A stretch of 45,872 bases of DNA, taken from the NCBI GenBank assembly GCA_027335685.1, contig DAHWHN010000132.1:1-45872 (forward strand), given 5' to 3'. Positions 1 to 45,872 of this stretch are shown in pieces. Both the position numbers and the translations under genes were made by a program. Position 1 is the first letter of the stretch. Each line of letters opens with the position of its first letter. This DNA is from Acidimicrobiaceae bacterium. Its GTDB lineage: Bacteria; Actinomycetota; Acidimicrobiia; Acidimicrobiales; Bog-793. The notes beneath the pieces were generated by a model, which searched no databases, was not told the DNA's origin, and saw nothing but the letters and a program-made list of their open reading frames with translations.

Positions 1-2
1 CC

Positions 3-188
3 CCCGGAGGTGGCACGGGTGGCACCGGTGGCGCTGGTGGCGCTGGCGGCCCCGGCGGAGCGGGTGGCCCCGGAGGTGGCACGGGTGGCACGGGTGGCGC
101 TGGCGGACTCTTGAACGGAAACGGCGGCTCCGGCGGAGCGGGTGGTGCCCCCGGAGGCGGCACGGGCGGAGCCGGCGGAGCACGGTAG
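3..188 (+). CDS. glycine-rich PGRS-like repeat protein, C-terminal fragment (5' end outside window)
   Basis: Frame 3 reads PGGGTGGTGGAGGAGGPGGAGGPGGGTGGTGGAGGLLNGNGGSGGAGGAPGGGTGGAGGAR, then TAG at 186-188. A 24-nt block at 2-25 is repeated exactly at 68-91. It is absent from the ORF track because no start codon lies in the window. Confidence 0.45.
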   Translation, partial: PGGGTGGTGGAGGAGGPGGAGGPGGGTGGTGGAGGLLNGNGGSGGAGGAPGGGTGGAGGAR

Positions 189-195
189 TCTCCGG

Positions 196-239
196 CGCGG
201 TCGGAGCCGAGCTACCCAGAGGAGCGACAGCCGACCGCG
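196..239. terminator. GC-rich inverted repeat between convergent gene ends (possible bidirectional terminator)
   Basis: CGCGGTCGG (196-204) pairs with CCGACCGCG (231-239) around a 26-nt loop. It lies between the TAG at 186-188 and the minus-strand stop at 254-256. There is no U-tract. Confidence 0.25.
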
Positions 240-253
240 GGCCGCGATGGCGG

Positions 254-2368
254 TCAGGAGCGCGCGAGGATCTCCGCCGAGCGCCACGCGAGCGCCATGA
301 CCGTCAGGACCGGGTTGACGGCGCCGTTCGTGACGTGGACCGAGGAGTCGGCGATCCAGAGGTTGGTGTAGCCGTGGACTCGCCCGTCGGGCGCCGTCAC
401 CGACGTCGGGGGGTCCGCGCCCATGCGGGCCGTGCCGGCCTGGTGCTGGCCGGCGCTCAAGCCCGTGGGAACCGGTGCGCGCCAGGTGCGCAGGGCCCCG
501 GCTTCTGTGAGCCAGGCCTCCGCCCGCTCGCCGAGCAGCGCAGCGGTGCGCGCCGTCTCGGGATGGACGCTGCCGGAGAGCATCGCGACGGCGAGGCCGT
601 AGCGGTCCCGGACCCTCGGCGAGAGACGGACCCGTGAGCTCGCCACCGGGATCTCCTCGGTCGGCCCCATGACGTGGAGCGTCCGCCGGTAGCCGGCGCG
701 CATCGCCTCCTTGCCCGCGAGCCCCCAGCGCGGCGCGTCGGGTGCCAGGCCGTTCGCGAGGTACGACAGGGGCAGCGGGACGAACTCGTTCGCGAGCATC
801 CCGCCGCCGACAACCCCCGGGTTGCCGTGCGCGAACCCGCAGGCGGCCACGGCGGGGCCGGGACCGAGCCCGTCGCGCACCGGCTCGGCGAACAGCCCGA
901 ACGCCCCGGTGTAGCAGTGGCCCTGGAGGTGGCGCCCCACTTGGTCACAGCGGTTGCCGAGGCCCGCTGGCTCGGCGTCGGTCGCGCTGGCGAGCAGGAG
1001 CCTGGCGGTCTCGATCGCTCCGGCTGCGAGCACGACGTGGCCGGCGCGCAGCGTCCTCGGCGCGCCGTCGCGGTCGACGGCGATGACCCCGGCCACGGTT
1101 CCCGGCGCGCCGACGAGGACGCGCGCGACGAGAGCTCCGGTCGCGATGTCGCAGCGACCCGTCGCGAGCGCGCGCGGGATCGCCGTGTTGTGCGTGCCGT
1201 TCTTCGCGTCGAGGTGGCAGGCGAACCCGACGCACATCCCGCACCGCTCGCAGGCAGGCCGGCCGTCGCGGGGGGTCGTGTTGCACAGCAGCGGAGGCGG
1301 CCCGACCTCCCAGCCGAGGCGCCGCGCCGCGTCGCGAAGGAGGACGGCCTCGGCGCTCGCCGGGAAGGCGGGCATCGGGTAGCCCCGGCTGCGAGGTCCC
1401 CGGCTCGACGCGTGGGCGCCGCCGTCGCCCGCCACGCCGACCGTCCACTCGACGTCGCCGTAGTAGGGCTCGAGATCGTCGTAGCCGATCGGCCAGTCGG
1501 CGAGCGAGCTCTCCTCCGGCACGCCGTAGCGGGTCGCCATCGCGAAGTCGTCGGGGAAGAAGCGCCACGCCTGGCCTCCGAAGACGCGGGTGCCGCCTCC
1601 GAGCGTGGCCGCGTTGTTGTGGTAGCCGGGCTCGTGCGGCGCGGTCGTGACCTCGTCGCCGTCGGGCCCGACCAGGCTGCGCGGGTGGCCGGTCGGCGGC
1701 GGCCCGGTGCTGCAGCCGTAGCGGCTGAGGCGGTGGTTGCGGAGGTGGTCGGTACCGACCTGCACCGCGTTCAGCCACTCGCCGCGCTCGAGCACGGCGA
1801 CGCGCAGGCCCGCCGTCGCGAGGACCGCTGCGGCGACGCCGCCGCCGGCGCCCGCCCCGACGACGATCACGTCGTAGGTGTCGCGGAGATCGCCCAGGGC
1901 GCTGGAGCGCGGCACCGCCTCGTCGGGCAGCACCGGACGTGCGCCGACCGGTCGCGCCCGGAAGCCGACCATGTCCCACGCCGGGCGCTGGACATGCACG
2001 TCGCGTCCCGCGTCGCCGTAGTAGGCCTCGGTGACGACGAGGACGAGGGCGTCGCGAAGACGCGCTGCCGTCGGGGTCGCTGCCGCGAGAAGACCGTCTT
2101 GCACCTCGGGGGCGAGCGATGCGAAGCCCTGGCCGTGGACCCGGCGGGCCTCGCTCTCGAGCGAGTCGATGCCCGGGTCGAGGACGTCCTGCCACAGGCG
2201 CGCGTGCGCGCCCGTGGCGGCGCGGTCGAGGTCGTCGAGGACCCCCTCGTCGGTCGCCGAGGGCCAGCCGTCGCCACCCGGCACGATCCGGTCGGCCGCC
2301 GCCGCGACCACGGCGCGGCGCGCCGGGTCCGCGAGCCCGAGCGGGAGCCCCGCCGGACGACCACGCAC
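254..2368 (-). CDS. GMC-family FAD oxidoreductase fused to an N-terminal gluconate-2-dehydrogenase-subunit-3-like domain
   Basis: 704-aa ORF with a GTG start. The first ~120 aa resemble the small subunit-3 family (ends ...VVTEAYYGD). They are followed by the FAD fold YDVIVVGAGAGGGVAAAVLATAGLRVAVLERG and a GMC-type C-terminal domain (NPVLTVMALAWR). The start is 18 nt downstream of the preceding gene's stop. Confidence 0.85.
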   Translation of the reverse strand: MRGRPAGLPLGLADPARRAVVAAAADRIVPGGDGWPSATDEGVLDDLDRAATGAHARLWQDVLDPGIDSLESEARRVHGQGFASLAPEVQDGLLAAATPTAARLRDALVLVVTEAYYGDAGRDVHVQRPAWDMVGFRARPVGARPVLPDEAVPRSSALGDLRDTYDVIVVGAGAGGGVAAAVLATAGLRVAVLERGEWLNAVQVGTDHLRNHRLSRYGCSTGPPPTGHPRSLVGPDGDEVTTAPHEPGYHNNAATLGGGTRVFGGQAWRFFPDDFAMATRYGVPEESSLADWPIGYDDLEPYYGDVEWTVGVAGDGGAHASSRGPRSRGYPMPAFPASAEAVLLRDAARRLGWEVGPPPLLCNTTPRDGRPACERCGMCVGFACHLDAKNGTHNTAIPRALATGRCDIATGALVARVLVGAPGTVAGVIAVDRDGAPRTLRAGHVVLAAGAIETARLLLASATDAEPAGLGNRCDQVGRHLQGHCYTGAFGLFAEPVRDGLGPGPAVAACGFAHGNPGVVGGGMLANEFVPLPLSYLANGLAPDAPRWGLAGKEAMRAGYRRTLHVMGPTEEIPVASSRVRLSPRVRDRYGLAVAMLSGSVHPETARTAALLGERAEAWLTEAGALRTWRAPVPTGLSAGQHQAGTARMGADPPTSVTAPDGRVHGYTNLWIADSSVHVTNGAVNPVLTVMALAWRSAEILARS

Positions 2369-2386
2369 GCGCGCCGGTCCCTGGCC

Positions 2387-3337
2387 TCAGTAGCCGGCGG
2401 ACGGGTCGACGACCCCGTCGAGCGGCAATCCGGCGGCCAGCCGCTCGACGTTGGTCCGGATCCGCTCGGCGAGGAGCGGACGGATCATGTCCCAGGTGTC
2501 GGCCGTGTGCGGGGTGACGAGGCACCGTGGCTCGCGCCAGAGCGGATGGCCTGGTGGCAGCGGCTCGGGATCGGTCACGTCGAGAGCCGCTCCCGCGATC
2601 GCCCCCGAGGCGAGCGCCGAGACGAGCGCCTCGGTGTCGCAGACGGCGCCGCGGGCGACGTTGACGAGCACGGCGCGGCTGTCCATACGGGCGAGCTCCG
2701 GTGCGCCGACGATGCGGGTCGTCTCGGGGGTGAGCGAGAGGGCGAGGAACACGACGAGCGCTCCGGGCAGCGCGTCGGCGAGATCGGGCGTCGTGACCGT
2801 CCGGGCTGCGCCGGCGAGGGGGACCCCGCTGCGGCGCACGACCGTCGCGCGGACGCGGAACGGCTCGAGCAGGCGGAGAAGGGCCTGCGCGATGCCGCCG
2901 CCGCCGACGATCGTGACCTGTTCGCCGAACAGCGACGTTCCTGCAGGTTCACCCCAGGTCGTCGCGCGCACCCGCTCGGGCAGCCTGCGCAAGAGCGCGA
3001 GCGCGAGCAGCAGGGCGTGCTCGGCGACGGGCTCGCCGTAGGCGCCCTTCGCGCAGGTGAAGCGGGGGCCCGAGGCGAGCACGCCTGCCGCGGCGAACCG
3101 CTCGACGCCGGCTGCGGGCAGCTGGACCCAGTCGAGCGCCGGGAGGTCGCGCAGCACCCGCGCGAGCCCGTCGACGTCGCTCCCCGCCGTCCAGACCAGC
3201 CCGTCGGGCGCCGTCGGTCCTGCCGCGTCGAGCGCGATGCCGACACCTCCGCCGGCGCGCACGGCGTCGAGCACCCACGCCTCGGCGACGGGTCCGACCG
3301 CGACGACGGGTCGGGTCGTGGCAGGCGTCCTGCTCAC
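2387..3337 (-). CDS. D-isomer-specific 2-hydroxyacid dehydrogenase family, NAD(P)-binding
   Basis: GTG at 3337-3335 overlaps the upstream TGA (3336-3334), giving a GTGA junction. Motifs seen are VTIVGGGGIAQA, LVNVARG, ALDVTDPEP and TPH. The track ORF 2387..3796 extends further 5' through Arg-rich sequence that looks non-coding. Confidence 0.85.
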   Translation of the reverse strand: MSRTPATTRPVVAVGPVAEAWVLDAVRAGGGVGIALDAAGPTAPDGLVWTAGSDVDGLARVLRDLPALDWVQLPAAGVERFAAAGVLASGPRFTCAKGAYGEPVAEHALLLALALLRRLPERVRATTWGEPAGTSLFGEQVTIVGGGGIAQALLRLLEPFRVRATVVRRSGVPLAGAARTVTTPDLADALPGALVVFLALSLTPETTRIVGAPELARMDSRAVLVNVARGAVCDTEALVSALASGAIAGAALDVTDPEPLPPGHPLWREPRCLVTPHTADTWDMIRPLLAERIRTNVERLAAGLPLDGVVDPSAGY

Positions 3338-4509
3338 GTCGCCTCGATCCCGGCTAGCGCGAGAACGTGCGCCATGCGCCGCACGGCGAGGTCGCCGTCT
3401 GCGAGCAGGCCGCAGCTGTCTGCGAGGCGGAAGCACTGCGCGAGGTGGACGACCGAGCGCCCGGACTGCAGGCCCGCGACCATCGTGAAGTGCGACTGGT
3501 GGCCGTTCAGGTAGGCGAGGAAGACGACCCCGGTCTTGTAGTACGACGTCGGCGCGCCGAAGACGTGGCGCGCAAGCGGGAGGGTCGGATCGAGGCGCCG
3601 GCGGAACCCCGCCACGTCGCCGCAGTCGAGGGCCGCGAGCGCCCAGGCAGCCGCCGGGGCGGCGAAGTCGAAGGCACCGAGCAGCGCGTCGCTGTGGCCC
3701 TCCTCGTCGCCCGCGATCGTCGTCGGGTAGCCGAAGTCGTCGCCGGTGTACATGCGCACGCCTTGCGGGAGCCGCCGACGCACGACGACCTCCCACTCCT
3801 TGTCGAGCAGGGAGAGCTTGATGCCGTCGACCTTGCCCGGGTGGTCCGCGACGATGCCGAGCAGGCAGGTCGTGGCCTGCTCGACGTCGCCTGAGCCGAA
3901 GTAGCCGGCAAGGGCCGGGTCGAACGCGTCGCCCAGCCAGTGCAGGATCGCCGGGGCCCCGAGCGAGGCGAGAACCTTGTCATAGACGTAGGCGTAGTCG
4001 TCGGGTCCCCGGGCGATCCTGCACAGCTCCCGGCTCGCCATGACGACGACGGTCGCCCCGGCCCCCTCCACGGCGGCGCACTGCTCGAGGTAGGCCGCGA
4101 CGACGTCGTCGAGCGTCCGGGCGCTGCCCGGCGGGAGGTGGTCCGGCTGCGCGCCGGCAGCGATCGCACCGCCGACGGTGCGCGCCTCGGCGGCGCTGCG
4201 GACGACGAGCTCGCGCGCGACCGCCCAGTCGAGGCCCATGCCGCGCTGCGCGGTGTCCATCGCGTCGGCCACCCCGAGACCGAGCGCCCAGAGGTGGTGG
4301 CGAAATGCGAGCGTCGCGTCCCAGTCGAGCGAAGGCGGTCCGGGCGGGGTCGTCTCGCCGAGCGGATCGGCCACCACGTGGGCCGCCGCGTAGGCGACTC
4401 GGGACGTGGCCGGCGCGGCACGTCCCGGCAGCGCGGGCGCAGCGCTGCAGACGTAGCGGCGGAGCGTGCCGTCGGGCTCGGGTAGGACGATGCTCGTCAC
4501 CGACTCCAT
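3334..4509 (-). CDS. DUF993 family protein (DHDPS-like fold, function unknown)
   Basis: 391-aa ORF. By-eye match to DUF993 proteins: RVAYAAAHVVADPL, LDWDATLAFRHHLW, AMDTAQRGMGLDW, HWLGDAFDP, YTGDDF. The ATG at 4509 overlaps the LacI 3' end by 13 nt. Confidence 0.8.
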   Translation of the reverse strand: MESVTSIVLPEPDGTLRRYVCSAAPALPGRAAPATSRVAYAAAHVVADPLGETTPPGPPSLDWDATLAFRHHLWALGLGVADAMDTAQRGMGLDWAVARELVVRSAAEARTVGGAIAAGAQPDHLPPGSARTLDDVVAAYLEQCAAVEGAGATVVVMASRELCRIARGPDDYAYVYDKVLASLGAPAILHWLGDAFDPALAGYFGSGDVEQATTCLLGIVADHPGKVDGIKLSLLDKEWEVVVRRRLPQGVRMYTGDDFGYPTTIAGDEEGHSDALLGAFDFAAPAAAWALAALDCGDVAGFRRRLDPTLPLARHVFGAPTSYYKTGVVFLAYLNGHQSHFTMVAGLQSGRSVVHLAQCFRLADSCGLLADGDLAVRRMAHVLALAGIEAT

Positions 4510-5627
4510 CCCCCTTCGCGACCATCGCCGGCACGCGGACCGCTCGGCTCGTCTCCGGAGTCTCGCGCGCCCGGTTGCGCCCGACCCGGTTGCGCCCGTC
4601 CTGGTTGCGCGGTGCTGGCGCGCACGACGAGCTCGACGCCGAGGCGCTCGTCGCGGCGGACGGGGACCGTCTCGCCGAGGACGAGCTCGACGGCGCGACG
4701 CCCGAGCTCGGCCATGGGGACGCGCACGGTCGTGAGACCTGGCTCGAGGTCACGGGCGACGGGGATGTCGTCGACGCCGCACAGGGCGACGTCGCCGGGA
4801 ACGGAGCGCCGGCGCGCGCGCAGCGCGGCGAGGGCGCCGATCGCCATCTGGTCGTTGAGCGCGACGAGGGCGGTGAGCCCCGGCATGGCATCGAGGAGCT
4901 CGGCCGCTGCCCGCTCGCCTCCGTCGCGGGAGAACGCGCCGCTTGCGAGCTGGACATGGCCGGCGTCGACTCCGGACGCGGCGAGGGCGCCGAGGAGGCC
5001 GGCGAGGCGGTCGTCGCTCGCGGTGAGCCCGCCGGGCCCCGTGATGACGGCGACCGAGCGATGGCCGAGCTCGGCGACGTGCTCGCCGAGCAGGCGACCG
5101 GCAGCGACGTTGTCCGGGCGGACGCAGTCGCCGCCGGCGAGGTGGCGGCCGACGACTGCGACCCGCCCGCCGGCGCGTTCGTAGGCGCGGAGCTCGGTTG
5201 CGAGGCGCCGGCTCGTCCCGGCGTCGCTCGAGCCGCTGCCGGCGAGGACGAGCGCCTCGACCCGCCGGGCGCGCGCCCGGCGCACGGTCTCGAGCTCCAA
5301 GGCAGGGTGCCGGCCCGTGTCGCTCACGAGGACGGTCCGGCCCGACGCCCGGGCGGACTCGAGCGCGCCGCGTGTGATCTCGGAGAAGTACGGGTCGGTG
5401 ATGTCGTGGACGACGAGCGCGATCGTGGCGTCGCGCGCGCGAGCGAGGGCCCGTGCGTGCGGGTTGGGCGTGTAGGCGAGCGCGGTCGCGGACTCGAGGA
5501 CCCGGTCGCGTAGGGTCGCGCGGACCGGCCTCGACCCGGCGAGCACGCGCGACGCGGTCGACTCCGACACGCCGGCGCGGCGCGCGACGTCGAGCAGCCG
5601 GACCTCGGCCGGCTCGAGACCGCTCAC
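4497..5627 (-). CDS. LacI-family transcriptional regulator
   Basis: HTH LLDVARRAGVSESTASRVLAG plus a sugar-binding-fold core ending ...GVELVVRAS. GTG at 5627 (residue 287 of the track ORF) overlaps the upstream TGA, giving GTGA. The C-terminal ~40 aa are low complexity (AQPGR x3). Confidence 0.9.
   Translation of the reverse strand: MSGLEPAEVRLLDVARRAGVSESTASRVLAGSRPVRATLRDRVLESATALAYTPNPHARALARARDATIALVVHDITDPYFSEITRGALESARASGRTVLVSDTGRHPALELETVRRARARRVEALVLAGSGSSDAGTSRRLATELRAYERAGGRVAVVGRHLAGGDCVRPDNVAAGRLLGEHVAELGHRSVAVITGPGGLTASDDRLAGLLGALAASGVDAGHVQLASGAFSRDGGERAAAELLDAMPGLTALVALNDQMAIGALAALRARRRSVPGDVALCGVDDIPVARDLEPGLTTVRVPMAELGRRAVELVLGETVPVRRDERLGVELVVRASTAQPGRAQPGRAQPGARDSGDEPSGPRAGDGREGGWSR
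4570..4614. repeat. 15-bp tandem repeat x3 (CCCGGTTGCGCCCGA-like)
   Basis: Units at 4570-4584, 4585-4599 and 4600-4614 (the third is diverged). On the minus strand it encodes AQPGRAQPGRAQPG in the LacI tail, just upstream of the DUF993 start. Confidence 0.7.
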
Positions 5628-6439
5628 GCGACGTGCTCGGCGAAGCGGCGGGCGACGACCGCGAGGGTCTCCTCGGGGTCCGCGTCCCACACCGCGGGGT
5701 TGAAGATCTCGACCTCCACCGGCCCGTCGTAGCCGGTGGCGTCTGCGAGGCGCAGGAAGCGCCGGAGCTCGATCGTGCCGTCGCCGAGCATCCCGCGGCC
5801 CTCGAGGGGGTGCGGCGGAGGAGCGAGCCAGTCCGCGAGCTGGACACCGAGGACCGCGCCGGTTGCGGCGGCGGTCGCAGCCTCGAGGTCCGGGTCCCAC
5901 CAGAGGTGGTAGCTGTCGAGGACGACGCCGACGCCGCCTGGGATCGAGCGCGCGAGCGCGAGCGCCTGGGGCAAGGTGACGACGACGGAGCGGTCGCCGC
6001 AGTACATCGGGTGCATCGGCTCGACCGCGAGGGGAACGCCGGCCGGCCGTGCGTACGCCGCGAGCTCGGCGAGCGCGTCGGCGACCTCGCGCCGTCCTGC
6101 AGCGAGGTCCTTGGTCGCCGCAGGGCCGCAGACGAGCACGAGCATCGCGGCCCCGATCTCGGCGGCCTCGTCGACGGCACGGCGGTTGTCGGCGGCGCGC
6201 CGGCGCCTGCTCGCGTCGTCCGGCGCGCAGAACCACCCGCCGCGGCACAGCGACGAGATCGCGACGCCGGCCGTGTGCGCGCGGGCCCCGAGACGCCCGG
6301 GCCCGTCGGGCGCGAGCCGCTCGCGCCACAGCCCGATCGCCCCGTAGCCGGCACGCGCGCAGCCCTCGATCGCCTGCGCAGTCGACCAGCGCGGGATCGT
6401 CGCCTGGTTCATCGCGAGCCTGCCGAGCGGGGCGTTCAT
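5624..6439 (-). CDS. xylose-isomerase-like TIM-barrel protein (sugar phosphate isomerase/epimerase family)
   Basis: LAMNQATI... N-terminus typical of the family, with AVEPMHP and SYHLWWD motifs. There are two in-frame ATGs (6439 and 6412) created by a 27-bp tandem duplication. The stop overlaps the LacI GTG. Confidence 0.85.
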   Translation of the reverse strand: MNAPLGRLAMNQATIPRWSTAQAIEGCARAGYGAIGLWRERLAPDGPGRLGARAHTAGVAISSLCRGGWFCAPDDASRRRRAADNRRAVDEAAEIGAAMLVLVCGPAATKDLAAGRREVADALAELAAYARPAGVPLAVEPMHPMYCGDRSVVVTLPQALALARSIPGGVGVVLDSYHLWWDPDLEAATAAATGAVLGVQLADWLAPPPHPLEGRGMLGDGTIELRRFLRLADATGYDGPVEVEIFNPAVWDADPEETLAVVARRFAEHVA

Positions 6440-6460
6440 CGCGAGCCCGCCGAGCGGAGC
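6407..6460. repeat. 27-bp tandem duplication spanning the TIM-barrel gene start
   Basis: GTTCATCGCGAGCCTGCCGAGCGGGGC (6407-6433) and GTTCATCGCGAGCCCGCCGAGCGGAGC (6434-6460). On the minus strand this duplicates LAMNAPLG and the ATG. Confidence 0.8.
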
Positions 6461-6542
6461 GCCGTCGGGATCCACGCCCGTCCAAGCCGCGCCCAGGAGG
6501 GCCGCGCCGGTCGCCGTGACGCCCGGAGGCCGTCGTCGGCCG

Positions 6543-7691
6543 TCATGCCCGGGAGCCCGGCACGTCGACCCAGCGCCGCTCGCGCGCCGACGCGAGAGCG
6601 AGCTCGGCGACCTCGACCCCGCGCGCGGCGTCCCGCAGGTCCCACGGGAACGGCTCGTCGGTGACGAGGTGGCGGAGGAAGAGCTCCCACTGGTGGCGGA
6701 ACGCGTTGACCGGGGGGCGACGACCGGGCACCTCGAGCCACGGCGCGCGCGGTGTCGTCGACGCCGCCACGTCGGGGTTCCAGACGTAGCGCGGCGTCGC
6801 GGCTCCCGGCTGGATCCTGCACTCCTGGAGCCCGGCGACGGCGCTCCCGCCCGTGCCGTCCGCATGCAGCACGAACAGGTCGTCACGGTAGGGGCGTGTG
6901 CACCAGGACGCGTTGACCTGCGCGACGGCGCCGCCGGCGAGGCGGAAGATCGCGTACGCGGCATCCTCCGCCGTCGCGTCGTAGGTCCTGCCCCCCTCGT
7001 CGACGCGCACGCTCTCGTGCGTCGCCATCTCGCACAGCACGGACTCGACGGGTGCGAAGAGGTGCTCGAGCAGGTAGCGGAAGTGGCAGAACATGTCGAG
7101 GACGATGCCGCCGCCGTCCTCGGCCCGGTAGTTCCACGACGGCCTCTGAGTCGCCCCGATCGCGTCGGGGAAGACCCAGTAGCCGAACTCGATGCGGATC
7201 GCGAGCAGGCGGCCGAGCGCGCCCGAGTCGAGGACCTCGCGGAGCTTCAACAGGCCCGGGAGGAAGAGCTTGTCCTGGACCGCGCCGTTGCGGACCCCGG
7301 CGCGTTCGGCGAGATCGGCAAGCTCGTAGCCCGCGGCGCTCGTCGTCGCCGACGGCTTCTCGCAGTAGACGTCCTTGCCCGCGGCGATCGCGAGCGCCAC
7401 GGCCTGCTCCCGGCGCGCCGTCGTCTGGGAGTCGAAGTAGACCGTGTCCGCCGGGTCCGCGAGGCACGCGTCGAGGTCGGTGCTGACGCGCTCGATGTCG
7501 TGCGCGGCGGCGAGAGACCGGAGGCGCTCGAGGTCACGCCCGACGAGCACGGGGTCCGGCCAGATCGTCACGCCACCGACCTCGAGGCCGCCGTCTGCGC
7601 GCATGGCCGCGATCGAGCGCGCGAGGTGCTGGACGCGCCCCATGCGGCCGGTGACGCCGTTCATGATGATCCCGACGCGCTGCCGTGCCAC
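6543..7691 (-). CDS. Gfo/Idh/MocA-family NAD(P)-dependent oxidoreductase
   Basis: GTG at 7691 (residue 41 of the track ORF) is preceded by GGAGGGGAGG. Rossmann N-terminus VGIIMNGVTGRMG and a VYCEKP motif are present. It is the first gene of the minus-strand operon. Confidence 0.85.
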   Translation of the reverse strand: MARQRVGIIMNGVTGRMGRVQHLARSIAAMRADGGLEVGGVTIWPDPVLVGRDLERLRSLAAAHDIERVSTDLDACLADPADTVYFDSQTTARREQAVALAIAAGKDVYCEKPSATTSAAGYELADLAERAGVRNGAVQDKLFLPGLLKLREVLDSGALGRLLAIRIEFGYWVFPDAIGATQRPSWNYRAEDGGGIVLDMFCHFRYLLEHLFAPVESVLCEMATHESVRVDEGGRTYDATAEDAAYAIFRLAGGAVAQVNASWCTRPYRDDLFVLHADGTGGSAVAGLQECRIQPGAATPRYVWNPDVAASTTPRAPWLEVPGRRPPVNAFRHQWELFLRHLVTDEPFPWDLRDAARGVEVAELALASARERRWVDVPGSRA

Positions 7692-7759
7692 GCCGCCTCC
7701 CCTCCTACGCGCTCCGGTGCCGTCGCGCCCCCAGGCAGCATCGCGTGCCGCTCCGCTTG

Positions 7760-7777
7760 CTGGCAAGCGCTTGCCAG
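7760..7777. promoter_or_regulatory. perfect 18-bp palindrome, candidate LacI-family operator
   Basis: CTGGCAAGC|GCTTGCCAG, an even-length palindrome with a central CG-rich core. It lies 69-86 nt upstream of the Gfo/Idh/MocA GTG, in the divergent region shared with rhaM. Confidence 0.5.
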
Positions 7778-7850
7778 ACGAGCCGCTTGCGGCAGCGACG
7801 TCGAGGGGCAAGGATCGGCAACCGCGGGCCGGTCCGGTTGGCTCGCGCCC

Positions 7851-7882
7851 TGGGCTCGCTCAATGGGCTCGCTCAATGGGCT
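7851..7882. repeat. 13-bp tandem repeat (TGGGCTCGCTCAA x2 plus a partial third copy)
   Basis: Units at 7851-7863 and 7864-7876 are identical, and 7877-7882 is a partial third unit. The array ends 46 nt (7883-7927) upstream of the rhaM ATG at 7928. Confidence 0.7.
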
Positions 7883-7927
7883 GGGCAGGCGCGGCCGAAG
7901 CTACCGAGCTGGGTAGACAGGAGGGGC

Positions 7928-8248
7928 ATGGAGCGGGTCTGCTTCCGTTTGCACGTGCGTGCCGAGATGATCGAGGCCTACACGGAGGCGCACCGGTCGG
8001 TCTGGCCGGAGATGCGCGCCGCGCTCGCGGCGAGCGGGTGGCGCAACTACTCGCTGTTCCTCGCGGACGACGGCCTGCTCGTCGGCTACCTCGAGTGCGA
8101 CAGCCTGGACGAGGCCACGGCCGCGATGGCCGCGACGGAGGTCAACGCCCGCTGGCAGGCGGCGATGGCCGCCTACTTCGACGGCCTCGACGGGGCGGCC
8201 CCCGACGAGGGGATCGTGCCGTTGCCAGAGATCTTCCACCTCGACTGA
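7928..8248 (+). CDS. rhaM: L-rhamnose mutarotase family protein
   Basis: 106 aa: MERVCFRLHVRAEMIEAYTEAHRSVWPEM...YSLF...WQAAMAAYF. The ATG at 7928 is preceded by GGAGGGG. The track ORF starts earlier, at 7685. Confidence 0.85.
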   Translation: MERVCFRLHVRAEMIEAYTEAHRSVWPEMRAALAASGWRNYSLFLADDGLLVGYLECDSLDEATAAMAATEVNARWQAAMAAYFDGLDGAAPDEGIVPLPEIFHLD

Positions 8249-8359
8249 CGGGCGGGGAGACCGGACCGGGAGAGCGACCGGGGAGTGGGCCGGGAGACAG
8301 GTGACAGGCGGTCTCGTGCGGGAGCCCGCCGAGAGCGACCGGGGGAGTAGATTGGGCAC

Positions 8360-8722
8360 GTGCCCGACGGGTCGCTGCGACGAGATGGTGGCCCCTCCGA
8401 CCGACCGGGCGTCCTGCGGCTTTCCGCAATCGACAACGTCCTCGTGGCGCTGCGTGAGCTCCAGCCCGGCGAGGCCGTGGCCGACGGGCCGCGATCGTTC
8501 GCCACGCGCGCGGCCGTGCCCTTCGGTCACAAGGTCGCCGCCGACGACATCGACCGCGGCGCTGCGATCGTCAAGTACGGCGAGGTCGTCGGCCGAGCCA
8601 CGCAGCAGATCGCGCGCGGCGACCACGTCCATGTCCACAACGTCGTGAGCGCACGGCTGCCCGGGCACACCGGCACGGACCCGCGCCCGGCGGCGCGCCG
8701 CGCGGAGGGCGGGCGACCGTGA
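8360..8722 (+). CDS. SAF-domain protein (UxaA-family dehydratase N-terminal module as a separate ORF)
   Basis: IDNVLVAL...PFGHKVA...IVKYGEVVGRAT..IARGDHVHVHNV matches the UxaA/GarD N-terminal SAF domain. GTG at 8360 with GGGGGAG upstream. The stop overlaps the next GTG (GTGA 8719-8722). Confidence 0.75.
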   Translation: MPDGSLRRDGGPSDRPGVLRLSAIDNVLVALRELQPGEAVADGPRSFATRAAVPFGHKVAADDIDRGAAIVKYGEVVGRATQQIARGDHVHVHNVVSARLPGHTGTDPRPAARRAEGGRP

Positions 8723-9543
8723 CCTTGTCCGGGTACGCCCGACCGGACGGCACGATCGGTGCGCGCAACCACGTCCTCGTGCTCCCGTCGGTCGTCTGCT
8801 CCGCGCACGTCGCCGAGCGGATCGCAGGGACCGATGCCGTCGCGATCGGTCATCCGCACGGCTGCGGCCAGGTCGGCGCTGACGCGATCCACGCGGCCGA
8901 GGTCTTCGCGGGAATCGCTGCCCACCCGAACGTCGCCGGGGTCCTCGTCGTCGGCCTCGGCTGCGAGACGGTCCAGGGGACCGAGCTCGCGGCAGAGATC
9001 GGTGCCCGCGGCCAGCTCGTCGAGCTGCTCACGGTCCAGGGCTCGGGCGGGAGCGCGCGCACCGTCGAGCGCGGGCGCACAGTCGTCGGACAGCTGCTCG
9101 CCCGGGCAGCGTCGCAGCACAGGACGGCTGCCGGCGACGACCAGCTGGTGCTCGGACTCGACGACTCGGCGGCACCGTTCGCCCCGGTCCTGCGAGACGC
9201 CGCCACGGCCGCACGCATGCGCCTGGTCGAGCCGCATGCCGGGACCGGCCCGCAGGTGCACGCCGATCTCGCCGTGCGCGGCGCCCAGGTGATCGTCTCC
9301 TGGTGCCCGCCGGGGGAGGCACCGCGCGGCTTTGCCGTCTGCCCGGTCGTCGCCGTGGCAGCCGACGCCGACGATTTCGCAGCGATGCCGGACGACTTTG
9401 ACCTCGGTAGCGACGGTCCCCTCGACGCGGTGGCGGCCCGGATCCTCGCCTCGGCACGTGCGGTGTTCTCGGGCGAGCCGAGCGCCGCGGAGCGCCGTGG
9501 CGCACACGAGTTCGAGCTCCGCCGGTTGACGAGGTCGATGTGA
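8719..9543 (+). CDS. UxaA-family paralog, shortened (Cys-motif middle domain plus short C-terminal segment)
   Basis: GYARPDGTIGARNHVLVLPSVVCSAH, IGHPHGCGQ, HPNVAGVLVVGLGCE, and the C-terminal end ...EFELRRL. It lacks the GGSD/TTIEEK/TTGRGT core seen in the next ORF. GTGA junctions occur at both ends. Confidence 0.7.
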   Translation: MTLSGYARPDGTIGARNHVLVLPSVVCSAHVAERIAGTDAVAIGHPHGCGQVGADAIHAAEVFAGIAAHPNVAGVLVVGLGCETVQGTELAAEIGARGQLVELLTVQGSGGSARTVERGRTVVGQLLARAASQHRTAAGDDQLVLGLDDSAAPFAPVLRDAATAARMRLVEPHAGTGPQVHADLAVRGAQVIVSWCPPGEAPRGFAVCPVVAVAADADDFAAMPDDFDLGSDGPLDAVAARILASARAVFSGEPSAAERRGAHEFELRRLTRSM

Positions 9544-10742
9544 CGGTCGTACCCGGTGGCGTGCCGCCTGGCGCGTTGGGTCTCGGGCCGGTTCGCGACG
9601 TGCAGGTGAGCGGCTTCCGCCGCCCTGACGGCCGTCTCGGGGTCCGCGACCACCTGCTGGTGCTGCCGGCACGGGGGTCGGCCAGCCTCGCGGCCGCACG
9701 GATCGCCGCGGCGGTGCCCGGCGCGGTCGCCGTCGCGCACGACGCCAGGGGGGCGGCGGAGCCCGAGCCGGAGCGGATCGCCCGCACCCTGGTCGGCTTC
9801 GGGACGAACCCCAACGTCGGAGCGGTCCTCGTCGTCGGCGTGCGTGCCGACGACGCCTGGCTCGCGGACGCACTGCGGGACGCGGGACAGCGCAGCGCCT
9901 TCGTCGCCCTCGCCGAGCACCGCGGCACCGACGGTGCGGTCGCCGCGGGCGCCGTGCTCGCGGCCCGCCTCGCTGCAGACCTTGCACGTGACGTGCGTAG
10001 CCCGGGATCGCTCGCAGACGTCGTGCTCGGGCTCGAGTGCGGCGGATCGGACGCGCTGTCGGGCATCACGGCCAACCCGGGGCTCGGGGTCGCGAGCGAT
10101 CTGCTCGTCGCGTCGGGGGGCGCGTCGATCCTCGCGGAGACGCCCGAGCTCATCGGCGCCGAGGAGGCGCTCGCGGCCCGTGCGGTCTCGCCCGAGGTCG
10201 CCGCAAGCGTCCGCCGCGCCATCCTCGGTTTCGAGTCCGCGATCCGCGGGCTCGGCGTCGACGTGCGCGGGGCGCAGCCGTCCCCGGGCAACCAGGCTGG
10301 CGGCCTGACGACGATCGAGGAGAAGGCCCTCGGATCCGCGAAAAAAGGAGGTGCCGCCCCGGTCTCCGGGGTCGTCGACTTCGCCGAGCAGGTGCGCGCG
10401 CCCGGGCTGTTCGTCATGGACACCCCCGGTCACGACATCGAGCAGATGGTGGGGATGGTCGCCGGGGGCGCGCAGGTGGTCGCGTTCACGACGGGGCGGG
10501 GTACGCCGACAGGCTCCCCGATCGCTCCGTGCGTGAAGATCTCGACGAGCACCGAGCTCTACGACCGGCTTGCCGGCGACATCGACCTCGACGCTGGCGG
10601 CGTGCTGACGGGCACGGAGTCCCTCGAGCGCCTCGGAGCGCGGATCCTCGCGGCGATCGCGGACGTGTGCAACGGCCGATTGACCGCAAGCGAGCGGCAG
10701 GGCAACAGGGAGTTCGCGCTGAGCCGGACCGTCTACTCCTGA
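9540..10742 (+). CDS. UxaA-family (altronate/galactarate dehydratase-like) large subunit
   Basis: LECGGSDALSGITANP, GGLTTIEEKALGS, MDTPGHD, AFTTGRGTPTGSP, REFALSR. The N-terminal half aligns to the previous ORF, but the Cys motifs are replaced (PARGSASL, AHDARG, GVRAD). Confidence 0.85.
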   Translation: MTVVPGGVPPGALGLGPVRDVQVSGFRRPDGRLGVRDHLLVLPARGSASLAAARIAAAVPGAVAVAHDARGAAEPEPERIARTLVGFGTNPNVGAVLVVGVRADDAWLADALRDAGQRSAFVALAEHRGTDGAVAAGAVLAARLAADLARDVRSPGSLADVVLGLECGGSDALSGITANPGLGVASDLLVASGGASILAETPELIGAEEALAARAVSPEVAASVRRAILGFESAIRGLGVDVRGAQPSPGNQAGGLTTIEEKALGSAKKGGAAPVSGVVDFAEQVRAPGLFVMDTPGHDIEQMVGMVAGGAQVVAFTTGRGTPTGSPIAPCVKISTSTELYDRLAGDIDLDAGGVLTGTESLERLGARILAAIADVCNGRLTASERQGNREFALSRTVYS

Positions 10743-10792
10743 CGCTCGGTTCCTGACGTTCGGTCCCTGACGTTCGCTGCCTGACCGGCGCA
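10737..10792. repeat. 14-bp tandem repeat x4 (TCCTGACGNTCGGT-like) starting on the uxaA-like stop codon
   Basis: Units at 10737-10750, 10751-10764, 10765-10778 and 10779-10792. Each carries a TGA (10740, 10754, 10768, 10782), so stops fall in all three frames. Confidence 0.75.
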
Positions 10793-10837
10793 TCGGTCGC
10801 CCGGGCGCGAGGCAAGGGGACCGGCCGGAGGAGGTGC

Positions 10838-10867
10838 TTGACGGCTTCCTCCGAATGTACGTACAAT
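10838..10867 (+). promoter_or_regulatory. near-consensus sigma-70-type promoter (TTGACG-18 nt-TACAAT)
   Basis: -35 TTGACG at 10838-10843 and -10 TACAAT at 10862-10867, in a local AT-rich patch. An in-frame GTG at 10873 lies 5 nt after the -10, which suggests a leaderless transcript. Confidence 0.5.
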
Positions 10868-10872
10868 ATGGC

Positions 10873-11709
10873 GTGACCCCGCTCGTCTTCGTCGTCGTGC
10901 TGCTCGCGATATCGGTGCTCGCAGGCGTCCTCGGCTCGCTTGTCGGTCTCGGTGGTGGCGTCGTCGTCGTGCCGGTGCTCACCTTGCTGTTCCACATCGA
11001 CATCCGGCTCGCGATCGGCGCGTCGATCGTCTCGGTCATCGCGACGTCGAGCGGCGCCGCGGCGACCTACGTCCGGGAGCGCATGACGAACCTGCGCGCC
11101 GGGATGTTCCTCGAGATCGCGACGACGACCGGCGCGGTGAGCGGGGCGTACCTCACGACGGTGTTCCCGGCACGGGCGCTGTTCATCCTCTTCGGCGTCG
11201 TCCTGTCGTACTCGGCGTTCGCGATCTTCCACAAGCGGCATGCGACGGCGGTCCTTACGAGCTCCGACGACCGGATCGCCAACTACTTCGACCTCCACGG
11301 CTCGTACTACGACGAGGCCGAGAAGCAGGAGATCGCCTACAAGGTCACCGGCACCAAGGTCGGCCTCGCGATGATGTACGTCGCGGGGATGGTGAGCGCG
11401 CTGCTCGGGATCGGGTCGGGTGCGCTGAAGGTCCCGGCGATGGACCTCGCCATGCACCTGCCGATGAAGGTGTCGACCGCGACGAGCAACTTCATGATCG
11501 GCGTCACGGCCGCGGCGAGCGCCGGCTTCTACTTCGCACGCGGCCAGATCGACCCGATCATCGCGGCGCCGGTCGCCGTCGGCGTGCTCGGCGGCGCGAT
11601 GTTCGGCTCGCGCGTCCTCGGCAAGATCACGAACACGTCCGTGCGCATCATCTTCGTCGTCGTGCTCGTCGTCGTCGCGATCGAGATGCTCCAGCGGGGG
11701 GTGCTCTAG
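10873..11709 (+). CDS. TauE/SafE (TSUP, DUF81) family anion exporter
   Basis: Multi-TM protein with LGSLVGLGGGVVVVPVL and GIGSGALKVP motifs. The start was chosen at GTG 10873 (leaderless model). Alternative starts are ATG 10855 and GTG 10834 (the track start). Confidence 0.85.
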   Translation: MTPLVFVVVLLAISVLAGVLGSLVGLGGGVVVVPVLTLLFHIDIRLAIGASIVSVIATSSGAAATYVRERMTNLRAGMFLEIATTTGAVSGAYLTTVFPARALFILFGVVLSYSAFAIFHKRHATAVLTSSDDRIANYFDLHGSYYDEAEKQEIAYKVTGTKVGLAMMYVAGMVSALLGIGSGALKVPAMDLAMHLPMKVSTATSNFMIGVTAAASAGFYFARGQIDPIIAAPVAVGVLGGAMFGSRVLGKITNTSVRIIFVVVLVVVAIEMLQRGVL

Positions 11710-12231
11710 ATGGCCGACACGACCCGAGCCGGAGCGGCGGGCGCTGACGGCACGTCCGGGGCTCGCGCCGCGGGCGCGCTCGGCAGCGCCGGCACGGTCG
11801 GCACGTCTGGCGCAGGTCAGCCGCGGCGCAAGCGGGAGGTGAACGAGGAGAAGGTCCGCCAGTCGGAGATCGCGATCAGCCTCGTGCTCCGGATCGGCGT
11901 GAGCGTCGCCGTCGCCCTCGTGATGGCCGGCCTCGGGCTGACCTTCGCCCGGCACCCGGGCTACGCGCACCTCTCGGGCAGCTCCTACCACCCGCTCACG
12001 ATGCTGAGCTCGAAGTTCCCCCACACGATCGGCCAGCTCGGCCACGCGCTCGCCATAGGGGACGGGCGCGGCCTCATCGGCCTCGGGCTCGTCGTGCTCA
12101 TCGCGACGCCGGTGCTGCGCGTCGCGGTCGCGGTCCTCACCTTTGCCTACGAGAAGGACCCGCCGATGACGATCGTCACGCTGTTCGTCCTCGCGGTCCT
12201 GCTCAGCTCGTTCTTCATCGGGGGCGCGTGA
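11710..12231 (+). CDS. DUF1634 membrane protein (usual partner of TauE/DUF81)
   Basis: The ATG immediately follows the TauE TAG (11707-11709). A low-complexity N-terminus is followed by TM segments SLVLRIGVSVAVALVMAGLGL and LVVLIATPVLRVAVAVLTF. Confidence 0.8.
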   Translation: MADTTRAGAAGADGTSGARAAGALGSAGTVGTSGAGQPRRKREVNEEKVRQSEIAISLVLRIGVSVAVALVMAGLGLTFARHPGYAHLSGSSYHPLTMLSSKFPHTIGQLGHALAIGDGRGLIGLGLVVLIATPVLRVAVAVLTFAYEKDPPMTIVTLFVLAVLLSSFFIGGA

Positions 12232-12989
12232 CCGCTCGCCTGCCCGACCGCACGAGCCCGCTCCCGCTCTGGTCGCAGGTGCTCGAGGACCTTCGTCGAC
12301 GCGTCGCGCTCGGCGAGCTCGACGCCGGCTTCCCGACCGAGGAGGAGCTGACCCGGGACTACGCGGTGAGCCGGCACACCGTCCGCGAGGCCCTGCGCAG
12401 GCTAGAAGCCGACGGCCTGCTCGTGCGCGAGCGCGGTCGGGGGACGACGCTCGCACGGCCGCAGTTCGAGCAGCCGCTCCACGCGCTCTACAGCCTGGCG
12501 CGCACGGTCCGCTCGACAGGGCTCGAGGAGCGCAGTGACGTGCGGGCGCTCCGGCTCGTCCCGGCGGGCGAGGCCGCCGAGGCGCTCGGGGTCGAGCCCC
12601 ACGCTCAAGTCGTCTACCTCGAACGGCTCCGCCACGCAGGCGAGGAGCCGCTCGCGCTCGACCGGTCGTGGCTGCCTGCGGACCTGGCCGCGCCGATGCT
12701 CGGCGCAGAGCTCTCTGTCGGCTCGGTCTACGACGTGCTCGCGGACGCATGCGGCCTGCGGGTCACCGGCGGGTGGGAGCGCATCCGCCCGCTCAATCCC
12801 TCCGACGACGAGCGCCGGCTGCTCGCGCTCCCGAGCCACGAGGCGGTGTTTGGCATCGAGCGGCTCGCCCTCGCAGCCGGCCGGGCCGTCGAGTGGCGGC
12901 ACAGCCTCGTCCGAGGAGACCGGTACTCGTTCCTCGCGGAGTGGGACGAGCCGGCTCTCGCCGTCAAGAAGACGACCGCGCGGTCGTAG
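12228..12989 (+). CDS. GntR-family (HutC/UTRA subfamily) transcriptional regulator
   Basis: wHTH FPTEEELTRDYAVSRHTVREALRRLEADGLLVRERGRGT plus a UTRA-like C-terminal domain. The GTG overlaps the upstream TGA (GTGA 12228-12231). Confidence 0.9.
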   Translation: MTARLPDRTSPLPLWSQVLEDLRRRVALGELDAGFPTEEELTRDYAVSRHTVREALRRLEADGLLVRERGRGTTLARPQFEQPLHALYSLARTVRSTGLEERSDVRALRLVPAGEAAEALGVEPHAQVVYLERLRHAGEEPLALDRSWLPADLAAPMLGAELSVGSVYDVLADACGLRVTGGWERIRPLNPSDDERRLLALPSHEAVFGIERLALAAGRAVEWRHSLVRGDRYSFLAEWDEPALAVKKTTARS

Positions 12990-13857
12990 ACGGCGACCCA
13001 GGCCGCGCAGCGGGCGCGACGGGCATGCCGAGCGCGAAGGCGGTCATCGACAGCGAGCCGAGGGCGAAGCCGTCGAGGACCACCTCGGGCGTGTCGCCCG
13101 CCGCTGCGGCGAGGCCGGCGAGGTAGCAGAGCGGGTCGAGGTGGTCCGGCGTCGGTGCGGCGAGGTGGAGGTCGGGATGGTCCGCCAGGCGCCCGAGGTC
13201 GCCCGGCTCCGACGCGAGGAGATCGCGTGCCGCCCCGTCGAAGCGCCGCGCCCAGTCCGTGCCGGCGTCGGGCTGGGAGAAGTCCATCGCCCGCAGGTTG
13301 TGGACGACGTTGCCGCTCGCGACGACGAGGATCCCACGCGCACGTAGCGGCGCGAGCCGTGCGCCGAGCTCGACGTGCGCGTCGAGCGGGAGCCGTGCGT
13401 CGACGGCGAGCTGGACGACCGGGACGTCGGCGTCGGGGAACAGGTGCACGAGGACGGACCAGGTCCCGTGGTCGAGGCCCCAGCTCGTCTCGTCGAGGGC
13501 CGTGACCGTCGGCAGCAGCGTGTCGGCGACCTCGGCTGCGACGTCGGGGTCTCCCGGTGCCGGGTAGTCGAGGGCGTAGAGCTCGGGTGGGAAGCCGCCG
13601 AAGTCGTGGATGGTGCGCGGTGCCGCCATCGCGGTGACCGCCGAGCCGCGGATGTACCAGTGCGCGGAGACGGCGAGGATCGCGCGCGGTCGCGCCAGCG
13701 TAGCGCCGAGGGTGCGCCAGGACCTGCTGTAGCGGTTGTCCTCGATCGCGTTCATCGGGCTGCCGTGGCCGAGGAAGAGCGCCGGCATGTCCCGCCCTGT
13801 CGCTGCGCTCGACGGCGCAGGCCGAGCGGGCCCGTCGGTTGCGTGGTTGGTCGGCAC
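12964..13857 (-). CDS. ygiD: class III extradiol dioxygenase (4,5-DOPA dioxygenase, YgiD family)
   Basis: MPALFLGHGSPMNAIEDN, SAHW, IHDFGGFP, GLDHGTWSVL, GNVVHNL. The track start is GTG 13857, and ATG 13788 (MPALFLGHG) is an alternative. The 3' end overlaps the GntR gene by 26 nt (convergent). Confidence 0.85.
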   Translation of the reverse strand: MPTNHATDGPARPAPSSAATGRDMPALFLGHGSPMNAIEDNRYSRSWRTLGATLARPRAILAVSAHWYIRGSAVTAMAAPRTIHDFGGFPPELYALDYPAPGDPDVAAEVADTLLPTVTALDETSWGLDHGTWSVLVHLFPDADVPVVQLAVDARLPLDAHVELGARLAPLRARGILVVASGNVVHNLRAMDFSQPDAGTDWARRFDGAARDLLASEPGDLGRLADHPDLHLAAPTPDHLDPLCYLAGLAAAAGDTPEVVLDGFALGSLSMTAFALGMPVAPAARPGSPSTTARSSS

Positions 13858-14050
13858 GTCCCTGTCCTCCTGGCCCTCGCGGCGGGTTCCGCCGATCGCG
13901 GCGAATTGCGGCGGATTGCGGTCCCCCGCTGCGTTGCTCGCTCTTTGCTGGCGAGGCTAGCGGCCTGTGACAGCGGCGTCCGGTGCGGGGGGGGCGAACA
14001 AGGGCCGAACGGACCTAGCAGCGGTCTCGCCGGAGGGGGAGAATCGTGGC

Positions 14051-15700
14051 GTGGTTCGCCCTGCTGCGCGCGTCGTACCGCCTCCCCCGGTGCACACCGG
14101 CGACCGCGGAGCGAGCTCGTCCAGCCCCGGCACGCGTGACTGGGTCGTGCTCGCCGTGCTCTGCGTGAGCCTGCTCCTCGTGAGCCTCGACAACACCGTG
14201 CTCAACGTCGCGCTGCCGACGCTCGTGCGCGACCTGCACGCGTCCGACACCGAGCTGCAGTGGATCGTCGACGCGTACTCGATCGTCTTCGCGGGTCTGC
14301 TGCTCGTGGCCGGGAGCCTCGGCGACCGGATCGGGCGCAAGTGGGTCTTCCTCGCCGGCCTCGGTGTGTTCGCAGGCGGCTCGGCGGCGTCCGCGTTCTC
14401 GGGGAGCCCGGATGCGCTGATCGCGGCGCGTGCGTTCATGGGCATCGGCTCCGCGTCGATCATGCCGTCGACGTTGTCGATCCTCACGAACGTCTTCACC
14501 GACGGCGCCGCGCGCGCGAAGGCGATCGGGATCTGGTCGGGAACGACAGGCCTCGGCATCGCGATCGGGCCCATCGTCGGGGGCTGGCTCCTCGACCACT
14601 TCTGGTGGGGGTCGGTGTTCCTCATCAACGTGCCGATCGCCGTCCTCGGGCTCGTGGCGGCTGTGCTCGTCGTGCCGAACTCGAAGAACCCCGTGGTGAG
14701 CGCACCCGACGGGGTGGGTGCCGTCACGTCGGTCGTCGGGCTCGGGCTGCTGCTCTGGGGCATCATCGAGGCGCCCGAGCACTCGTGGAGCTCGCCGCTC
14801 GTGCTCGCGGCGATCGCCGGTGGTCTCGCCGTTCTCGCGGCGTTCTGGTGGTGGGAAGGCCGGATCGACCACCCGCTGCTCCGACTCGAGCTGTTCGCGA
14901 GCCGCCGCTTCAGCGCGGCGATCGCCTCGATGACGCTCGTGCTGTTCACCTTGCTCGGCGCGCTGTTCCTGCTCACGCAGTACCTGCAGTTCAGCCTCGG
15001 CTACACGGCGTTCCAGACCGGCCTGCGCATCGGCCCGATGGCGCTCGTCATCCTCGTGGTCGCGCCGAGCTCGAGCCTGCTCGTGCGCAAGCTCGGCACG
15101 AAGGCGGTCGTCTTCACCGGCATGGCGGTCATCGCCGTCGGCATGGCCATGATCTCGCACACGACGGTCGCCGGCTCCTACGGCGACGCCCTCCCCGCGT
15201 TCATGCTCGTCGGCATCGGGACGGGACTCGCGTTCGCGCCCTCGACGGAGTCCGTGATGGGGTCGCTCCCGCTCGGTCAAGCGGGGGTCGGCGCGGCGAC
15301 GAACTCGACGGCGCTGCAGGTCGGCGGAGCCCTCGGCGTCGCCGTTCTCGGCAGCCTGCTCAACACTCGCTACCAGGACCATCTCGCGCCGGTGCTCGCG
15401 CACGAGCCGATGCCCGCTGGCGTGCACCACGCGATCGTCGGCTCGCTCGGCGGCGCTCTCACCGTCGCGCAGCAGATCGGCGGTCGGCTCGGCGCCGCCC
15501 TCTCGACGGTCGCGCGCGACGCGTTCGTCAGCGGGCTCGACATCGCGTGCCTCGTCGGCGCCGTCGCGGTGGGCGTCGGGGCTCTCGTCGTGCTCGCGCT
15601 CCTCCCGAGCCGGCCCGACGGCGCGCCAGGCGGGGAGCCCGGGCTCGACGGCGGCAGCTCGATCGCGAAGGGTCGGCCGGGAGGCGAGGTGCGCAGGTGA
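14051..15700 (+). CDS. MFS transporter, DHA2 (EmrB/QacA-like, 14-TM) family
   Basis: LDNTVLNVALPTL, WIVDAYSIVFAGLLLVAGSLGDRIGRK, and many TM segments. GTG 14051 is preceded by GGAGGGGGAG. The track start at 13967 is the alternative. Confidence 0.85.
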   Translation: MVRPAARVVPPPPVHTGDRGASSSSPGTRDWVVLAVLCVSLLLVSLDNTVLNVALPTLVRDLHASDTELQWIVDAYSIVFAGLLLVAGSLGDRIGRKWVFLAGLGVFAGGSAASAFSGSPDALIAARAFMGIGSASIMPSTLSILTNVFTDGAARAKAIGIWSGTTGLGIAIGPIVGGWLLDHFWWGSVFLINVPIAVLGLVAAVLVVPNSKNPVVSAPDGVGAVTSVVGLGLLLWGIIEAPEHSWSSPLVLAAIAGGLAVLAAFWWWEGRIDHPLLRLELFASRRFSAAIASMTLVLFTLLGALFLLTQYLQFSLGYTAFQTGLRIGPMALVILVVAPSSSLLVRKLGTKAVVFTGMAVIAVGMAMISHTTVAGSYGDALPAFMLVGIGTGLAFAPSTESVMGSLPLGQAGVGAATNSTALQVGGALGVAVLGSLLNTRYQDHLAPVLAHEPMPAGVHHAIVGSLGGALTVAQQIGGRLGAALSTVARDAFVSGLDIACLVGAVAVGVGALVVLALLPSRPDGAPGGEPGLDGGSSIAKGRPGGEVRR

Positions 15701-15996
15701 CCGGCGAAGTGCGCATATGGACCGTCGAGATCGCGTTCACCGAGGACGGCGAACGCACGCGTGCCGACGCCCGGCTGCACGCGGCCGGGCGCGATCTCGC
15801 CGGCTTTGGACGGGCCCGGCGCGGCGGCTCGGACCCCGACGTCCCCGTCGTCGGCGAGGACGTCGCGGCCGCGCGGGCGCTCGTGGACCTCGCGCGCCAG
15901 CTGACCGAGGACGCCCTCGAGGTGATCGAGACCTTCGAGGACGGCGACGTCGACGACCCCGGGCACGGGGACGAGGGCATAGGTACCAGGGCATAG
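15697..15996 (+). CDS. DUF1876 protein (Rv2632c/Rv1738-like)
   Basis: WTVEIAFTEDGERTRADARL...GFGRARR...DPDVPVVGEDVAAARALVDLARQL matches my memory of the DUF1876 pattern. The GTG overlaps the MFS TGA (GTGA 15697-15700). Confidence 0.7.
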   Translation: MTGEVRIWTVEIAFTEDGERTRADARLHAAGRDLAGFGRARRGGSDPDVPVVGEDVAAARALVDLARQLTEDALEVIETFEDGDVDDPGHGDEGIGTRA

Positions 15997-16036
15997 GTAC
16001 AGGGACATAGGGACATAGGGACATAGGGACAGGGAG
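15975..16036. repeat. compound tandem repeat: GGGCATAGGTAC(CA) x2 then GGGACATA x3.5 (CATAGG five times)
   Basis: 12-mers at 15975-15986 and 15989-16000. 8-mers at 16002-16009, 16010-16017 and 16018-16025, plus a partial copy. It spans the DUF1876 TAG (15994-15996) and ends at the GGGAG Shine-Dalgarno of the SDR gene. Confidence 0.8.
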
Positions 16037-16042
16037 CTGAAC

Positions 16043-16780
16043 GTGGACCTCGCGGGATCGGTGTGCGTCGTGACCGGCGCGTCCTCCGGCATCGGCGCCG
16101 CGACGGCACGACGGCTCGCCGGCGCCGGTGCCGTCGTCGTTCTCGCGGCCCGGCGCGCCGACCGGATCGCGGCGCTCGCCGCCGAGCTGCCGCGAGCGCT
16201 CGCCGTCCCGACGGACGTCACGGTGCCGGCACAGCTCACCGATCTCGTCGGTCGGGCTCTCGAGGTCGACGGCCGGATCGACGCGCTCGTGAACAACGCC
16301 GGTCAGGGGCTGCACGTACCGCTCGCAGACGTCGCGCTCGACGACCTGCGGGCAATCCTCGAGCTCAACCTCGTCGCGCCGCTCGCCGCCATGCAGGCCG
16401 TGCTGCCGACGATGCGAGCCGCAGGAGCCGGAGCCGTCGTGAACGTCTCGTCGGCCACCTCCTTGCACCTGCGGGCGGGCCTCGGGGCGTACACGGCGAG
16501 CAAGGCGGCGCTCAACGCGCTGACCGAGGTCGGACGGCTCGAGCTCGCCGGCGCGGGCATCGTCGTGTCGGCCGTCTACCCGGCCTTGACGGCGACGGAG
16601 TTCCACGACCACCTGCGCGCCGGGGCGATCGTTCCAGGCGGCCGCCGCGGCGACCCGGATCCGCCCGAGCTCGCCGCCGAGGCCGTCGCGTTCGCGCTCA
16701 CGACGGGCACGCCGCACGTGCTCGTCGCGGACCCGCCGCACGCCATCGCCTGCCCGGTCGGCCTCGCGCGCGACGCCTGA
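16043..16780 (+). CDS. short-chain dehydrogenase/reductase (SDR)
   Basis: TGASSGIGAATARRLA, NNAG, YTASKAAL. GTG start 7 nt after GGGAG. Confidence 0.9.
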   Translation: MDLAGSVCVVTGASSGIGAATARRLAGAGAVVVLAARRADRIAALAAELPRALAVPTDVTVPAQLTDLVGRALEVDGRIDALVNNAGQGLHVPLADVALDDLRAILELNLVAPLAAMQAVLPTMRAAGAGAVVNVSSATSLHLRAGLGAYTASKAALNALTEVGRLELAGAGIVVSAVYPALTATEFHDHLRAGAIVPGGRRGDPDPPELAAEAVAFALTTGTPHVLVADPPHAIACPVGLARDA

Positions 16781-16798
16781 CGGGACGCACACGACGGC

Positions 16799-17797
16799 TC
16801 AGGTGCGCGTGCGGGTCCACGGGTCCGCTCCTGCGCCCGCCGCACGCGTGGACCGGCACCGGCGCCGGCGCCGGTCAGGTCGTGCACGATATGTGCACGT
16901 TGCAGGGCTCTTGTCGTCGTGGGTCGAGCGGTCCTCGGCGCAGAGCAGCTCGGCGGCGGACGGCATGCCCGCGTCGAGCCACTGGCGCGTGCGGCGGTAG
17001 CCGAGGTCGGCGAGGCGTCCCGACTGGTCGAGCGCGGCGAAGGGCACCGTCACCTCGAGCGGCGGGACGACGGTGACCTGCACGCCGTCCCCGGCGCAGG
17101 CAGAGGGCGAGACGGGGGCGATACGGCGGAGGCTGTCGAGCTGCGCGGGCGCCGTGGCGAGGACGAGCACGTCCGTGCTCCCGAGCGCGACCGCCTCGCG
17201 CAGCGGGACGTCCGACGCGACCGCTCCGTCGACGAGCAGGCGACCCTCGACTGAGACGGGCGGGAGCAGGCCGGGCACGGCGCTGCTCGCGAGAAGGGCC
17301 GTCGTGGCGTCCCCCGAGCAGAGCAGCACAGGTTCGCGCGACCCGAGGTCGGTGGCCACGACGGCGAGGGGAACCGGAGACTGCTCGAGCAGGTCGAAGC
17401 CGACGAAGGAGTCGAGCAGTTGGCGCAGCGGCCCTGGGTCGAACAGGTAGCGCTGTCGCCCGGCCAGTCCGCGCGCGAGCGTGCGGGGGTGCAAGCCGAG
17501 GACGTCGCGGCGCCGGAGCGTCGACCAGAGCCGCGCGATCTCGGCAGCGCCGTCGGGGCCGGGATGCCCGGCGAGGAACGCGCCGTTGATCGCGCCGATC
17601 GAGGTTCCGACGATGAGGCCGGGCTCGACGCCGGCCTCCGCGAGGGCGCGGAGCATGCCGACCTGGAGGGCACCGAGGTTCCCGCCGCCGCTCAGCACGA
17701 ACGTCGGCCCCGCGAGCGTCGGTCCGTCGGTCAACGGTGCTCGCTGCGCGCCGTGCCGATCCACGCCTGCGAGGCGACATTCCATATTCATCTGCAA
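16799..17797 (-). CDS. patatin-like phospholipase
   Basis: SGGGNLGA (oxyanion), GTSIGAING (GxSxG), VDGAVASD (DGA). The C-terminal ~40 aa are Arg-rich and atypical. Alternative starts are 17791, 17785 and GTG 17764. Confidence 0.8.
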   Translation of the reverse strand: MQMNMECRLAGVDRHGAQRAPLTDGPTLAGPTFVLSGGGNLGALQVGMLRALAEAGVEPGLIVGTSIGAINGAFLAGHPGPDGAAEIARLWSTLRRRDVLGLHPRTLARGLAGRQRYLFDPGPLRQLLDSFVGFDLLEQSPVPLAVVATDLGSREPVLLCSGDATTALLASSAVPGLLPPVSVEGRLLVDGAVASDVPLREAVALGSTDVLVLATAPAQLDSLRRIAPVSPSACAGDGVQVTVVPPLEVTVPFAALDQSGRLADLGYRRTRQWLDAGMPSAAELLCAEDRSTHDDKSPATCTYRARPDRRRRRCRSTRAAGAGADPWTRTRT

Positions 17798-17889
17798 CTT
17801 GGATGTCCCTGGCGGCTATTCCCGCCGGGAGCCGGCGCGAAGCAGGCCGGGAGCCGACGCGGCCTGCGGCCGTGCCGCGATAGCGTCGC

Positions 17890-18717
17890 GTGATGCCGAT
17901 CCCTCCGGTCGTCGACGTCGCGTGGCTCGAGGCGGCCTCCCCGTCCGTGGTGCTCGCCGACGTCCGCTGGTACCTCGACGGCCGGTCAGGCAGAGCTGCC
18001 TACGATGCGGGGCACCTGCCGGGCGCGATCTTCGTCGACGTCGAGCGTGACCTCGCCGGGCCGCCCGATCCGCGACACGGCCGGCATCCGCTGCCGTCGC
18101 CGGAGTCCTTTGCCGAGGCGTTGTGCCGTCTCGGGATCGGCGACGACGACGTCGTCGTGGGCTACGACGACGACGGGGGCGTGATCGCCGCCCGCCTGGT
18201 CTGGATGCTGCGCGTGACCGGCCGCCCCGCGGCGGTCCTCGACGGGGGCGTCGCGTGCTGGCCCGGCGAGCTCGAGGCACGCCCGAGCGTGCGGCCGCGC
18301 GCGGTTGCGACCGCGCGGGCGTGGCCGGTCGGTCGTCTCGCGTCGGCCGACGACGTCGCGACGGGCGCCCATCTCGTCCTCGACGCGCGCGCCGCCGAGC
18401 GCTACAGCGGGGCGCACGAGCCGGTCGACCCGCGTGCGGGTCACGCGCCCGGCGCGCGCAGCCTGCCGTGCCGGGAGAACCTCGACGAGTCGGGTCGCTT
18501 CCTCGCCGTCGCGCAGCTGCGTCGACGCTTCGCGTCGCTCGGCGTGTCGGCCGAGTCGAGCGTCGTCGCGTACTGCGGCTCGGGGGTGACGGCCTGCCAC
18601 GACCTGCTCGCCCTCGAGCACGCGGGCTTCGGCCCGGGTCGGCTGTACCCCGGTTCGTGGTCGCAATGGAGCAACGACCCGGCGCGCCCCGTGGCGAGCG
18701 GGCCCGACCCGGGCTGA
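17890..18717 (+). CDS. sseA: two-domain rhodanese sulfurtransferase (thiosulfate/3-mercaptopyruvate type)
   Basis: YDAGHLPGAIFVD, ERYSG...DPRAGHAPGA, active-site loop YCGSGVTAC, and YPGSWSQWS. GTG 17890 is directly followed by ATG 17893. Confidence 0.9.
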   Translation: MMPIPPVVDVAWLEAASPSVVLADVRWYLDGRSGRAAYDAGHLPGAIFVDVERDLAGPPDPRHGRHPLPSPESFAEALCRLGIGDDDVVVGYDDDGGVIAARLVWMLRVTGRPAAVLDGGVACWPGELEARPSVRPRAVATARAWPVGRLASADDVATGAHLVLDARAAERYSGAHEPVDPRAGHAPGARSLPCRENLDESGRFLAVAQLRRRFASLGVSAESSVVAYCGSGVTACHDLLALEHAGFGPGRLYPGSWSQWSNDPARPVASGPDPG

Positions 18718-18744
18718 GCGGGCCGCAATCGGGGCGCGTGCCGC

Positions 18745-18784
18745 TCGCCTCGCCTCGCCTCGCCTCGCCTCGCCTCAACTCGAT
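18745..18784. repeat. pentanucleotide microsatellite (TCGCC)6 plus two degenerate units
   Basis: Perfect copies at 18745-18774, then TCAAC and TCGAT. The array ends 23 nt (18785-18807) upstream of the PAS-MCP ATG at 18808. Confidence 0.85.
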
Positions 18785-18807
18785 CGCGCGCGGACCGTTA
18801 GGCGTGC

Positions 18808-19878
18808 ATGAGCGCATTCGCAGTCGACGAGCTCGCGACGACGCCGCCATCGGCCGCGGGGCTGCCGAGCTCGCGTGGGCGCGAGCCCGTGGACGACCTT
18901 CTCGGTCGCGCCGGCATCGCCCGCCTCGTTCTCGAGGCGCTCCCGGCGAACGTGCTCATCGCGAACCCCCAGCTCGAGCTCGTCTACCTGAACCCCTTCG
19001 CGGCGCGGACGATGCACGCGCTCGGCGGGGCGGTCCAGGCAGCGTTCGGTGTCCGCGAGGGCCAGCTCCTCGGCGGCAGCATCCACCGGTTCCACAAGAA
19101 CCCGGCTCGCGTCGAGGGGATCCTCCGCTCGCGCGCGTCGCTTCCCCACGAGGCGGAGCTGGGCTTCGGTGGCGTCACGCTCCACGCCGCGATCAACGAG
19201 GTGCGCGATCCCTCCGACGAGCTCGTCTGCTTCGTCGTCGTGCTCGACGACGTCTCGGCCAAGCGCGCCGCCGAGCTGCGCGCCGCCGAGCTCGCCCAAA
19301 GCGTCAGTCAGTTCGAGCAGGTCAACGGCACCATCCAGACGATCGCCGCCGCGACCGAGCAGATGTTGGCAAGCGTCGCCGAGATCGCCCGGAGCGCGGG
19401 CCAGGCCACCTCGACGGCCAAGGAGGCCGTGCGGGCCGCCGCGGAGACCGAGGCGACGGTGTCGAGCCTCGGCGAGGCGAGCGCGCAGATCGGCTCGGTC
19501 GTCAAGCTGATCACCGAGATCGCGAGCCAGACGAACCTGCTCGCGCTCAACGCGACGATCGAGGCCGCCCGCGCCGGCGACGCGGGGCGGGGCTTCGCTG
19601 TCGTCGCGAGCGAGGTGAAAGAGCTGGCTCGCGGCACGGCGGAGGCCACGGGCAAGATCGGCAACATCGTCGAGGAGATCAAGCGCAACACCGCGAGCGC
19701 GGTCGGGGCGATCTCGTCGATCTCGGGCGTCATCGGCCGGATCGACGAGATGCAGGGCACGATCGCCGCCGCGGTCGAGGAGCAGAGCGCGGTGACAGGC
19801 GAGATCAGCCGCAACCTCGCCGAGGTCTCGAGCAGGGTCGACGAGATCCTCCGGATCGCCGGGGCGACAACGGCGTGA
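18808..19878 (+). CDS. soluble PAS-domain methyl-accepting chemotaxis protein (no TM segments)
   Basis: An N-terminal PAS-like region ([17 protein letters not shown]...VVVLDDVS) is followed by a short MCP signalling domain with the tip [31 protein letters not shown]. Confidence 0.85.
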
Positions 19879-19881
19879 CCG

Positions 19882-19908
19882 CAGGCCGGGACGTCGCGTC
19901 CCGGCCTG
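19882..19908 (+). terminator. strong GC hairpin (12-bp perfect stem, 3-nt loop) 3 nt after the MCP stop
   Basis: CAGGCCGGGACG-TCG-CGTCCCGGCCTG. There is no U-tail, as is common in high-GC actinobacteria. Confidence 0.6.
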
Positions 19909-19982
19909 GGGCCGGCGCCCCGGTTCGAGGACCCCACGGGCTGGCCAGGTAGAGTGGCTGGCGATGGAGGTCCTGACCTGAG

Positions 19983-21371
19983 ATGAGCCGGGCCCTCCAG
20001 CTCGACCTGTACGAGATCACGATGGCCTCGAGCTACATCCGGCGCTCGATGGTCGGCCCGGCCACCTTCAGCCTCTCGGTCCGCAGGCTGCCCGCCGGGT
20101 GGGGGTACCTCGTCGCTGGTGGCCTCGCAGACTGCCTCGCCTACCTCGAGCAGGTGTCGTTCGACGACGACGACCTCGCCTACCTCGACAGCGTCGGGAT
20201 CGACGGCGAGACCCTCCGGGCTCTCGCGGGGCTCCGCTTCACCGGCGACGTGTGGGCCGTCCCCGAGGGGACGGTCGTCTTCGCGGGCGAGCCGCTGCTC
20301 GAGGTGACCGCACCGCTGCCCGAGGCGCAGCTCGTCGAGACGTACCTGCTCAATATGTGCACGTTCCAGACGGCCGTGGCGACCAAGGCGGCGCGCTGCG
20401 TGAGCGCGGCCGCGGGCCGGATCGCCCTCGTCGACTTCAGCCTCCGGCGGACCCAGGGCATGGACGCCGGGCTCTCGGTCGCTCGTCTCTCGGCCATGTG
20501 CGGCTTCGTCGGCACGAGCAACGTCGACGCGGCGCGCCGGTTCGGGCTCGAGCCCTCGGGCACGATGGCGCACTCCTACGTCGAGGCCTTCGAGGACGAG
20601 CGGGAGGCCTTCGCGAGCTTCGCGCGCGACCATCCCAAGCGCGCGACGTTCCTCGTCGACACCTACGACCCGGTCGCAGGCGTGCGACGCGCGATCGAGG
20701 TGATCACCGCCCACGGCCTGCAGTCGAGCGCGGCCGTGCGCATCGACAGCGGCGACCTCGGCGCCCTTGCCCGCGCGGCGCGCTCCGAGCTCGACCGTGC
20801 AGGCCTCGGGGAGGTCCGCATCTTCGTCTCCGGAGGCCTCGACGAGCACGACCTCGCACGCTTCGTCGCCGCCGGCGACCCGATCGACGCGGCGGGCGTC
20901 GGGACGCGCCTCGGTGTCGTCGCGGACGCGCCGTACCTCGACTCGACCTACAAGCTCGTCGAGTATGCGGGCCGGTCCGTCGCGAAGCTCTCCACCGGCA
21001 AGGCGACCCTGCCCGGGGCGAAGCAGGTCCTGCGCCGCCCCGGCTACGCGGACCGGATCGCGCGCCGCGGCGAGGAGCCCGAGCCGGGGGAGGAGCCGCT
21101 CCTCGAGCTCGTCATGGGCTCGGGGCGGCGCGTCCGGCCGAGCGAGCCGCTCGCGGCGAGCCGGGAGCGTGTCGCCTCGGAGCTCGCCCGGCTCCCCGAG
21201 CGTGTCCGCGCGCTCACCGGAGCGGTCGCGCCGACCCCGACCCCGACCCCGGCGCTCCGGGCCCTCACCGACGAGGTCTGGGGGGCCGCGCGCCGGCCGT
21301 CGGGCCGGCCCGGTGCCCGCGTCGGTGGAGCCGCCGCCGATCCCGCCGCCGATCCCGCCGTCGAGCCCTGA
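19983..21371 (+). CDS. pncB: nicotinate phosphoribosyltransferase
   Basis: LQLDLYEITMASSY, VDFSLRRTQG, GTSNV, GTMAHSY, LVDTYD, IRIDSGD-like (VRIDSGD). GGAGG lies 13 nt upstream. Confidence 0.9.
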   Translation: MSRALQLDLYEITMASSYIRRSMVGPATFSLSVRRLPAGWGYLVAGGLADCLAYLEQVSFDDDDLAYLDSVGIDGETLRALAGLRFTGDVWAVPEGTVVFAGEPLLEVTAPLPEAQLVETYLLNMCTFQTAVATKAARCVSAAAGRIALVDFSLRRTQGMDAGLSVARLSAMCGFVGTSNVDAARRFGLEPSGTMAHSYVEAFEDEREAFASFARDHPKRATFLVDTYDPVAGVRRAIEVITAHGLQSSAAVRIDSGDLGALARAARSELDRAGLGEVRIFVSGGLDEHDLARFVAAGDPIDAAGVGTRLGVVADAPYLDSTYKLVEYAGRSVAKLSTGKATLPGAKQVLRRPGYADRIARRGEEPEPGEEPLLELVMGSGRRVRPSEPLAASRERVASELARLPERVRALTGAVAPTPTPTPALRALTDEVWGAARRPSGRPGARVGGAAADPAADPAVEP

Positions 21372-21381
21372 TCGCCGGCGC

Positions 21382-22755
21382 GTGCAGTCGCGCTCCGCCC
21401 GTCGCGCGACGCCCTGGGGCGCGATCGGGCGTCAGCTCGCTCGCTCGCTCGCCGTCCGGGACTTCCGGCGGTGGTTCGTGAGCCAGGTCGTCTCGACCTC
21501 GGGCACGATGACCCAGTCGGTCGCGCAGGCGTGGCTCGTGCTCCGGCTCTCCGGTCGCGGGATCGATCTCGGCCTCGTGTCCGCCTTCACGATGGTGCCC
21601 GTGCTGCTCGGCTCGCCGCTCGCCGGCGCGGTCGTCGACCGGGTCGACAAGCGCCGGCTCCTGATCGGCACGCAGGCGAGCTTCACGGCACTCGCCCTCC
21701 TGCTCGGCGCGCTCACCTCGAGCGGGTTGGTCCGGCTCTGGATGGTCTTCGCGCTCGCCGGCGCGCTCGGGGTCGTCAGCGCGCTCGACGGGCCGGCCCG
21801 CCAGGTCTACGTCCTCGACCTCGTCGGCACGGAGGGCGCCGGCAACGCGATCGGGCTCAACGAGGTCGTCCTCAACGTCTCGCGTGTCCTCGGGCCCGCC
21901 ACCGGTGGCGTGCTGCTCGCGACGATCGGCGTCGCGGCCTGCTTCTACGTCAACGCCGCGACCTTCGTCTTTCCCGTCGCCGTCCTCGTCGCGCAGGGCC
22001 GGCACGCGCCAGGCCGAGCCACGGGCGCACCGGCGCGGGCGCGCCGGGGCCGACCTCGGCCCATCACCGGGTCCAGGGCGCCCGCGCCCGCGGCCGTGCC
22101 GTGGCGTGCCGGGAGCGGGCGCGGGCTGCGCGAGGGCCTCGCCTACGCCTGGCGGACGCCGGTCATCCGCTACGGGCTGCTCCTCGCGGCGTCGAGCGGC
22201 ATGCTGTTCAACCTCAGCGTCGCGCTGCCGCTGCTCGCGACGCAGGACTTCCATGCCGGCGGCGGCGGCTACGGCGCGCTGCTCGCGACGTTCGGCATCG
22301 GGGCGATCGGTGGAGCCGGCCTGGCGGCGTCTGCGGGCGAGCGACCCTCGGGACGGCGCGTGCGGCTGCTCGCGCTCGTGACCGGAGCGTCCGTGCTCGT
22401 CGGCGCGGTCATGCCGGACCTTGCCGCAGAGCTCGTCGCCCTCACCGTCGTCGGTCTCAGCTCGATCTGGTTCATCGCGCTCGCGAACACGGTCGTGCAG
22501 CTGCGGTCGGCTCCCGCGCTGCGCGGCCGGATGATGGGCCTGTGGGTGATGGCGCTCCCCGGTCTCGGGGCCGTGACCGGACCGCTCACCGGGTGGGTCG
22601 CGCAGGCTCTCGGTGCGCGGGCGGCCTTCGGCCTCGCCGGCGTCGCGCTGCTCGCGAGCGGCGCCGCGGGGTGGCGTGCCTACGGCGCCGCGGACCTCGA
22701 CGACCTCGGCGGTCCGGAGCCGGTCGTGCCAAGAGCCGGGACTGCGCCGACGTGA
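21382..22755 (+). CDS. MFS transporter (EntS/MFS_3-like, 12-TM)
   Basis: FRRWFVSQVVSTSGTMTQSVAQAWLVL, PLAGAVVDRVDKRRLL. GTG 21382 lies 10 nt after the pncB stop. A long Arg-rich central loop is present. Confidence 0.8.
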   Translation: MQSRSARRATPWGAIGRQLARSLAVRDFRRWFVSQVVSTSGTMTQSVAQAWLVLRLSGRGIDLGLVSAFTMVPVLLGSPLAGAVVDRVDKRRLLIGTQASFTALALLLGALTSSGLVRLWMVFALAGALGVVSALDGPARQVYVLDLVGTEGAGNAIGLNEVVLNVSRVLGPATGGVLLATIGVAACFYVNAATFVFPVAVLVAQGRHAPGRATGAPARARRGRPRPITGSRAPAPAAVPWRAGSGRGLREGLAYAWRTPVIRYGLLLAASSGMLFNLSVALPLLATQDFHAGGGGYGALLATFGIGAIGGAGLAASAGERPSGRRVRLLALVTGASVLVGAVMPDLAAELVALTVVGLSSIWFIALANTVVQLRSAPALRGRMMGLWVMALPGLGAVTGPLTGWVAQALGARAAFGLAGVALLASGAAGWRAYGAADLDDLGGPEPVVPRAGTAPT

Positions 22756-22834
22756 GCGCCACGGTCGCGGCGCGCGTCCCGACGCGGGCCGACGAGCGTG
22801 CGCCTGCGGACGCTGCACTCTAGGCTCGGCCGCC

Positions 22835-24562
22835 GTGAACGAGGAGACGACTGGTGGGGGCGCACGGCACGGCCGCGAGGCGCCCCTCGCGATCGGTATC
22901 GACTACGGGACCGAGTCCGGCCGCGTGCTCGTCCTCGACCTCGCGTCGGGTGCGGAGCTCGCTGTGTCCGAGGTCCGCTACCCGCACGGCGTCATCGAGG
23001 GGACCCTCCCCGCGACTGGCGAGCCCCTCGGCCCCGACTGGGCACTGCAGGACCCGCTCGACTACGTCGAGGTCCTCGAGCGCGGGGTGCCCGAGGCGCT
23101 GGCACGCGCGGGGGTCGACCCGGCTCGCGTCGTCGGGCTCGGCATCGACGTGACCTCGTGCACCGTGCTGCCCGCGACCGCCGACGGCACGCCGCTGTGC
23201 ACGATGCCGCAGTGGCGCAGCCACCCGCACGCGTGGCCGAAGCTGTGGAAGCACCACGGCGCCCAGGGCTACGCCGACCGCCTCACCGAGGTCGCGCTCG
23301 AGCGCGGCGAGCCCTTCCTCGCCCGCTACGGCGGCCGCATCTCCTCGGAGTGGTACTTCCCGAAGCTGCTCGAGGTCTTCCACGACGACCGCGCCGTCTA
23401 CGACGCGACGGACGCGTTCGTCGAGGCGACGGACTGGATCGTCTGGCACTGCACGGGGGCGCTCGTCCGCTCGGCCTGCGCCGCGGGCTACAAGGCGTTC
23501 TGGTCGGAGGGGTCCGGGCTGCCGCCTGTCGCGTACTTCAGCGCCGCCTACCCGGGCTTCGACCGCCCGGGCGACAAGCTCGGACGCGCGTTCGCGCCGC
23601 TCGGCGGACGTGCCGGGACGCTCCGAGCGGAGGTCGCGTCCCGCCTCGGCCTGCCCGCCTCGGTCGCCGTGGCGGTCGGCAACGTCGACTCCTTCGTGTC
23701 CGTGCCCGGCGCCGGCGTCGAGAGCCCGGGAACCTTCGTCATGGTCATCGGGACCTCGATCTGCGACATGGTCGTCAACCCGAGCGAGGTGCTCCTCCCC
23801 GGCATCACCGGCGTCGTCGCCGACGGCATCTTGCCCGGCTCCTTCGGCTACGAGGCGGGCCAGCCGGCGGTCGGGGACATGTTCGCCTGGTACGTGGACC
23901 GCCTCCTCGGCACGCCCGCCGCCGAGCGCGCCGCGCGCTACCGCGCGCTCGAGGAGGCTGCGGACGCCCTGGCGCCCGGGGCGACCGGCCTCGTCGCGCT
24001 CGACTGGTGGAACGGCAACCGGTCGGTGCTCGCGGATGCGGACCTGTCCGGGGTGCTCCTCGGGGTGACCCTCTCGACGAGCGCGCCGGAGGTCTACCGG
24101 GCCCTGCTCGAGGCGGTCGCGTTCGGCAACCGCAGGATCGTCGACAACTTCGCGGAGCACGGGCTCGCGGTCGACTCGATCGTCGCGTGCGGCGGTATCG
24201 CGGAGAAGAGCCCCGGGCTCATGCAGATGCTCGCGGACACGACGGGCCGCCCCGTCGCGGTGGCGGGCTCGCCGCAGATCCCGGCGCGCGGCTCCGCGTT
24301 GTTCGGCGCCGTCGCCGCCGGGGCCGAGGCCGGCGGCTTCGACGACATCGTCGCCGCGGTCCGGGCGCTCGCGCCGCCCGTCGCGCGGACCTACGCGCCC
24401 GATCGGGAGGCCGGTGCCGTCTACGACGAGGTCTACGCGGTCCACCGCGGCCTGCACGACCTGCTCGGTCGGGAGCACGTCGGATGGATGCACGGCCTGA
24501 AAGAGCTCCGGCGCAGGGTCGCAGCGTCGGCGCCGGGAACCGGGACAGGAGCGACGAGCTGA
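22835..24562 (+). CDS. araB: ribulokinase (FGGY family)
   Basis: GIDYGTESGR, SEWYFPKLLEV, GTSICDM, LDWWNGNRS, CGGIAEKSP. GTG at 22835 (residue 75 of the track ORF). Confidence 0.9.
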   Translation: MNEETTGGGARHGREAPLAIGIDYGTESGRVLVLDLASGAELAVSEVRYPHGVIEGTLPATGEPLGPDWALQDPLDYVEVLERGVPEALARAGVDPARVVGLGIDVTSCTVLPATADGTPLCTMPQWRSHPHAWPKLWKHHGAQGYADRLTEVALERGEPFLARYGGRISSEWYFPKLLEVFHDDRAVYDATDAFVEATDWIVWHCTGALVRSACAAGYKAFWSEGSGLPPVAYFSAAYPGFDRPGDKLGRAFAPLGGRAGTLRAEVASRLGLPASVAVAVGNVDSFVSVPGAGVESPGTFVMVIGTSICDMVVNPSEVLLPGITGVVADGILPGSFGYEAGQPAVGDMFAWYVDRLLGTPAAERAARYRALEEAADALAPGATGLVALDWWNGNRSVLADADLSGVLLGVTLSTSAPEVYRALLEAVAFGNRRIVDNFAEHGLAVDSIVACGGIAEKSPGLMQMLADTTGRPVAVAGSPQIPARGSALFGAVAAGAEAGGFDDIVAAVRALAPPVARTYAPDREAGAVYDEVYAVHRGLHDLLGREHVGWMHGLKELRRRVAASAPGTGTGATS

Positions 24563-25272
24563 TGGCACAGACGTCAGGAGCGGCGCTCGACGCCTTGCGC
24601 GCCGAGGTCCTCGAGGCGAACCTCGCCCTGCCCGCCCACGGTCTCGTGGCGCTCACCTGGGGCAACGTGAGCGGGATCGACCGCGAGCGCGGCCTGGTCG
24701 TCATCAAGGCGAGCGGGGTCCCGTACGCGTCGATGACGCTCGACGACATGGTCGTCGTCGACCTCGACGGCCGGGTCGTCGCGGGTGGTCGGCCGTCGAC
24801 GGACACCCCGACCCACCTCGCGCTCTACCGCGCCTTTCCCGACCTCGGCGGCGTCGTCCACACCCACTCGACCTGGGCGACGGCGTGGGCGCAGGCCGAG
24901 CGGGAGATCCCGATCCTCGGCACGACGCATGCCGACCTGTCGCCACGGGCGGTGCCGCTCGCACGGCCCCTCGGCGACGAGGAGGTCGCCGGCGCCTACG
25001 AGGCGAACACCGGGACAGTCGTCGTCGAGGCGATCGGTGCCGCCTCCCCGGCCGAGGTGCCGGCGGTCCTCGTCCGCTCGCACGGCCCGTTCTGCTGGGG
25101 GCCGAGCGCGACCGCAGCGGTCGAGAGCGCCGTGACGCTCGAGGAGGTGGCCAAGATGGCCCTGCTGACCGAGATGCTCCGGCCCGACGGGCCACCGCTC
25201 GCGGACGCGGTCCGGCGCAAGCACTACGAGCGCAAGCACGGCCCGCACGCCTACTACGGCCAGTCGTCGTGA
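24562..25272 (+). CDS. araD: L-ribulose-5-phosphate 4-epimerase (class II aldolase fold)
   Basis: LTWGNVSGIDRE, VIKASGV, PSTDTPTHLALY, VVHTHS, HGPFCWG, RKHGPHAYYGQ. The ATG shares one nucleotide with the araB TGA (TGATG). Confidence 0.9.
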   Translation: MAQTSGAALDALRAEVLEANLALPAHGLVALTWGNVSGIDRERGLVVIKASGVPYASMTLDDMVVVDLDGRVVAGGRPSTDTPTHLALYRAFPDLGGVVHTHSTWATAWAQAEREIPILGTTHADLSPRAVPLARPLGDEEVAGAYEANTGTVVVEAIGAASPAEVPAVLVRSHGPFCWGPSATAAVESAVTLEEVAKMALLTEMLRPDGPPLADAVRRKHYERKHGPHAYYGQSS

Positions 25273-26603
25273 CGGAGCCCGCCAGCGCCGTGCCGGGTCC
25301 GGGCCTGTCCGGGCCGTGCCCGTCCTGTGGCCTCGAGCACAGCGTCGCGATCGAGTAGGTCGTCGTCGGGCGCGACGCTCGAGAGCGCCTCGGCGCGTAC
25401 CTCGACGCGAAGCGCTGGCGGAGCGTGCTCGTCGTCGAGGACGCGAACACCGCCGACGCGCTCGGCGACGTGCTCGCCGGGGAGCTGTCCGCTGCCGGCC
25501 ATGTGGTCGCGCTCCAGCGCTTCGCGGACCGCCACGGTCTGCTCGCGGACGACGAGGCCGTCGGGGCGGTGCGCGACGCGCTCGGGGCGGCGCGGCCCGA
25601 CGCGGTGCTCGCCGTGGGCTCGGGGGTCCTCAACGACGTCACCCGCTATGCGACGTTCCTCGAGGGCTCGGCGTACGTGAGCGTGCCGAGCGCGCCGTCG
25701 ATGGACGGCTACGCCTCGAGCGTCGCGGCGATGCAGTTCGACGGGCTCAAGGTGACTCTGCCCGCGCAGGCGCCGCTCGCGATCTTCGCGGACTCGGCCG
25801 TTCTCGCAGCGGCGCCGCGAGAGATGATCGTCTGGGGCTTCGGCGACCTCATCGGCAAGGCGACGGCGCGCTTTGACTGGGTGCTCGGCAACGCCGCCTC
25901 CGGCGAGGTCTTCTGTGACGCAGTCGAGGCGCGCGTCCTCGCGCCGCTGACGCGTTGCGTCGACGACGTCGCCCGGCTCCTCGCGGGCGACGAGGACGCC
26001 GTCGTCGCGCTCACGACCGGGCTCGTCGAGTCCGGCATCGCGATGGCGATGATGGGCAACTCGCGGCCGGCGAGCGGCTGCGAGCACCACGCGTCGCACT
26101 TCTGGGACCTGCTCGCGTTCCGCAAGCTGCGCGAGCACGCCCCGCACGGGCTCCAGGTCGGCTACGCGACCCGCTTCGCGAGCGGCCTGCAGGAAGCCGC
26201 TCTCGCCGGGCTCGCCGAGCCGATGGTGCTGACGCCCGGCGCCGGCGGCAGCGACGACGAGCGCGCCTGGTTCGGCGAGCAGTACCGCGCTCTCGGCCCG
26301 GTGCGCGACGACAAGCGGGCCTGGTTCGCCACCTACGGCGAGTCCTGGCCGCCGCCGGAGCCGGAGCGCTCGGCGGCGGCCCGGCGGCTTGCCGACGTCG
26401 CGTCGAGCTTTCCCCGGGTGCGGGCCGCGCTCGACGTCGCGGGCATCCCGGCCGGCGCCGGCTTCCTCGGCGTCGACGCGGCGATGCTGCGCGCGACGTT
26501 CCGCTACGCGAACCGGTTGCGCAACCGCTTCACGGTGCTCGACCTTCTCGAGAGCCAGGAGCGGCTCGACGCGCTCCTCGACGAGGTCCTCCCCGGGAGC
26601 TGA
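25269..26603 (+). pseudogene. araM: sn-glycerol-1-phosphate dehydrogenase-like (AraM/EgsA, Fe-ADH fold) interrupted by an in-frame TAG at 25356-25358
   Basis: GTG 25269 overlaps the araD TGA (GTGA). It is followed by 29 coding-looking codons (...CPSCGLEHSVAIE), the TAG, and then the same frame continues VVVGRDARERLGAYLDAKRWRS-VLVVEDANT. The first downstream start is GTG 25425 (track ORF 25425..26603, 392 aa, with motifs GSGVLNDV, PSMDGYAS, GCEHHASHFWD). Confidence 0.6.
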
Positions 26604-26837
26604 GGCCTGGTGCGGCCGCCGGGTCTCGGGCGGTCGTCGGCGTCGCGCCCCGCCGGACGGCGAGCCCGCGAGGAGCTCGATCACGACGCGGTGCGCGTTG
26701 TCCACCGTGATCTCGGCGATGTCGTAGGGCGCGCAGGCCTCGACGACGTCGAGCGCGTCGCAACCCCGCGTCGTCTCGGCGACGGCGTCGTCGAGGACCG
26801 CCGCGAGGCCACGCGCCGAGACCTCGTCCGTCAGGTG

Positions 26838-26880
26838 GTCGCGCATCTGCTGGTCGCGCATCTGCTCGTCGCGCATCGAC
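26838..26880. repeat. 15-bp tandem repeat x2.8 (GTCGCGCATCTGCTG)
   Basis: Units at 26838-26852 and 26853-26867, with a partial copy at 26868-26880. On the minus strand it encodes MRDEQMRDQQMRD at the start of an orphan ORF. Confidence 0.75.
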
Positions 26881-27104
26881 GAGAGGGCCTCCGCTGGCGG
26901 CCAGCAGCCGCTGCGCGACGGTGCGCACGCCCTGGAACGAGGGCCCGTCGGGTGGGGACCGCATCCCGGGCGGCAGCGACCGGTCGGTCAGGCTGCCACC
27001 CTGGGCTTCTCGGGTTTCCTCGCGCCCGTGCGGGCCGAAGTAGGCTCGACTGGAAGAGTCCTTCCGCGAGCGACGTGGACGGTGTGACCGCCAGGAGGCA
27101 CGCA

Positions 27105-27962
27105 ATGCAGCAGCGCAAGATCGGCTCCGTGAGCGTCGGAGCGATCGGGCTCGGCGAGATGCCGATGTCCATCGAGGGCCGACCGGACGAGGCGCAGTCG
27201 CTCCGCACGATCCACGCGGCGCTCGACGCCGGCGTCACCCTCATCGACACCGCGGACGCCTACTCCCTCGGCGGCCCCGACACCGGTCACGGCGAGCGCC
27301 TCGTCGCCAAGGCGCTGCGCACCTGGAGCGGTGACAGCGACTCGGTCCTCGTCGCGACCAAAGGCGGTCACCTGCGTCCCGGCGACGGGAGCTGGACGGT
27401 CGACAGCACCCCGGCCTACCTGCGGAGCGCGGCCGAGGCCTCGCTGAAGGCGCTCGGCGTCGAGGCCATCGGCCTCTACCAGTACCACCGACCGGACCCG
27501 AAGGTCCCCTACGCGGACGCGGTCGGGGTGTTCAAAGAGCTCCTCGACGCCGGCAAGGTCCGCATGGTCGGCATCTCGAACGCGAACGTCGAGCAGATCG
27601 ACCTCGCGCGCTCCATCCTCGGTGCGGGCAACCTCGCGAGCGTGCAGAACCAGTTCTCGCCGTCGTTCCGCTCGAGCGAGGGCGAGCTCCGCCACTGCGG
27701 CGAGCACGGGATCGCGTTCCTGCCCTGGAGCCCGTTCGGCGGGATCGGCAACGCTGCTGCGCTGCGTGCGAACTTCCCGGCGTTTCCCAAGGTTGCCGAG
27801 GCGCACGGCGTCTCCGTCCACCAGGTCGTGCTCGCCTGGATGCTCGCGAAGGGCGAGCACGTCGTGCCGATCCCCGGGGCGAGCCGCGCCGAGTCGATCC
27901 TCGACTGCGTCGCCGCCGCGGATCTCGTCCTCAGCCCCGAGGAGCTCGCCAGCCTGGACTGA
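27105..27962 (+). CDS. aldo-keto reductase
   Basis: ATG 27105 lies 6 nt after AGGAGG. Motifs seen are IDTADAY, ATKGG, YQYHRPD and IPGASR. Confidence 0.9.
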   Translation: MQQRKIGSVSVGAIGLGEMPMSIEGRPDEAQSLRTIHAALDAGVTLIDTADAYSLGGPDTGHGERLVAKALRTWSGDSDSVLVATKGGHLRPGDGSWTVDSTPAYLRSAAEASLKALGVEAIGLYQYHRPDPKVPYADAVGVFKELLDAGKVRMVGISNANVEQIDLARSILGAGNLASVQNQFSPSFRSSEGELRHCGEHGIAFLPWSPFGGIGNAAALRANFPAFPKVAEAHGVSVHQVVLAWMLAKGEHVVPIPGASRAESILDCVAAADLVLSPEELASLD

Positions 27963-27978
27963 TTCCTGCCCGACGGCA

Positions 27979-28010
27979 GCCCCGGTGCCGGCGACGGCCG
28001 GCTCCGGGGC
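27979..28010. terminator. nested GC hairpin between convergent genes
   Basis: GCCCCGG (27979-27985) pairs with CCGGGGC (28004-28010), with inner GCCGGC repeats. It begins 17 nt after the AKR stop. Confidence 0.3.
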
Positions 28011-28111
28011 ACGGCGGCTGGGTGCCGGCCGTGTCCCCGTGCGGCCCGGTCTGCGGCCTCTCCTCGCGGCCGGTCCCTGCCGAGCCGTGGGCAGCTCGTC
28101 GTGGGCCGGGT

Positions 28112-28915
28112 TCAGGTGCGCCGGGGCGGGAGAGGGACGAACCCGCTCGTGCGCCGGACGTAGTCCGCGTAGCCCGGCCGGCGATCGGCGATGTCGCGCT
28201 CGAGGAGTGCCTTGCCCGAGCCGCGTGTGAGCAGCGCGGTCATCACGACGGGCGAGAGCACGGTCAGCGCCCCCGGAGCGCGCGCTGCGGCGACCACGTA
28301 GATGCCCCACCAGAAGCAGGCGTCGCCGAAGTAGTTCGGGTGCCGGGTGTAGCGCCACAGGCCGCGGTCCATCACCGCAGACCGGTCGGTCCGCTCGGCG
28401 AGGAAGCGCCCGAGCTGCGCGTCGCCGATCGCCTCGAACGCGATCCCGCCGAGCGCGACCGCGGCGCCGGCGAGGCCGAGGAGCCCGATCGGGCCGCGCT
28501 CGACGAGCGCGAGCTGGACGGGGAGCGAGACCCACCACATCACGAGGCCCTGGGGGAGGTAGACGACCCGCAGCGCGTAGCGGTCCCTGCTCCCGGGTGC
28601 TCGCGCGAGCAGCGCCACGTAGCGGCGGTCCTCTCCCGAGCGCAGTGCCCTGCGGCCGACGTGGACGGCGAGCCGCACACCCCAGAGGGCGACGAGGGTG
28701 ACGACGACGAGGCGCCGCGTGCCCGAGCCCTGGCCAGCGGACGCGACGAGGGCGACGAGGGCGACGACGACGAAGCCAAGACCCCAGATGATGTCGACGA
28801 TGCTGTGGCGCCCGGTCACGACGCCGAGGAGGAACGCGACGAGCATCGTCGCCGCGACGGCTCCCGCGCTCGCGGCGAGGGTGACGACGACGGGCCCGAG
28901 CGCGACGTCGCTCAC
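28112..28915 (-). CDS. DUF1295 membrane protein (steroid-reductase/ICMT-like fold)
   Basis: SIVDIIWGLGF, GLWRYTRHPNYFGD. GTG 28915 (residue 220 of the track ORF) overlaps the cfa TGA (GTGA). Confidence 0.75.
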   Translation of the reverse strand: MSDVALGPVVVTLAASAGAVAATMLVAFLLGVVTGRHSIVDIIWGLGFVVVALVALVASAGQGSGTRRLVVVTLVALWGVRLAVHVGRRALRSGEDRRYVALLARAPGSRDRYALRVVYLPQGLVMWWVSLPVQLALVERGPIGLLGLAGAAVALGGIAFEAIGDAQLGRFLAERTDRSAVMDRGLWRYTRHPNYFGDACFWWGIYVVAAARAPGALTVLSPVVMTALLTRGSGKALLERDIADRRPGYADYVRRTSGFVPLPPRRT

Positions 28916-30258
28916 GGGCGCCACCCGGCACGGCCGGGCGCCATGCCGCTCGAGCCGTCCGAGGCCGGGCGCACGGCGAGGATCTGGTCGACGCCGGTGC
29001 TGCCACGCTCGAAGCCGATCGCGATGCCCGCGAGGTACAGCCGCCAGACCCGGACACGCTCGGGGCCGATGAGCGAGATGGCCGCCGGCTCGTTCTCGAC
29101 GAGCGTCGCGTACCAGGCGCGCGCGGTCCGCGCGTAGTGCTCGCGCATCGCCTCGACGTCGCGGACCTCGAGGCCCGCCCTCTCGAGCAGCGCGACCGTC
29201 TCGCCGACGGGGCGCATGTGCATGTCGGGCGCGATGTAGGACTCGATGAACGGCCCGCCGCCCGGCGAGGATCTCGGCCGGGACATCTGCTGGACGAGCA
29301 CCCGACCGCCCGGACGCAGGCGCGACGCGAGCAGGGACGCGAACGCGGGGTAGCCGTCCCGGCCGACGTGCTCGCCCATCTCGATCGCGCTGACCGCGTC
29401 GTGCTCGTCGACGGGAGCGTCGCGGTAGTCGGCCTGGACGACCTCGACGCGACCGGCGAGACCGTGCTCGCCGGCGCGGACGCGCACGTAGCTGGCCTGC
29501 TCGCCCGAGAGCGTGACGGCCGTGACCGTCGCCCCGTGCTCCCGGGCCGCGTGGAGGGCGAGCGAGCCCCACCCACAGCCGAGGTCGAGCAACCGCGTGC
29601 CGGGCCCGATGCCGAGCTTCGTGCAGACGAGCTCGAGCTTCGCGCGCTGCGCAGCGGCCAGTGGCTGGTCGGGTCCGCTGAAGTACGCGCAGGAGTACGC
29701 CATCGTCTCGTCGAGCAGCAGCTCGTAGAAGGCGTTCGACAGGTCGTAGTGGTGCGCGACGACTGCCCGGTCCCGCCGCCGCGAGTGCAGGCGTCCGGCG
29801 ACGCGCGCCTCGCTCGCGGGCGCGGGGGGCGGGAGCCCGAGCGCGCCGAGTCGGCCGGCGGCGCGGGCCATGCGGAGCCAGGCGCGCCCGCCTGGGCGAG
29901 CCCGGGACGAGCCGCGCGATGCGAGGGCGCTCCAGACGAGCTCGAGGCTGTCCGCGAGGTCGCCGTCGACGTCGAGATCGCCGGCTGCGAAGGCACGCGC
30001 GAGGCCAAGCTCCCCCGGGGACCAGAGGAGGCGGCGCAGGGCGTCACGCGTCGTGACCGTGACGAGCGGAGCGTCCGTCGGGCCGGCGAGCGAGCCGTCG
30101 AAGGCCCGGACGCGAAACGGCACCGTGCCGCCGAACACCGGTGCCACGAGGTCGAGGATCTGCGCGGCGATGCCGCCGGTACCGCCGACGCCGGTCGTGC
30201 CGGGGGTGCCTGCGCCGGTGGGCCGGGTCGCGTCGCCGCCGTGCTCGATCGTCGTCAC
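28912..30258 (-). CDS. cfa: cyclopropane-fatty-acyl-phospholipid synthase family SAM methyltransferase
   Basis: HYDLSNAFYELLLDETMAYSCAYF, LLDLGCGWGSLALHAA, SIEMGEHVG, WRLYLAG. Confidence 0.9.
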   Translation of the reverse strand: MTTIEHGGDATRPTGAGTPGTTGVGGTGGIAAQILDLVAPVFGGTVPFRVRAFDGSLAGPTDAPLVTVTTRDALRRLLWSPGELGLARAFAAGDLDVDGDLADSLELVWSALASRGSSRARPGGRAWLRMARAAGRLGALGLPPPAPASEARVAGRLHSRRRDRAVVAHHYDLSNAFYELLLDETMAYSCAYFSGPDQPLAAAQRAKLELVCTKLGIGPGTRLLDLGCGWGSLALHAAREHGATVTAVTLSGEQASYVRVRAGEHGLAGRVEVVQADYRDAPVDEHDAVSAIEMGEHVGRDGYPAFASLLASRLRPGGRVLVQQMSRPRSSPGGGPFIESYIAPDMHMRPVGETVALLERAGLEVRDVEAMREHYARTARAWYATLVENEPAAISLIGPERVRVWRLYLAGIAIGFERGSTGVDQILAVRPASDGSSGMAPGRAGWRP

Positions 30259-30360
30259 GGACCTCCGTTCGGTGCCGGCGGGGGGTGCGGATGTGCGTCG
30301 ACGTCGGCTCTGTCACCGTTAGCCTCCCATCGACTGCCGCCGTTCGCACGAGGAGGGCCG

Positions 30361-30822
30361 ATGGACATAGGTGACGTCGTCGAGGACTTCTCGCTGCCCG
30401 ACGAGACCGGGACGGTGCGCTCGCTGTCCGAGCTCCTCGCCGGCGGTCCTGTCGTGCTCTACTTCTACCCGATGGCGATGACGAAGGGCTGCACGGCCGA
30501 GAGCTGCCACTTCCGTGACCTCGGGGCCGAGTTCGCCGCGCTCGGCGCCCAGCGGGTCGGGATCAGCGCCGACCCCGTCGAGCGCCAGCGGGCGTTCTCG
30601 GACAAGCACGCCTTCGACTTCCCGCTGCTGTCCGACCCCGACGGTGCCGTCGCCGCGCGCTTCGGCGTGAAGCGGAGCTTCGGGCCGCTCCCGGTGAAGC
30701 GACGCACCTTCGTGATCGACACCGACTCGCGCGTCCTCGCGGTGATCGCGAGCGAGACGCGTATGGCGGTCCACGCGGACCGGGCCCTCGAGGTCCTGCG
30801 CGAGCGGGCTGCCCGCGGCTGA
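30361..30822 (+). CDS. bcp: peroxiredoxin (Bcp-type thiol peroxidase)
   Basis: VVLYFYPMAMTKGCTAESC, FPLLSDPDG. AGGAGGG lies upstream of ATG 30361. Confidence 0.9.
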   Translation: MDIGDVVEDFSLPDETGTVRSLSELLAGGPVVLYFYPMAMTKGCTAESCHFRDLGAEFAALGAQRVGISADPVERQRAFSDKHAFDFPLLSDPDGAVAARFGVKRSFGPLPVKRRTFVIDTDSRVLAVIASETRMAVHADRALEVLRERAARG

Positions 30823-30912
30823 TCGACTGGGTGCGCTGGCTGAGGTCGGGCGCGTCGATGCGCTGGCTGCGGTCCGCGGCGCACGTCCCCCTCGTCGCTA
30901 ACCTCGGTCCCC

Positions 30913-32217
30913 GTGGCGCGGTCGCGGGTCCTCGTCGACCTCGGCCCGCTGCGCAAGTTCCCGCAGTTCCGCCTCTTGTGGTCGGGCTACGTCGTGAGCA
31001 GCCTCGGCAACCAGCTCACGGTCGTCGCGGTTCCCTACCAGATCTTCCGGATAACACACTCCTCCCTCGACGTCGGGCTCGTGAGCCTGGCCCAGCTCGT
31101 CCCCCTGCTCGCCGGTTCGCTCGTCGGCGGGACGGTGGCGGACCGCATGGACCGCAGGCGCCTTCTGCTCGTCTCGCAGTCGCTGCTCGCCTCGACGAGC
31201 GTCGGGCTCGCGCTGAACGCGGGCTCGGCGCACCCTGCGCTCTGGCCGTTGTTCGTGTGCAGCGCCTGCCAGGCGGGTTTCTCCGGCGTCGACGGGCCGA
31301 CGCGCGCGGCCATCGTCGTGAGCACCGTCGACCGCGAGTCGGTCGTCGGTGCGAACGCGCTCTGGCAGGTGCTCTACCAGCTCGCTCAGATCGGCGGCCC
31401 AGCCGTCGCGGGTGTCCTGCTCGCGAGGTTCGGGGTGCGGCCCGTCTACTGGGTCGACGTCGTGAGCTTCGGCGCGTCGCTCGCGTGCATCTCCCGCCTC
31501 GCGCGCGTGCCGCCGTCGAGGTCCAAGGCGGACCACGAGCCGTGGCTGTCCGAGGTGGCCGGCGGGCTCCGCTATCTCCGGGGCCACCAGGTGCTCCAGG
31601 CGATCTTCCTCGTCGACTTGAACGCGATGGTCTTCGGCATGCCCCGTGCGCTGTTTCCCGCGCTCGGCCTCGTCCGCTTCCACGGCGGAGCCGGAGCGGT
31701 CGGGCTGCTCTACGCGGCGCCGGGCGTCGGCGCGCTGGTCGGGGCTCTGGCGACCGGTTGGGTCGCGGCGATCCGCCGCCAGGGTCTCGCGGTGCTCGTC
31801 GCGGTCGGCGTCTGGGGCGCGTCGATCACGGCGTTCGGTCTCGTGCCGTCCTTTGCCGCAGCGCTCGCGCTGCTCGCGCTCGCCGGCGGCGCCGACGTCG
31901 TCTCCGCCGTGTTCCGCTCGACGATCCTGCAGCTCGACGCCCCCGACGAGCTGCTCGGTCGCCTCCAGGCGGTCCAGACGGCCGTGGTCACCGGCGGCCC
32001 GCGCCTCGGCGACCTCGAGGCCGGCGCAGTCGCGTCGATCGCAGGGACCGAGATCTCCGTCGTCTCCGGCGGCCTCGCGTGCCTCGCCGGCCTGGCCGTG
32101 CTGTCCCGACTACTCCCGCGCTTCGCACGATTCGAGCGTGGCGCGTCCGGGGCCGCGGGCGCACGGGCAGAACAGTGCGGTCCGGGAAAGGACCGATGCG
32201 GCGGTGTGGAAGGGTAG
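30913..32217 (+). CDS. MFS transporter (EntS/MFS_3-like), paralog family of 21382..22755
   Basis: FPQFRLLWSGYVVSSLGNQLTVVAVPYQIF, GGTVADRMDRRRLL. GTG start; TAACCT lies 8 nt upstream. Confidence 0.8.
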   Translation: MARSRVLVDLGPLRKFPQFRLLWSGYVVSSLGNQLTVVAVPYQIFRITHSSLDVGLVSLAQLVPLLAGSLVGGTVADRMDRRRLLLVSQSLLASTSVGLALNAGSAHPALWPLFVCSACQAGFSGVDGPTRAAIVVSTVDRESVVGANALWQVLYQLAQIGGPAVAGVLLARFGVRPVYWVDVVSFGASLACISRLARVPPSRSKADHEPWLSEVAGGLRYLRGHQVLQAIFLVDLNAMVFGMPRALFPALGLVRFHGGAGAVGLLYAAPGVGALVGALATGWVAAIRRQGLAVLVAVGVWGASITAFGLVPSFAAALALLALAGGADVVSAVFRSTILQLDAPDELLGRLQAVQTAVVTGGPRLGDLEAGAVASIAGTEISVVSGGLACLAGLAVLSRLLPRFARFERGASGAAGARAEQCGPGKDRCGGVEG

Positions 32218-32221
32218 GGAC

Positions 32222-32983
32222 ATGGCGACCACGGGTGACGGGCAGGCGGGTGACGGCACGGCAGGTGACGGGCAGGCGGGTGACGGACGGCCGAGTGGAG
32301 GTGGCGTCGGGCGCGTCGGCATGATCGGCGGGACCGGGCCGGCAGGGCGGGCGCTCGCGCTGCGGCTCGCCGCGGCAGGTCTCGAGGTGGACCTCGGGTC
32401 GCGCTCGGCGGAGCGCGCCGAGCAGGTCGCAGCCGAGCTGCGCGAGCGCTGGCCCGGGCGCGACCTCGCCGTGCGCGGCGCCGCGAACCGTGACGCGGCG
32501 ATGGCGGACATCGTCGTGCTCGCGACGCCGTTCGAGGCGGCCGCCGAGACGGCCGCGGGCCTCGCGGACGAGCTGGCTGGACGGGTCGTCGTGTCGATGG
32601 TCAACGCGCTCACCCGGGTCGGCCGGGAGCTCCACGCGCTCGTGCCGGCTCTCGGCTCGGTCGCCGCTACCGTGCAGTCCGTGCTGCCGCGCTCCGAGGT
32701 CGCCGCTGCGTTCCAGCACCTGCCGGCAAGGCACCTCGGCGACCTCCACCACGAGCTCGTCGCCGACGTGCTCGTCTGCGCGTCGAGCCCGCGGTCTGCG
32801 TCGAGCACGGCCGCGCTCGTCGAGGCCGTGCCGGGTCTGCGTGCCGTCCACGCGGGCTCGCTCGCCTCGGCCGGCCCGGTCGAGGCGCTCACGGCGGTGC
32901 TCGTCAACGTCAACATCGCCTACCGCTCGCACGTGGCCGTGCGCCTCGAAGGCCTCCGGGCCGCAGGAGCTGGAGCACCGTGA
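32222..32983 (+). CDS. npdG: NADPH-dependent F420 reductase-like / ProC-like Rossmann oxidoreductase
   Basis: GMIGGTGPAGRALALRLAAAG Rossmann motif. The N-terminal 30 aa come from a 15-bp x4 repeat, and ATG 32321 is the alternative start. Confidence 0.65.
   Translation: MATTGDGQAGDGTAGDGQAGDGRPSGGGVGRVGMIGGTGPAGRALALRLAAAGLEVDLGSRSAERAEQVAAELRERWPGRDLAVRGAANRDAAMADIVVLATPFEAAAETAAGLADELAGRVVVSMVNALTRVGRELHALVPALGSVAATVQSVLPRSEVAAAFQHLPARHLGDLHHELVADVLVCASSPRSASSTAALVEAVPGLRAVHAGSLASAGPVEALTAVLVNVNIAYRSHVAVRLEGLRAAGAGAP
32234..32293. repeat. 15-bp tandem repeat x4 (GGTGACGGGCAGGCG-like)
   Basis: Units at 32234-32248, 32249-32263, 32264-32278 and 32279-32293. It encodes GDGQA/GDGTA/GDGQA/GDGRP. 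Confidence 0.8.
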
Positions 32984-32985
32984 CG

Positions 32986-34116
32986 ATGCGGCTGTTCGAC
33001 ACCGCGCGCGGCGAGGTCGTGCCCTTCGCCCCGGGCGCGGTCGTGCGGATGTACACCTGTGGCATCACGCCCTACGACTCGGCCCACCTCGGCCACGCGG
33101 CGACCTACCTCGCCTACGACGTCCTGCAGCGGCGCCTGCGGGACCTCGGCCACACGACACGCTGCGTCCGCAACGTGACCGACGTCGACGACGACATCCT
33201 CCGCAAGGCCCGGGAGCTCGGGGTGCACTACCTCGACCTCGCCGCCGAGGAGGTCGCCCGCTTCGGCGAGCAGATGTCTGCCCTCGGCCTGCTCCCCTCC
33301 TACAGCGAGCCGCGCGCCACCTCCGCGATCCCCGACATCCTCGGCTTCGTCGCGATGGTGCTCGACGCCGGCCACGCCTACCGCTCGGGCGGCGCGGTCT
33401 ACTTCGACGTCTCGTCGTTCGACCGCTTCGGCCAGGTCAGCCACCTCGATCGCGCGACGATGCTCGAGCTCGCGCGCGAGCGTGGCGGCAATCCGGACGA
33501 TCCGGCCAAGGACGACCCGCTCGACTTCGTGCTCTGGCAGCCATCGCTCCCCGACGAGCCGTCCTGGGAGTCGCTCTGGGGACCGGGTCGCCCGGGCTGG
33601 CACATCGAGTGCTCCGCGCTCGCGATGCGCGAGCTCGGCCACCCGATCGACCTCCACGGCGGCGGGTCCGACCTGGTGTTCCCGCACCACGAGTGCGAGA
33701 CCGCGCAGTCCGAGGCCGCGACGGGCGAGCCCTTCGTGCGGCACTGGATGCACGTCGGGATGGTCTGCCTCGACGGGGAGAAGATGTCGAAGTCGCTCGG
33801 CAACCTCGTCTTCGTCGGCGACTTGTTGCGCGAGCACGACGCAGCGGCCGTGCGGCTCGCGCTGTTGTCCCAGCACTACCGGACGAGCTGGGAGTGGACG
33901 CCGGCCCTGCTCGAGCACGCGGAGGCCCGCCTCGACCTCTGGCGACGCGCGGGCCGTGGCGACGCCGGTCTCGACCTGGTGCGGGCGTGCCTCGACGACG
34001 ACCTCGACGCCCCGGCTGCGCTCCTCGTGCTCGACGAGGCGGCCGAGTCCGGCCGGGGCGTGTCCGTCGCGGCCTCCCTGCTCGGGGTCGAGCTCGACGA
34101 GCAGGCGAGCCGGTAG
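32986..34116 (+). CDS. mshC: cysteine ligase of the CysS class-I family lacking an anticodon-binding domain, most likely mycothiol ligase MshC
   Basis: MRLFDT..., [14 protein letters not shown] (HIGH), [28 protein letters not shown]. The short C-terminus is typical of MshC. GTG 32980, which overlaps the upstream TGA, is the alternative start. Confidence 0.75.
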
Positions 34117-34180
34117 GCTTTCCCCACCCGACGTGCCGACGCCCCGGCTGTCGACGAGAGCCGAGGAGCCGAGCGAGCCG

Positions 34181-36202
34181 GTGCCCGAACCCACGATAGA
34201 GGTCGAGCTTCCCGACGGGTCCCGTAAGGTCCTCGCCGCCGGTTCGACGGGAGCAGACCTCGCGGCCGCGATCGGTCGCCGTCTCGCGAAAGACGCCGTC
34301 GTCGTCGAGGTCGAGGGCGAGCTCGTCGACCTGTCCCGGCCGCTGCCGGACGGCGCGAAGGTGCGGGTGGTCGTCGCGGGCTCCGACGAGGGCCGCCAGG
34401 TGCTGCGCCACTCGACGGCCCACGTGCTCGCCCAAGCGGTCTGCGCGCTCTTCCCCGGGGCGCGCTACGCGATCGGGCCGCCGATCGCCGACGGCTTCTA
34501 CTACGACTTCGAGCTGCCCGGGGGCGCCCGGTTCCACGACGAGGACCTGCCCCGGATCGAGCAGGCGATGCGCGCGATCGTCGCCGAGGACCAGCCGTTC
34601 GAGCGCGCGGAGCACAGCGTCGCCGACGGCCTCGAGATCTTCGCCGCGCAGCCCTTCAAGCGAGAGATCATCGAAGGCGTCGGCGCCCTCGGGGCCGGCG
34701 ACGTCGACCCGGAGCTCGCGGCCGAGGCGGGGCCCGTCGTGACGACCTACCGCAACTCCGGCTCGTTCGTCGATCTGTGCCGTGGCCCCCACGTCGCCTC
34801 GACGAGCCGGCTGGGCCACTTCACCTTGACGCGCGTCGCCGGTGCGTACTGGCGGGGCGACGAGCACCGCCCCCAGCTCCAGCGCATCTACGGCACGGCC
34901 TGGGAGAGCGAGGAGGCCCTCGCGGCCCACCTGCACCGCCTCGCCGAGGCGGAGCGTCGCGACCACCGCAAGCTCGGCGCGGAGCTCGACCTGTTCTCCT
35001 TCCCCGACGAGATCGGCTCCGGGCTCGCCGTGTTCCACCCGAAGGGCGGCCTCGTGCGCCGGGTCATGGAGGAGTACTCCCGCACCCGCCACGAGCAGGC
35101 GGGCTACGACTTCGTCTCGACGCCGCACATCACCAAGTCGCAGCTGTTCGAGACCTCCGGGCACCTCGACTGGTTCGCCGAGGGCATGTTCCCGCCGATG
35201 GAGCTCGACGGCGGGGAGCGCTACTACCTCAAGCCGATGAACTGCCCGTTCCACATCCTCATCTACCGCAGCCGCCAGCGGTCCTACCGCGAGCTGCCGA
35301 TGCGGCTGTTCGAGTTCGGGACCGTCTACCGCTACGAGAAGTCCGGCGTGGTCCACGGCCTGACGCGCGTGCGGGGCCTGACCCAGGACGACGCGCACAT
35401 CTTCTGCGCGCGCACCGAGATGCGCGAGGAGCTGGCCTCGCTGCTCGACTTCGTGCTCGACCTTCTCGGCGCGTTCGGCCTCGAGGACTTCTACCTCGAG
35501 CTCTCGACGCGTCCTGCGGGCAAGGCGGTCGGCAGCGACGAGGAGTGGGAGGAGGCGACCGAGGCCCTGCGCTCCGTCGCGGTCGCGAAGTCGCTCGACC
35601 TCGTCCTCGACGACGGCGGGGGCGCCTTCTACGGCCCGAAGATCTCCGTCCAGGTCCGTGACGCGATCGGCCGGACGTGGCAGATGTCGACGATCCAGCT
35701 CGACTTCCAGCTCCCGCAGCGCTTCGGTCTCGAGTACGTCGGCGCCGACAACGCCCGCCACCGGCCGATCATGATCCACCGCGCGCTGTTCGGCTCGATC
35801 GAGCGGTTCTTCGGCGTCCTCGTCGAGCACTACGCGGGGGCGTTCCCGACCTGGCTCGCCCCGGTCCAGGCGCGCGTGCTCCCGGTGCGCGACGACCACG
35901 ACGCGTCGGCTCAGGTCCTGCTCGCCCAGCTGCGTGACGCAGGGCTGCGCGCAGACTGCGAGGGCGCCTCGGAGCCCCTCGGCGCGCGTATCCGCCGTGG
36001 CAAGCTCGAGAAGGTGCCCTACCTGCTCGTCGTCGGCGACGACGACGTCGCGTCGGGCACGGTCGGGGTCAACGTCCGGGGCTCGGACGCGCCCGAGCGG
36101 GGCGTCGAGGTGGCGCACCTCGTCGCACGCATCGCGGCGGACGCCGCGTCGCGGGCGGTGACGCCGCCGATCGCCGGCGTCGACGAGGCGGCACGGGCGT
36201 GA
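34181..36202 (+). CDS. thrS: threonine--tRNA ligase
   Basis: TGS-like N-terminus IEVELPDGS, then [23 protein letters not shown] and class II motifs. GTG 34181 lies 11 nt after GAGGAG. GTG 34133 is the alternative start. Confidence 0.9.
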
Positions 36203-36206
36203 GCCG

Positions 36207-36800
36207 ATGAGCCTCGACCACCTCTGGGCAGGCTGGCGCTCGGCGTACGTGAGCTGGGTCTCCGACGCCGACGGGCCGCAGCCGGGACCGGGGGAGCCCT
36301 CGGGTCCCGACGCTGCGCCGCCGCACGGCCTCGTGCCCCCGGCCCCCGGCGCCGTCGCGGGCGACGAGGAGGCGAGCTGCGTGTTCTGCCGCATCTTCTC
36401 GAGCGGCCTTCCCGACGAGCAGCGCTTCGTCGTCTGGGACGGCGCGCGTGCCGTGGTCCTGCTCAACGCGTACCCGTACGCGAGCGGGCACGTCCTCGTC
36501 ATGCCGAAGCGCCATGTCGGCGACCTCGCCGACCTCGAACCGGACGAGTCGAGCGAGATCTGGGAGACGACCCGGCGTGCGGTCCGCGCGATCGAGGTCG
36601 CCTACAGCCCCGACGGCTGCAACCTCGGCGCGAACCTCGGGCGTGCGGCCGGCGCCGGGATCCCGCGCCACGTCCACCTGCACGCCCTGCCGCGCTGGGT
36701 CGGCGACACGAACTTCATGACGAGCGTCGCCTCGACGCGGGTCCTGCCCGAGGCGCTCCAGGACACCTGGGCCAAGCTGCGCGACGCGTGGCCGGCGTGA
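36207..36800 (+). CDS. HIT-family nucleotide phosphorylase/hydrolase (Rv2613c-like)
   Basis: CVFCRI, NAYPYASGHVLVMPKRH, HVHLHALPR histidine triad. It lies 4 nt after the thrS stop. Confidence 0.85.
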   Translation: MSLDHLWAGWRSAYVSWVSDADGPQPGPGEPSGPDAAPPHGLVPPAPGAVAGDEEASCVFCRIFSSGLPDEQRFVVWDGARAVVLLNAYPYASGHVLVMPKRHVGDLADLEPDESSEIWETTRRAVRAIEVAYSPDGCNLGANLGRAAGAGIPRHVHLHALPRWVGDTNFMTSVASTRVLPEALQDTWAKLRDAWPA

Positions 36801-36813
36801 GGGCGACACGCCG

Positions 36814-37599
36814 GTGCCGGACCGGGAGGAGCCGGTGAGCGAGAGCCACGGCATCGGCGCGCTCGCGTACGAGTCGTACCTCGACGCCATCGGCGAGGAG
36901 GCGGACCGCCTCGGCCACGCCGCCGAACGCGACCCGAGCGCCCCGGTGCCGTCGTGCCCGGGCTGGGACGCGGCCGCCCTGCTCGACCACGTGACGGCGG
37001 TCTACCTGCGCCAGCTCGAACGTCTCGCGGCCGGCGACGCGCCGCGCGACGAGGCGCGTGGCGGATCGGCGCGCGGCGCCACGGCTCCGGGCACCGCCGA
37101 CCGGGAGGCCCTCGACCACGCGGCCACGCAACTGCTCGCCGCGCTCGCCGAGAGCGGGCCGGACGCGCCGTGCTGGAACTTCACCGGCCACGACACCGTC
37201 GCGCGCTGGGTCGCCCGGCGCGTCGCGCTCGAGACGGCCGTCCACCGGGTCGACGCCGAGCGGGCCGTCGGGTCCGCGACCCCCGTCGAGACCGAGCTCG
37301 CGGTCGACGGCCTCGACGAGCGCATCCACGTCGTCTTGCCGCACATGCTCGCCCGCGCGCCGGACGCGACCCTCGGTGGCTCGCTCTGCATGGTCTGCAC
37401 GGACGCCGACGCGGCGGTCGTCGTCGACGTCGCAGGTGGCCGTGTCCGCGCACGCAGAGGTCGCGGGCCTGCGGACGCCGTCGTCGTCGGGCCGGCGTCG
37501 CAGCTCCTGCTCTACAGCTGGGGACGCCTCGAGCCCGACGCGCTCGAGCTGACGGGGGACCGCGCCGTCGCCCGTGCGTGGGCCGCCCTACCCGGCTGA
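36814..37599 (+). CDS. DinB-like / mycothiol-dependent maleylpyruvate isomerase N-terminal domain family protein
   Basis: CPGWDAAALLDHV, ETAVHRVDAE, and a C-terminal SCP2-like tail. GTG start. Confidence 0.65.
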   Translation: MPDREEPVSESHGIGALAYESYLDAIGEEADRLGHAAERDPSAPVPSCPGWDAAALLDHVTAVYLRQLERLAAGDAPRDEARGGSARGATAPGTADREALDHAATQLLAALAESGPDAPCWNFTGHDTVARWVARRVALETAVHRVDAERAVGSATPVETELAVDGLDERIHVVLPHMLARAPDATLGGSLCMVCTDADAAVVVDVAGGRVRARRGRGPADAVVVGPASQLLLYSWGRLEPDALELTGDRAVARAWAALPG

Positions 37600-37622
37600 G
37601 GTCGAGCCCGACCTGTGCCGAG

Positions 37623-37649
37623 CGGGACGGCGAGCAGCGCTCCGTCCCG
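37623..37649 (+). terminator. 8-bp GC hairpin after the DinB-like gene
   Basis: CGGGACGG (37623-37630) pairs with CCGTCCCG (37642-37649) around an 11-nt loop. TAGCCT at 37681-37686 could be a -10 for pgsA. Confidence 0.3.
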
Positions 37650-37708
37650 GGTGCCCCGGTGGCCACGCGGCCCGCTCTGGTAGCCTGGCCAAGGGACGAG
37701 GAGGTTCC

Positions 37709-38593
37709 ATGATCGACGGTCGGCGTGACCGCACACGGGAGCCGCAGGGCACGGGCGCAGCGGCGCGGCGCGGGGGGGTCGGGGCCCGCCTCGTGCGCCT
37801 CGGCGTGTCGGCGGACCTCGTCACCGCCTTCGGCGTGCTCATCGCCGCGGTCAACGCCGTCGTCATCGGCACGGGTCACCTCTACGTCGCGTGCGCCCTG
37901 CTGATCGTGGGCGGGCTGATGGACACCCTCGACGGCGCCGTCGCGAAGGCCGCCGGCTCGTCGTCGGCGCGGGGTGCCTTCCTCGACTCCGTCGCGGACC
38001 GGGTCGCGGACTCGCTGCTCTTCGGCGGTCTGGCCTGGTACCTCGCGGTCGGACGCCACCCGGCCGACGCCCTCTTGCCGGTCGCCATCCTCGCCGTCAG
38101 CTCGGTCATCTCCTACGAGCGGGCCAAGGCCGAGTCCCTCGGCTTCAGCGCGCGCGGCGGGCTCATGGAGCGTGCGGAGCGTCTCATCGGCTTCGGTCTC
38201 GCGATGCTCGTCCACGTCGTGATGATCCCGCTGCTCGTCGCGCTGCTCGTGCTCACGACCGGCACCGCCATCGGGCGGTTCGTGCGGGTCTGGCGCCAGG
38301 CGAGCGGCACGGTCGTCGCGGCGTCGCCGGCGACGGCACGGCTCTGGCGGCGCGGCAAGGTCGAGTCGCGCTGGCGGCAGCTGCGCGAGACCGGGAGCCC
38401 GGTGCCCGGGCGGCTCTCGGGGGCTCCGAGCGCGCGCTGGCGCAACCGCCGCCGTGAGGCACCGCTCTCGACTCGTCTGCGCCGGGTGCTGAGCACCCAG
38501 GACGCGGCACGGGCGAGCCGGCCCAAGGCGCCGCGCGCGGAGCGCTCGGCACGTGCGCTGCGCCGTCGGATGGACGACGGTCGCTCCCGCTGA
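37709..38593 (+). CDS. pgsA: CDP-alcohol phosphatidyltransferase (phosphatidylinositol-phosphate synthase-like) with a ~95-aa Arg-rich C-terminal extension
   Basis: ATG lies 4 nt after GAGGAGG. The motif DTLDGAVAK...FLDSVADRVAD (DGx2AR...Gx3Dx3D type) and TM segments are present. The tail from about 38300 is RWRQLRE...RRRMDDGRSR. Confidence 0.85.
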   Translation: MIDGRRDRTREPQGTGAAARRGGVGARLVRLGVSADLVTAFGVLIAAVNAVVIGTGHLYVACALLIVGGLMDTLDGAVAKAAGSSSARGAFLDSVADRVADSLLFGGLAWYLAVGRHPADALLPVAILAVSSVISYERAKAESLGFSARGGLMERAERLIGFGLAMLVHVVMIPLLVALLVLTTGTAIGRFVRVWRQASGTVVAASPATARLWRRGKVESRWRQLRETGSPVPGRLSGAPSARWRNRRREAPLSTRLRRVLSTQDAARASRPKAPRAERSARALRRRMDDGRSR

Positions 38594-39504
38594 CCACGCC
38601 AGGGCCCCGGCGGGGCGCGCCTGGCGCGGACGGCGGGCGCCGCGCCTATCTCACCTACCGGATCCTCGCCGCAGCGCTGCGCGCCGCGCCCCGCGCCGTC
38701 GGCGTCGGCGCCGCAGCAGAGGTCGCGCGTGCGCTCGCCCGCCGCTCGCCCGAGCGCCGGGCGGTCGTCGAGGCGAACCTGCGCCACGTCCTCGGCCCCG
38801 GCGTCGGCGACGCGCAGCTGCAGCGGACCGTCCGGAGCGCGTTCGCCTCCTACGGGCGCTACTGGGCCGACGCAGCCGCCCTCGACCCAGCCGACCGCCA
38901 CCCGTTCTCCCGTGGTCTCGCCGTCGACGGCATCGAGCACCTGCGCAGGGCCCAGCAGGCCGGAGCAGGCGCCGTCGTCGCGCTGCCGCACCTCGGCTCG
39001 TGGGAGATCGGAGCCGTCTGGGCTGCCCGTCAGGGGTTCCCGCTCACGACGGTGGCAGAGCCCGTCGAGCCGCCGGAGCTGTTCTCCTGGCTCGTCGCGC
39101 AGCGCGAGGCGCTCGGGATGCGCGTCCTGCCGCTCGGGTCCTCGGCGACCGAGCTCCTCGCGACGCTGCGATCCGGCGGGTTCGTCGCGCTGCTCGCAGA
39201 CCGTGACATCCTCGGCGACGGCGTCGCCGTCGAGCTGTTCGGCGCGCGCACGACCCTCCCCGCAGGACCGGCGGCCCTCGCGCTCCGCAGCGGCGCGCCG
39301 CTCATCCCGGCGGGGATCTACCTCGAGCGCGGCGGGGCGCACCGGATCGTCGTGCGACCGCCGATCGCTGCATCGCGAGAGGGTCGCCTGCGCGCCGACG
39401 TCGCCCGCCTGACCCAGCGTCTCGCGGGCGAGCTCGAGGTGCTGGTCCGGCTCGCGCCCGAGCAGTGGCACGTCTTCCAGCCCAACTGGCCCCCGACGAC
39501 CTGA
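38590..39504 (+). CDS. lysophospholipid/lipid-A-type acyltransferase (PIM acyltransferase, Rv2611c-like); 5' end assigned to a non-canonical CTG
   Basis: The frame is open from 38458 and has high GC3. It reads ...YLTYRILAAAL...FASYGRYWAD...ALPHLGSWEIG (Hx4E motif at 38989)...LADRD. There is no ATG, GTG or TTG in frame before GTG 39052. The CTG at 38590 overlaps the pgsA TGA (CTGA). Confidence 0.7.
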   Translation: MTTPGPRRGAPGADGGRRAYLTYRILAAALRAAPRAVGVGAAAEVARALARRSPERRAVVEANLRHVLGPGVGDAQLQRTVRSAFASYGRYWADAAALDPADRHPFSRGLAVDGIEHLRRAQQAGAGAVVALPHLGSWEIGAVWAARQGFPLTTVAEPVEPPELFSWLVAQREALGMRVLPLGSSATELLATLRSGGFVALLADRDILGDGVAVELFGARTTLPAGPAALALRSGAPLIPAGIYLERGGAHRIVVRPPIAASREGRLRADVARLTQRLAGELEVLVRLAPEQWHVFQPNWPPTT

Positions 39505-39511
39505 CGGGCAC

Positions 39512-40609
39512 GTGCGCGTCGTACTCGTCTGTCCCTACGGCCTCGCCGCGCCCGGCGGCGTCCAGAGCCAGGTGCTCGGCCTGGCCGGCGCGCTTGGCGA
39601 CGCAGGCTGTGACGTGGCCGTCGTCGCGCCGGCAGACGGCCTCCGGGCCGAGCCGGACCGGCCGTTCACGGTGGTGTCGGCAGGCAGGACGCTGCGGCTT
39701 CCCGCGAACGGGTCGGTGGCGCCGATCGCGCTCGACCCACGCGCGGCGCGTCGGGCGCTCGCGGCGGTCCGGCTGTGGCAGCCCGACGTCGTCCACGTCC
39801 ACGAGCCGTTCGTGCCGCTCGTGCCGCTCGTGCTCGCGCTCGGTCGCCACGCGCCGGTGGTGGCGACGTTCCACCGCTCGGGTGCGAGCGCGGCCTACCG
39901 CATGCTCGGACCGGCGGCACGCGCCGTCTACGCCCGCCTCGACGAGGTGGTCGCGGTCTCGGAGGCCGCGCGTGCGACGCTCGCAGCCGTCGTCGGGGAG
40001 GGCCAGTCGCGCCGGTGTGGGCTCGTGCCGAACGGCGTGGACTGCGCGCGCTTTCGGCACGCCCGGCCGTGGCCGACGAGCGGTCCGACCGCGCTGTTCG
40101 TCGGTCGCCACGAGCGACGCAAGGGTCTCGGGGTCCTGCTCGCCGCGAGCCGGCAGCTCCCTGCGGCGGCACGGCTCTGGGTGCTCGGCTCCGGGCCCGA
40201 GACCGCAGAGCTGCGGCGGCGCTACGGGTCCGATCCGCGGATCGAGTGGTGCGGCCAGGTCGGCGACGACGAGCTTGCACGCCGGGTCGCCGGAGCGGAC
40301 GTGCTCGTCGCGCCGGCTCTCGGCGGCGAGTCCTTCGGCGTCGTGCTGCTCGAGGCGATGGCGGCCGGCACGGCTGTGCTCGCGTCGGACATCCCCGGCT
40401 ATCGCGACGCCGCAGGCGGCGCGGCGCGCCTTACCCGTCCGGGGGACCCGGACGAGCTTGCACGCGCTCTCGGCGAGCTGCTCGTCGATCGCGACGCGCG
40501 CGCGTCTCTCGTCGCCGCCGGCCGCGAGCGGGCTGGCGCCTGCGCGATGTCGTCCGTGGCCGACCAGTACCTCGAGCGCTACGCCGTCGTGCGCGGCCGG
40601 GGCAGGTGA
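39512..40609 (+). CDS. pimA: GT4 glycosyltransferase, phosphatidylinositol alpha-mannosyltransferase-like
   Basis: MRVVLVCPY...GGVQSQV, VHVHEP, FVGRHERRKG, ESFGVVLLEAMAAG. Position after pgsA and the acyltransferase matches mycobacteria. Confidence 0.85.
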   Translation: MRVVLVCPYGLAAPGGVQSQVLGLAGALGDAGCDVAVVAPADGLRAEPDRPFTVVSAGRTLRLPANGSVAPIALDPRAARRALAAVRLWQPDVVHVHEPFVPLVPLVLALGRHAPVVATFHRSGASAAYRMLGPAARAVYARLDEVVAVSEAARATLAAVVGEGQSRRCGLVPNGVDCARFRHARPWPTSGPTALFVGRHERRKGLGVLLAASRQLPAAARLWVLGSGPETAELRRRYGSDPRIEWCGQVGDDELARRVAGADVLVAPALGGESFGVVLLEAMAAGTAVLASDIPGYRDAAGGAARLTRPGDPDELARALGELLVDRDARASLVAAGRERAGACAMSSVADQYLERYAVVRGRGR

Positions 40610-41074
40610 GCTTCGCCGACGCGCTGACCGGGTCAGCTCCGCCGGCGTGCGGCGCGGCTCGGAGCCGCCGGCGCGACGAGACGTGCGGGGCGCGCCGCGC
40701 TGCGGCACGGGCGTGACCGCCGCGACACGTGTGCCGGGGCGTGGCCGCGGGCCGGCGCGGTCGGCACCCCGGTCGGGCGCGTGCCGGCGGTCTCGGGGCC
40801 CTCGGGGCGTGCCGGAGCGGAGTCGGCGCGCAGCGCGAGGTAGGCGCGTACGAGCGCGGTTGCCCTGAGCAGCACTGCCGCCCAGGCGGGCCGTCGCGTG
40901 GTGTCGCGGGCGGCCCGGGAGGTGCCGAGCGCCCGGTGCCGACTGGTCGAGATGCTCACGAGCACGCTTACGGCGCGCTGTGCGGGTTGCTCAAGGGTCC
41001 GGGCTGCTCGATATCGAGACGACCTCGTGGGCCTCGTGGCCCGTGGCTGCGCCCGTCTCCTAGACTCGCCCCGG

Positions 41075-42220
41075 ATGGCACAGAGCTCGCAGGGCGGACG
41101 CGGCGGCGCCGGGAGCCGGTCCGCAGGTGGCCGGACCGCCGGGAGCCGGTCCGCAGGCGGCCGGGCAGCGCGGAGCCGCGGTGGCCCGAGCCCGGTGTCG
41201 GGCGGGCGCGGGTCGGGCGGGCGCGAGACGCCGTCGGCAACGGCAAGCGCGTCCCCGAGGTCGCGCGGCGGTGCGGGCCGGCGCGACGCGGCGAGCGTCT
41301 CGCCAGATGCGCAGTCTGCGAGTCGTGCGGGCCGGCGGGTCGCAGCAGGTCCGGGCCGCGCCGGCGCGTCGGGCACGACGACGGCGTCGTCGCCCCTGCG
41401 GGACACCCGTGATCTCGGCGCCGGGGTTGCCGTCGCGACAGGGGTGGCGCCGTCGCGTGTCGCCGGCGCGCTGGCCGTCGCGGTCGCCGCTGTCGGTGCG
41501 GTCCTGGTCGTCGTCGCCGTCGGGCTCGGCGGGGCTGCCGTCATGGTCGCGGTCGGGGCCGTCCTGGTCGTGGCCGGCGTCGCGGTCGGCCTGTCGAGCC
41601 GCGTCCTCGGCTCCCCGGCGCGTCTCGCGGCCCGGATCGGCGGCCGTCCGGCCGACGCCGTCGCCGACGCCGGCCTCGTGAGCACCGTGGACGGGCTCTG
41701 CGCGGTCCTCGGGCTGCGCGCGCCGGCGCTGCGCGTCCTCGAGGACCCGGCCGCAAACGCGATCGTGCTCGGCGCGCGCGCGTCCGATGCCGTGCTCGTC
41801 GTGACGACGGGCCTGCTCGGCCTGCTCGACCCGATCGAGCTCGAGGGACTCGTCGCGCACGAGCTCGCGCACGCCCGGCGCGGGGACCTCGAGCGCGCGC
41901 GCGCCGCGACCCAGGCGCTCGGTCTCGTGGCCCACGCAAGCGGGCGTGCGGCACGCTGGGTCCGCACGCTCGCCGGGCCCGAGCGCGAGTCCTACGCGGA
42001 CCTTCGTGCGGTCAGCGCGACGCGCTATCCTCCCGGCCTCGCATCGGCGCTGCACAAGATCGTGCAGGCGCCGACCACGCGCCCTGCCGGGCTCGATACG
42101 GTGACGGCGCGCCTCACGGCAGCGCTGTGGTGCGCCCCGCTCGAGGAGGCGGCCGAACGGCCGTCCCGGCCCGGGGTGCTCGACGTGGGGGAGCGCGCGA
42201 GCGCTCTCGACGAGTTGTGA
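41075..42220 (+). CDS. M48-like zinc metalloprotease with RG-rich disordered N-terminus and two TM segments
   Basis: HELAHARRGD (HExxH), TM stretch ALAVAVAAVGAVLVVVAVGLGGAAVMVAVGAVLVVAGVAVGL. ATG 41075 lies 8 nt after TAGACT. GC3 drops upstream of this ATG. Confidence 0.65.
   Translation: MAQSSQGGRGGAGSRSAGGRTAGSRSAGGRAARSRGGPSPVSGGRGSGGRETPSATASASPRSRGGAGRRDAASVSPDAQSASRAGRRVAAGPGRAGASGTTTASSPLRDTRDLGAGVAVATGVAPSRVAGALAVAVAAVGAVLVVVAVGLGGAAVMVAVGAVLVVAGVAVGLSSRVLGSPARLAARIGGRPADAVADAGLVSTVDGLCAVLGLRAPALRVLEDPAANAIVLGARASDAVLVVTTGLLGLLDPIELEGLVAHELAHARRGDLERARAATQALGLVAHASGRAARWVRTLAGPERESYADLRAVSATRYPPGLASALHKIVQAPTTRPAGLDTVTARLTAALWCAPLEEAAERPSRPGVLDVGERASALDEL
41108..41167. repeat. 30-bp tandem duplication inside the protease N-terminal region
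   Basis: GCCGGGAGCCGGTCCGCAGGTGGCCGGACC (41108-41137) and GCCGGGAGCCGGTCCGCAGGCGGCCGGGCA (41138-41167). It encodes AGSRSAGGRT/AGSRSAGGRA. Confidence 0.8.
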
Positions 42221-42245
42221 CGTCCGACCACGAGGGAGGAACCAG

Positions 42246-42995
42246 GTGTCCGGACATTCGAAGTGGGCGACGACCAAGCACCAGAAGGGTGCGAAGGACA
42301 AGGCCCGGGGCAAGCTCTTCGCGAAGCTGATCCGCCAGGTGGAGGTCGCCGCGCGCGAAGGCGGCGGCGACATGACGTCGAACGCGACCCTGCGGACGAT
42401 GTTCCAGAAGGCGCGTGACGCGTCGGTGCCCATCGACACGATCGAGCGAGCCGTCAAGCGCGGGACCGGTGAGCTCGAAGGCGTCCGGTACGAGGCGATC
42501 TCCTACGAGGGATACGCCGCGTCGGGCGTCGCGGTCATCGTCGAGTGCCTGACGGACAACCGCAACCGCACGGGGTCGGAGATCCGGGCGATCTTCTCGC
42601 GCAACGGCGGCTCGATGGCCGAGCCCGGAGCGGTCTCCTGGCAGTTCGAGCGCAAGGGCGTCGTGACCTTGCCGCGCAGCCTCGCGGAGGACGACCTGAT
42701 GGCAGCGGTCCTCGACGCCGGTGCGGAGGACCTACGCGACGAGGGCGAGAACTGGGTCGTCTACACCCCGCCGCACGACCTCGCGCAGGTCCGGGGAGCG
42801 CTCGAGGAGGCCGGCATCGCGATCGACTCGGCCGAGCTGCAGATGGTGCCGACGACGACGGTCGAGGTCGCGGACGAGGGCACCGCCCGCAAGGTCCTCC
42901 ACCTGCTCGAACTGCTCGAAGAGCACGACGACACGGACAACGTGTGGTCGAACTTCGACATCCCGGACGCGATCCTCGAGCAGGTGAGCGCCTGA
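42246..42995 (+). CDS. yebC: YebC/PmpR-family transcriptional regulator
   Basis: SGHSKWATTKHQKGAKDKARGKLFAKL..., NRNRT. GTG lies after GGGAGGA. Confidence 0.9.
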   Translation: MSGHSKWATTKHQKGAKDKARGKLFAKLIRQVEVAAREGGGDMTSNATLRTMFQKARDASVPIDTIERAVKRGTGELEGVRYEAISYEGYAASGVAVIVECLTDNRNRTGSEIRAIFSRNGGSMAEPGAVSWQFERKGVVTLPRSLAEDDLMAAVLDAGAEDLRDEGENWVVYTPPHDLAQVRGALEEAGIAIDSAELQMVPTTTVEVADEGTARKVLHLLELLEEHDDTDNVWSNFDIPDAILEQVSA

Positions 42996-43053
42996 GGCTC
43001 GCACGTCGCGGGGCTCGTCGGGTCCGCCGGTGCGAGCGCGCGCCGCGGTAGCA

Positions 43054-43069
43054 TCGAACGCATGTTTGT
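43054..43069. promoter_or_regulatory. LexA (SOS) box-like site overlapping the ruvC start
   Basis: TCGAAC-GCAT-GTTTGT compared with the actinobacterial consensus TCGAAC-N4-GTTCGA (10 of 12 positions). TAGCAT (43049-43054) fits a TANNNT -10 element, 7 nt before ATG 43062. Confidence 0.45.
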
Positions 43070-43619
43070 GCTCGGGATCGACCCCGGCCTGTCACGCTGC
43101 GGCTACGGCTGCGTCGCGCTGGACGGCGGGCGCGAGCGGGCCGTCGCAGCCGGGGTCGTCACGACCGACCGCGAGCTCGCCGTGCCGGAGCGCCTCGCGA
43201 CGCTCCGGGGCGACCTGCGCGAGCTCGTGGTCGAGCTCGCGCCCGACGTGGTCGTCGTCGAGCGGGTCTTTTTCCAGACCAACGTGCGCACGGCGATGTC
43301 GGTCGGCCAGGCGAGCGGCGTCGCGCTGCTCACGGCCTCGGAGGCGGGGTGCGACATCGCCGAGTACAGCTCGAACGAGGTGAAGCTCGCCGTGGCCGGC
43401 TACGGCTCGGCGACCAAAGAGCAGGTCCAGCGGATGGTCGCGACGCTCCTCGGCCTCGGGCAGCCGCCTCGGCCGCCCGATGCCGCGGACGCTCTCGCGC
43501 TCGCGCTCTGCCACATCGCGACGTCGCGGACGTCGCGCCTCGGCGTGGTCGGGGTCGCTCGGCGTGCCGGGGCTGGCCTCCCTGCCGGGGCCGGCGGTGC
43601 AGCTGGGGTGGCGCGGTGA
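43062..43619 (+). CDS. ruvC: crossover junction endodeoxyribonuclease RuvC
   Basis: VLGIDPGLSRCGYG, VVVERVFF, GYGSATKEQVQ, DAADALALALCH. Confidence 0.9.
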   Translation: MFVLGIDPGLSRCGYGCVALDGGRERAVAAGVVTTDRELAVPERLATLRGDLRELVVELAPDVVVVERVFFQTNVRTAMSVGQASGVALLTASEAGCDIAEYSSNEVKLAVAGYGSATKEQVQRMVATLLGLGQPPRPPDAADALALALCHIATSRTSRLGVVGVARRAGAGLPAGAGGAAGVAR

Positions 43620-44245
43620 TCGGCTCGCTGCGCGGCGAGCTCGCCGAGCGCGTGAGCGGCGAGACCGCGGCCGATCTCGTGGTCGACGTCGGCGGCGTCG
43701 GCTACCGCGTGCTCGTCGGGAACCGCTGCGCGGCCGGCCTCGGCGCCCTCGGCGCGACGGTCGCCCTCGCGATCCACACGCACGTCCGCGAGGGGGCGAT
43801 CACCCTCTACGGCTTCGCCGAGCCGTCGGAGCGCCGTGCCTTCGAGCTGCTGATCGGCGCGCACGGCATCGGACCGGCGCTCGCTCTCGCCATCCTCGGC
43901 GCCTACTCGCCCGCGGAGCTCGCGCGCCTCGTCGCAGCGGAGGACCTCGACGGTCTCGCGCTCGTGCCCGGGGTCGGGCGCAAGACGGCTGCGCGGCTCG
44001 TCGTCGAGCTCGGCCAGCGGGTCGACGAGCTCGCCGGGTCGGGTGCCATCGCGGCTGGCGCCGGGGCCCCGTCCGGGCAACGTGTGCGGGCGAGCGGCAC
44101 ACGCGGCGAGGTCGCCGAGGCGCTCGCAGCCCTCGGCTACGGACCCGAGGAGGTGCGCGGCGCGCTCGCGAGCGTCGCCGAGGACGGGAGCGTCGAGTCC
44201 CAGCTGCGCGCCGCTCTGCGCGAGCTCGCGCCGGCTCGCCGGTGA
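43616..44245 (+). CDS. ruvA: Holliday junction branch migration complex subunit RuvA
   Basis: VIGSLRGEL...GVGYRV, LYGF, LIGAHGIGPALALAIL, VPGVGRKTAARL. The GTG overlaps the ruvC TGA (GTGA). Confidence 0.9.
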   Translation: MIGSLRGELAERVSGETAADLVVDVGGVGYRVLVGNRCAAGLGALGATVALAIHTHVREGAITLYGFAEPSERRAFELLIGAHGIGPALALAILGAYSPAELARLVAAEDLDGLALVPGVGRKTAARLVVELGQRVDELAGSGAIAAGAGAPSGQRVRASGTRGEVAEALAALGYGPEEVRGALASVAEDGSVESQLRAALRELAPARR

Positions 44246-44273
44246 GCGGCCGCCGGCCCCCGGAGCGACGCCG

Positions 44274-45446
44274 GTGAGCCCTCGCCGCGAGGTTCTCGTC
44301 CCGACCGGTGACCCAGCCGCCGCGCCGGCAGCTGACGCGGCGGTCGCGGGCGCCTCCCGAGCTGTCGTGCACGCCGGTGGGCTCGAGGGGCAGCGGGCCG
44401 TCGAGCTCAGCGCGGACGAGGGTGACGAGAACGTCGAGACGGGGATCCGCCCGCGCCGGCTCGCGGAGTTCGTCGGCCAGTCTGCGGTCCGGAGCCATCT
44501 CGAGGTCGTGCTCGAGGCCGCCCGCCGTCGTGGCCAGCCGGTCGACCACCTGCTCTTCGCCGGTCCTCCGGGACTCGGCAAGACGACGCTCGCGGGCATC
44601 GTCGCGGCCGAGATGGGTGCCGGGCTCCGCGTGACCTCCGGGCCGGCGCTTGCCCGAGGGGGCGACATCGCCGCGTTGCTGAGCGACATGCAGCCGAGTG
44701 ACGTGCTGTTCATCGACGAGATCCACCGCTTGAACCGGGCGGTCGAGGAGATCCTCTACCCGGCGATGGAGGACTACCAGATCGACGTCGTGATCGGCAA
44801 GGGTCCCGCCGCGCGCTCGGTCCGCCTCGAGCTGCCGCCGTTCACCCTCGTCGGGGCCACGACTCGCACCGGCTTGCTGACCGGGCCGCTGCGGGACAGG
44901 TTCGGCTTCATCGAGACCCTCGAGCTCTACTCCACGGTCGAGCTCGAGCAGATCGTGCACCGCAGCGCCCGGCTGCTCGGCGTGGCCTGCGACGACGCCG
45001 GCGCCGCGGAGATCGCACGGCGGTCGCGCGGGACGCCGCGCCTCGCGATCCGGCTCTTGCGGCGCGTCCGCGACTACGTCGAGGTGAAGGGGGACGGTGC
45101 CATCTCCGGCGCGTCGGCCCGGGAGGGTTGCGCGCACTTCGGCGTCGACGAGCTCGGACTCGACGGCCTCGACAAGCGCCTGCTCCACGTGCTCTGCGTC
45201 GGCTTCGCCGGCAGGCCGGTCGGCCTCACGACGCTCGCGATGAGCGTCGGCGAGGAGCCGGAGACGATCGAGGACGTCTACGAGCCGTACCTCGTGCAGT
45301 CCGGGCTCGTCATGCGGACACCCCGGGGGCGGGTTCCCGGGCCGGCCGCGTGGACCCATCTCGGCCTCACCGATCCGGCCCTTGCCGACGACGTCGGAGC
45401 CGCGCGACGCGACGAACAGCCGCCGACGCTGTTCGCCGAGGGCTGA
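44274..45446 (+). CDS. ruvB: Holliday junction branch migration DNA helicase RuvB
   Basis: LRP-like IRPRRLAEFVGQ, GPPGLGKTTLA, LFIDEIHRL, YPAMEDYQIDVVIGKG, GTPRLAIRLLRRVRD. GTG 44274 lies after GGAG. GTG 44367 is the alternative start. Confidence 0.9.
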   Translation: MSPRREVLVPTGDPAAAPAADAAVAGASRAVVHAGGLEGQRAVELSADEGDENVETGIRPRRLAEFVGQSAVRSHLEVVLEAARRRGQPVDHLLFAGPPGLGKTTLAGIVAAEMGAGLRVTSGPALARGGDIAALLSDMQPSDVLFIDEIHRLNRAVEEILYPAMEDYQIDVVIGKGPAARSVRLELPPFTLVGATTRTGLLTGPLRDRFGFIETLELYSTVELEQIVHRSARLLGVACDDAGAAEIARRSRGTPRLAIRLLRRVRDYVEVKGDGAISGASAREGCAHFGVDELGLDGLDKRLLHVLCVGFAGRPVGLTTLAMSVGEEPETIEDVYEPYLVQSGLVMRTPRGRVPGPAAWTHLGLTDPALADDVGAARRDEQPPTLFAEG

Positions 45447-45566
45447 TCGCCGAGGCCAGGCTCCCGAGGGCAGGTCGCAGGGTCGAGATCGCGCCGTCGT
45501 GCGGTCCCGCGCGCTGCCGACGAGGCCGATCTGGCGACCCGGCGGGCGAGGCCAGCAGGTCGCGGC

Positions 45567-45586
45567 TACAGTGCGACGCGCACTGT
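45567..45586 (+). promoter_or_regulatory. TACAGT -10-like hexamer embedded in an 8-bp inverted repeat upstream of yajC
   Basis: TACAGT at 45567-45572. ACAGTGCG-ACG-CGCACTGT at 45568-45586. It ends 21 nt (45587-45607) upstream of the yajC ATG at 45608. Confidence 0.3.
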
Positions 45587-45607
45587 CCGCCTGACGACTG
45601 GTCCCCG

Positions 45608-45872
45608 ATGCCTGCTCTGCTGTCGAAGCTCCAACTTGTTCACCTTGCCCCGGTCCTCGGCGCTGCGGCGGCGAAGAAGTCGACCGGCTCGCCGGTCTTC
45701 TTGATCCTGATCGTCGTCATGGTCGGCGTCTACCTGCTCTGGCTCAGGCCCCAACGCAAGCGGCAGCAGGCCCAGATGCGTGAGCGGCAGCAGGCCGAGG
45801 TGGGCGACGACGTCGTCACGGCTGCCGGCATCTACGGCAAGGTCGTCGCGATCGACGGCGACCGCGTCTCGG
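45608..45872 (+). CDS. yajC: preprotein translocase subunit YajC (3' end outside window)
   Basis: MPALLSKLQ...FLILIVVMVGVYLLWLRPQRKRQQ...VGDDVVTAAGIYGKVVAIDGDRVS. It sits in the conserved position after ruvB. Confidence 0.8.
   Translation, partial: MPALLSKLQLVHLAPVLGAAAAKKSTGSPVFLILIVVMVGVYLLWLRPQRKRQQAQMRERQQAEVGDDVVTAAGIYGKVVAIDGDRVS

Follow-up and report, generated by a model that had tools for sequence, protein, structure and literature searches.

The window, by which we mean the whole stretch of 45,872 nucleotides analysed here, carries at positions 254–7691 six co-directional genes on the minus strand in the order GFO, TIM, LacI, DUF993, 2HADH and GMC, where GFO stands for Gfo/Idh/MocA, TIM for a xylose-isomerase-like TIM barrel, 2HADH for a D-2-hydroxyacid dehydrogenase and GMC for a Gluconate_2-dh3::GMC fusion. 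The initial annotation had described such a six-gene run, and it was recovered both in its families (by Pfam) and in its coordinates, which a GC3-based gene call returned unchanged. The features of the locus are as follows.

254–2368, minus strand: GMC flavoprotein dehydrogenase fused to a Gluconate_2-dh3 small-subunit domain, accessory (PF13618, GMC_oxred_N, GMC_oxred_C)
2387–3337, minus strand: 2HADH, glyoxylate/hydroxypyruvate-reductase-like, lineage-specific accessory (PF02826)
3334–4509 (alternative GTG start at 4500), minus strand: DUF993 protein, predicted Schiff-base lyase (PF06187)
4497–5627, minus strand: LacI-family repressor, within the operon (PF00356, Peripla_BP)
5624–6439, minus strand: TIM, xylose-isomerase-like (AP_endonuc_2) barrel, core triad member (PF01261, E 3e-35)
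6543–7691, minus strand: GFO, Gfo/Idh/MocA NAD(P)-dependent dehydrogenase/reductase, first gene of the operon, core triad member (Pfam PF22725, PF02894, PF01408)
7736–7747, minus strand: conserved block CACGCGATGCTG, candidate promoter element 12 nt downstream of the operator
7760–7777, no strand: perfect 18-bp palindrome CTGGCAAGCGCTTGCCAG, predicted LacI operator between the divergent operons (palindrome, footprinting)
7928–12989, plus strand: divergent neighbour operon, syntenic only in close relatives and outside the conserved core (Pfam, NCBIfam), comprising the next seven entries
7928–8248, plus strand: RhaM-like mutarotase
8444–8722, plus strand: SAF subunit
8719–9543, plus strand: UxaA/GarD-type dehydratase, first piece
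9600–10742, plus strand: UxaA/GarD-type dehydratase, second piece
10873–11709, plus strand: TauE-family permease
11710–12231, plus strand: DUF1634
12228–12989, plus strand: GntR/HutC regulator
14090–15700: MFS gene, nearby

GTGA overlaps join TIM to LacI and DUF993 to 2HADH, the latter amounting to translational coupling, and LacI and DUF993 overlap by 13 nt if DUF993 begins with the ATG at 4509 or by GTGA if it begins with the GTG at 4500, to which a 388-aa cluster member points as the probable start. The statement that the genes are joined by overlaps does not extend to GFO/TIM and 2HADH/GMC, which are separated by gaps of 103 and 18 nt. Likewise, the six-gene run itself contains no transporter, as originally stated, but the TauE-family permease and the MFS gene lie close by.

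We propose that the operon is repressed by its own LacI at the predicted operator, and hence would be inducible and catabolic. The palindrome, already seen in the initial annotation, is unique in the window even when up to 3 mismatches are allowed (expected number in shuffles, 0), and phylogenetic footprinting bears out its conservation: the 15-bp core GGCAAGCGCTTGCCA stays invariant where the surrounding intergenic DNA of relatives has diverged, and of the 24 Streptomyces loci that have a divergent LacI gene, 23 carry it as AAGCGCTTGC at a distance of 38–147 bp upstream of GFO. The triad also has a LacI gene beside it at loci from Streptomyces, Chloroflexota and other Actinomycetota. The repressor encoded here has a C-terminal tail with a PGRAQ repeat and scores below every NCBIfam equivalog cut-off. 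Next to the operator, the CACGCGATGCTG block is nearly invariant in an intergenic alignment of five sequences and is a possible promoter element, although no match to the sigma-70 consensus was found there. The divergent operon may be co-regulated through the shared intergenic operator. Its UxaA/GarD-type dehydratase has its cysteines split between two large ORFs, which by the criterion of PMC6336799 makes an acid-sugar dehydratase likelier than a sulfolactate sulfo-lyase, and in close relatives a convergent ABC-transporter/GFO/TIM/UxaC operon begins just past the left edge of the window.

Comparison of 80 DUF993 loci from many bacterial lineages established that the conserved unit is the GFO–DUF993–TIM triad and not all six genes, as the initial annotation had implied. 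A GFO orthologue adjoins DUF993 in 72 of the 80 loci and a TIM orthologue in 71, and among the 73 loci with room on both flanks DUF993 lies between the two in 64, so that the suspected linkage with these genes proved tight. One Gemmatimonadetes locus carries a GFO::DUF993 in-frame ORF, and at some loci GFO is replaced by an SDR or by a shikimate-dehydrogenase-like enzyme while DUF993–TIM persists. In contrast, 2HADH is found at DUF993 loci only in the window and in close Acidimicrobiales relatives (L081–L085), and GMC is sporadic (2/80 genome loci), the fused gene being present in the 83% lineage of close relatives and absent from the 88% lineage. This distribution would suit a transcriptional mosaic with no common pathway, in which only GFO, TIM and DUF993 cooperate and 2HADH and GMC serve unrelated reactions; we consider this very improbable, given the GTGA overlap between DUF993 and 2HADH, a 2HADH family specificity that fits the glycerate theme developed below, and the recurrence of unfused GMC homologues near GFO–DUF993 on plasmid pAO1 and in L039. 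A stand-alone Gluconate_2-dh3 small-subunit ORF lies ahead of GMC in L039; a 96-aa ORF upstream of GMC on pAO1 had no Pfam match. The nearest solved relatives of 2HADH are the Haloferax D-2-hydroxyacid dehydrogenase 5MH5 and glyoxylate/hydroxypyruvate reductases, and those of GMC are the alpha subunit of FAD-glucose dehydrogenase (6A2U/8HDD) and the large subunit of fructose dehydrogenase (7W2J), at E 1e-47 to 1e-49. Since only 16 residues precede the PF13618 domain (residues 17–99), the GMC protein has no room for a Tat signal.

The DUF993 protein matches PF06187 over its full length (residues 1–382 of 382, E 3e-173), confirming the family assignment, and PDB entry 4DNH, an ‘uncharacterized protein’, at E 7e-138. 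Its AF2 model (pLDDT 85) has a DHDPS/NAL-like (beta/alpha)8 fold, that of class I aldolases, with Foldseek matches to DHDPS, KDG-arate dehydratase and L-KDA dehydratase (target-normalised TM 0.7–0.84, 10–16% identity); the DHDPS-like fold first suggested for DUF993 is thus borne out, and the claim that the run lacks an aldolase, correct by Pfam, fails for DUF993 itself. Invariant over 199 sequences are K231 (in G-I-K, on predicted strand 6), G256-D257-D258 and H190, the last at the position of the catalytic Tyr of DHDPS. The G229-I-K231 and G256-D-D motifs match G159-I-K161 and G186-D-D of E. coli DapA with the same 25-residue spacing, both falling on predicted strands 6 and 7. From this register of motifs and secondary structure, rather than a structural superposition, we infer that K231 is the Schiff-base lysine and predict that DUF993 is a Schiff-base lyase. 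Our search of the literature found neither a published activity for DUF993, in agreement with the initial annotation, nor a biochemical function for the GFO–DUF993–TIM set.

The two partners of DUF993 have nearest characterised relatives that support the general keto-sugar/keto-cyclitol chemistry earlier proposed for them. TIM, with invariant residues E140, H143, D175, H178, D203, E242 and E244, is predicted to be a metal-dependent keto-isomerase or dehydratase. When a profile of its orthologues from DUF993 loci was searched against the PDB, the closest characterised relative among the best 60 of 68 matches (E≤0.01) was the inosose isomerase IolI (1I60, E 2e-22), followed by QuiC1 (5HMQ) and TM0416 (2ZVR); 7VPF, 3JU2 and 3QC0 are orphan structures orthologous to TIM, as 3OQB is to GFO. 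GFO orthologues at DUF993 loci share 52–58% identity, and the catalytic motifs EKP (K112) and D199-x3-H203 are invariant in 18 of them. The nearest characterised GFO relatives are LgdA (74 bits, among the best characterised matches of the GFO profile), scyllo-inositol/L-glucose dehydrogenase and 1,5-anhydrofructose reductase, enzymes whose substrates are ring secondary alcohols and ketones.

The Lgd, Dgp/Car and YcjS/YcjR systems rely on pairs of GFO- and TIM-type proteins for 3-keto-glycoside chemistry, and the initial annotation had accordingly favoured an ‘oxidise/eliminate/reduce’ module for 3-keto-glycosides or anhydrosugars. Under this reading GFO or GMC would oxidise C3 of a glycoside, TIM eliminate the aglycone, DUF993 hydrate or rearrange the enone, and a reductase act last. 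Besides LgdA, this scheme can draw on the resemblance of GMC and its small-subunit domain to FAD sugar dehydrogenases and on L092, where GH36 and CUT1 ABC-transporter genes are close to the triad. However, the sole 3-keto-glycoside enzyme among the best 60 of 68 TIM matches is the 3-keto-D-glucoside 4-epimerase 6WN6, a weak match (37 bits) far behind IolI, QuiC1 and TM0416, and none of those 60 bears the name of a lyase for 3-keto-glycosides, levoglucosan or C-glycosides. Moreover, GFO scores 37.6 bits against a levoglucosan dehydrogenase cut-off of 650, and GMC is not conserved with the triad. The likeness to the levoglucosan (LgdA/LgdB), C-glycoside (DgpA/DgpBC, CarA/CarBC) and YcjS/YcjR systems, namely an oxidase of Gfo/Idh/MocA or GMC type alongside a xylose-isomerase-like barrel acting on a keto-pyranose, is weak and at family level; those systems offer no precedent for a component with a Schiff-base, DHDPS-type fold, and their gene contexts differ. 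We regard this module as quite unlikely.

IolI and QuiC1 as TIM relatives, together with the inositol dehydrogenases among those of GFO, would instead suit a cyclitol or hydroaromatic-acid route mirroring quinate to protocatechuate, in which the dehydrogenase gives a cyclic beta-hydroxy-ketone, a Lys231/His190 Schiff-base dyad of DUF993 like that of type I dehydroquinase dehydrates it or opens the ring, and TIM carries out a second dehydration or an isomerisation. In two unrelated lineages, those of L030 and Paraburkholderia L102, the gene immediately upstream of DUF993 is shikimate-dehydrogenase-like; proteobacterial loci have carboxylate-type transporters (a TctC label from sequence alone) and an enolase-superfamily partner, and H190 takes the place of the DHDPS Tyr. 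As in quinate/shikimate catabolism (dehydrogenase, type I dehydroquinase, QuiC/QsuB dehydratase), a dehydrogenase would be combined with a Schiff-base barrel and an AP_endonuc_2 barrel, and QuiC is the top NCBIfam match of TIM, though a weak one (33 to 50 bits). Yet DUF993 resembles DHDPS/NAL, not DHquinase_I, in the Foldseek list, the type I dehydroquinase analogy being one of motif position and not of superposition; protocatechuate genes are not linked, aromatic ring-cleavage and iolD/B/C/J genes and inositol-type transporters are not consistently found nearby, and the presence of glycerate kinase and aldehyde dehydrogenase genes among the neighbours speaks for a C3 product with an open chain. 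We therefore think this route unlikely, though worth weighing.

At other loci the genes around DUF993 suggest a link with sugar acids, uronates, CoA esters and glycerate and not with glycosides, for the cleavage of which such recurrent neighbours would be unexpected. Uronate and sugar-acid genes, enolase-type dehydratases (proteobacteria, L091, L097), CoA-ester enzymes and glycerate kinase recur; UxaE is found in L091, pectate lyase in L089 and alginate lyase in L039, and glycerate kinase adjoins or lies near DUF993 on pAO1, S. meliloti pSym, Paracoccus pTAV3 and a Rhodococcus plasmid. Considering these contexts, our best model, to which we give a probability of about 0.4, is that the triad, as keto-isomerase, dehydrogenase and Schiff-base lyase, converts a keto(-deoxy) sugar acid or keto-cyclitol to pyruvate and a C3 unit ending as glycerate. 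The IolI-like TIM would interconvert keto isomers of the six-carbon substrate (analogous to KduI or IolI), GFO would oxidise or reduce an adjoining ring or chain carbonyl (analogous to KduD or IolG), and Lys231 of DUF993 would capture the 2-oxo (beta-hydroxy-carbonyl) intermediate so formed as a Schiff base, followed by C–C cleavage to pyruvate and a C3 aldehyde or acid that leads to glycerate without a kinase step. In this lineage 2HADH may interconvert the 2-oxo and 2-hydroxy forms of the C3 product as a hydroxypyruvate/glycerate-type enzyme, and the fused GMC flavoprotein may provide an alternative FAD-dependent oxidation. The sugar-acid or uronate substrate is suggested by UxaA/GarD-type, RhaM, UxaC, UxaE, pectate/alginate lyase and enolase-superfamily neighbours, the C3/glycerate end by glycerate kinase in four contexts, the pAO1 aldehyde dehydrogenase and the coupled 2HADH, and the lyase role by the fold and DapA-like register of DUF993.

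Several observations count against this best model. No sequence-profile similarity between DUF993 and DHDPS/NAL (PF00701) was found, and a 2-oxo-acid substrate is not assured because DHDPS/NAL Tyr133 is H190 in DUF993 and the carboxylate-binding GxTGE is replaced by MDTAQRG. The closest GFO and TIM relatives use neutral substrates (cyclitols and pyranoses) instead of acids; at many loci (Streptomyces, L086) the triad stands without a nearby sugar-acid gene; and the contexts are heterogeneous, with luciferase-like oxidoreductases and NMT1-type ABC transporters as well as the CoA-ester enzymes.

Two known kinds of pathway resemble our best model in part. Like B. subtilis IolG/IolI and T. maritima IolG/IolM/IolN/IolO (which leads to tagaturonate), the triad pairs a Gfo/Idh/MocA protein with an AP_endonuc_2 barrel presumably acting on a keto-cyclitol or keto-acid, in agreement with the IolI and TM0416 matches of TIM and the uronate genes (UxaC, UxaE, UxaA-type) near the triad; unlike them, GFO scores 53 bits against the IolG equivalog cut-off of 355 and iolD/B/C/J/A genes are absent here. 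DUF993 is the invariant partner in the triad, and we know of no iol pathway with such a DHDPS-fold component. Non-phosphorylative sugar-acid pathways (archaeal KDG aldolase, which ends at glycerate via glycerate kinase; A. brasilense L-KDA dehydratase; A. tumefaciens Udh–Gli–Gci–KdgD) proceed from a dehydrogenase through an acid-sugar dehydratase (enolase or UxaA/GarD) to a Schiff-base TIM-barrel enzyme of the DHDPS/NAL family, in which the best structural matches of DUF993 fall. In contrast to these enzymes, DUF993 lies outside PF00701 by sequence and lacks the Tyr and GxTGE motifs, its IolI-like partner is obligatory, there is no conserved lactonase, and conservation of the triad does not extend to the dehydratase.

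A Weimberg-type scheme for the oxidative breakdown of pentoses or hexuronates would make GFO a sugar 1-dehydrogenase and DUF993 a dehydratase of 2-keto-3-deoxy-acids, like KdgD or L-KDA dehydratase and not a lyase, yielding 2-oxoglutarate semialdehyde. The Foldseek matches to keto-deoxy-galactarate and L-KDA dehydratases and the UxaA/GarD- or enolase-type dehydratases nearby would agree with it, and a passage in PMC8190789, crediting Mihasan et al. 2013 (PMID 23063486), cites the pAO1 cluster (sugar ABC, GMC, AldH, GFO, DUF993) as an ‘oxidative xylose degradation pathway’. We nevertheless see it as improbable, with a real if small chance, since the scheme leaves the conserved TIM without a role, glycerate kinase in four contexts misfits a 2-oxoglutarate end product, and aldehyde dehydrogenase is seen beside triad genes on pAO1 only.

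The triad recurs in many soil bacteria, and the locus may represent a repressor-controlled operon for sugar or sugar-acid breakdown built around an orphan enzyme. The pAO1 sugar cluster of Paenarthrobacter nicotinovorans differs from it in having aldehyde dehydrogenase, glycerate kinase and an unfused GMC, with no TIM, LacI or 2HADH over the 19 kb examined, but has orthologues of GFO (48% identity), DUF993 (51%) and GMC (33%) within a single co-directional run that also includes a sugar ABC transporter.

The six minus-strand genes of the initial annotation were recovered in this window of ~75% G+C, with the same coordinates and families, by a GC3-based gene call and by Pfam. Carbohydrate operons under LacI control, drawn like this one from known superfamilies, are nothing unusual; what is new here is an invariant component with no assigned reaction.

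Genes of the six-gene operon, with supporting profiles
6543–7691, minus strand: Gfo/Idh/MocA dehydrogenase (GFO); PF22725, PF02894, PF01408
5624–6439, minus strand: xylose-isomerase-like TIM barrel (TIM); PF01261
4497–5627, minus strand: LacI regulator; PF00356 and Peripla_BP
3334–4509, minus strand: DUF993 protein; PF06187, E 3e-173, full length
2387–3337, minus strand: D-2-hydroxyacid dehydrogenase (2HADH); PF02826
254–2368, minus strand: Gluconate_2-dh3::GMC fusion (GMC); PF13618, GMC_oxred_N, GMC_oxred_C

The genes had been described as joined by GTGA or 13-nt overlaps, and this holds for TIM/LacI and DUF993/2HADH (GTGA) and for LacI/DUF993, whereas GFO and TIM are separated by a 103-nt gap and 2HADH and GMC by one of 18 nt. 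The LacI/DUF993 overlap amounts to 13 nt with the ATG at 4509 or to GTGA with the GTG at 4500, and the GTG start is favoured by a 388-aa cluster member. The TIM start codon falls within a 27-bp tandem duplication (6407–6461) that provides two in-frame ATGAAC starts, M1 and M10, and TIM orthologue alignments start around residues 5–8. Shortly before the DUF993 overlap the LacI C-terminal tail carries a low-complexity PGRAQ repeat, encoded by 2.7 copies of a 15-bp repeat (4570–4610). Downstream of GMC, the left window end carries a 9-bp tandem repeat, GGTGGCACG, in 9.7 copies, with further short repeats, within 9–98 and 122–181.

Scanning one genome per species with a degenerate pattern gave 595 DUF993 loci, and in the best 80 of these neighbours were called by tblastn with the window proteins; the 80 come from Streptomyces, Bradyrhizobium, Microvirga, Azospirillum, Burkholderiales and Marinobacterium, and from Acidobacteriota, Chloroflexota, Gemmatimonadota, Rokubacteria, Verrucomicrobiota and Bacillota. 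A GFO orthologue (52–58% identity) lies directly upstream of DUF993 in 72 of the 80 and a TIM orthologue (33–54% identity) directly downstream in 71; where the sequence extends far enough to either side (73 loci), both flank it in 64 (median gaps 53 and 33 nt), which bears out the proposed co-occurrence of DUF993 with these two genes. The same searches found GMC at two of the 80 loci and 2HADH at none, so that the six genes do not stand as one conserved module. Because GFO, DUF993 and TIM (the triad) are common in this setting and 2HADH and GMC are not, the six-gene run is a widespread three-gene cassette with lineage-specific additions. That it is instead a transcriptional mosaic, six genes without a common pathway, we regard as highly improbable. 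In close Acidimicrobiales relatives (L081–L085, DUF993 83–88% identical) the order GFO-TIM-LacI-DUF993-2HADH is retained, GMC being present in one lineage and absent from the other. Beyond GMC these relatives have a convergent operon of UxaC, TIM, GFO and ABC-transporter genes, which would fall just past the left edge of the window. In a Gemmatimonadetes MAG (QHUU01000090.1, locus L039, 8654–11149) one in-frame ORF encodes both GFO and DUF993, with GFO at residues 41–421, DUF993 at 450–832 and a linker of ~28 residues; this could be a true fusion or a stop codon lost in the MAG. Among the family representatives no other DUF993 domain fusion was found, long matches carrying no second domain.

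The assignment to DUF993 is secure (576.6 bits against a PF06187 cut-off of 24, covering profile positions 1–382 of 382), and, as had been supposed, the family has no activity assigned to it, whether in Pfam, NCBIfam or the PDB or in the literature that could be searched. It is compact and very highly conserved: 361 representatives are found at E<=1e-30, and across 199 sequences conservation reaches at least 97% at ~100 positions. Its sole PDB match by sequence is 4DNH, an 'uncharacterized protein' (S. meliloti SMc04132; phmmer E 7e-138), to which the AF2 model aligns in Foldseek with 57% identity and a TM of 0.93. The expected DHDPS-like fold was recovered in that model (pLDDT 85; Foldseek probability 1.0, target-normalised TM 0.7–0.84, 10–16% identity), which has the predicted (beta/alpha)8 barrel and C-terminal helical domain of the DHDPS/NAL class I aldolase superfamily. 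Since hhalign gave no match between DUF993 and either E. coli DHDPS (DapA) or two further sequences of the DHDPS family (probability <1%), the link is a structural one only; nor did the DHDPS/NAL profile PF00701 match DUF993. Within this frame, 199 sequences share an invariant G229-I-K231 on predicted strand 6 and G256-D-D after strand 7, and the K-to-G spacing of 25 residues is identical to that of DapA K161/G186 (G159-I-K161, G186-D-D). Motif and predicted strand register thus place K231 putatively at the position of the Schiff-base lysine. By register, the catalytic tyrosine on strand 5 (DapA Tyr133) corresponds to H190, and the carboxylate motif GxTGE (GTTGES) after strand 2 is replaced by MDTAQRG. 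The Foldseek matches beyond 4DNH are chains of DHDPS, keto-deoxy-galactarate dehydratase (KdgD) and L-KDA dehydratase; we consider a Weimberg-type dehydratase role for DUF993 unlikely.

Both partners of DUF993 have solved but orphan orthologues, 3OQB for GFO and 7VPF, 3JU2 and 3QC0 for TIM. GFO keeps its catalytic motifs, EKP (K112) and D199-x3-H203, and its closest characterised relatives are levoglucosan dehydrogenase, scyllo-inositol/L-glucose dehydrogenase and 1,5-anhydrofructose reductase (67–74 bits). Among characterised PDB entries, a profile of 19 TIM orthologues finds IolI (inosose isomerase) first (E 2e-22), then QuiC1 and TM0416, and the closest families among the 60 matches listed are IolI, QuiC1, TM0416, UlaE and ketose 3-epimerases. 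The 3-keto-glycoside scheme of the initial annotation was examined by asking whether GFO is an orthologue of LgdA, DgpA or CarA and TIM a lyase related to LgdB, DgpC or CarC, and it fares poorly on both counts. GFO scores 37.6 bits against an NF052479 cut-off of 650, LgdA (74 bits) and DgpA (48 bits) being PDB matches at family level only, and no lyase so named is found among the 60 PDB matches listed of 68 at E<=0.01, a negative that holds if the PDB copy includes such structures under names that can be recognised. We now hold this scheme to be quite improbable. The myo-inositol iol pathway differs likewise: GFO reaches 53 bits against the IolG equivalog cut-off (TIGR04380) of 355, and no other iol family (iolE/D/B/C/J/A) occurs in the window neighbourhood.

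The settings of DUF993 in other bacteria follow a general pattern, [NAD(P) dehydrogenase]-DUF993-TIM, repeatedly linked to carboxylic-acid or uronate chemistry and to glycerate. In Streptomyces, where a LacI gene goes with it, and in some other Actinomycetota, of which L086 and L096 lack that gene, the triad occurs by itself. Many loci of Pseudomonadota, chiefly of Bradyrhizobium, Microvirga, Azospirillum and several Burkholderiales, have ahead of GFO-DUF993-TIM a TetR regulator, an NMT1/SsuA-type ABC transporter or TctC-like binding protein, and C9, a cluster of 467-aa enolase-superfamily proteins without a Pfam model (L007, 7414–8817, and 30 other loci). C9, annotated as 'hypothetical' at source, lies directly upstream of the triad in Alpha- and Betaproteobacteria and occurs also in Terriglobia and Rokubacteria loci; it keeps the enolase motifs K-x-K, D, E, D and K (K214-x-K216, D247, E282, D306, K329/K332), and its AF2 model is poor (pLDDT 54), Foldseek confirming the enolase superfamily only. 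MR_MLE-family enolases adjoin the triad in L091 and L097. Uronate genes occur near DUF993 (UxaC in the close relatives, UxaE in L091), as do a pectate lyase and a cupin in L089, and the L039 order is alginate lyase, Gluconate_2-dh3 small subunit, GMC, MFS transporter, GFO::DUF993, TIM. Plasmid pAO1 has a sugar ABC transporter and a small ORF, then GMC and aldehyde dehydrogenase, and last GFO, DUF993 and glycerate kinase, a cluster referred to, in a passage of PMC8190789 citing Mihasan 2013, as an oxidative xylose pathway.

On three further plasmids (S. meliloti pSym, Rhodococcus and Paracoccus pTAV3; L099, L100 and L101) DUF993 follows CoA-transferase, acyl-CoA dehydrogenase and SDR genes, with ETF beside the acyl-CoA dehydrogenase on two of the three, enoyl-CoA hydratase on those of S. 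meliloti and Paracoccus, glycerate kinase and aldo/keto reductases on all three, and an annotated TIM gene after DUF993 on those of Paracoccus and Rhodococcus. This CoA-ester setting resembles the acyl-CoA route for deoxyribonate but lacks a thiolase, and the paper on the deoxyribonate oxidative pathway mentions no DUF993-type gene. Related SDR-MaoC-CoA-transferase sets occur in L093 and L094 and probably in L006, judging by the matching sizes of three genes ahead of DUF993. In L030 and Paraburkholderia a shikimate-dehydrogenase-like gene stands directly ahead of DUF993; that DUF993 carries out a type I dehydroquinase-like dehydration, or a ring opening, of a keto-cyclitol or hydroaromatic acid seems to us a reading of low probability.

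Considering these settings together with the putative catalytic lysine, on which the model rests, we favour, with a probability of about 0.4, a scheme of TIM isomerase, dehydrogenase and DUF993 Schiff-base lyase. TIM would act as a keto-isomerase, in a role like that of IolI or KduI; the dehydrogenase, like KduD or IolG, would set the adjacent carbonyl or alcohol; and DUF993 would cleave a 2-oxo or beta-hydroxy-carbonyl acid to pyruvate and a C3 fragment. The latter would then be converted to glycerate, elsewhere through aldehyde dehydrogenase and glycerate kinase, the candidate for this conversion in the window being the hydroxypyruvate-reductase-like 2HADH. Such a scheme would account for a self-contained cassette with no linked kinase and with acid-sugar dehydratases and polyuronate lyases nearby; it leaves the CoA-ester modules and NMT1-type transporters unexplained.

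It is a tentative suggestion, and on balance a doubtful one, that DUF993 represents a new family of Schiff-base C-C lyases which, with an IolI-like TIM and an interchangeable dehydrogenase (Gfo/Idh/MocA, SDR or AroE-like), would form an unrecognized kinase-independent route from a C6 compound, a keto-deoxy sugar acid or keto-cyclitol, to pyruvate and C3 (and on to glycerate). If true, the KdgK/KdgA or IolC/IolJ steps would be bypassed in this way by a wide range of bacteria. DUF993 is spread over major soil lineages (among them Streptomyces, Bradyrhizobium, Sinorhizobium, Acidobacteriota, Chloroflexota, Gemmatimonadota and Rokubacteria), and knowing its reaction would give thousands of genes an annotation, fill a gap in the catabolism of carbohydrates and sugar acids in soil and could give the class I aldolase fold a new reaction type. 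With crystal structures lacking a function in hand for all three proteins (3OQB, 4DNH and 3JU2/3QC0/7VPF), the triad is a well-defined target for function discovery, if not a surprising one in kind.

Of the accessory enzymes, 2HADH is closest to the Haloferax D-2-hydroxyacid dehydrogenase and to glyoxylate/hydroxypyruvate reductases, and the GMC domain to the catalytic subunits of FAD-glucose dehydrogenase and fructose dehydrogenase (E 1e-47 to 1e-49). In the membrane complexes of this type the GMC catalytic subunit is accompanied by a cytochrome c subunit and by a small subunit (Gluconate_2-dh3) with a Tat signal. In the window the Gluconate_2-dh3 domain is present but fused to GMC, its PF13618 match begins at residue 17, the 16 residues ahead leaving no room for a Tat signal, and no cytochrome subunit lies beside the gene.

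The LacI protein has an N-terminal LacI HTH and a periplasmic-binding-protein-like effector domain (Pfam), and a conserved CG-centred palindrome lies nearby. The perfect 18-bp palindrome claimed for the promoter region is indeed present (CTGGCAAGCGCTTGCCAG, 7760–7777), with no second copy in the window even at three mismatches and 0 expected by chance. Its 15-bp core, GGCAAGCGCTTGCCA, is invariant across five aligned intergenic regions whose flanks have diverged, and a block downstream of the core, CACGCGATGCTG (7736–7747), is also kept in them. Of 24 Streptomyces loci whose LacI gene is divergent, 23 have sites of the type TAGAAAGCGCTTGCT(G/A) 38–147 bp upstream of GFO, and these share the core AAGCGCTTGC with the window palindrome; loci without a LacI gene have no operator-like site closer than five mismatches. 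The simplest reading is a dedicated, orthologous LacI regulon with the palindrome as its predicted operator, through which the inducer is experimentally approachable. An Rfam scan matched no family, and a scan for sigma-70-type promoters and intrinsic terminators found none. Upstream of the operator, the rhaM/GFO intergenic region holds 3.3 copies of a 13-bp unit, CATTGAGCGAGCC on the minus strand (7840–7882), that is not kept in relatives.

On the far side of the predicted operator from the six-gene operon is a divergent one.

Divergent operon and its dehydratase genes
7928–12989, plus strand: divergent operon of RhaM-like mutarotase, SAF subunit, two UxaA/GarD-type pieces, TauE permease, DUF1634 and GntR regulator
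8444–10742, plus strand: UxaA/GarD-type dehydratase in three ORFs, a 92-aa SAF subunit and pieces of 274 and 380 aa
8719–9543, plus strand: 274-aa piece; 'second' domain intact with C27, C49 and C82 kept, C domain degenerate
9600–10742, plus strand: 380-aa piece; second domain degenerate, C domain intact with C147 (LECGGSD)

This complementary degeneration suggests that the three ORFs may form a heterotrimer rebuilding a single iron site, and the enzyme looks like a three-piece Fe-dependent acid-sugar dehydratase of UxaA/GarD type. A sulfonate pathway was considered, prompted here by the SuyAB-like dehydratase with TauE and in Bradyrhizobium by an SsuA-like binding protein with sulfopyruvate-decarboxylase-like genes. 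Sulfolactate sulfo-lyase SuyAB with a TauE/SuyZ exporter shares the heteromeric layout, but among UxaA/GarD enzymes the four conserved cysteines are absent only in SuyAB (PMC6336799), and C27, C49, C82 and C147, their equivalence judged by motif, are all kept. As the TPP subunits also fall below equivalog cut-offs and no sulfonate-type gene is kept with the triad outside narrow clades, the hypothesis was dropped.

The TauE/SafE-family permease and DUF1634 protein (10873–12231, plus strand) follow the dehydratase genes; TauE appears more conserved than the catabolic genes, since it is 98% identical in a relative whose DUF993 is just 88% identical. Adjoining the GntR regulator are a YgiD-like extradiol dioxygenase of the LigB family (12964–13788, minus strand; NF007914 above cut-off) and a DHA2-family MFS efflux pump (14090–15700, plus strand), both of them syntenic in close relatives.

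Follow-up and report, generated by a model that had tools for sequence, protein, structure and literature searches.

Single-chain dehydratases of the UxaA/GarD superfamily (COG2721), such as UxaA (D-altronate), GarD (galactarate) and C785_RS13685, carry a SAF domain, a second domain and a C-terminal domain in one polypeptide, with four conserved cysteines in cis. In a two-gene form, the same Pfam domains (SAF, GD_AH_second and GD_AH_C) are divided between a SAF gene and a gene for one large subunit, which IMG and KEGG label altronate dehydratase small and large subunit. Rosas-Lemus and colleagues reportedly found in 2020 that GarD uses its second domain to dimerise. To our knowledge a single structure of a UxaA-type dehydratase exists, and it is without bound iron.

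According to PMC6336799, C785_RS13685 is a D-arabinonate dehydratase, and the Paraburkholderia mimosarum pair A19U_RS0100650/655 is inferred to be a heteromeric L-fuconate dehydratase of the two-gene form. The same paper describes four cysteines that the superfamily conserves throughout, SuyAB being the exception, and proposes them as an iron site, a model that it words as tentative. What iron and these cysteines do in UxaA-type dehydratases has lacked a clear answer since the 1980s (Dreyer 1987, cited in PMC6336799).

Here we examine a locus in which the three domains are split over three genes, with two large-subunit paralogs, neither of which has the four cysteines together with the catalytic motifs. 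A description of a three-subunit UxaA-type enzyme was not found in the literature we searched, which is not proof of absence; the split system appears to be undescribed.

Results

Gene layout

The window analysed is the whole stretch of 45,872 nucleotides from an Acidimicrobiaceae bacterium (contig DAHWHN010000132.1). A first-pass annotation had proposed a UxaA-family dehydratase divided among three consecutive ORFs that are joined by GTGA overlaps. The ORFs are present at the coordinates it gave (Table 1), both overlaps are real when read from the sequence, and every motif it quoted occurs in the translations. GC3 is 0.87-0.89 across the three ORFs (0.88 in ORF2).

The start codon of ORF1 is uncertain. 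That of ORF3 is doubtful because the first ~20 residues are predicted to be disordered and homology begins ~56 nt past the ORF2 stop; GTG 9600 or GTG 9606 is possible instead of 9540. At the corresponding junction in related loci, an in-frame start lies -8, -4, -1 or 0 nt from the stop of the upstream gene in 51 of 54 cases. Below, genes of the ORF2 and ORF3 types are called T2 and T3.

Table 1. Features of the triad and its surroundings, in positions of the window.
Feature	Position	Strand	Description
rhaM	7928-8248	+	L-rhamnose mutarotase family; Pfam rhaM, E = 3.9e-29; 111 nt upstream of ORF1
ORF1	8360-8722	+	Small SAF (beta-clip) subunit, 120 aa as called; SAF domain at residues 25-96
GGAGGG	8704-8709		10 nt 5' of ORF2 start
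ORF1/ORF2 overlap	8719-8722	+	GTGA; GTG 8719-8721, TGA 8720-8722
ORF2 (T2 type)	8719-9543	+	Large-subunit paralog; intact second domain, reduced C-terminal domain
ORF2 C27	8797-8799		Cys 1
ORF2 C49	8863-8865		Cys 2
ORF2 C82	8962-8964		Cys 3, followed by E83
GAGG	9531-9534		5 nt 5' of ORF3 start
ORF2/ORF3 overlap	9540-9543	+	GTGA; GTG 9540-9542, TGA 9541-9543
ORF3 (T3 type)	9540-10742	+	Large-subunit paralog; degenerate second domain, complete C-terminal domain
ORF3 C167	10038-10040		Cys 4, inside ECGGSD
Promoter-like site	10838-10867	+	TTGACG-18-TACAAT; 10/12 matches, 0.0 expected in shuffles
Rhodanese gene	17884-18717

Domain content and predicted folds

ORF1 matches Pfam SAF (E = 2.9e-10), in agreement with its first-pass description as a SAF domain, so that the N-terminal SAF/beta-clip domain of the superfamily is present here as a separate gene. 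Both larger ORFs exceed the gathering score for GD_AH_second (PF04295), with E = 4.4e-36 for ORF2 and 5.1e-18 for ORF3. Because the second domain is complete in each of them, we ruled out a single gene broken by a frameshift. ORF3 also contains a full GD_AH_C domain (PF20629, E = 3.3e-90, profile positions 2-239 of 242), and ORF2 has a sub-threshold match to positions 143-238 of that profile. The GarD equivalog TIGR03248 (cutoff 730.85 bits) was not reached by any of the three proteins (ORF3 194, ORF2 37 and ORF1 39 bits).

AlphaFold2 models are confident for ORF2 (pLDDT 94.3, pTM 0.92) and reach a pLDDT of 87.5 for ORF3, in which residues 1-20 are disordered. In Foldseek searches GarD (PDB 6U7L) was the sole significant match to either model (ORF2: E = 3.5e-10, TM-score 0.72; ORF3: E = 1e-27, TM-score 0.76), which places both in the fold of the single-chain enzymes. 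The ORF2 model aligns to GarD over both domains. Its C-terminal part had been taken for a short end, which is wrong: it is predicted to form a reduced alpha/beta domain of ~130 residues with pLDDT > 95. In sequence, ORF3 is 32-34% identical to UxaA, GarD and C785_RS13685, and ORF2 less. Relative to large subunits of the two-gene form, identity is ~56% in the C-terminal domain of ORF3 and ~47% in the second domain of ORF2.

Complementary residue loss in ORF2 and ORF3

MAFFT and HMM alignments set ORF2 and ORF3 against UxaA and GarD of E. coli and against 25 canonical large subunits; positions are given in GarD numbering. The four superfamily-conserved cysteines are C144, C179, C215 and C288 of GarD, equivalent to C134, C173, C208 and C276 of C785_RS13685. 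At these positions ORF2 reads C-C-C-D and ORF3 reads S-G-(deleted)-C. The four are never found in one chain here, and the full set exists only across the two proteins. ORF2 retains C144, H175, G178-C179 and L213-G-C-E216, but is without C288-GGSD and nearly all invariants of the C-terminal domain, of which ~125 residues of the catalytic part are missing. In ORF3, Cys 1-3 are lost through replacement by S and G and deletion of the GCE motif, while Cys 4 and every invariant C-terminal residue are kept. ORF2 and ORF3 combined thus have the same invariant residues as the single-chain enzymes, with which they presumably also share a dependence on iron.

The same division holds in relatives. In 20 non-redundant pairs, the T2 proteins have C144, G178-C179 and L213-G-C-E216 at 100% and are missing the C-terminal-domain invariants, while in the T3 proteins C288-GGSD, K382, K389, D419, TGRGTP and other C-terminal invariants are at ~100% and the three cysteines are missing. 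The T3 pattern was seen in all of the best 120 ORF3 homologues. The complementary loss of motifs, which the first-pass annotation had aligned by eye, is therefore confirmed, as is its view that neither paralog has the full motif set. It had also allowed that ORF3 might prove complete; ORF3 does not retain all the conserved cysteines, so the proposed split stands.

One could instead read SAF-ORF2 and ORF3 as two separate enzymes with different activities in the same pathway. Each paralog is predicted to fold alone with high confidence, and no natural ORF2-ORF3 fusion occurred among the best 150 representatives. However, ORF2 is without nearly all C-terminal-domain invariants, including the substrate-side motifs, and could have an activity of its own only by means of a novel site. 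One complex is the better explanation for such exact complementarity, for the tight translational coupling and for the co-occurrence of the genes in very different neighbourhoods, and we consider two independent enzymes very unlikely.

Conservation of the triad

A scan of the genome collection with the single ORF2 protein gave three loci, and the T2 loci surveyed here were gathered by a metagenome scan with an alignment. A T3 gene directly follows the T2 gene in all 54 loci with downstream sequence, and a SAF ORF lies upstream of T2 in 56 of 57. In the reciprocal test, seeded on T3, all four loci, among them that of the isolate Conexibacter sp. CPCC 206217, had SAF and T2 genes upstream. The SAF and T2 genes are fused in one case (P0016/L009). 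By comparison, canonical large subunits with all four cysteines (CCCC) occur singly with a SAF gene, and none was found paired with a second copy among the loci surveyed. Many Actinomycetota, and some bacteria outside that phylum, have the pairing of T2 with T3. The arrangement could have turned out to be absent from related genomes, but it is widespread in them; the three genes are a conserved system and not a product of decay.

T2 and T3 are each monophyletic, and the branching of one tree is mirrored in the other. Conservation within each copy is highest where the canonical motifs are retained: identity in the second domain is 58% for T2 and 47% for T3, whereas for the C-terminal domain, in its N-terminal part, it is 68% for T3 and 29% for T2. 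Estimates of dN/dS are 0.32-0.43 for ORF1, 0.23-0.27 for ORF2 and 0.11-0.17 for ORF3, which shows all three genes to be under purifying selection.

These data bear on the idea that ORF2 is a decaying duplicate of ORF3, a pseudogene in progress, to which the ~125-residue deletion in its catalytic domain and its lost motifs could point. Such decay is hardly credible given the dN/dS of ORF2, 27 invariant columns over 44 homologues with identity down to 39%, and 56 clusters of ORF2-like proteins when grouped at 50% identity. The confident predicted fold, the GC3 of ORF2 and the old, monophyletic T2 clade likewise speak against it, and we regard it as effectively refuted.

We also noted 'long' Cys-bearing partners of 343-379 aa, whose C-terminal motifs are degenerate but undeleted. 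In two of three contexts examined they are paired with Cys-less, catalytically intact partners, and in one locus the gene order is permuted. They are a second grade of the same design as ORF2/ORF3.

Comparison with SuyB

The loss of Cys 1-3 in ORF3 invites comparison with SuyAB. As a reference we used a putative SuyB from Paracoccus versutus pTAV3 (L090, 5689-7164), named by synteny only (a GntR regulator and a sulfate-exporter gene). At Cys 1-3 it has I, R and a deletion, and it keeps H175, Cys 4 and D292, as ORF3 does; its only partner is a SAF protein. The three cysteines are thus not universally needed, and Cys 4 in ORF3 is by itself no proof of a shared four-Cys site, since the putative SuyB keeps it too. 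By analogy, a large subunit with the ORF3 pattern probably has no need of an ORF2-type protein in order to function, at least where sulfite is eliminated.

ORF3 with SAF could accordingly resemble SuyAB in being a self-sufficient lyase. ORF2 would then be a non-catalytic accessory, and its Cys-bound metal or cluster would serve another end, for example regulation, redox or iron sensing, stabilisation or the delivery of a cofactor. The residue pattern of the putative SuyB, which has no ORF2-type neighbour, is consistent with this, as are the retention of every C-terminal-domain invariant in ORF3 and the faster evolution of ORF2. However, ORF3 is 32% identical to the putative SuyB and 48% identical to a canonical subunit (P0059), and in a neighbour-joining tree built on the C-terminal domain SuyB falls outside the group of UxaA, canonical and T3 sequences. 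We therefore reject orthology of ORF3 and SuyB on identity and tree position, and T3, which sits beside the canonical four-Cys subunits, lost its cysteines independently. Unlike SuyB, no T3 gene was seen without a T2 partner (54/54 and 4/4 loci), and the complete retention of the superfamily's invariant Cys/Glu motif in T2 fits a role in the catalytic site better than an accessory one. The chemistry differs as well: sulfite is a much better leaving group than hydroxide, so SuyAB may not need the contribution of the Cys module. Taken together, a self-sufficient ORF3 seems to us possible but doubtful.

Genomic context and substrate

The first-pass annotation had argued for a deoxy-sugar-acid substrate from the position of the triad directly after rhaM. 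The rhaM gene, which scores 49.5 bits against TIGR02625, under its cutoff, is syntenic in three close relatives (L002, L003 and L005; dN/dS 0.09-0.22) and is possibly co-transcribed with ORF1-3. Its adjacency to the triad is limited to the window's own clade and one distant locus. The deoxy-sugar-acid class gains independent, if circumstantial, support from distant clades, where the triad neighbours include a rhamnulokinase-like kinase, a class II aldolase and a lactaldehyde-dehydrogenase-like ALDH, together with an LldD-like dehydrogenase, FAH-family hydrolases and SDRs. Both soil Actinomycetota and freshwater-metagenome lineages of low GC (42-44% G+C) have the triad in operons for sugar catabolism, where it adjoins rhamnose/fucose-type genes. 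In several clades these neighbours suggest 6-deoxyhexose or sugar-acid catabolism, and the substrate of the triad is probably a 6-deoxyhexonate or a related sugar acid. The ancestral substrate cannot be inferred from shared neighbours, because the closest canonical two-gene relatives have only SDRs in common with the triads.

The triad is directly followed by a gene of the TauE/SafE family (Pfam E = 6e-49) and by one for a DUF1634 protein, both syntenic in the same three relatives. At the promoter-like site in between (Table 1), the transcription unit of ORF1-3 probably gives way to a separate TauE-DUF1634-GntR unit. Judging from this site, TauE probably has its own promoter, and leaderless translation could begin at the in-frame GTG 10873. 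Among 32 long triad loci, 4 have TauE nearby. Because of the separate site and this poor conservation, its membership in the operon is doubtful.

The downstream genes nevertheless raise the question whether the triad is a sulfo-lyase in the manner of SuyAB, with a sulfonated acid (sulfolactate or a sulfo-sugar acid) as its substrate and TauE/DUF1634 exporting the sulfite. Known SuyAB pathways come with sulfite or sulfate exporters (PMC12421959), and the putative SuyAB of P. versutus resembles the triad in its separate SAF subunit and in the anion exporter and GntR regulator encoded nearby. The SuyB-like Cys pattern of ORF3 and the rhodanese gene in the window would also fit. The P. versutus locus differs in having no ORF2-type partner and an exporter of another family than TauE, and in its chemistry, C-S cleavage where dehydration is expected for the triad. 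The rarity of TauE beside triads, its own strong promoter-like site and the distance of ORF3 from SuyB in the tree argue against a sulfo-lyase, as do the IMG name of these proteins (altronate dehydratase large subunit, not SuyB) and the ordinary sugar-catabolic genes around the triads of other clades. SlcC- or ComC-like sulfolactate dehydrogenase genes were not seen in the window. A sulfo-lyase is therefore unlikely.

Discussion

We propose, with a probability of roughly 0.6, that ORF1, ORF2 and ORF3 form one three-protein hydro-lyase of the UxaA/GarD type, most likely a sugar-acid dehydratase, in which the tasks of Cys/metal module and catalytic module would fall to ORF2 and ORF3, respectively. 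That the heterocomplex is obligate is an inference from comparative genomics. The triad shares with the two-gene form a SAF gene directly upstream, translational coupling and a similar sugar-acid catabolic context. It could have arisen from that form by tandem duplication of the large subunit and complementary degeneration of the copies, with SAF remaining on the ORF2 side. ORF2 would contribute a second domain whose three cysteines and adjacent Glu form the proposed iron or iron-sulfur module, plus a reduced C-terminal-domain scaffold; ORF3 would contribute the complete catalytic C-terminal domain with Cys 4, plus a structurally intact but Cys-less second domain. The two may pair through their second domains as a pseudo-symmetric heterodimer, like the reported GarD homodimers. 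One complete active site would then consist of the Cys module of ORF2 and the catalytic domain of ORF3, and the reciprocal site would be dead. Translational coupling would supply the three proteins in a fixed ratio.

It is tempting to speculate further that a UxaA/GarD site may span two protomers, with the Cys-bound iron or iron-sulfur centre in the second domain of one chain facing the C-terminal domain of the other. ORF2/ORF3 could then be a natural dissection of such a site, an obligate heterodimer with one live centre that serves an undescribed step in which Actinomycetota, freshwater lineages among them, dehydrate a 6-deoxyhexonate (L-rhamnonate/L-fuconate type). We hold this extended model only tentatively.

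Pairs of active and degenerate paralogs are known from other enzymes, such as trypanosomatid AdoMetDC with its prozyme and those ABC transporters in which one of the ATP sites is degenerate. By analogy these share with the triad a duplication, a loss of catalytic residues and mutually dependent partners. In those systems one partner is usually dead, whereas ORF2 and ORF3 each keep a different half of the conserved residues.

With the Cys and catalytic modules on separate polypeptides, the triad offers a ready-made system in which to probe each module and a trans-subunit site. Both paralogs currently appear in databases simply as 'UxaA family hydrolase' or as 'altronate dehydratase large subunit'. 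An ORF2-type protein alone does not warrant annotation as a dehydratase, and pathway reconstructions should require all three genes. The triad may be a sign of a step in deoxy-sugar turnover that has so far gone unrecognised.

Complementary residue loss in two coupled paralogs

The three ORFs claimed by the first-pass annotation are present as described: a SAF-domain protein (ORF1) followed by two paralogs of the UxaA/GarD large subunit (ORF2 and ORF3), with start/stop overlaps evident in the sequence itself. Shine-Dalgarno-like GGAGGG and GAGG precede the two overlaps. GC3 is 0.87–0.89 in each ORF and alike in the neighbouring genes, and the G+C content of the window is 74%. The window also contains a gene for a mycothiol-dependent maleylpyruvate isomerase and is therefore of actinobacterial source.

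We aligned ORF2, ORF3 and their homologues with E. coli UxaA and GarD, using the sequences from the K-12 record. Watanabe et al. (PMC6336799) described four cysteines, a proposed iron site, as shared by the whole superfamily apart from SuyAB (sulfolactate sulfo-lyase). In our alignment, Cys 1–3 correspond to C144, C179 and C215 of the second domain and Cys 4 to C288, which lies in the C-terminal domain within ECGGSD (GarD numbering). These positions read C-C-C-D in ORF2 and S, G, deletion and C in ORF3; counted along the proteins of the window, the retained cysteines are C27, C49 and C82 of ORF2 and C167 of ORF3. Invariant columns were then defined on UxaA, GarD and 25 canonical large subunits, which have all four cysteines, and scored in 20 non-redundant ORF2/ORF3-type pairs. 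The ORF2-type proteins keep the second-domain invariants V142, C144, H175, G178-C179 and L213-G-C-E216 at 100% and lack almost all C-terminal-domain invariants; the ORF3-type proteins show the opposite, with the Cys motifs absent and the C-terminal invariants retained at about 100%. Alignment with UxaA, GarD and the canonical subunits thus bears out the complementary motif loss noted earlier and, because the Cys motifs are absent from ORF3, shows that this paralog does not hold all ligands itself.

Coordinates of features in the window and in collected loci (L, loci; P, homologous proteins)
Feature	Locus	Coordinates	Strand	Remarks
ORF1	window	8360–8722		Pfam SAF
ORF2	window	8719–9543		GD_AH_second, E = 4e-36; sub-threshold match to GD_AH_C tail
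ORF3	window	9540–10742		GD_AH_second, weaker than in ORF2, E = 5e-18; full GD_AH_C, E = 3e-90
GTGA overlaps	window	8719–8722; 9540–9543
Onset of ORF3 homology	window	9540–9606
Palindrome GGGCACGTGCCC	window	8349–8360		perfect, 12 nt
Direct repeat GAGAGCGACCGGGG	window	about 8272; about 8333		rhaM–ORF1 spacer
Sigma-70-like promoter-like site	window	10838–10867	+	TTGACG-18-TACAAT; 10/12 matches, none expected in shuffles of the 74% G+C region
DUF1634 gene	window	11710–12231
Divergent cluster upstream of triad	window	254–7811	−
'Long' Cys-bearing partners	L091–L094			P0271, P0283, P0293, P0316 and others
~330-aa form	L038	654–1637		the form is also represented by P0063
~330-aa form	L049	1506–2519
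~330-aa form	L061	949–1935
~330-aa form	L087	933–1928
Same-type form	L070	6653–7975		440 aa as called
FAH-family (PF01557) gene	L096	5175–6008		Dormibacteraceae MAG
FAH-family (PF01557) gene	L097	5178–5945		related metagenome contig
E1 dehydrogenase alpha and beta genes	L053	4429–6428		freshwater metagenome; same strand as triad
Triad locus	Conexibacter sp. CPCC 206217 (GCA_030646165.1)	177092–186267		JAUTDO010000004.1

Against relatives 73–90% identical, dN/dS was 0.32–0.43 for ORF1, 0.23–0.27 for ORF2 and 0.11–0.17 for ORF3, and conservation in each paralog is strongest in the domain that retains canonical motifs. AlphaFold2 modelled ORF2 confidently (pLDDT 94.3, pTM 0.92) as a compact fold comprising the second domain and a reduced alpha/beta domain, in place of the short C-terminal end originally described. 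The ORF3 model has a pLDDT of 87.5, with the first 20 residues disordered. E. coli GarD (6U7L), the sole relative with a solved structure, was the only match of both models. Given this compact predicted fold, ORF2 is, as modelled, a trimmed but well-folded 'mini-GarD'. That ORF2 is a decay product is ruled out by its dN/dS, its conserved motif domain and its confident predicted fold.

Conservation of the three-gene arrangement

A homology search with ORF2 returned a family of proteins of ~270–300 aa; across 44 members, 27 columns are invariant, all three cysteines among them. We collected 89 loci and sorted their UxaA-like ORFs into classes by comparing each with a profile built from canonical large subunits. 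An ORF2-type gene occurs in 61 of these loci, with a SAF ORF upstream in 56 of the 57 that have upstream sequence and an ORF3-type gene immediately 3′ in all 54 that have downstream sequence. At 51 of the 54 junctions the ORF2-type stop has an in-frame start at an offset of −8, −4, −1 or 0 nt, and one locus carries a SAF–ORF2-type fusion. Canonical four-Cys large subunits were found in single copy with a SAF gene.

Because this survey was seeded on ORF2, we ran the reverse test from ORF3. The ORF3 pattern was present in 120/120 of its best homologues, and four homologues picked irrespective of ORF2, among them a protein of the isolate Conexibacter sp. CPCC 206217, all have SAF and ORF2-type genes upstream. 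By both counts (54/54 and 4/4), the arrangement first noticed in the window is conserved in relatives. Among the best 150 matches of an exhaustive profile search, ORF2-like proteins make up at least 56 clusters at 50% identity, and no ORF2–ORF3 fusion occurs. In trees, the ORF2-type and ORF3-type proteins form one clade each with mirrored branching, which fits a single ancient duplication after which both copies were inherited together.

The ORF3-homologous region begins 50–171 nt past the ORF2 stop in the window's clade, compared with 0–3 nt in most other clades. Therefore, either the coupled junction has drifted in this clade or ORF3 has acquired a disordered extension at its N terminus.

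Other UxaA-family forms

The exhaustive profile search also returned 'long' partners of 343–379 aa, with intact Cys motifs and C-terminal motifs that are degenerate but undeleted. Each of the three contexts examined has a SAF gene plus another UxaA-like gene; in the two where this other gene aligned, it lacks Cys 1–3 and keeps the catalytic motifs. The gene order is permuted in L092 and L093 (ORF3-type, SAF, long partner). 'Long' partners are paired with Cys-less, catalytically intact paralogs; the complementary design thus occurs in more than one grade.

In a form of ~330 aa, Cys 1–3 are present, Arg usually occupies the Cys 4 position, and roughly half of the N-terminal portion of the C-terminal domain is missing. 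It is solitary, with neither a SAF ORF nor a second paralog detected in its loci.

Genomic neighbourhood and substrate

In the window's clade, rhaM lies 5′ of the triad and TauE-DUF1634-GntR lies 3′. The palindrome reaches into the GTG called as the ORF1 start; it and the direct repeat are possible operator sites. The promoter-like site is a strong one and falls within the first part of the TauE ORF as called mechanically, and TauE probably starts at the in-frame GTG 10873 on a leaderless transcript, heading its own TauE-DUF1634-GntR unit. Among 32 long triad loci, TauE is a neighbour in just 4. The DUF1634 gene tightly abuts TauE, and neither protein matches an NCBIfam model. Retention of the pair in three close relatives (L002, L003 and L005) suggests a two-component membrane transporter.

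In low-GC clades from freshwater metagenomes (42–44% G+C), the triad ends an operon that includes a rhamnulokinase-like kinase (447 bits), a class II aldolase resembling RhaD aldolase, a HAD phosphatase and a second FGGY kinase. Neighbours in other clades include LldD-like L-lactate dehydrogenase, lactaldehyde-dehydrogenase-like ALDH, KduI/IolB, Gfo/Idh/MocA, LacI, SDRs and an enolase-superfamily protein. Among the ORF3-seeded loci, two have an FAH-family hydrolase directly downstream and the two others have SDRs nearby; both protein types also accompany the UxaA-type D-arabinonate dehydratase in the PMC6336799 pathway. Of the 34 loci whose flanks reach 6 kb or more, many of them interrelated, 22 carry a deoxyhexose-pathway-type neighbour. 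Such neighbours therefore make a sugar-acid substrate, possibly a 6-deoxyhexonate, plausible.

In L096 and L097, the FAH-family gene lies directly downstream of the triad and a response-regulator receiver gene directly upstream of SAF. L053 has TPP-dependent E1 genes about 300 nt before the SAF ORF, with an enolase-superfamily gene further upstream. The divergent cluster in the window encodes a GMC oxidoreductase with an N-terminal gluconate 2-dehydrogenase subunit-3-like region, DUF993, LacI, a xylose-isomerase-like TIM barrel and Gfo/Idh/MocA, and looks like a putative sugar-oxidising catabolic module. Its DUF993-to-Gfo part is syntenic in L005, where a 2-hydroxyacid dehydrogenase-family gene replaces the GMC oxidoreductase.

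A proposed composite enzyme

Could an ORF3-pattern subunit work with SAF alone, as in SuyAB? On Paracoccus versutus pTAV3, genes for a GntR regulator and a sulfate exporter accompany a split UxaA-family pair, the setting described for suyAB-suyZ. The large subunit of this pair, the putative SuyB, lacks Cys 1–3 and keeps H175, Cys 4 and D292, a Cys loss that agrees with the statement in PMC6336799 that the conserved cysteines are absent from SuyAB. With a SAF partner, such a subunit is therefore presumably functional, and Cys 4 in ORF3 is no proof of a shared four-Cys site. However, ORF3-type proteins share only 32% identity with the putative SuyB, branch with the canonical four-Cys subunits instead and, unlike SuyB, were never found without an ORF2-type partner in the surveyed loci. 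Since hydroxide is a much poorer leaving group than sulfite, the contribution of the Cys module may be dispensable in a sulfo-lyase.

The triad is most simply read as a three-protein enzyme, in which SAF and ORF2 would form a Cys module binding iron or an iron-sulfur cluster and ORF3 would supply the catalytic domain. A composite site would require the ORF2 second domain to lie against the ORF3 C-terminal domain, a placement that would follow if the ancestral homodimer built each site across its interface. The second domain is reportedly the dimerisation interface in GarD. Complementary loss would be expected where sites are shared between protomers, whereas with purely intra-chain sites the expected outcome would be the loss of one whole copy. 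The enzyme in PMC6336799 was brown when purified, gave a [3Fe-4S]-like EPR signal at g~2.03 and was kept in Fe2+ and DTT; it is tempting to speculate that these EPR data reflect an aconitase-like cluster on three cysteines.

Our literature searches returned single-chain and two-subunit UxaA/GarD members only and no three-gene form, and database names for both paralogs are generic. With its activity predicted from sequence, the triad is well supported as a widespread three-gene form of UxaA/GarD hydro-lyase built on complementary degenerate paralogs.
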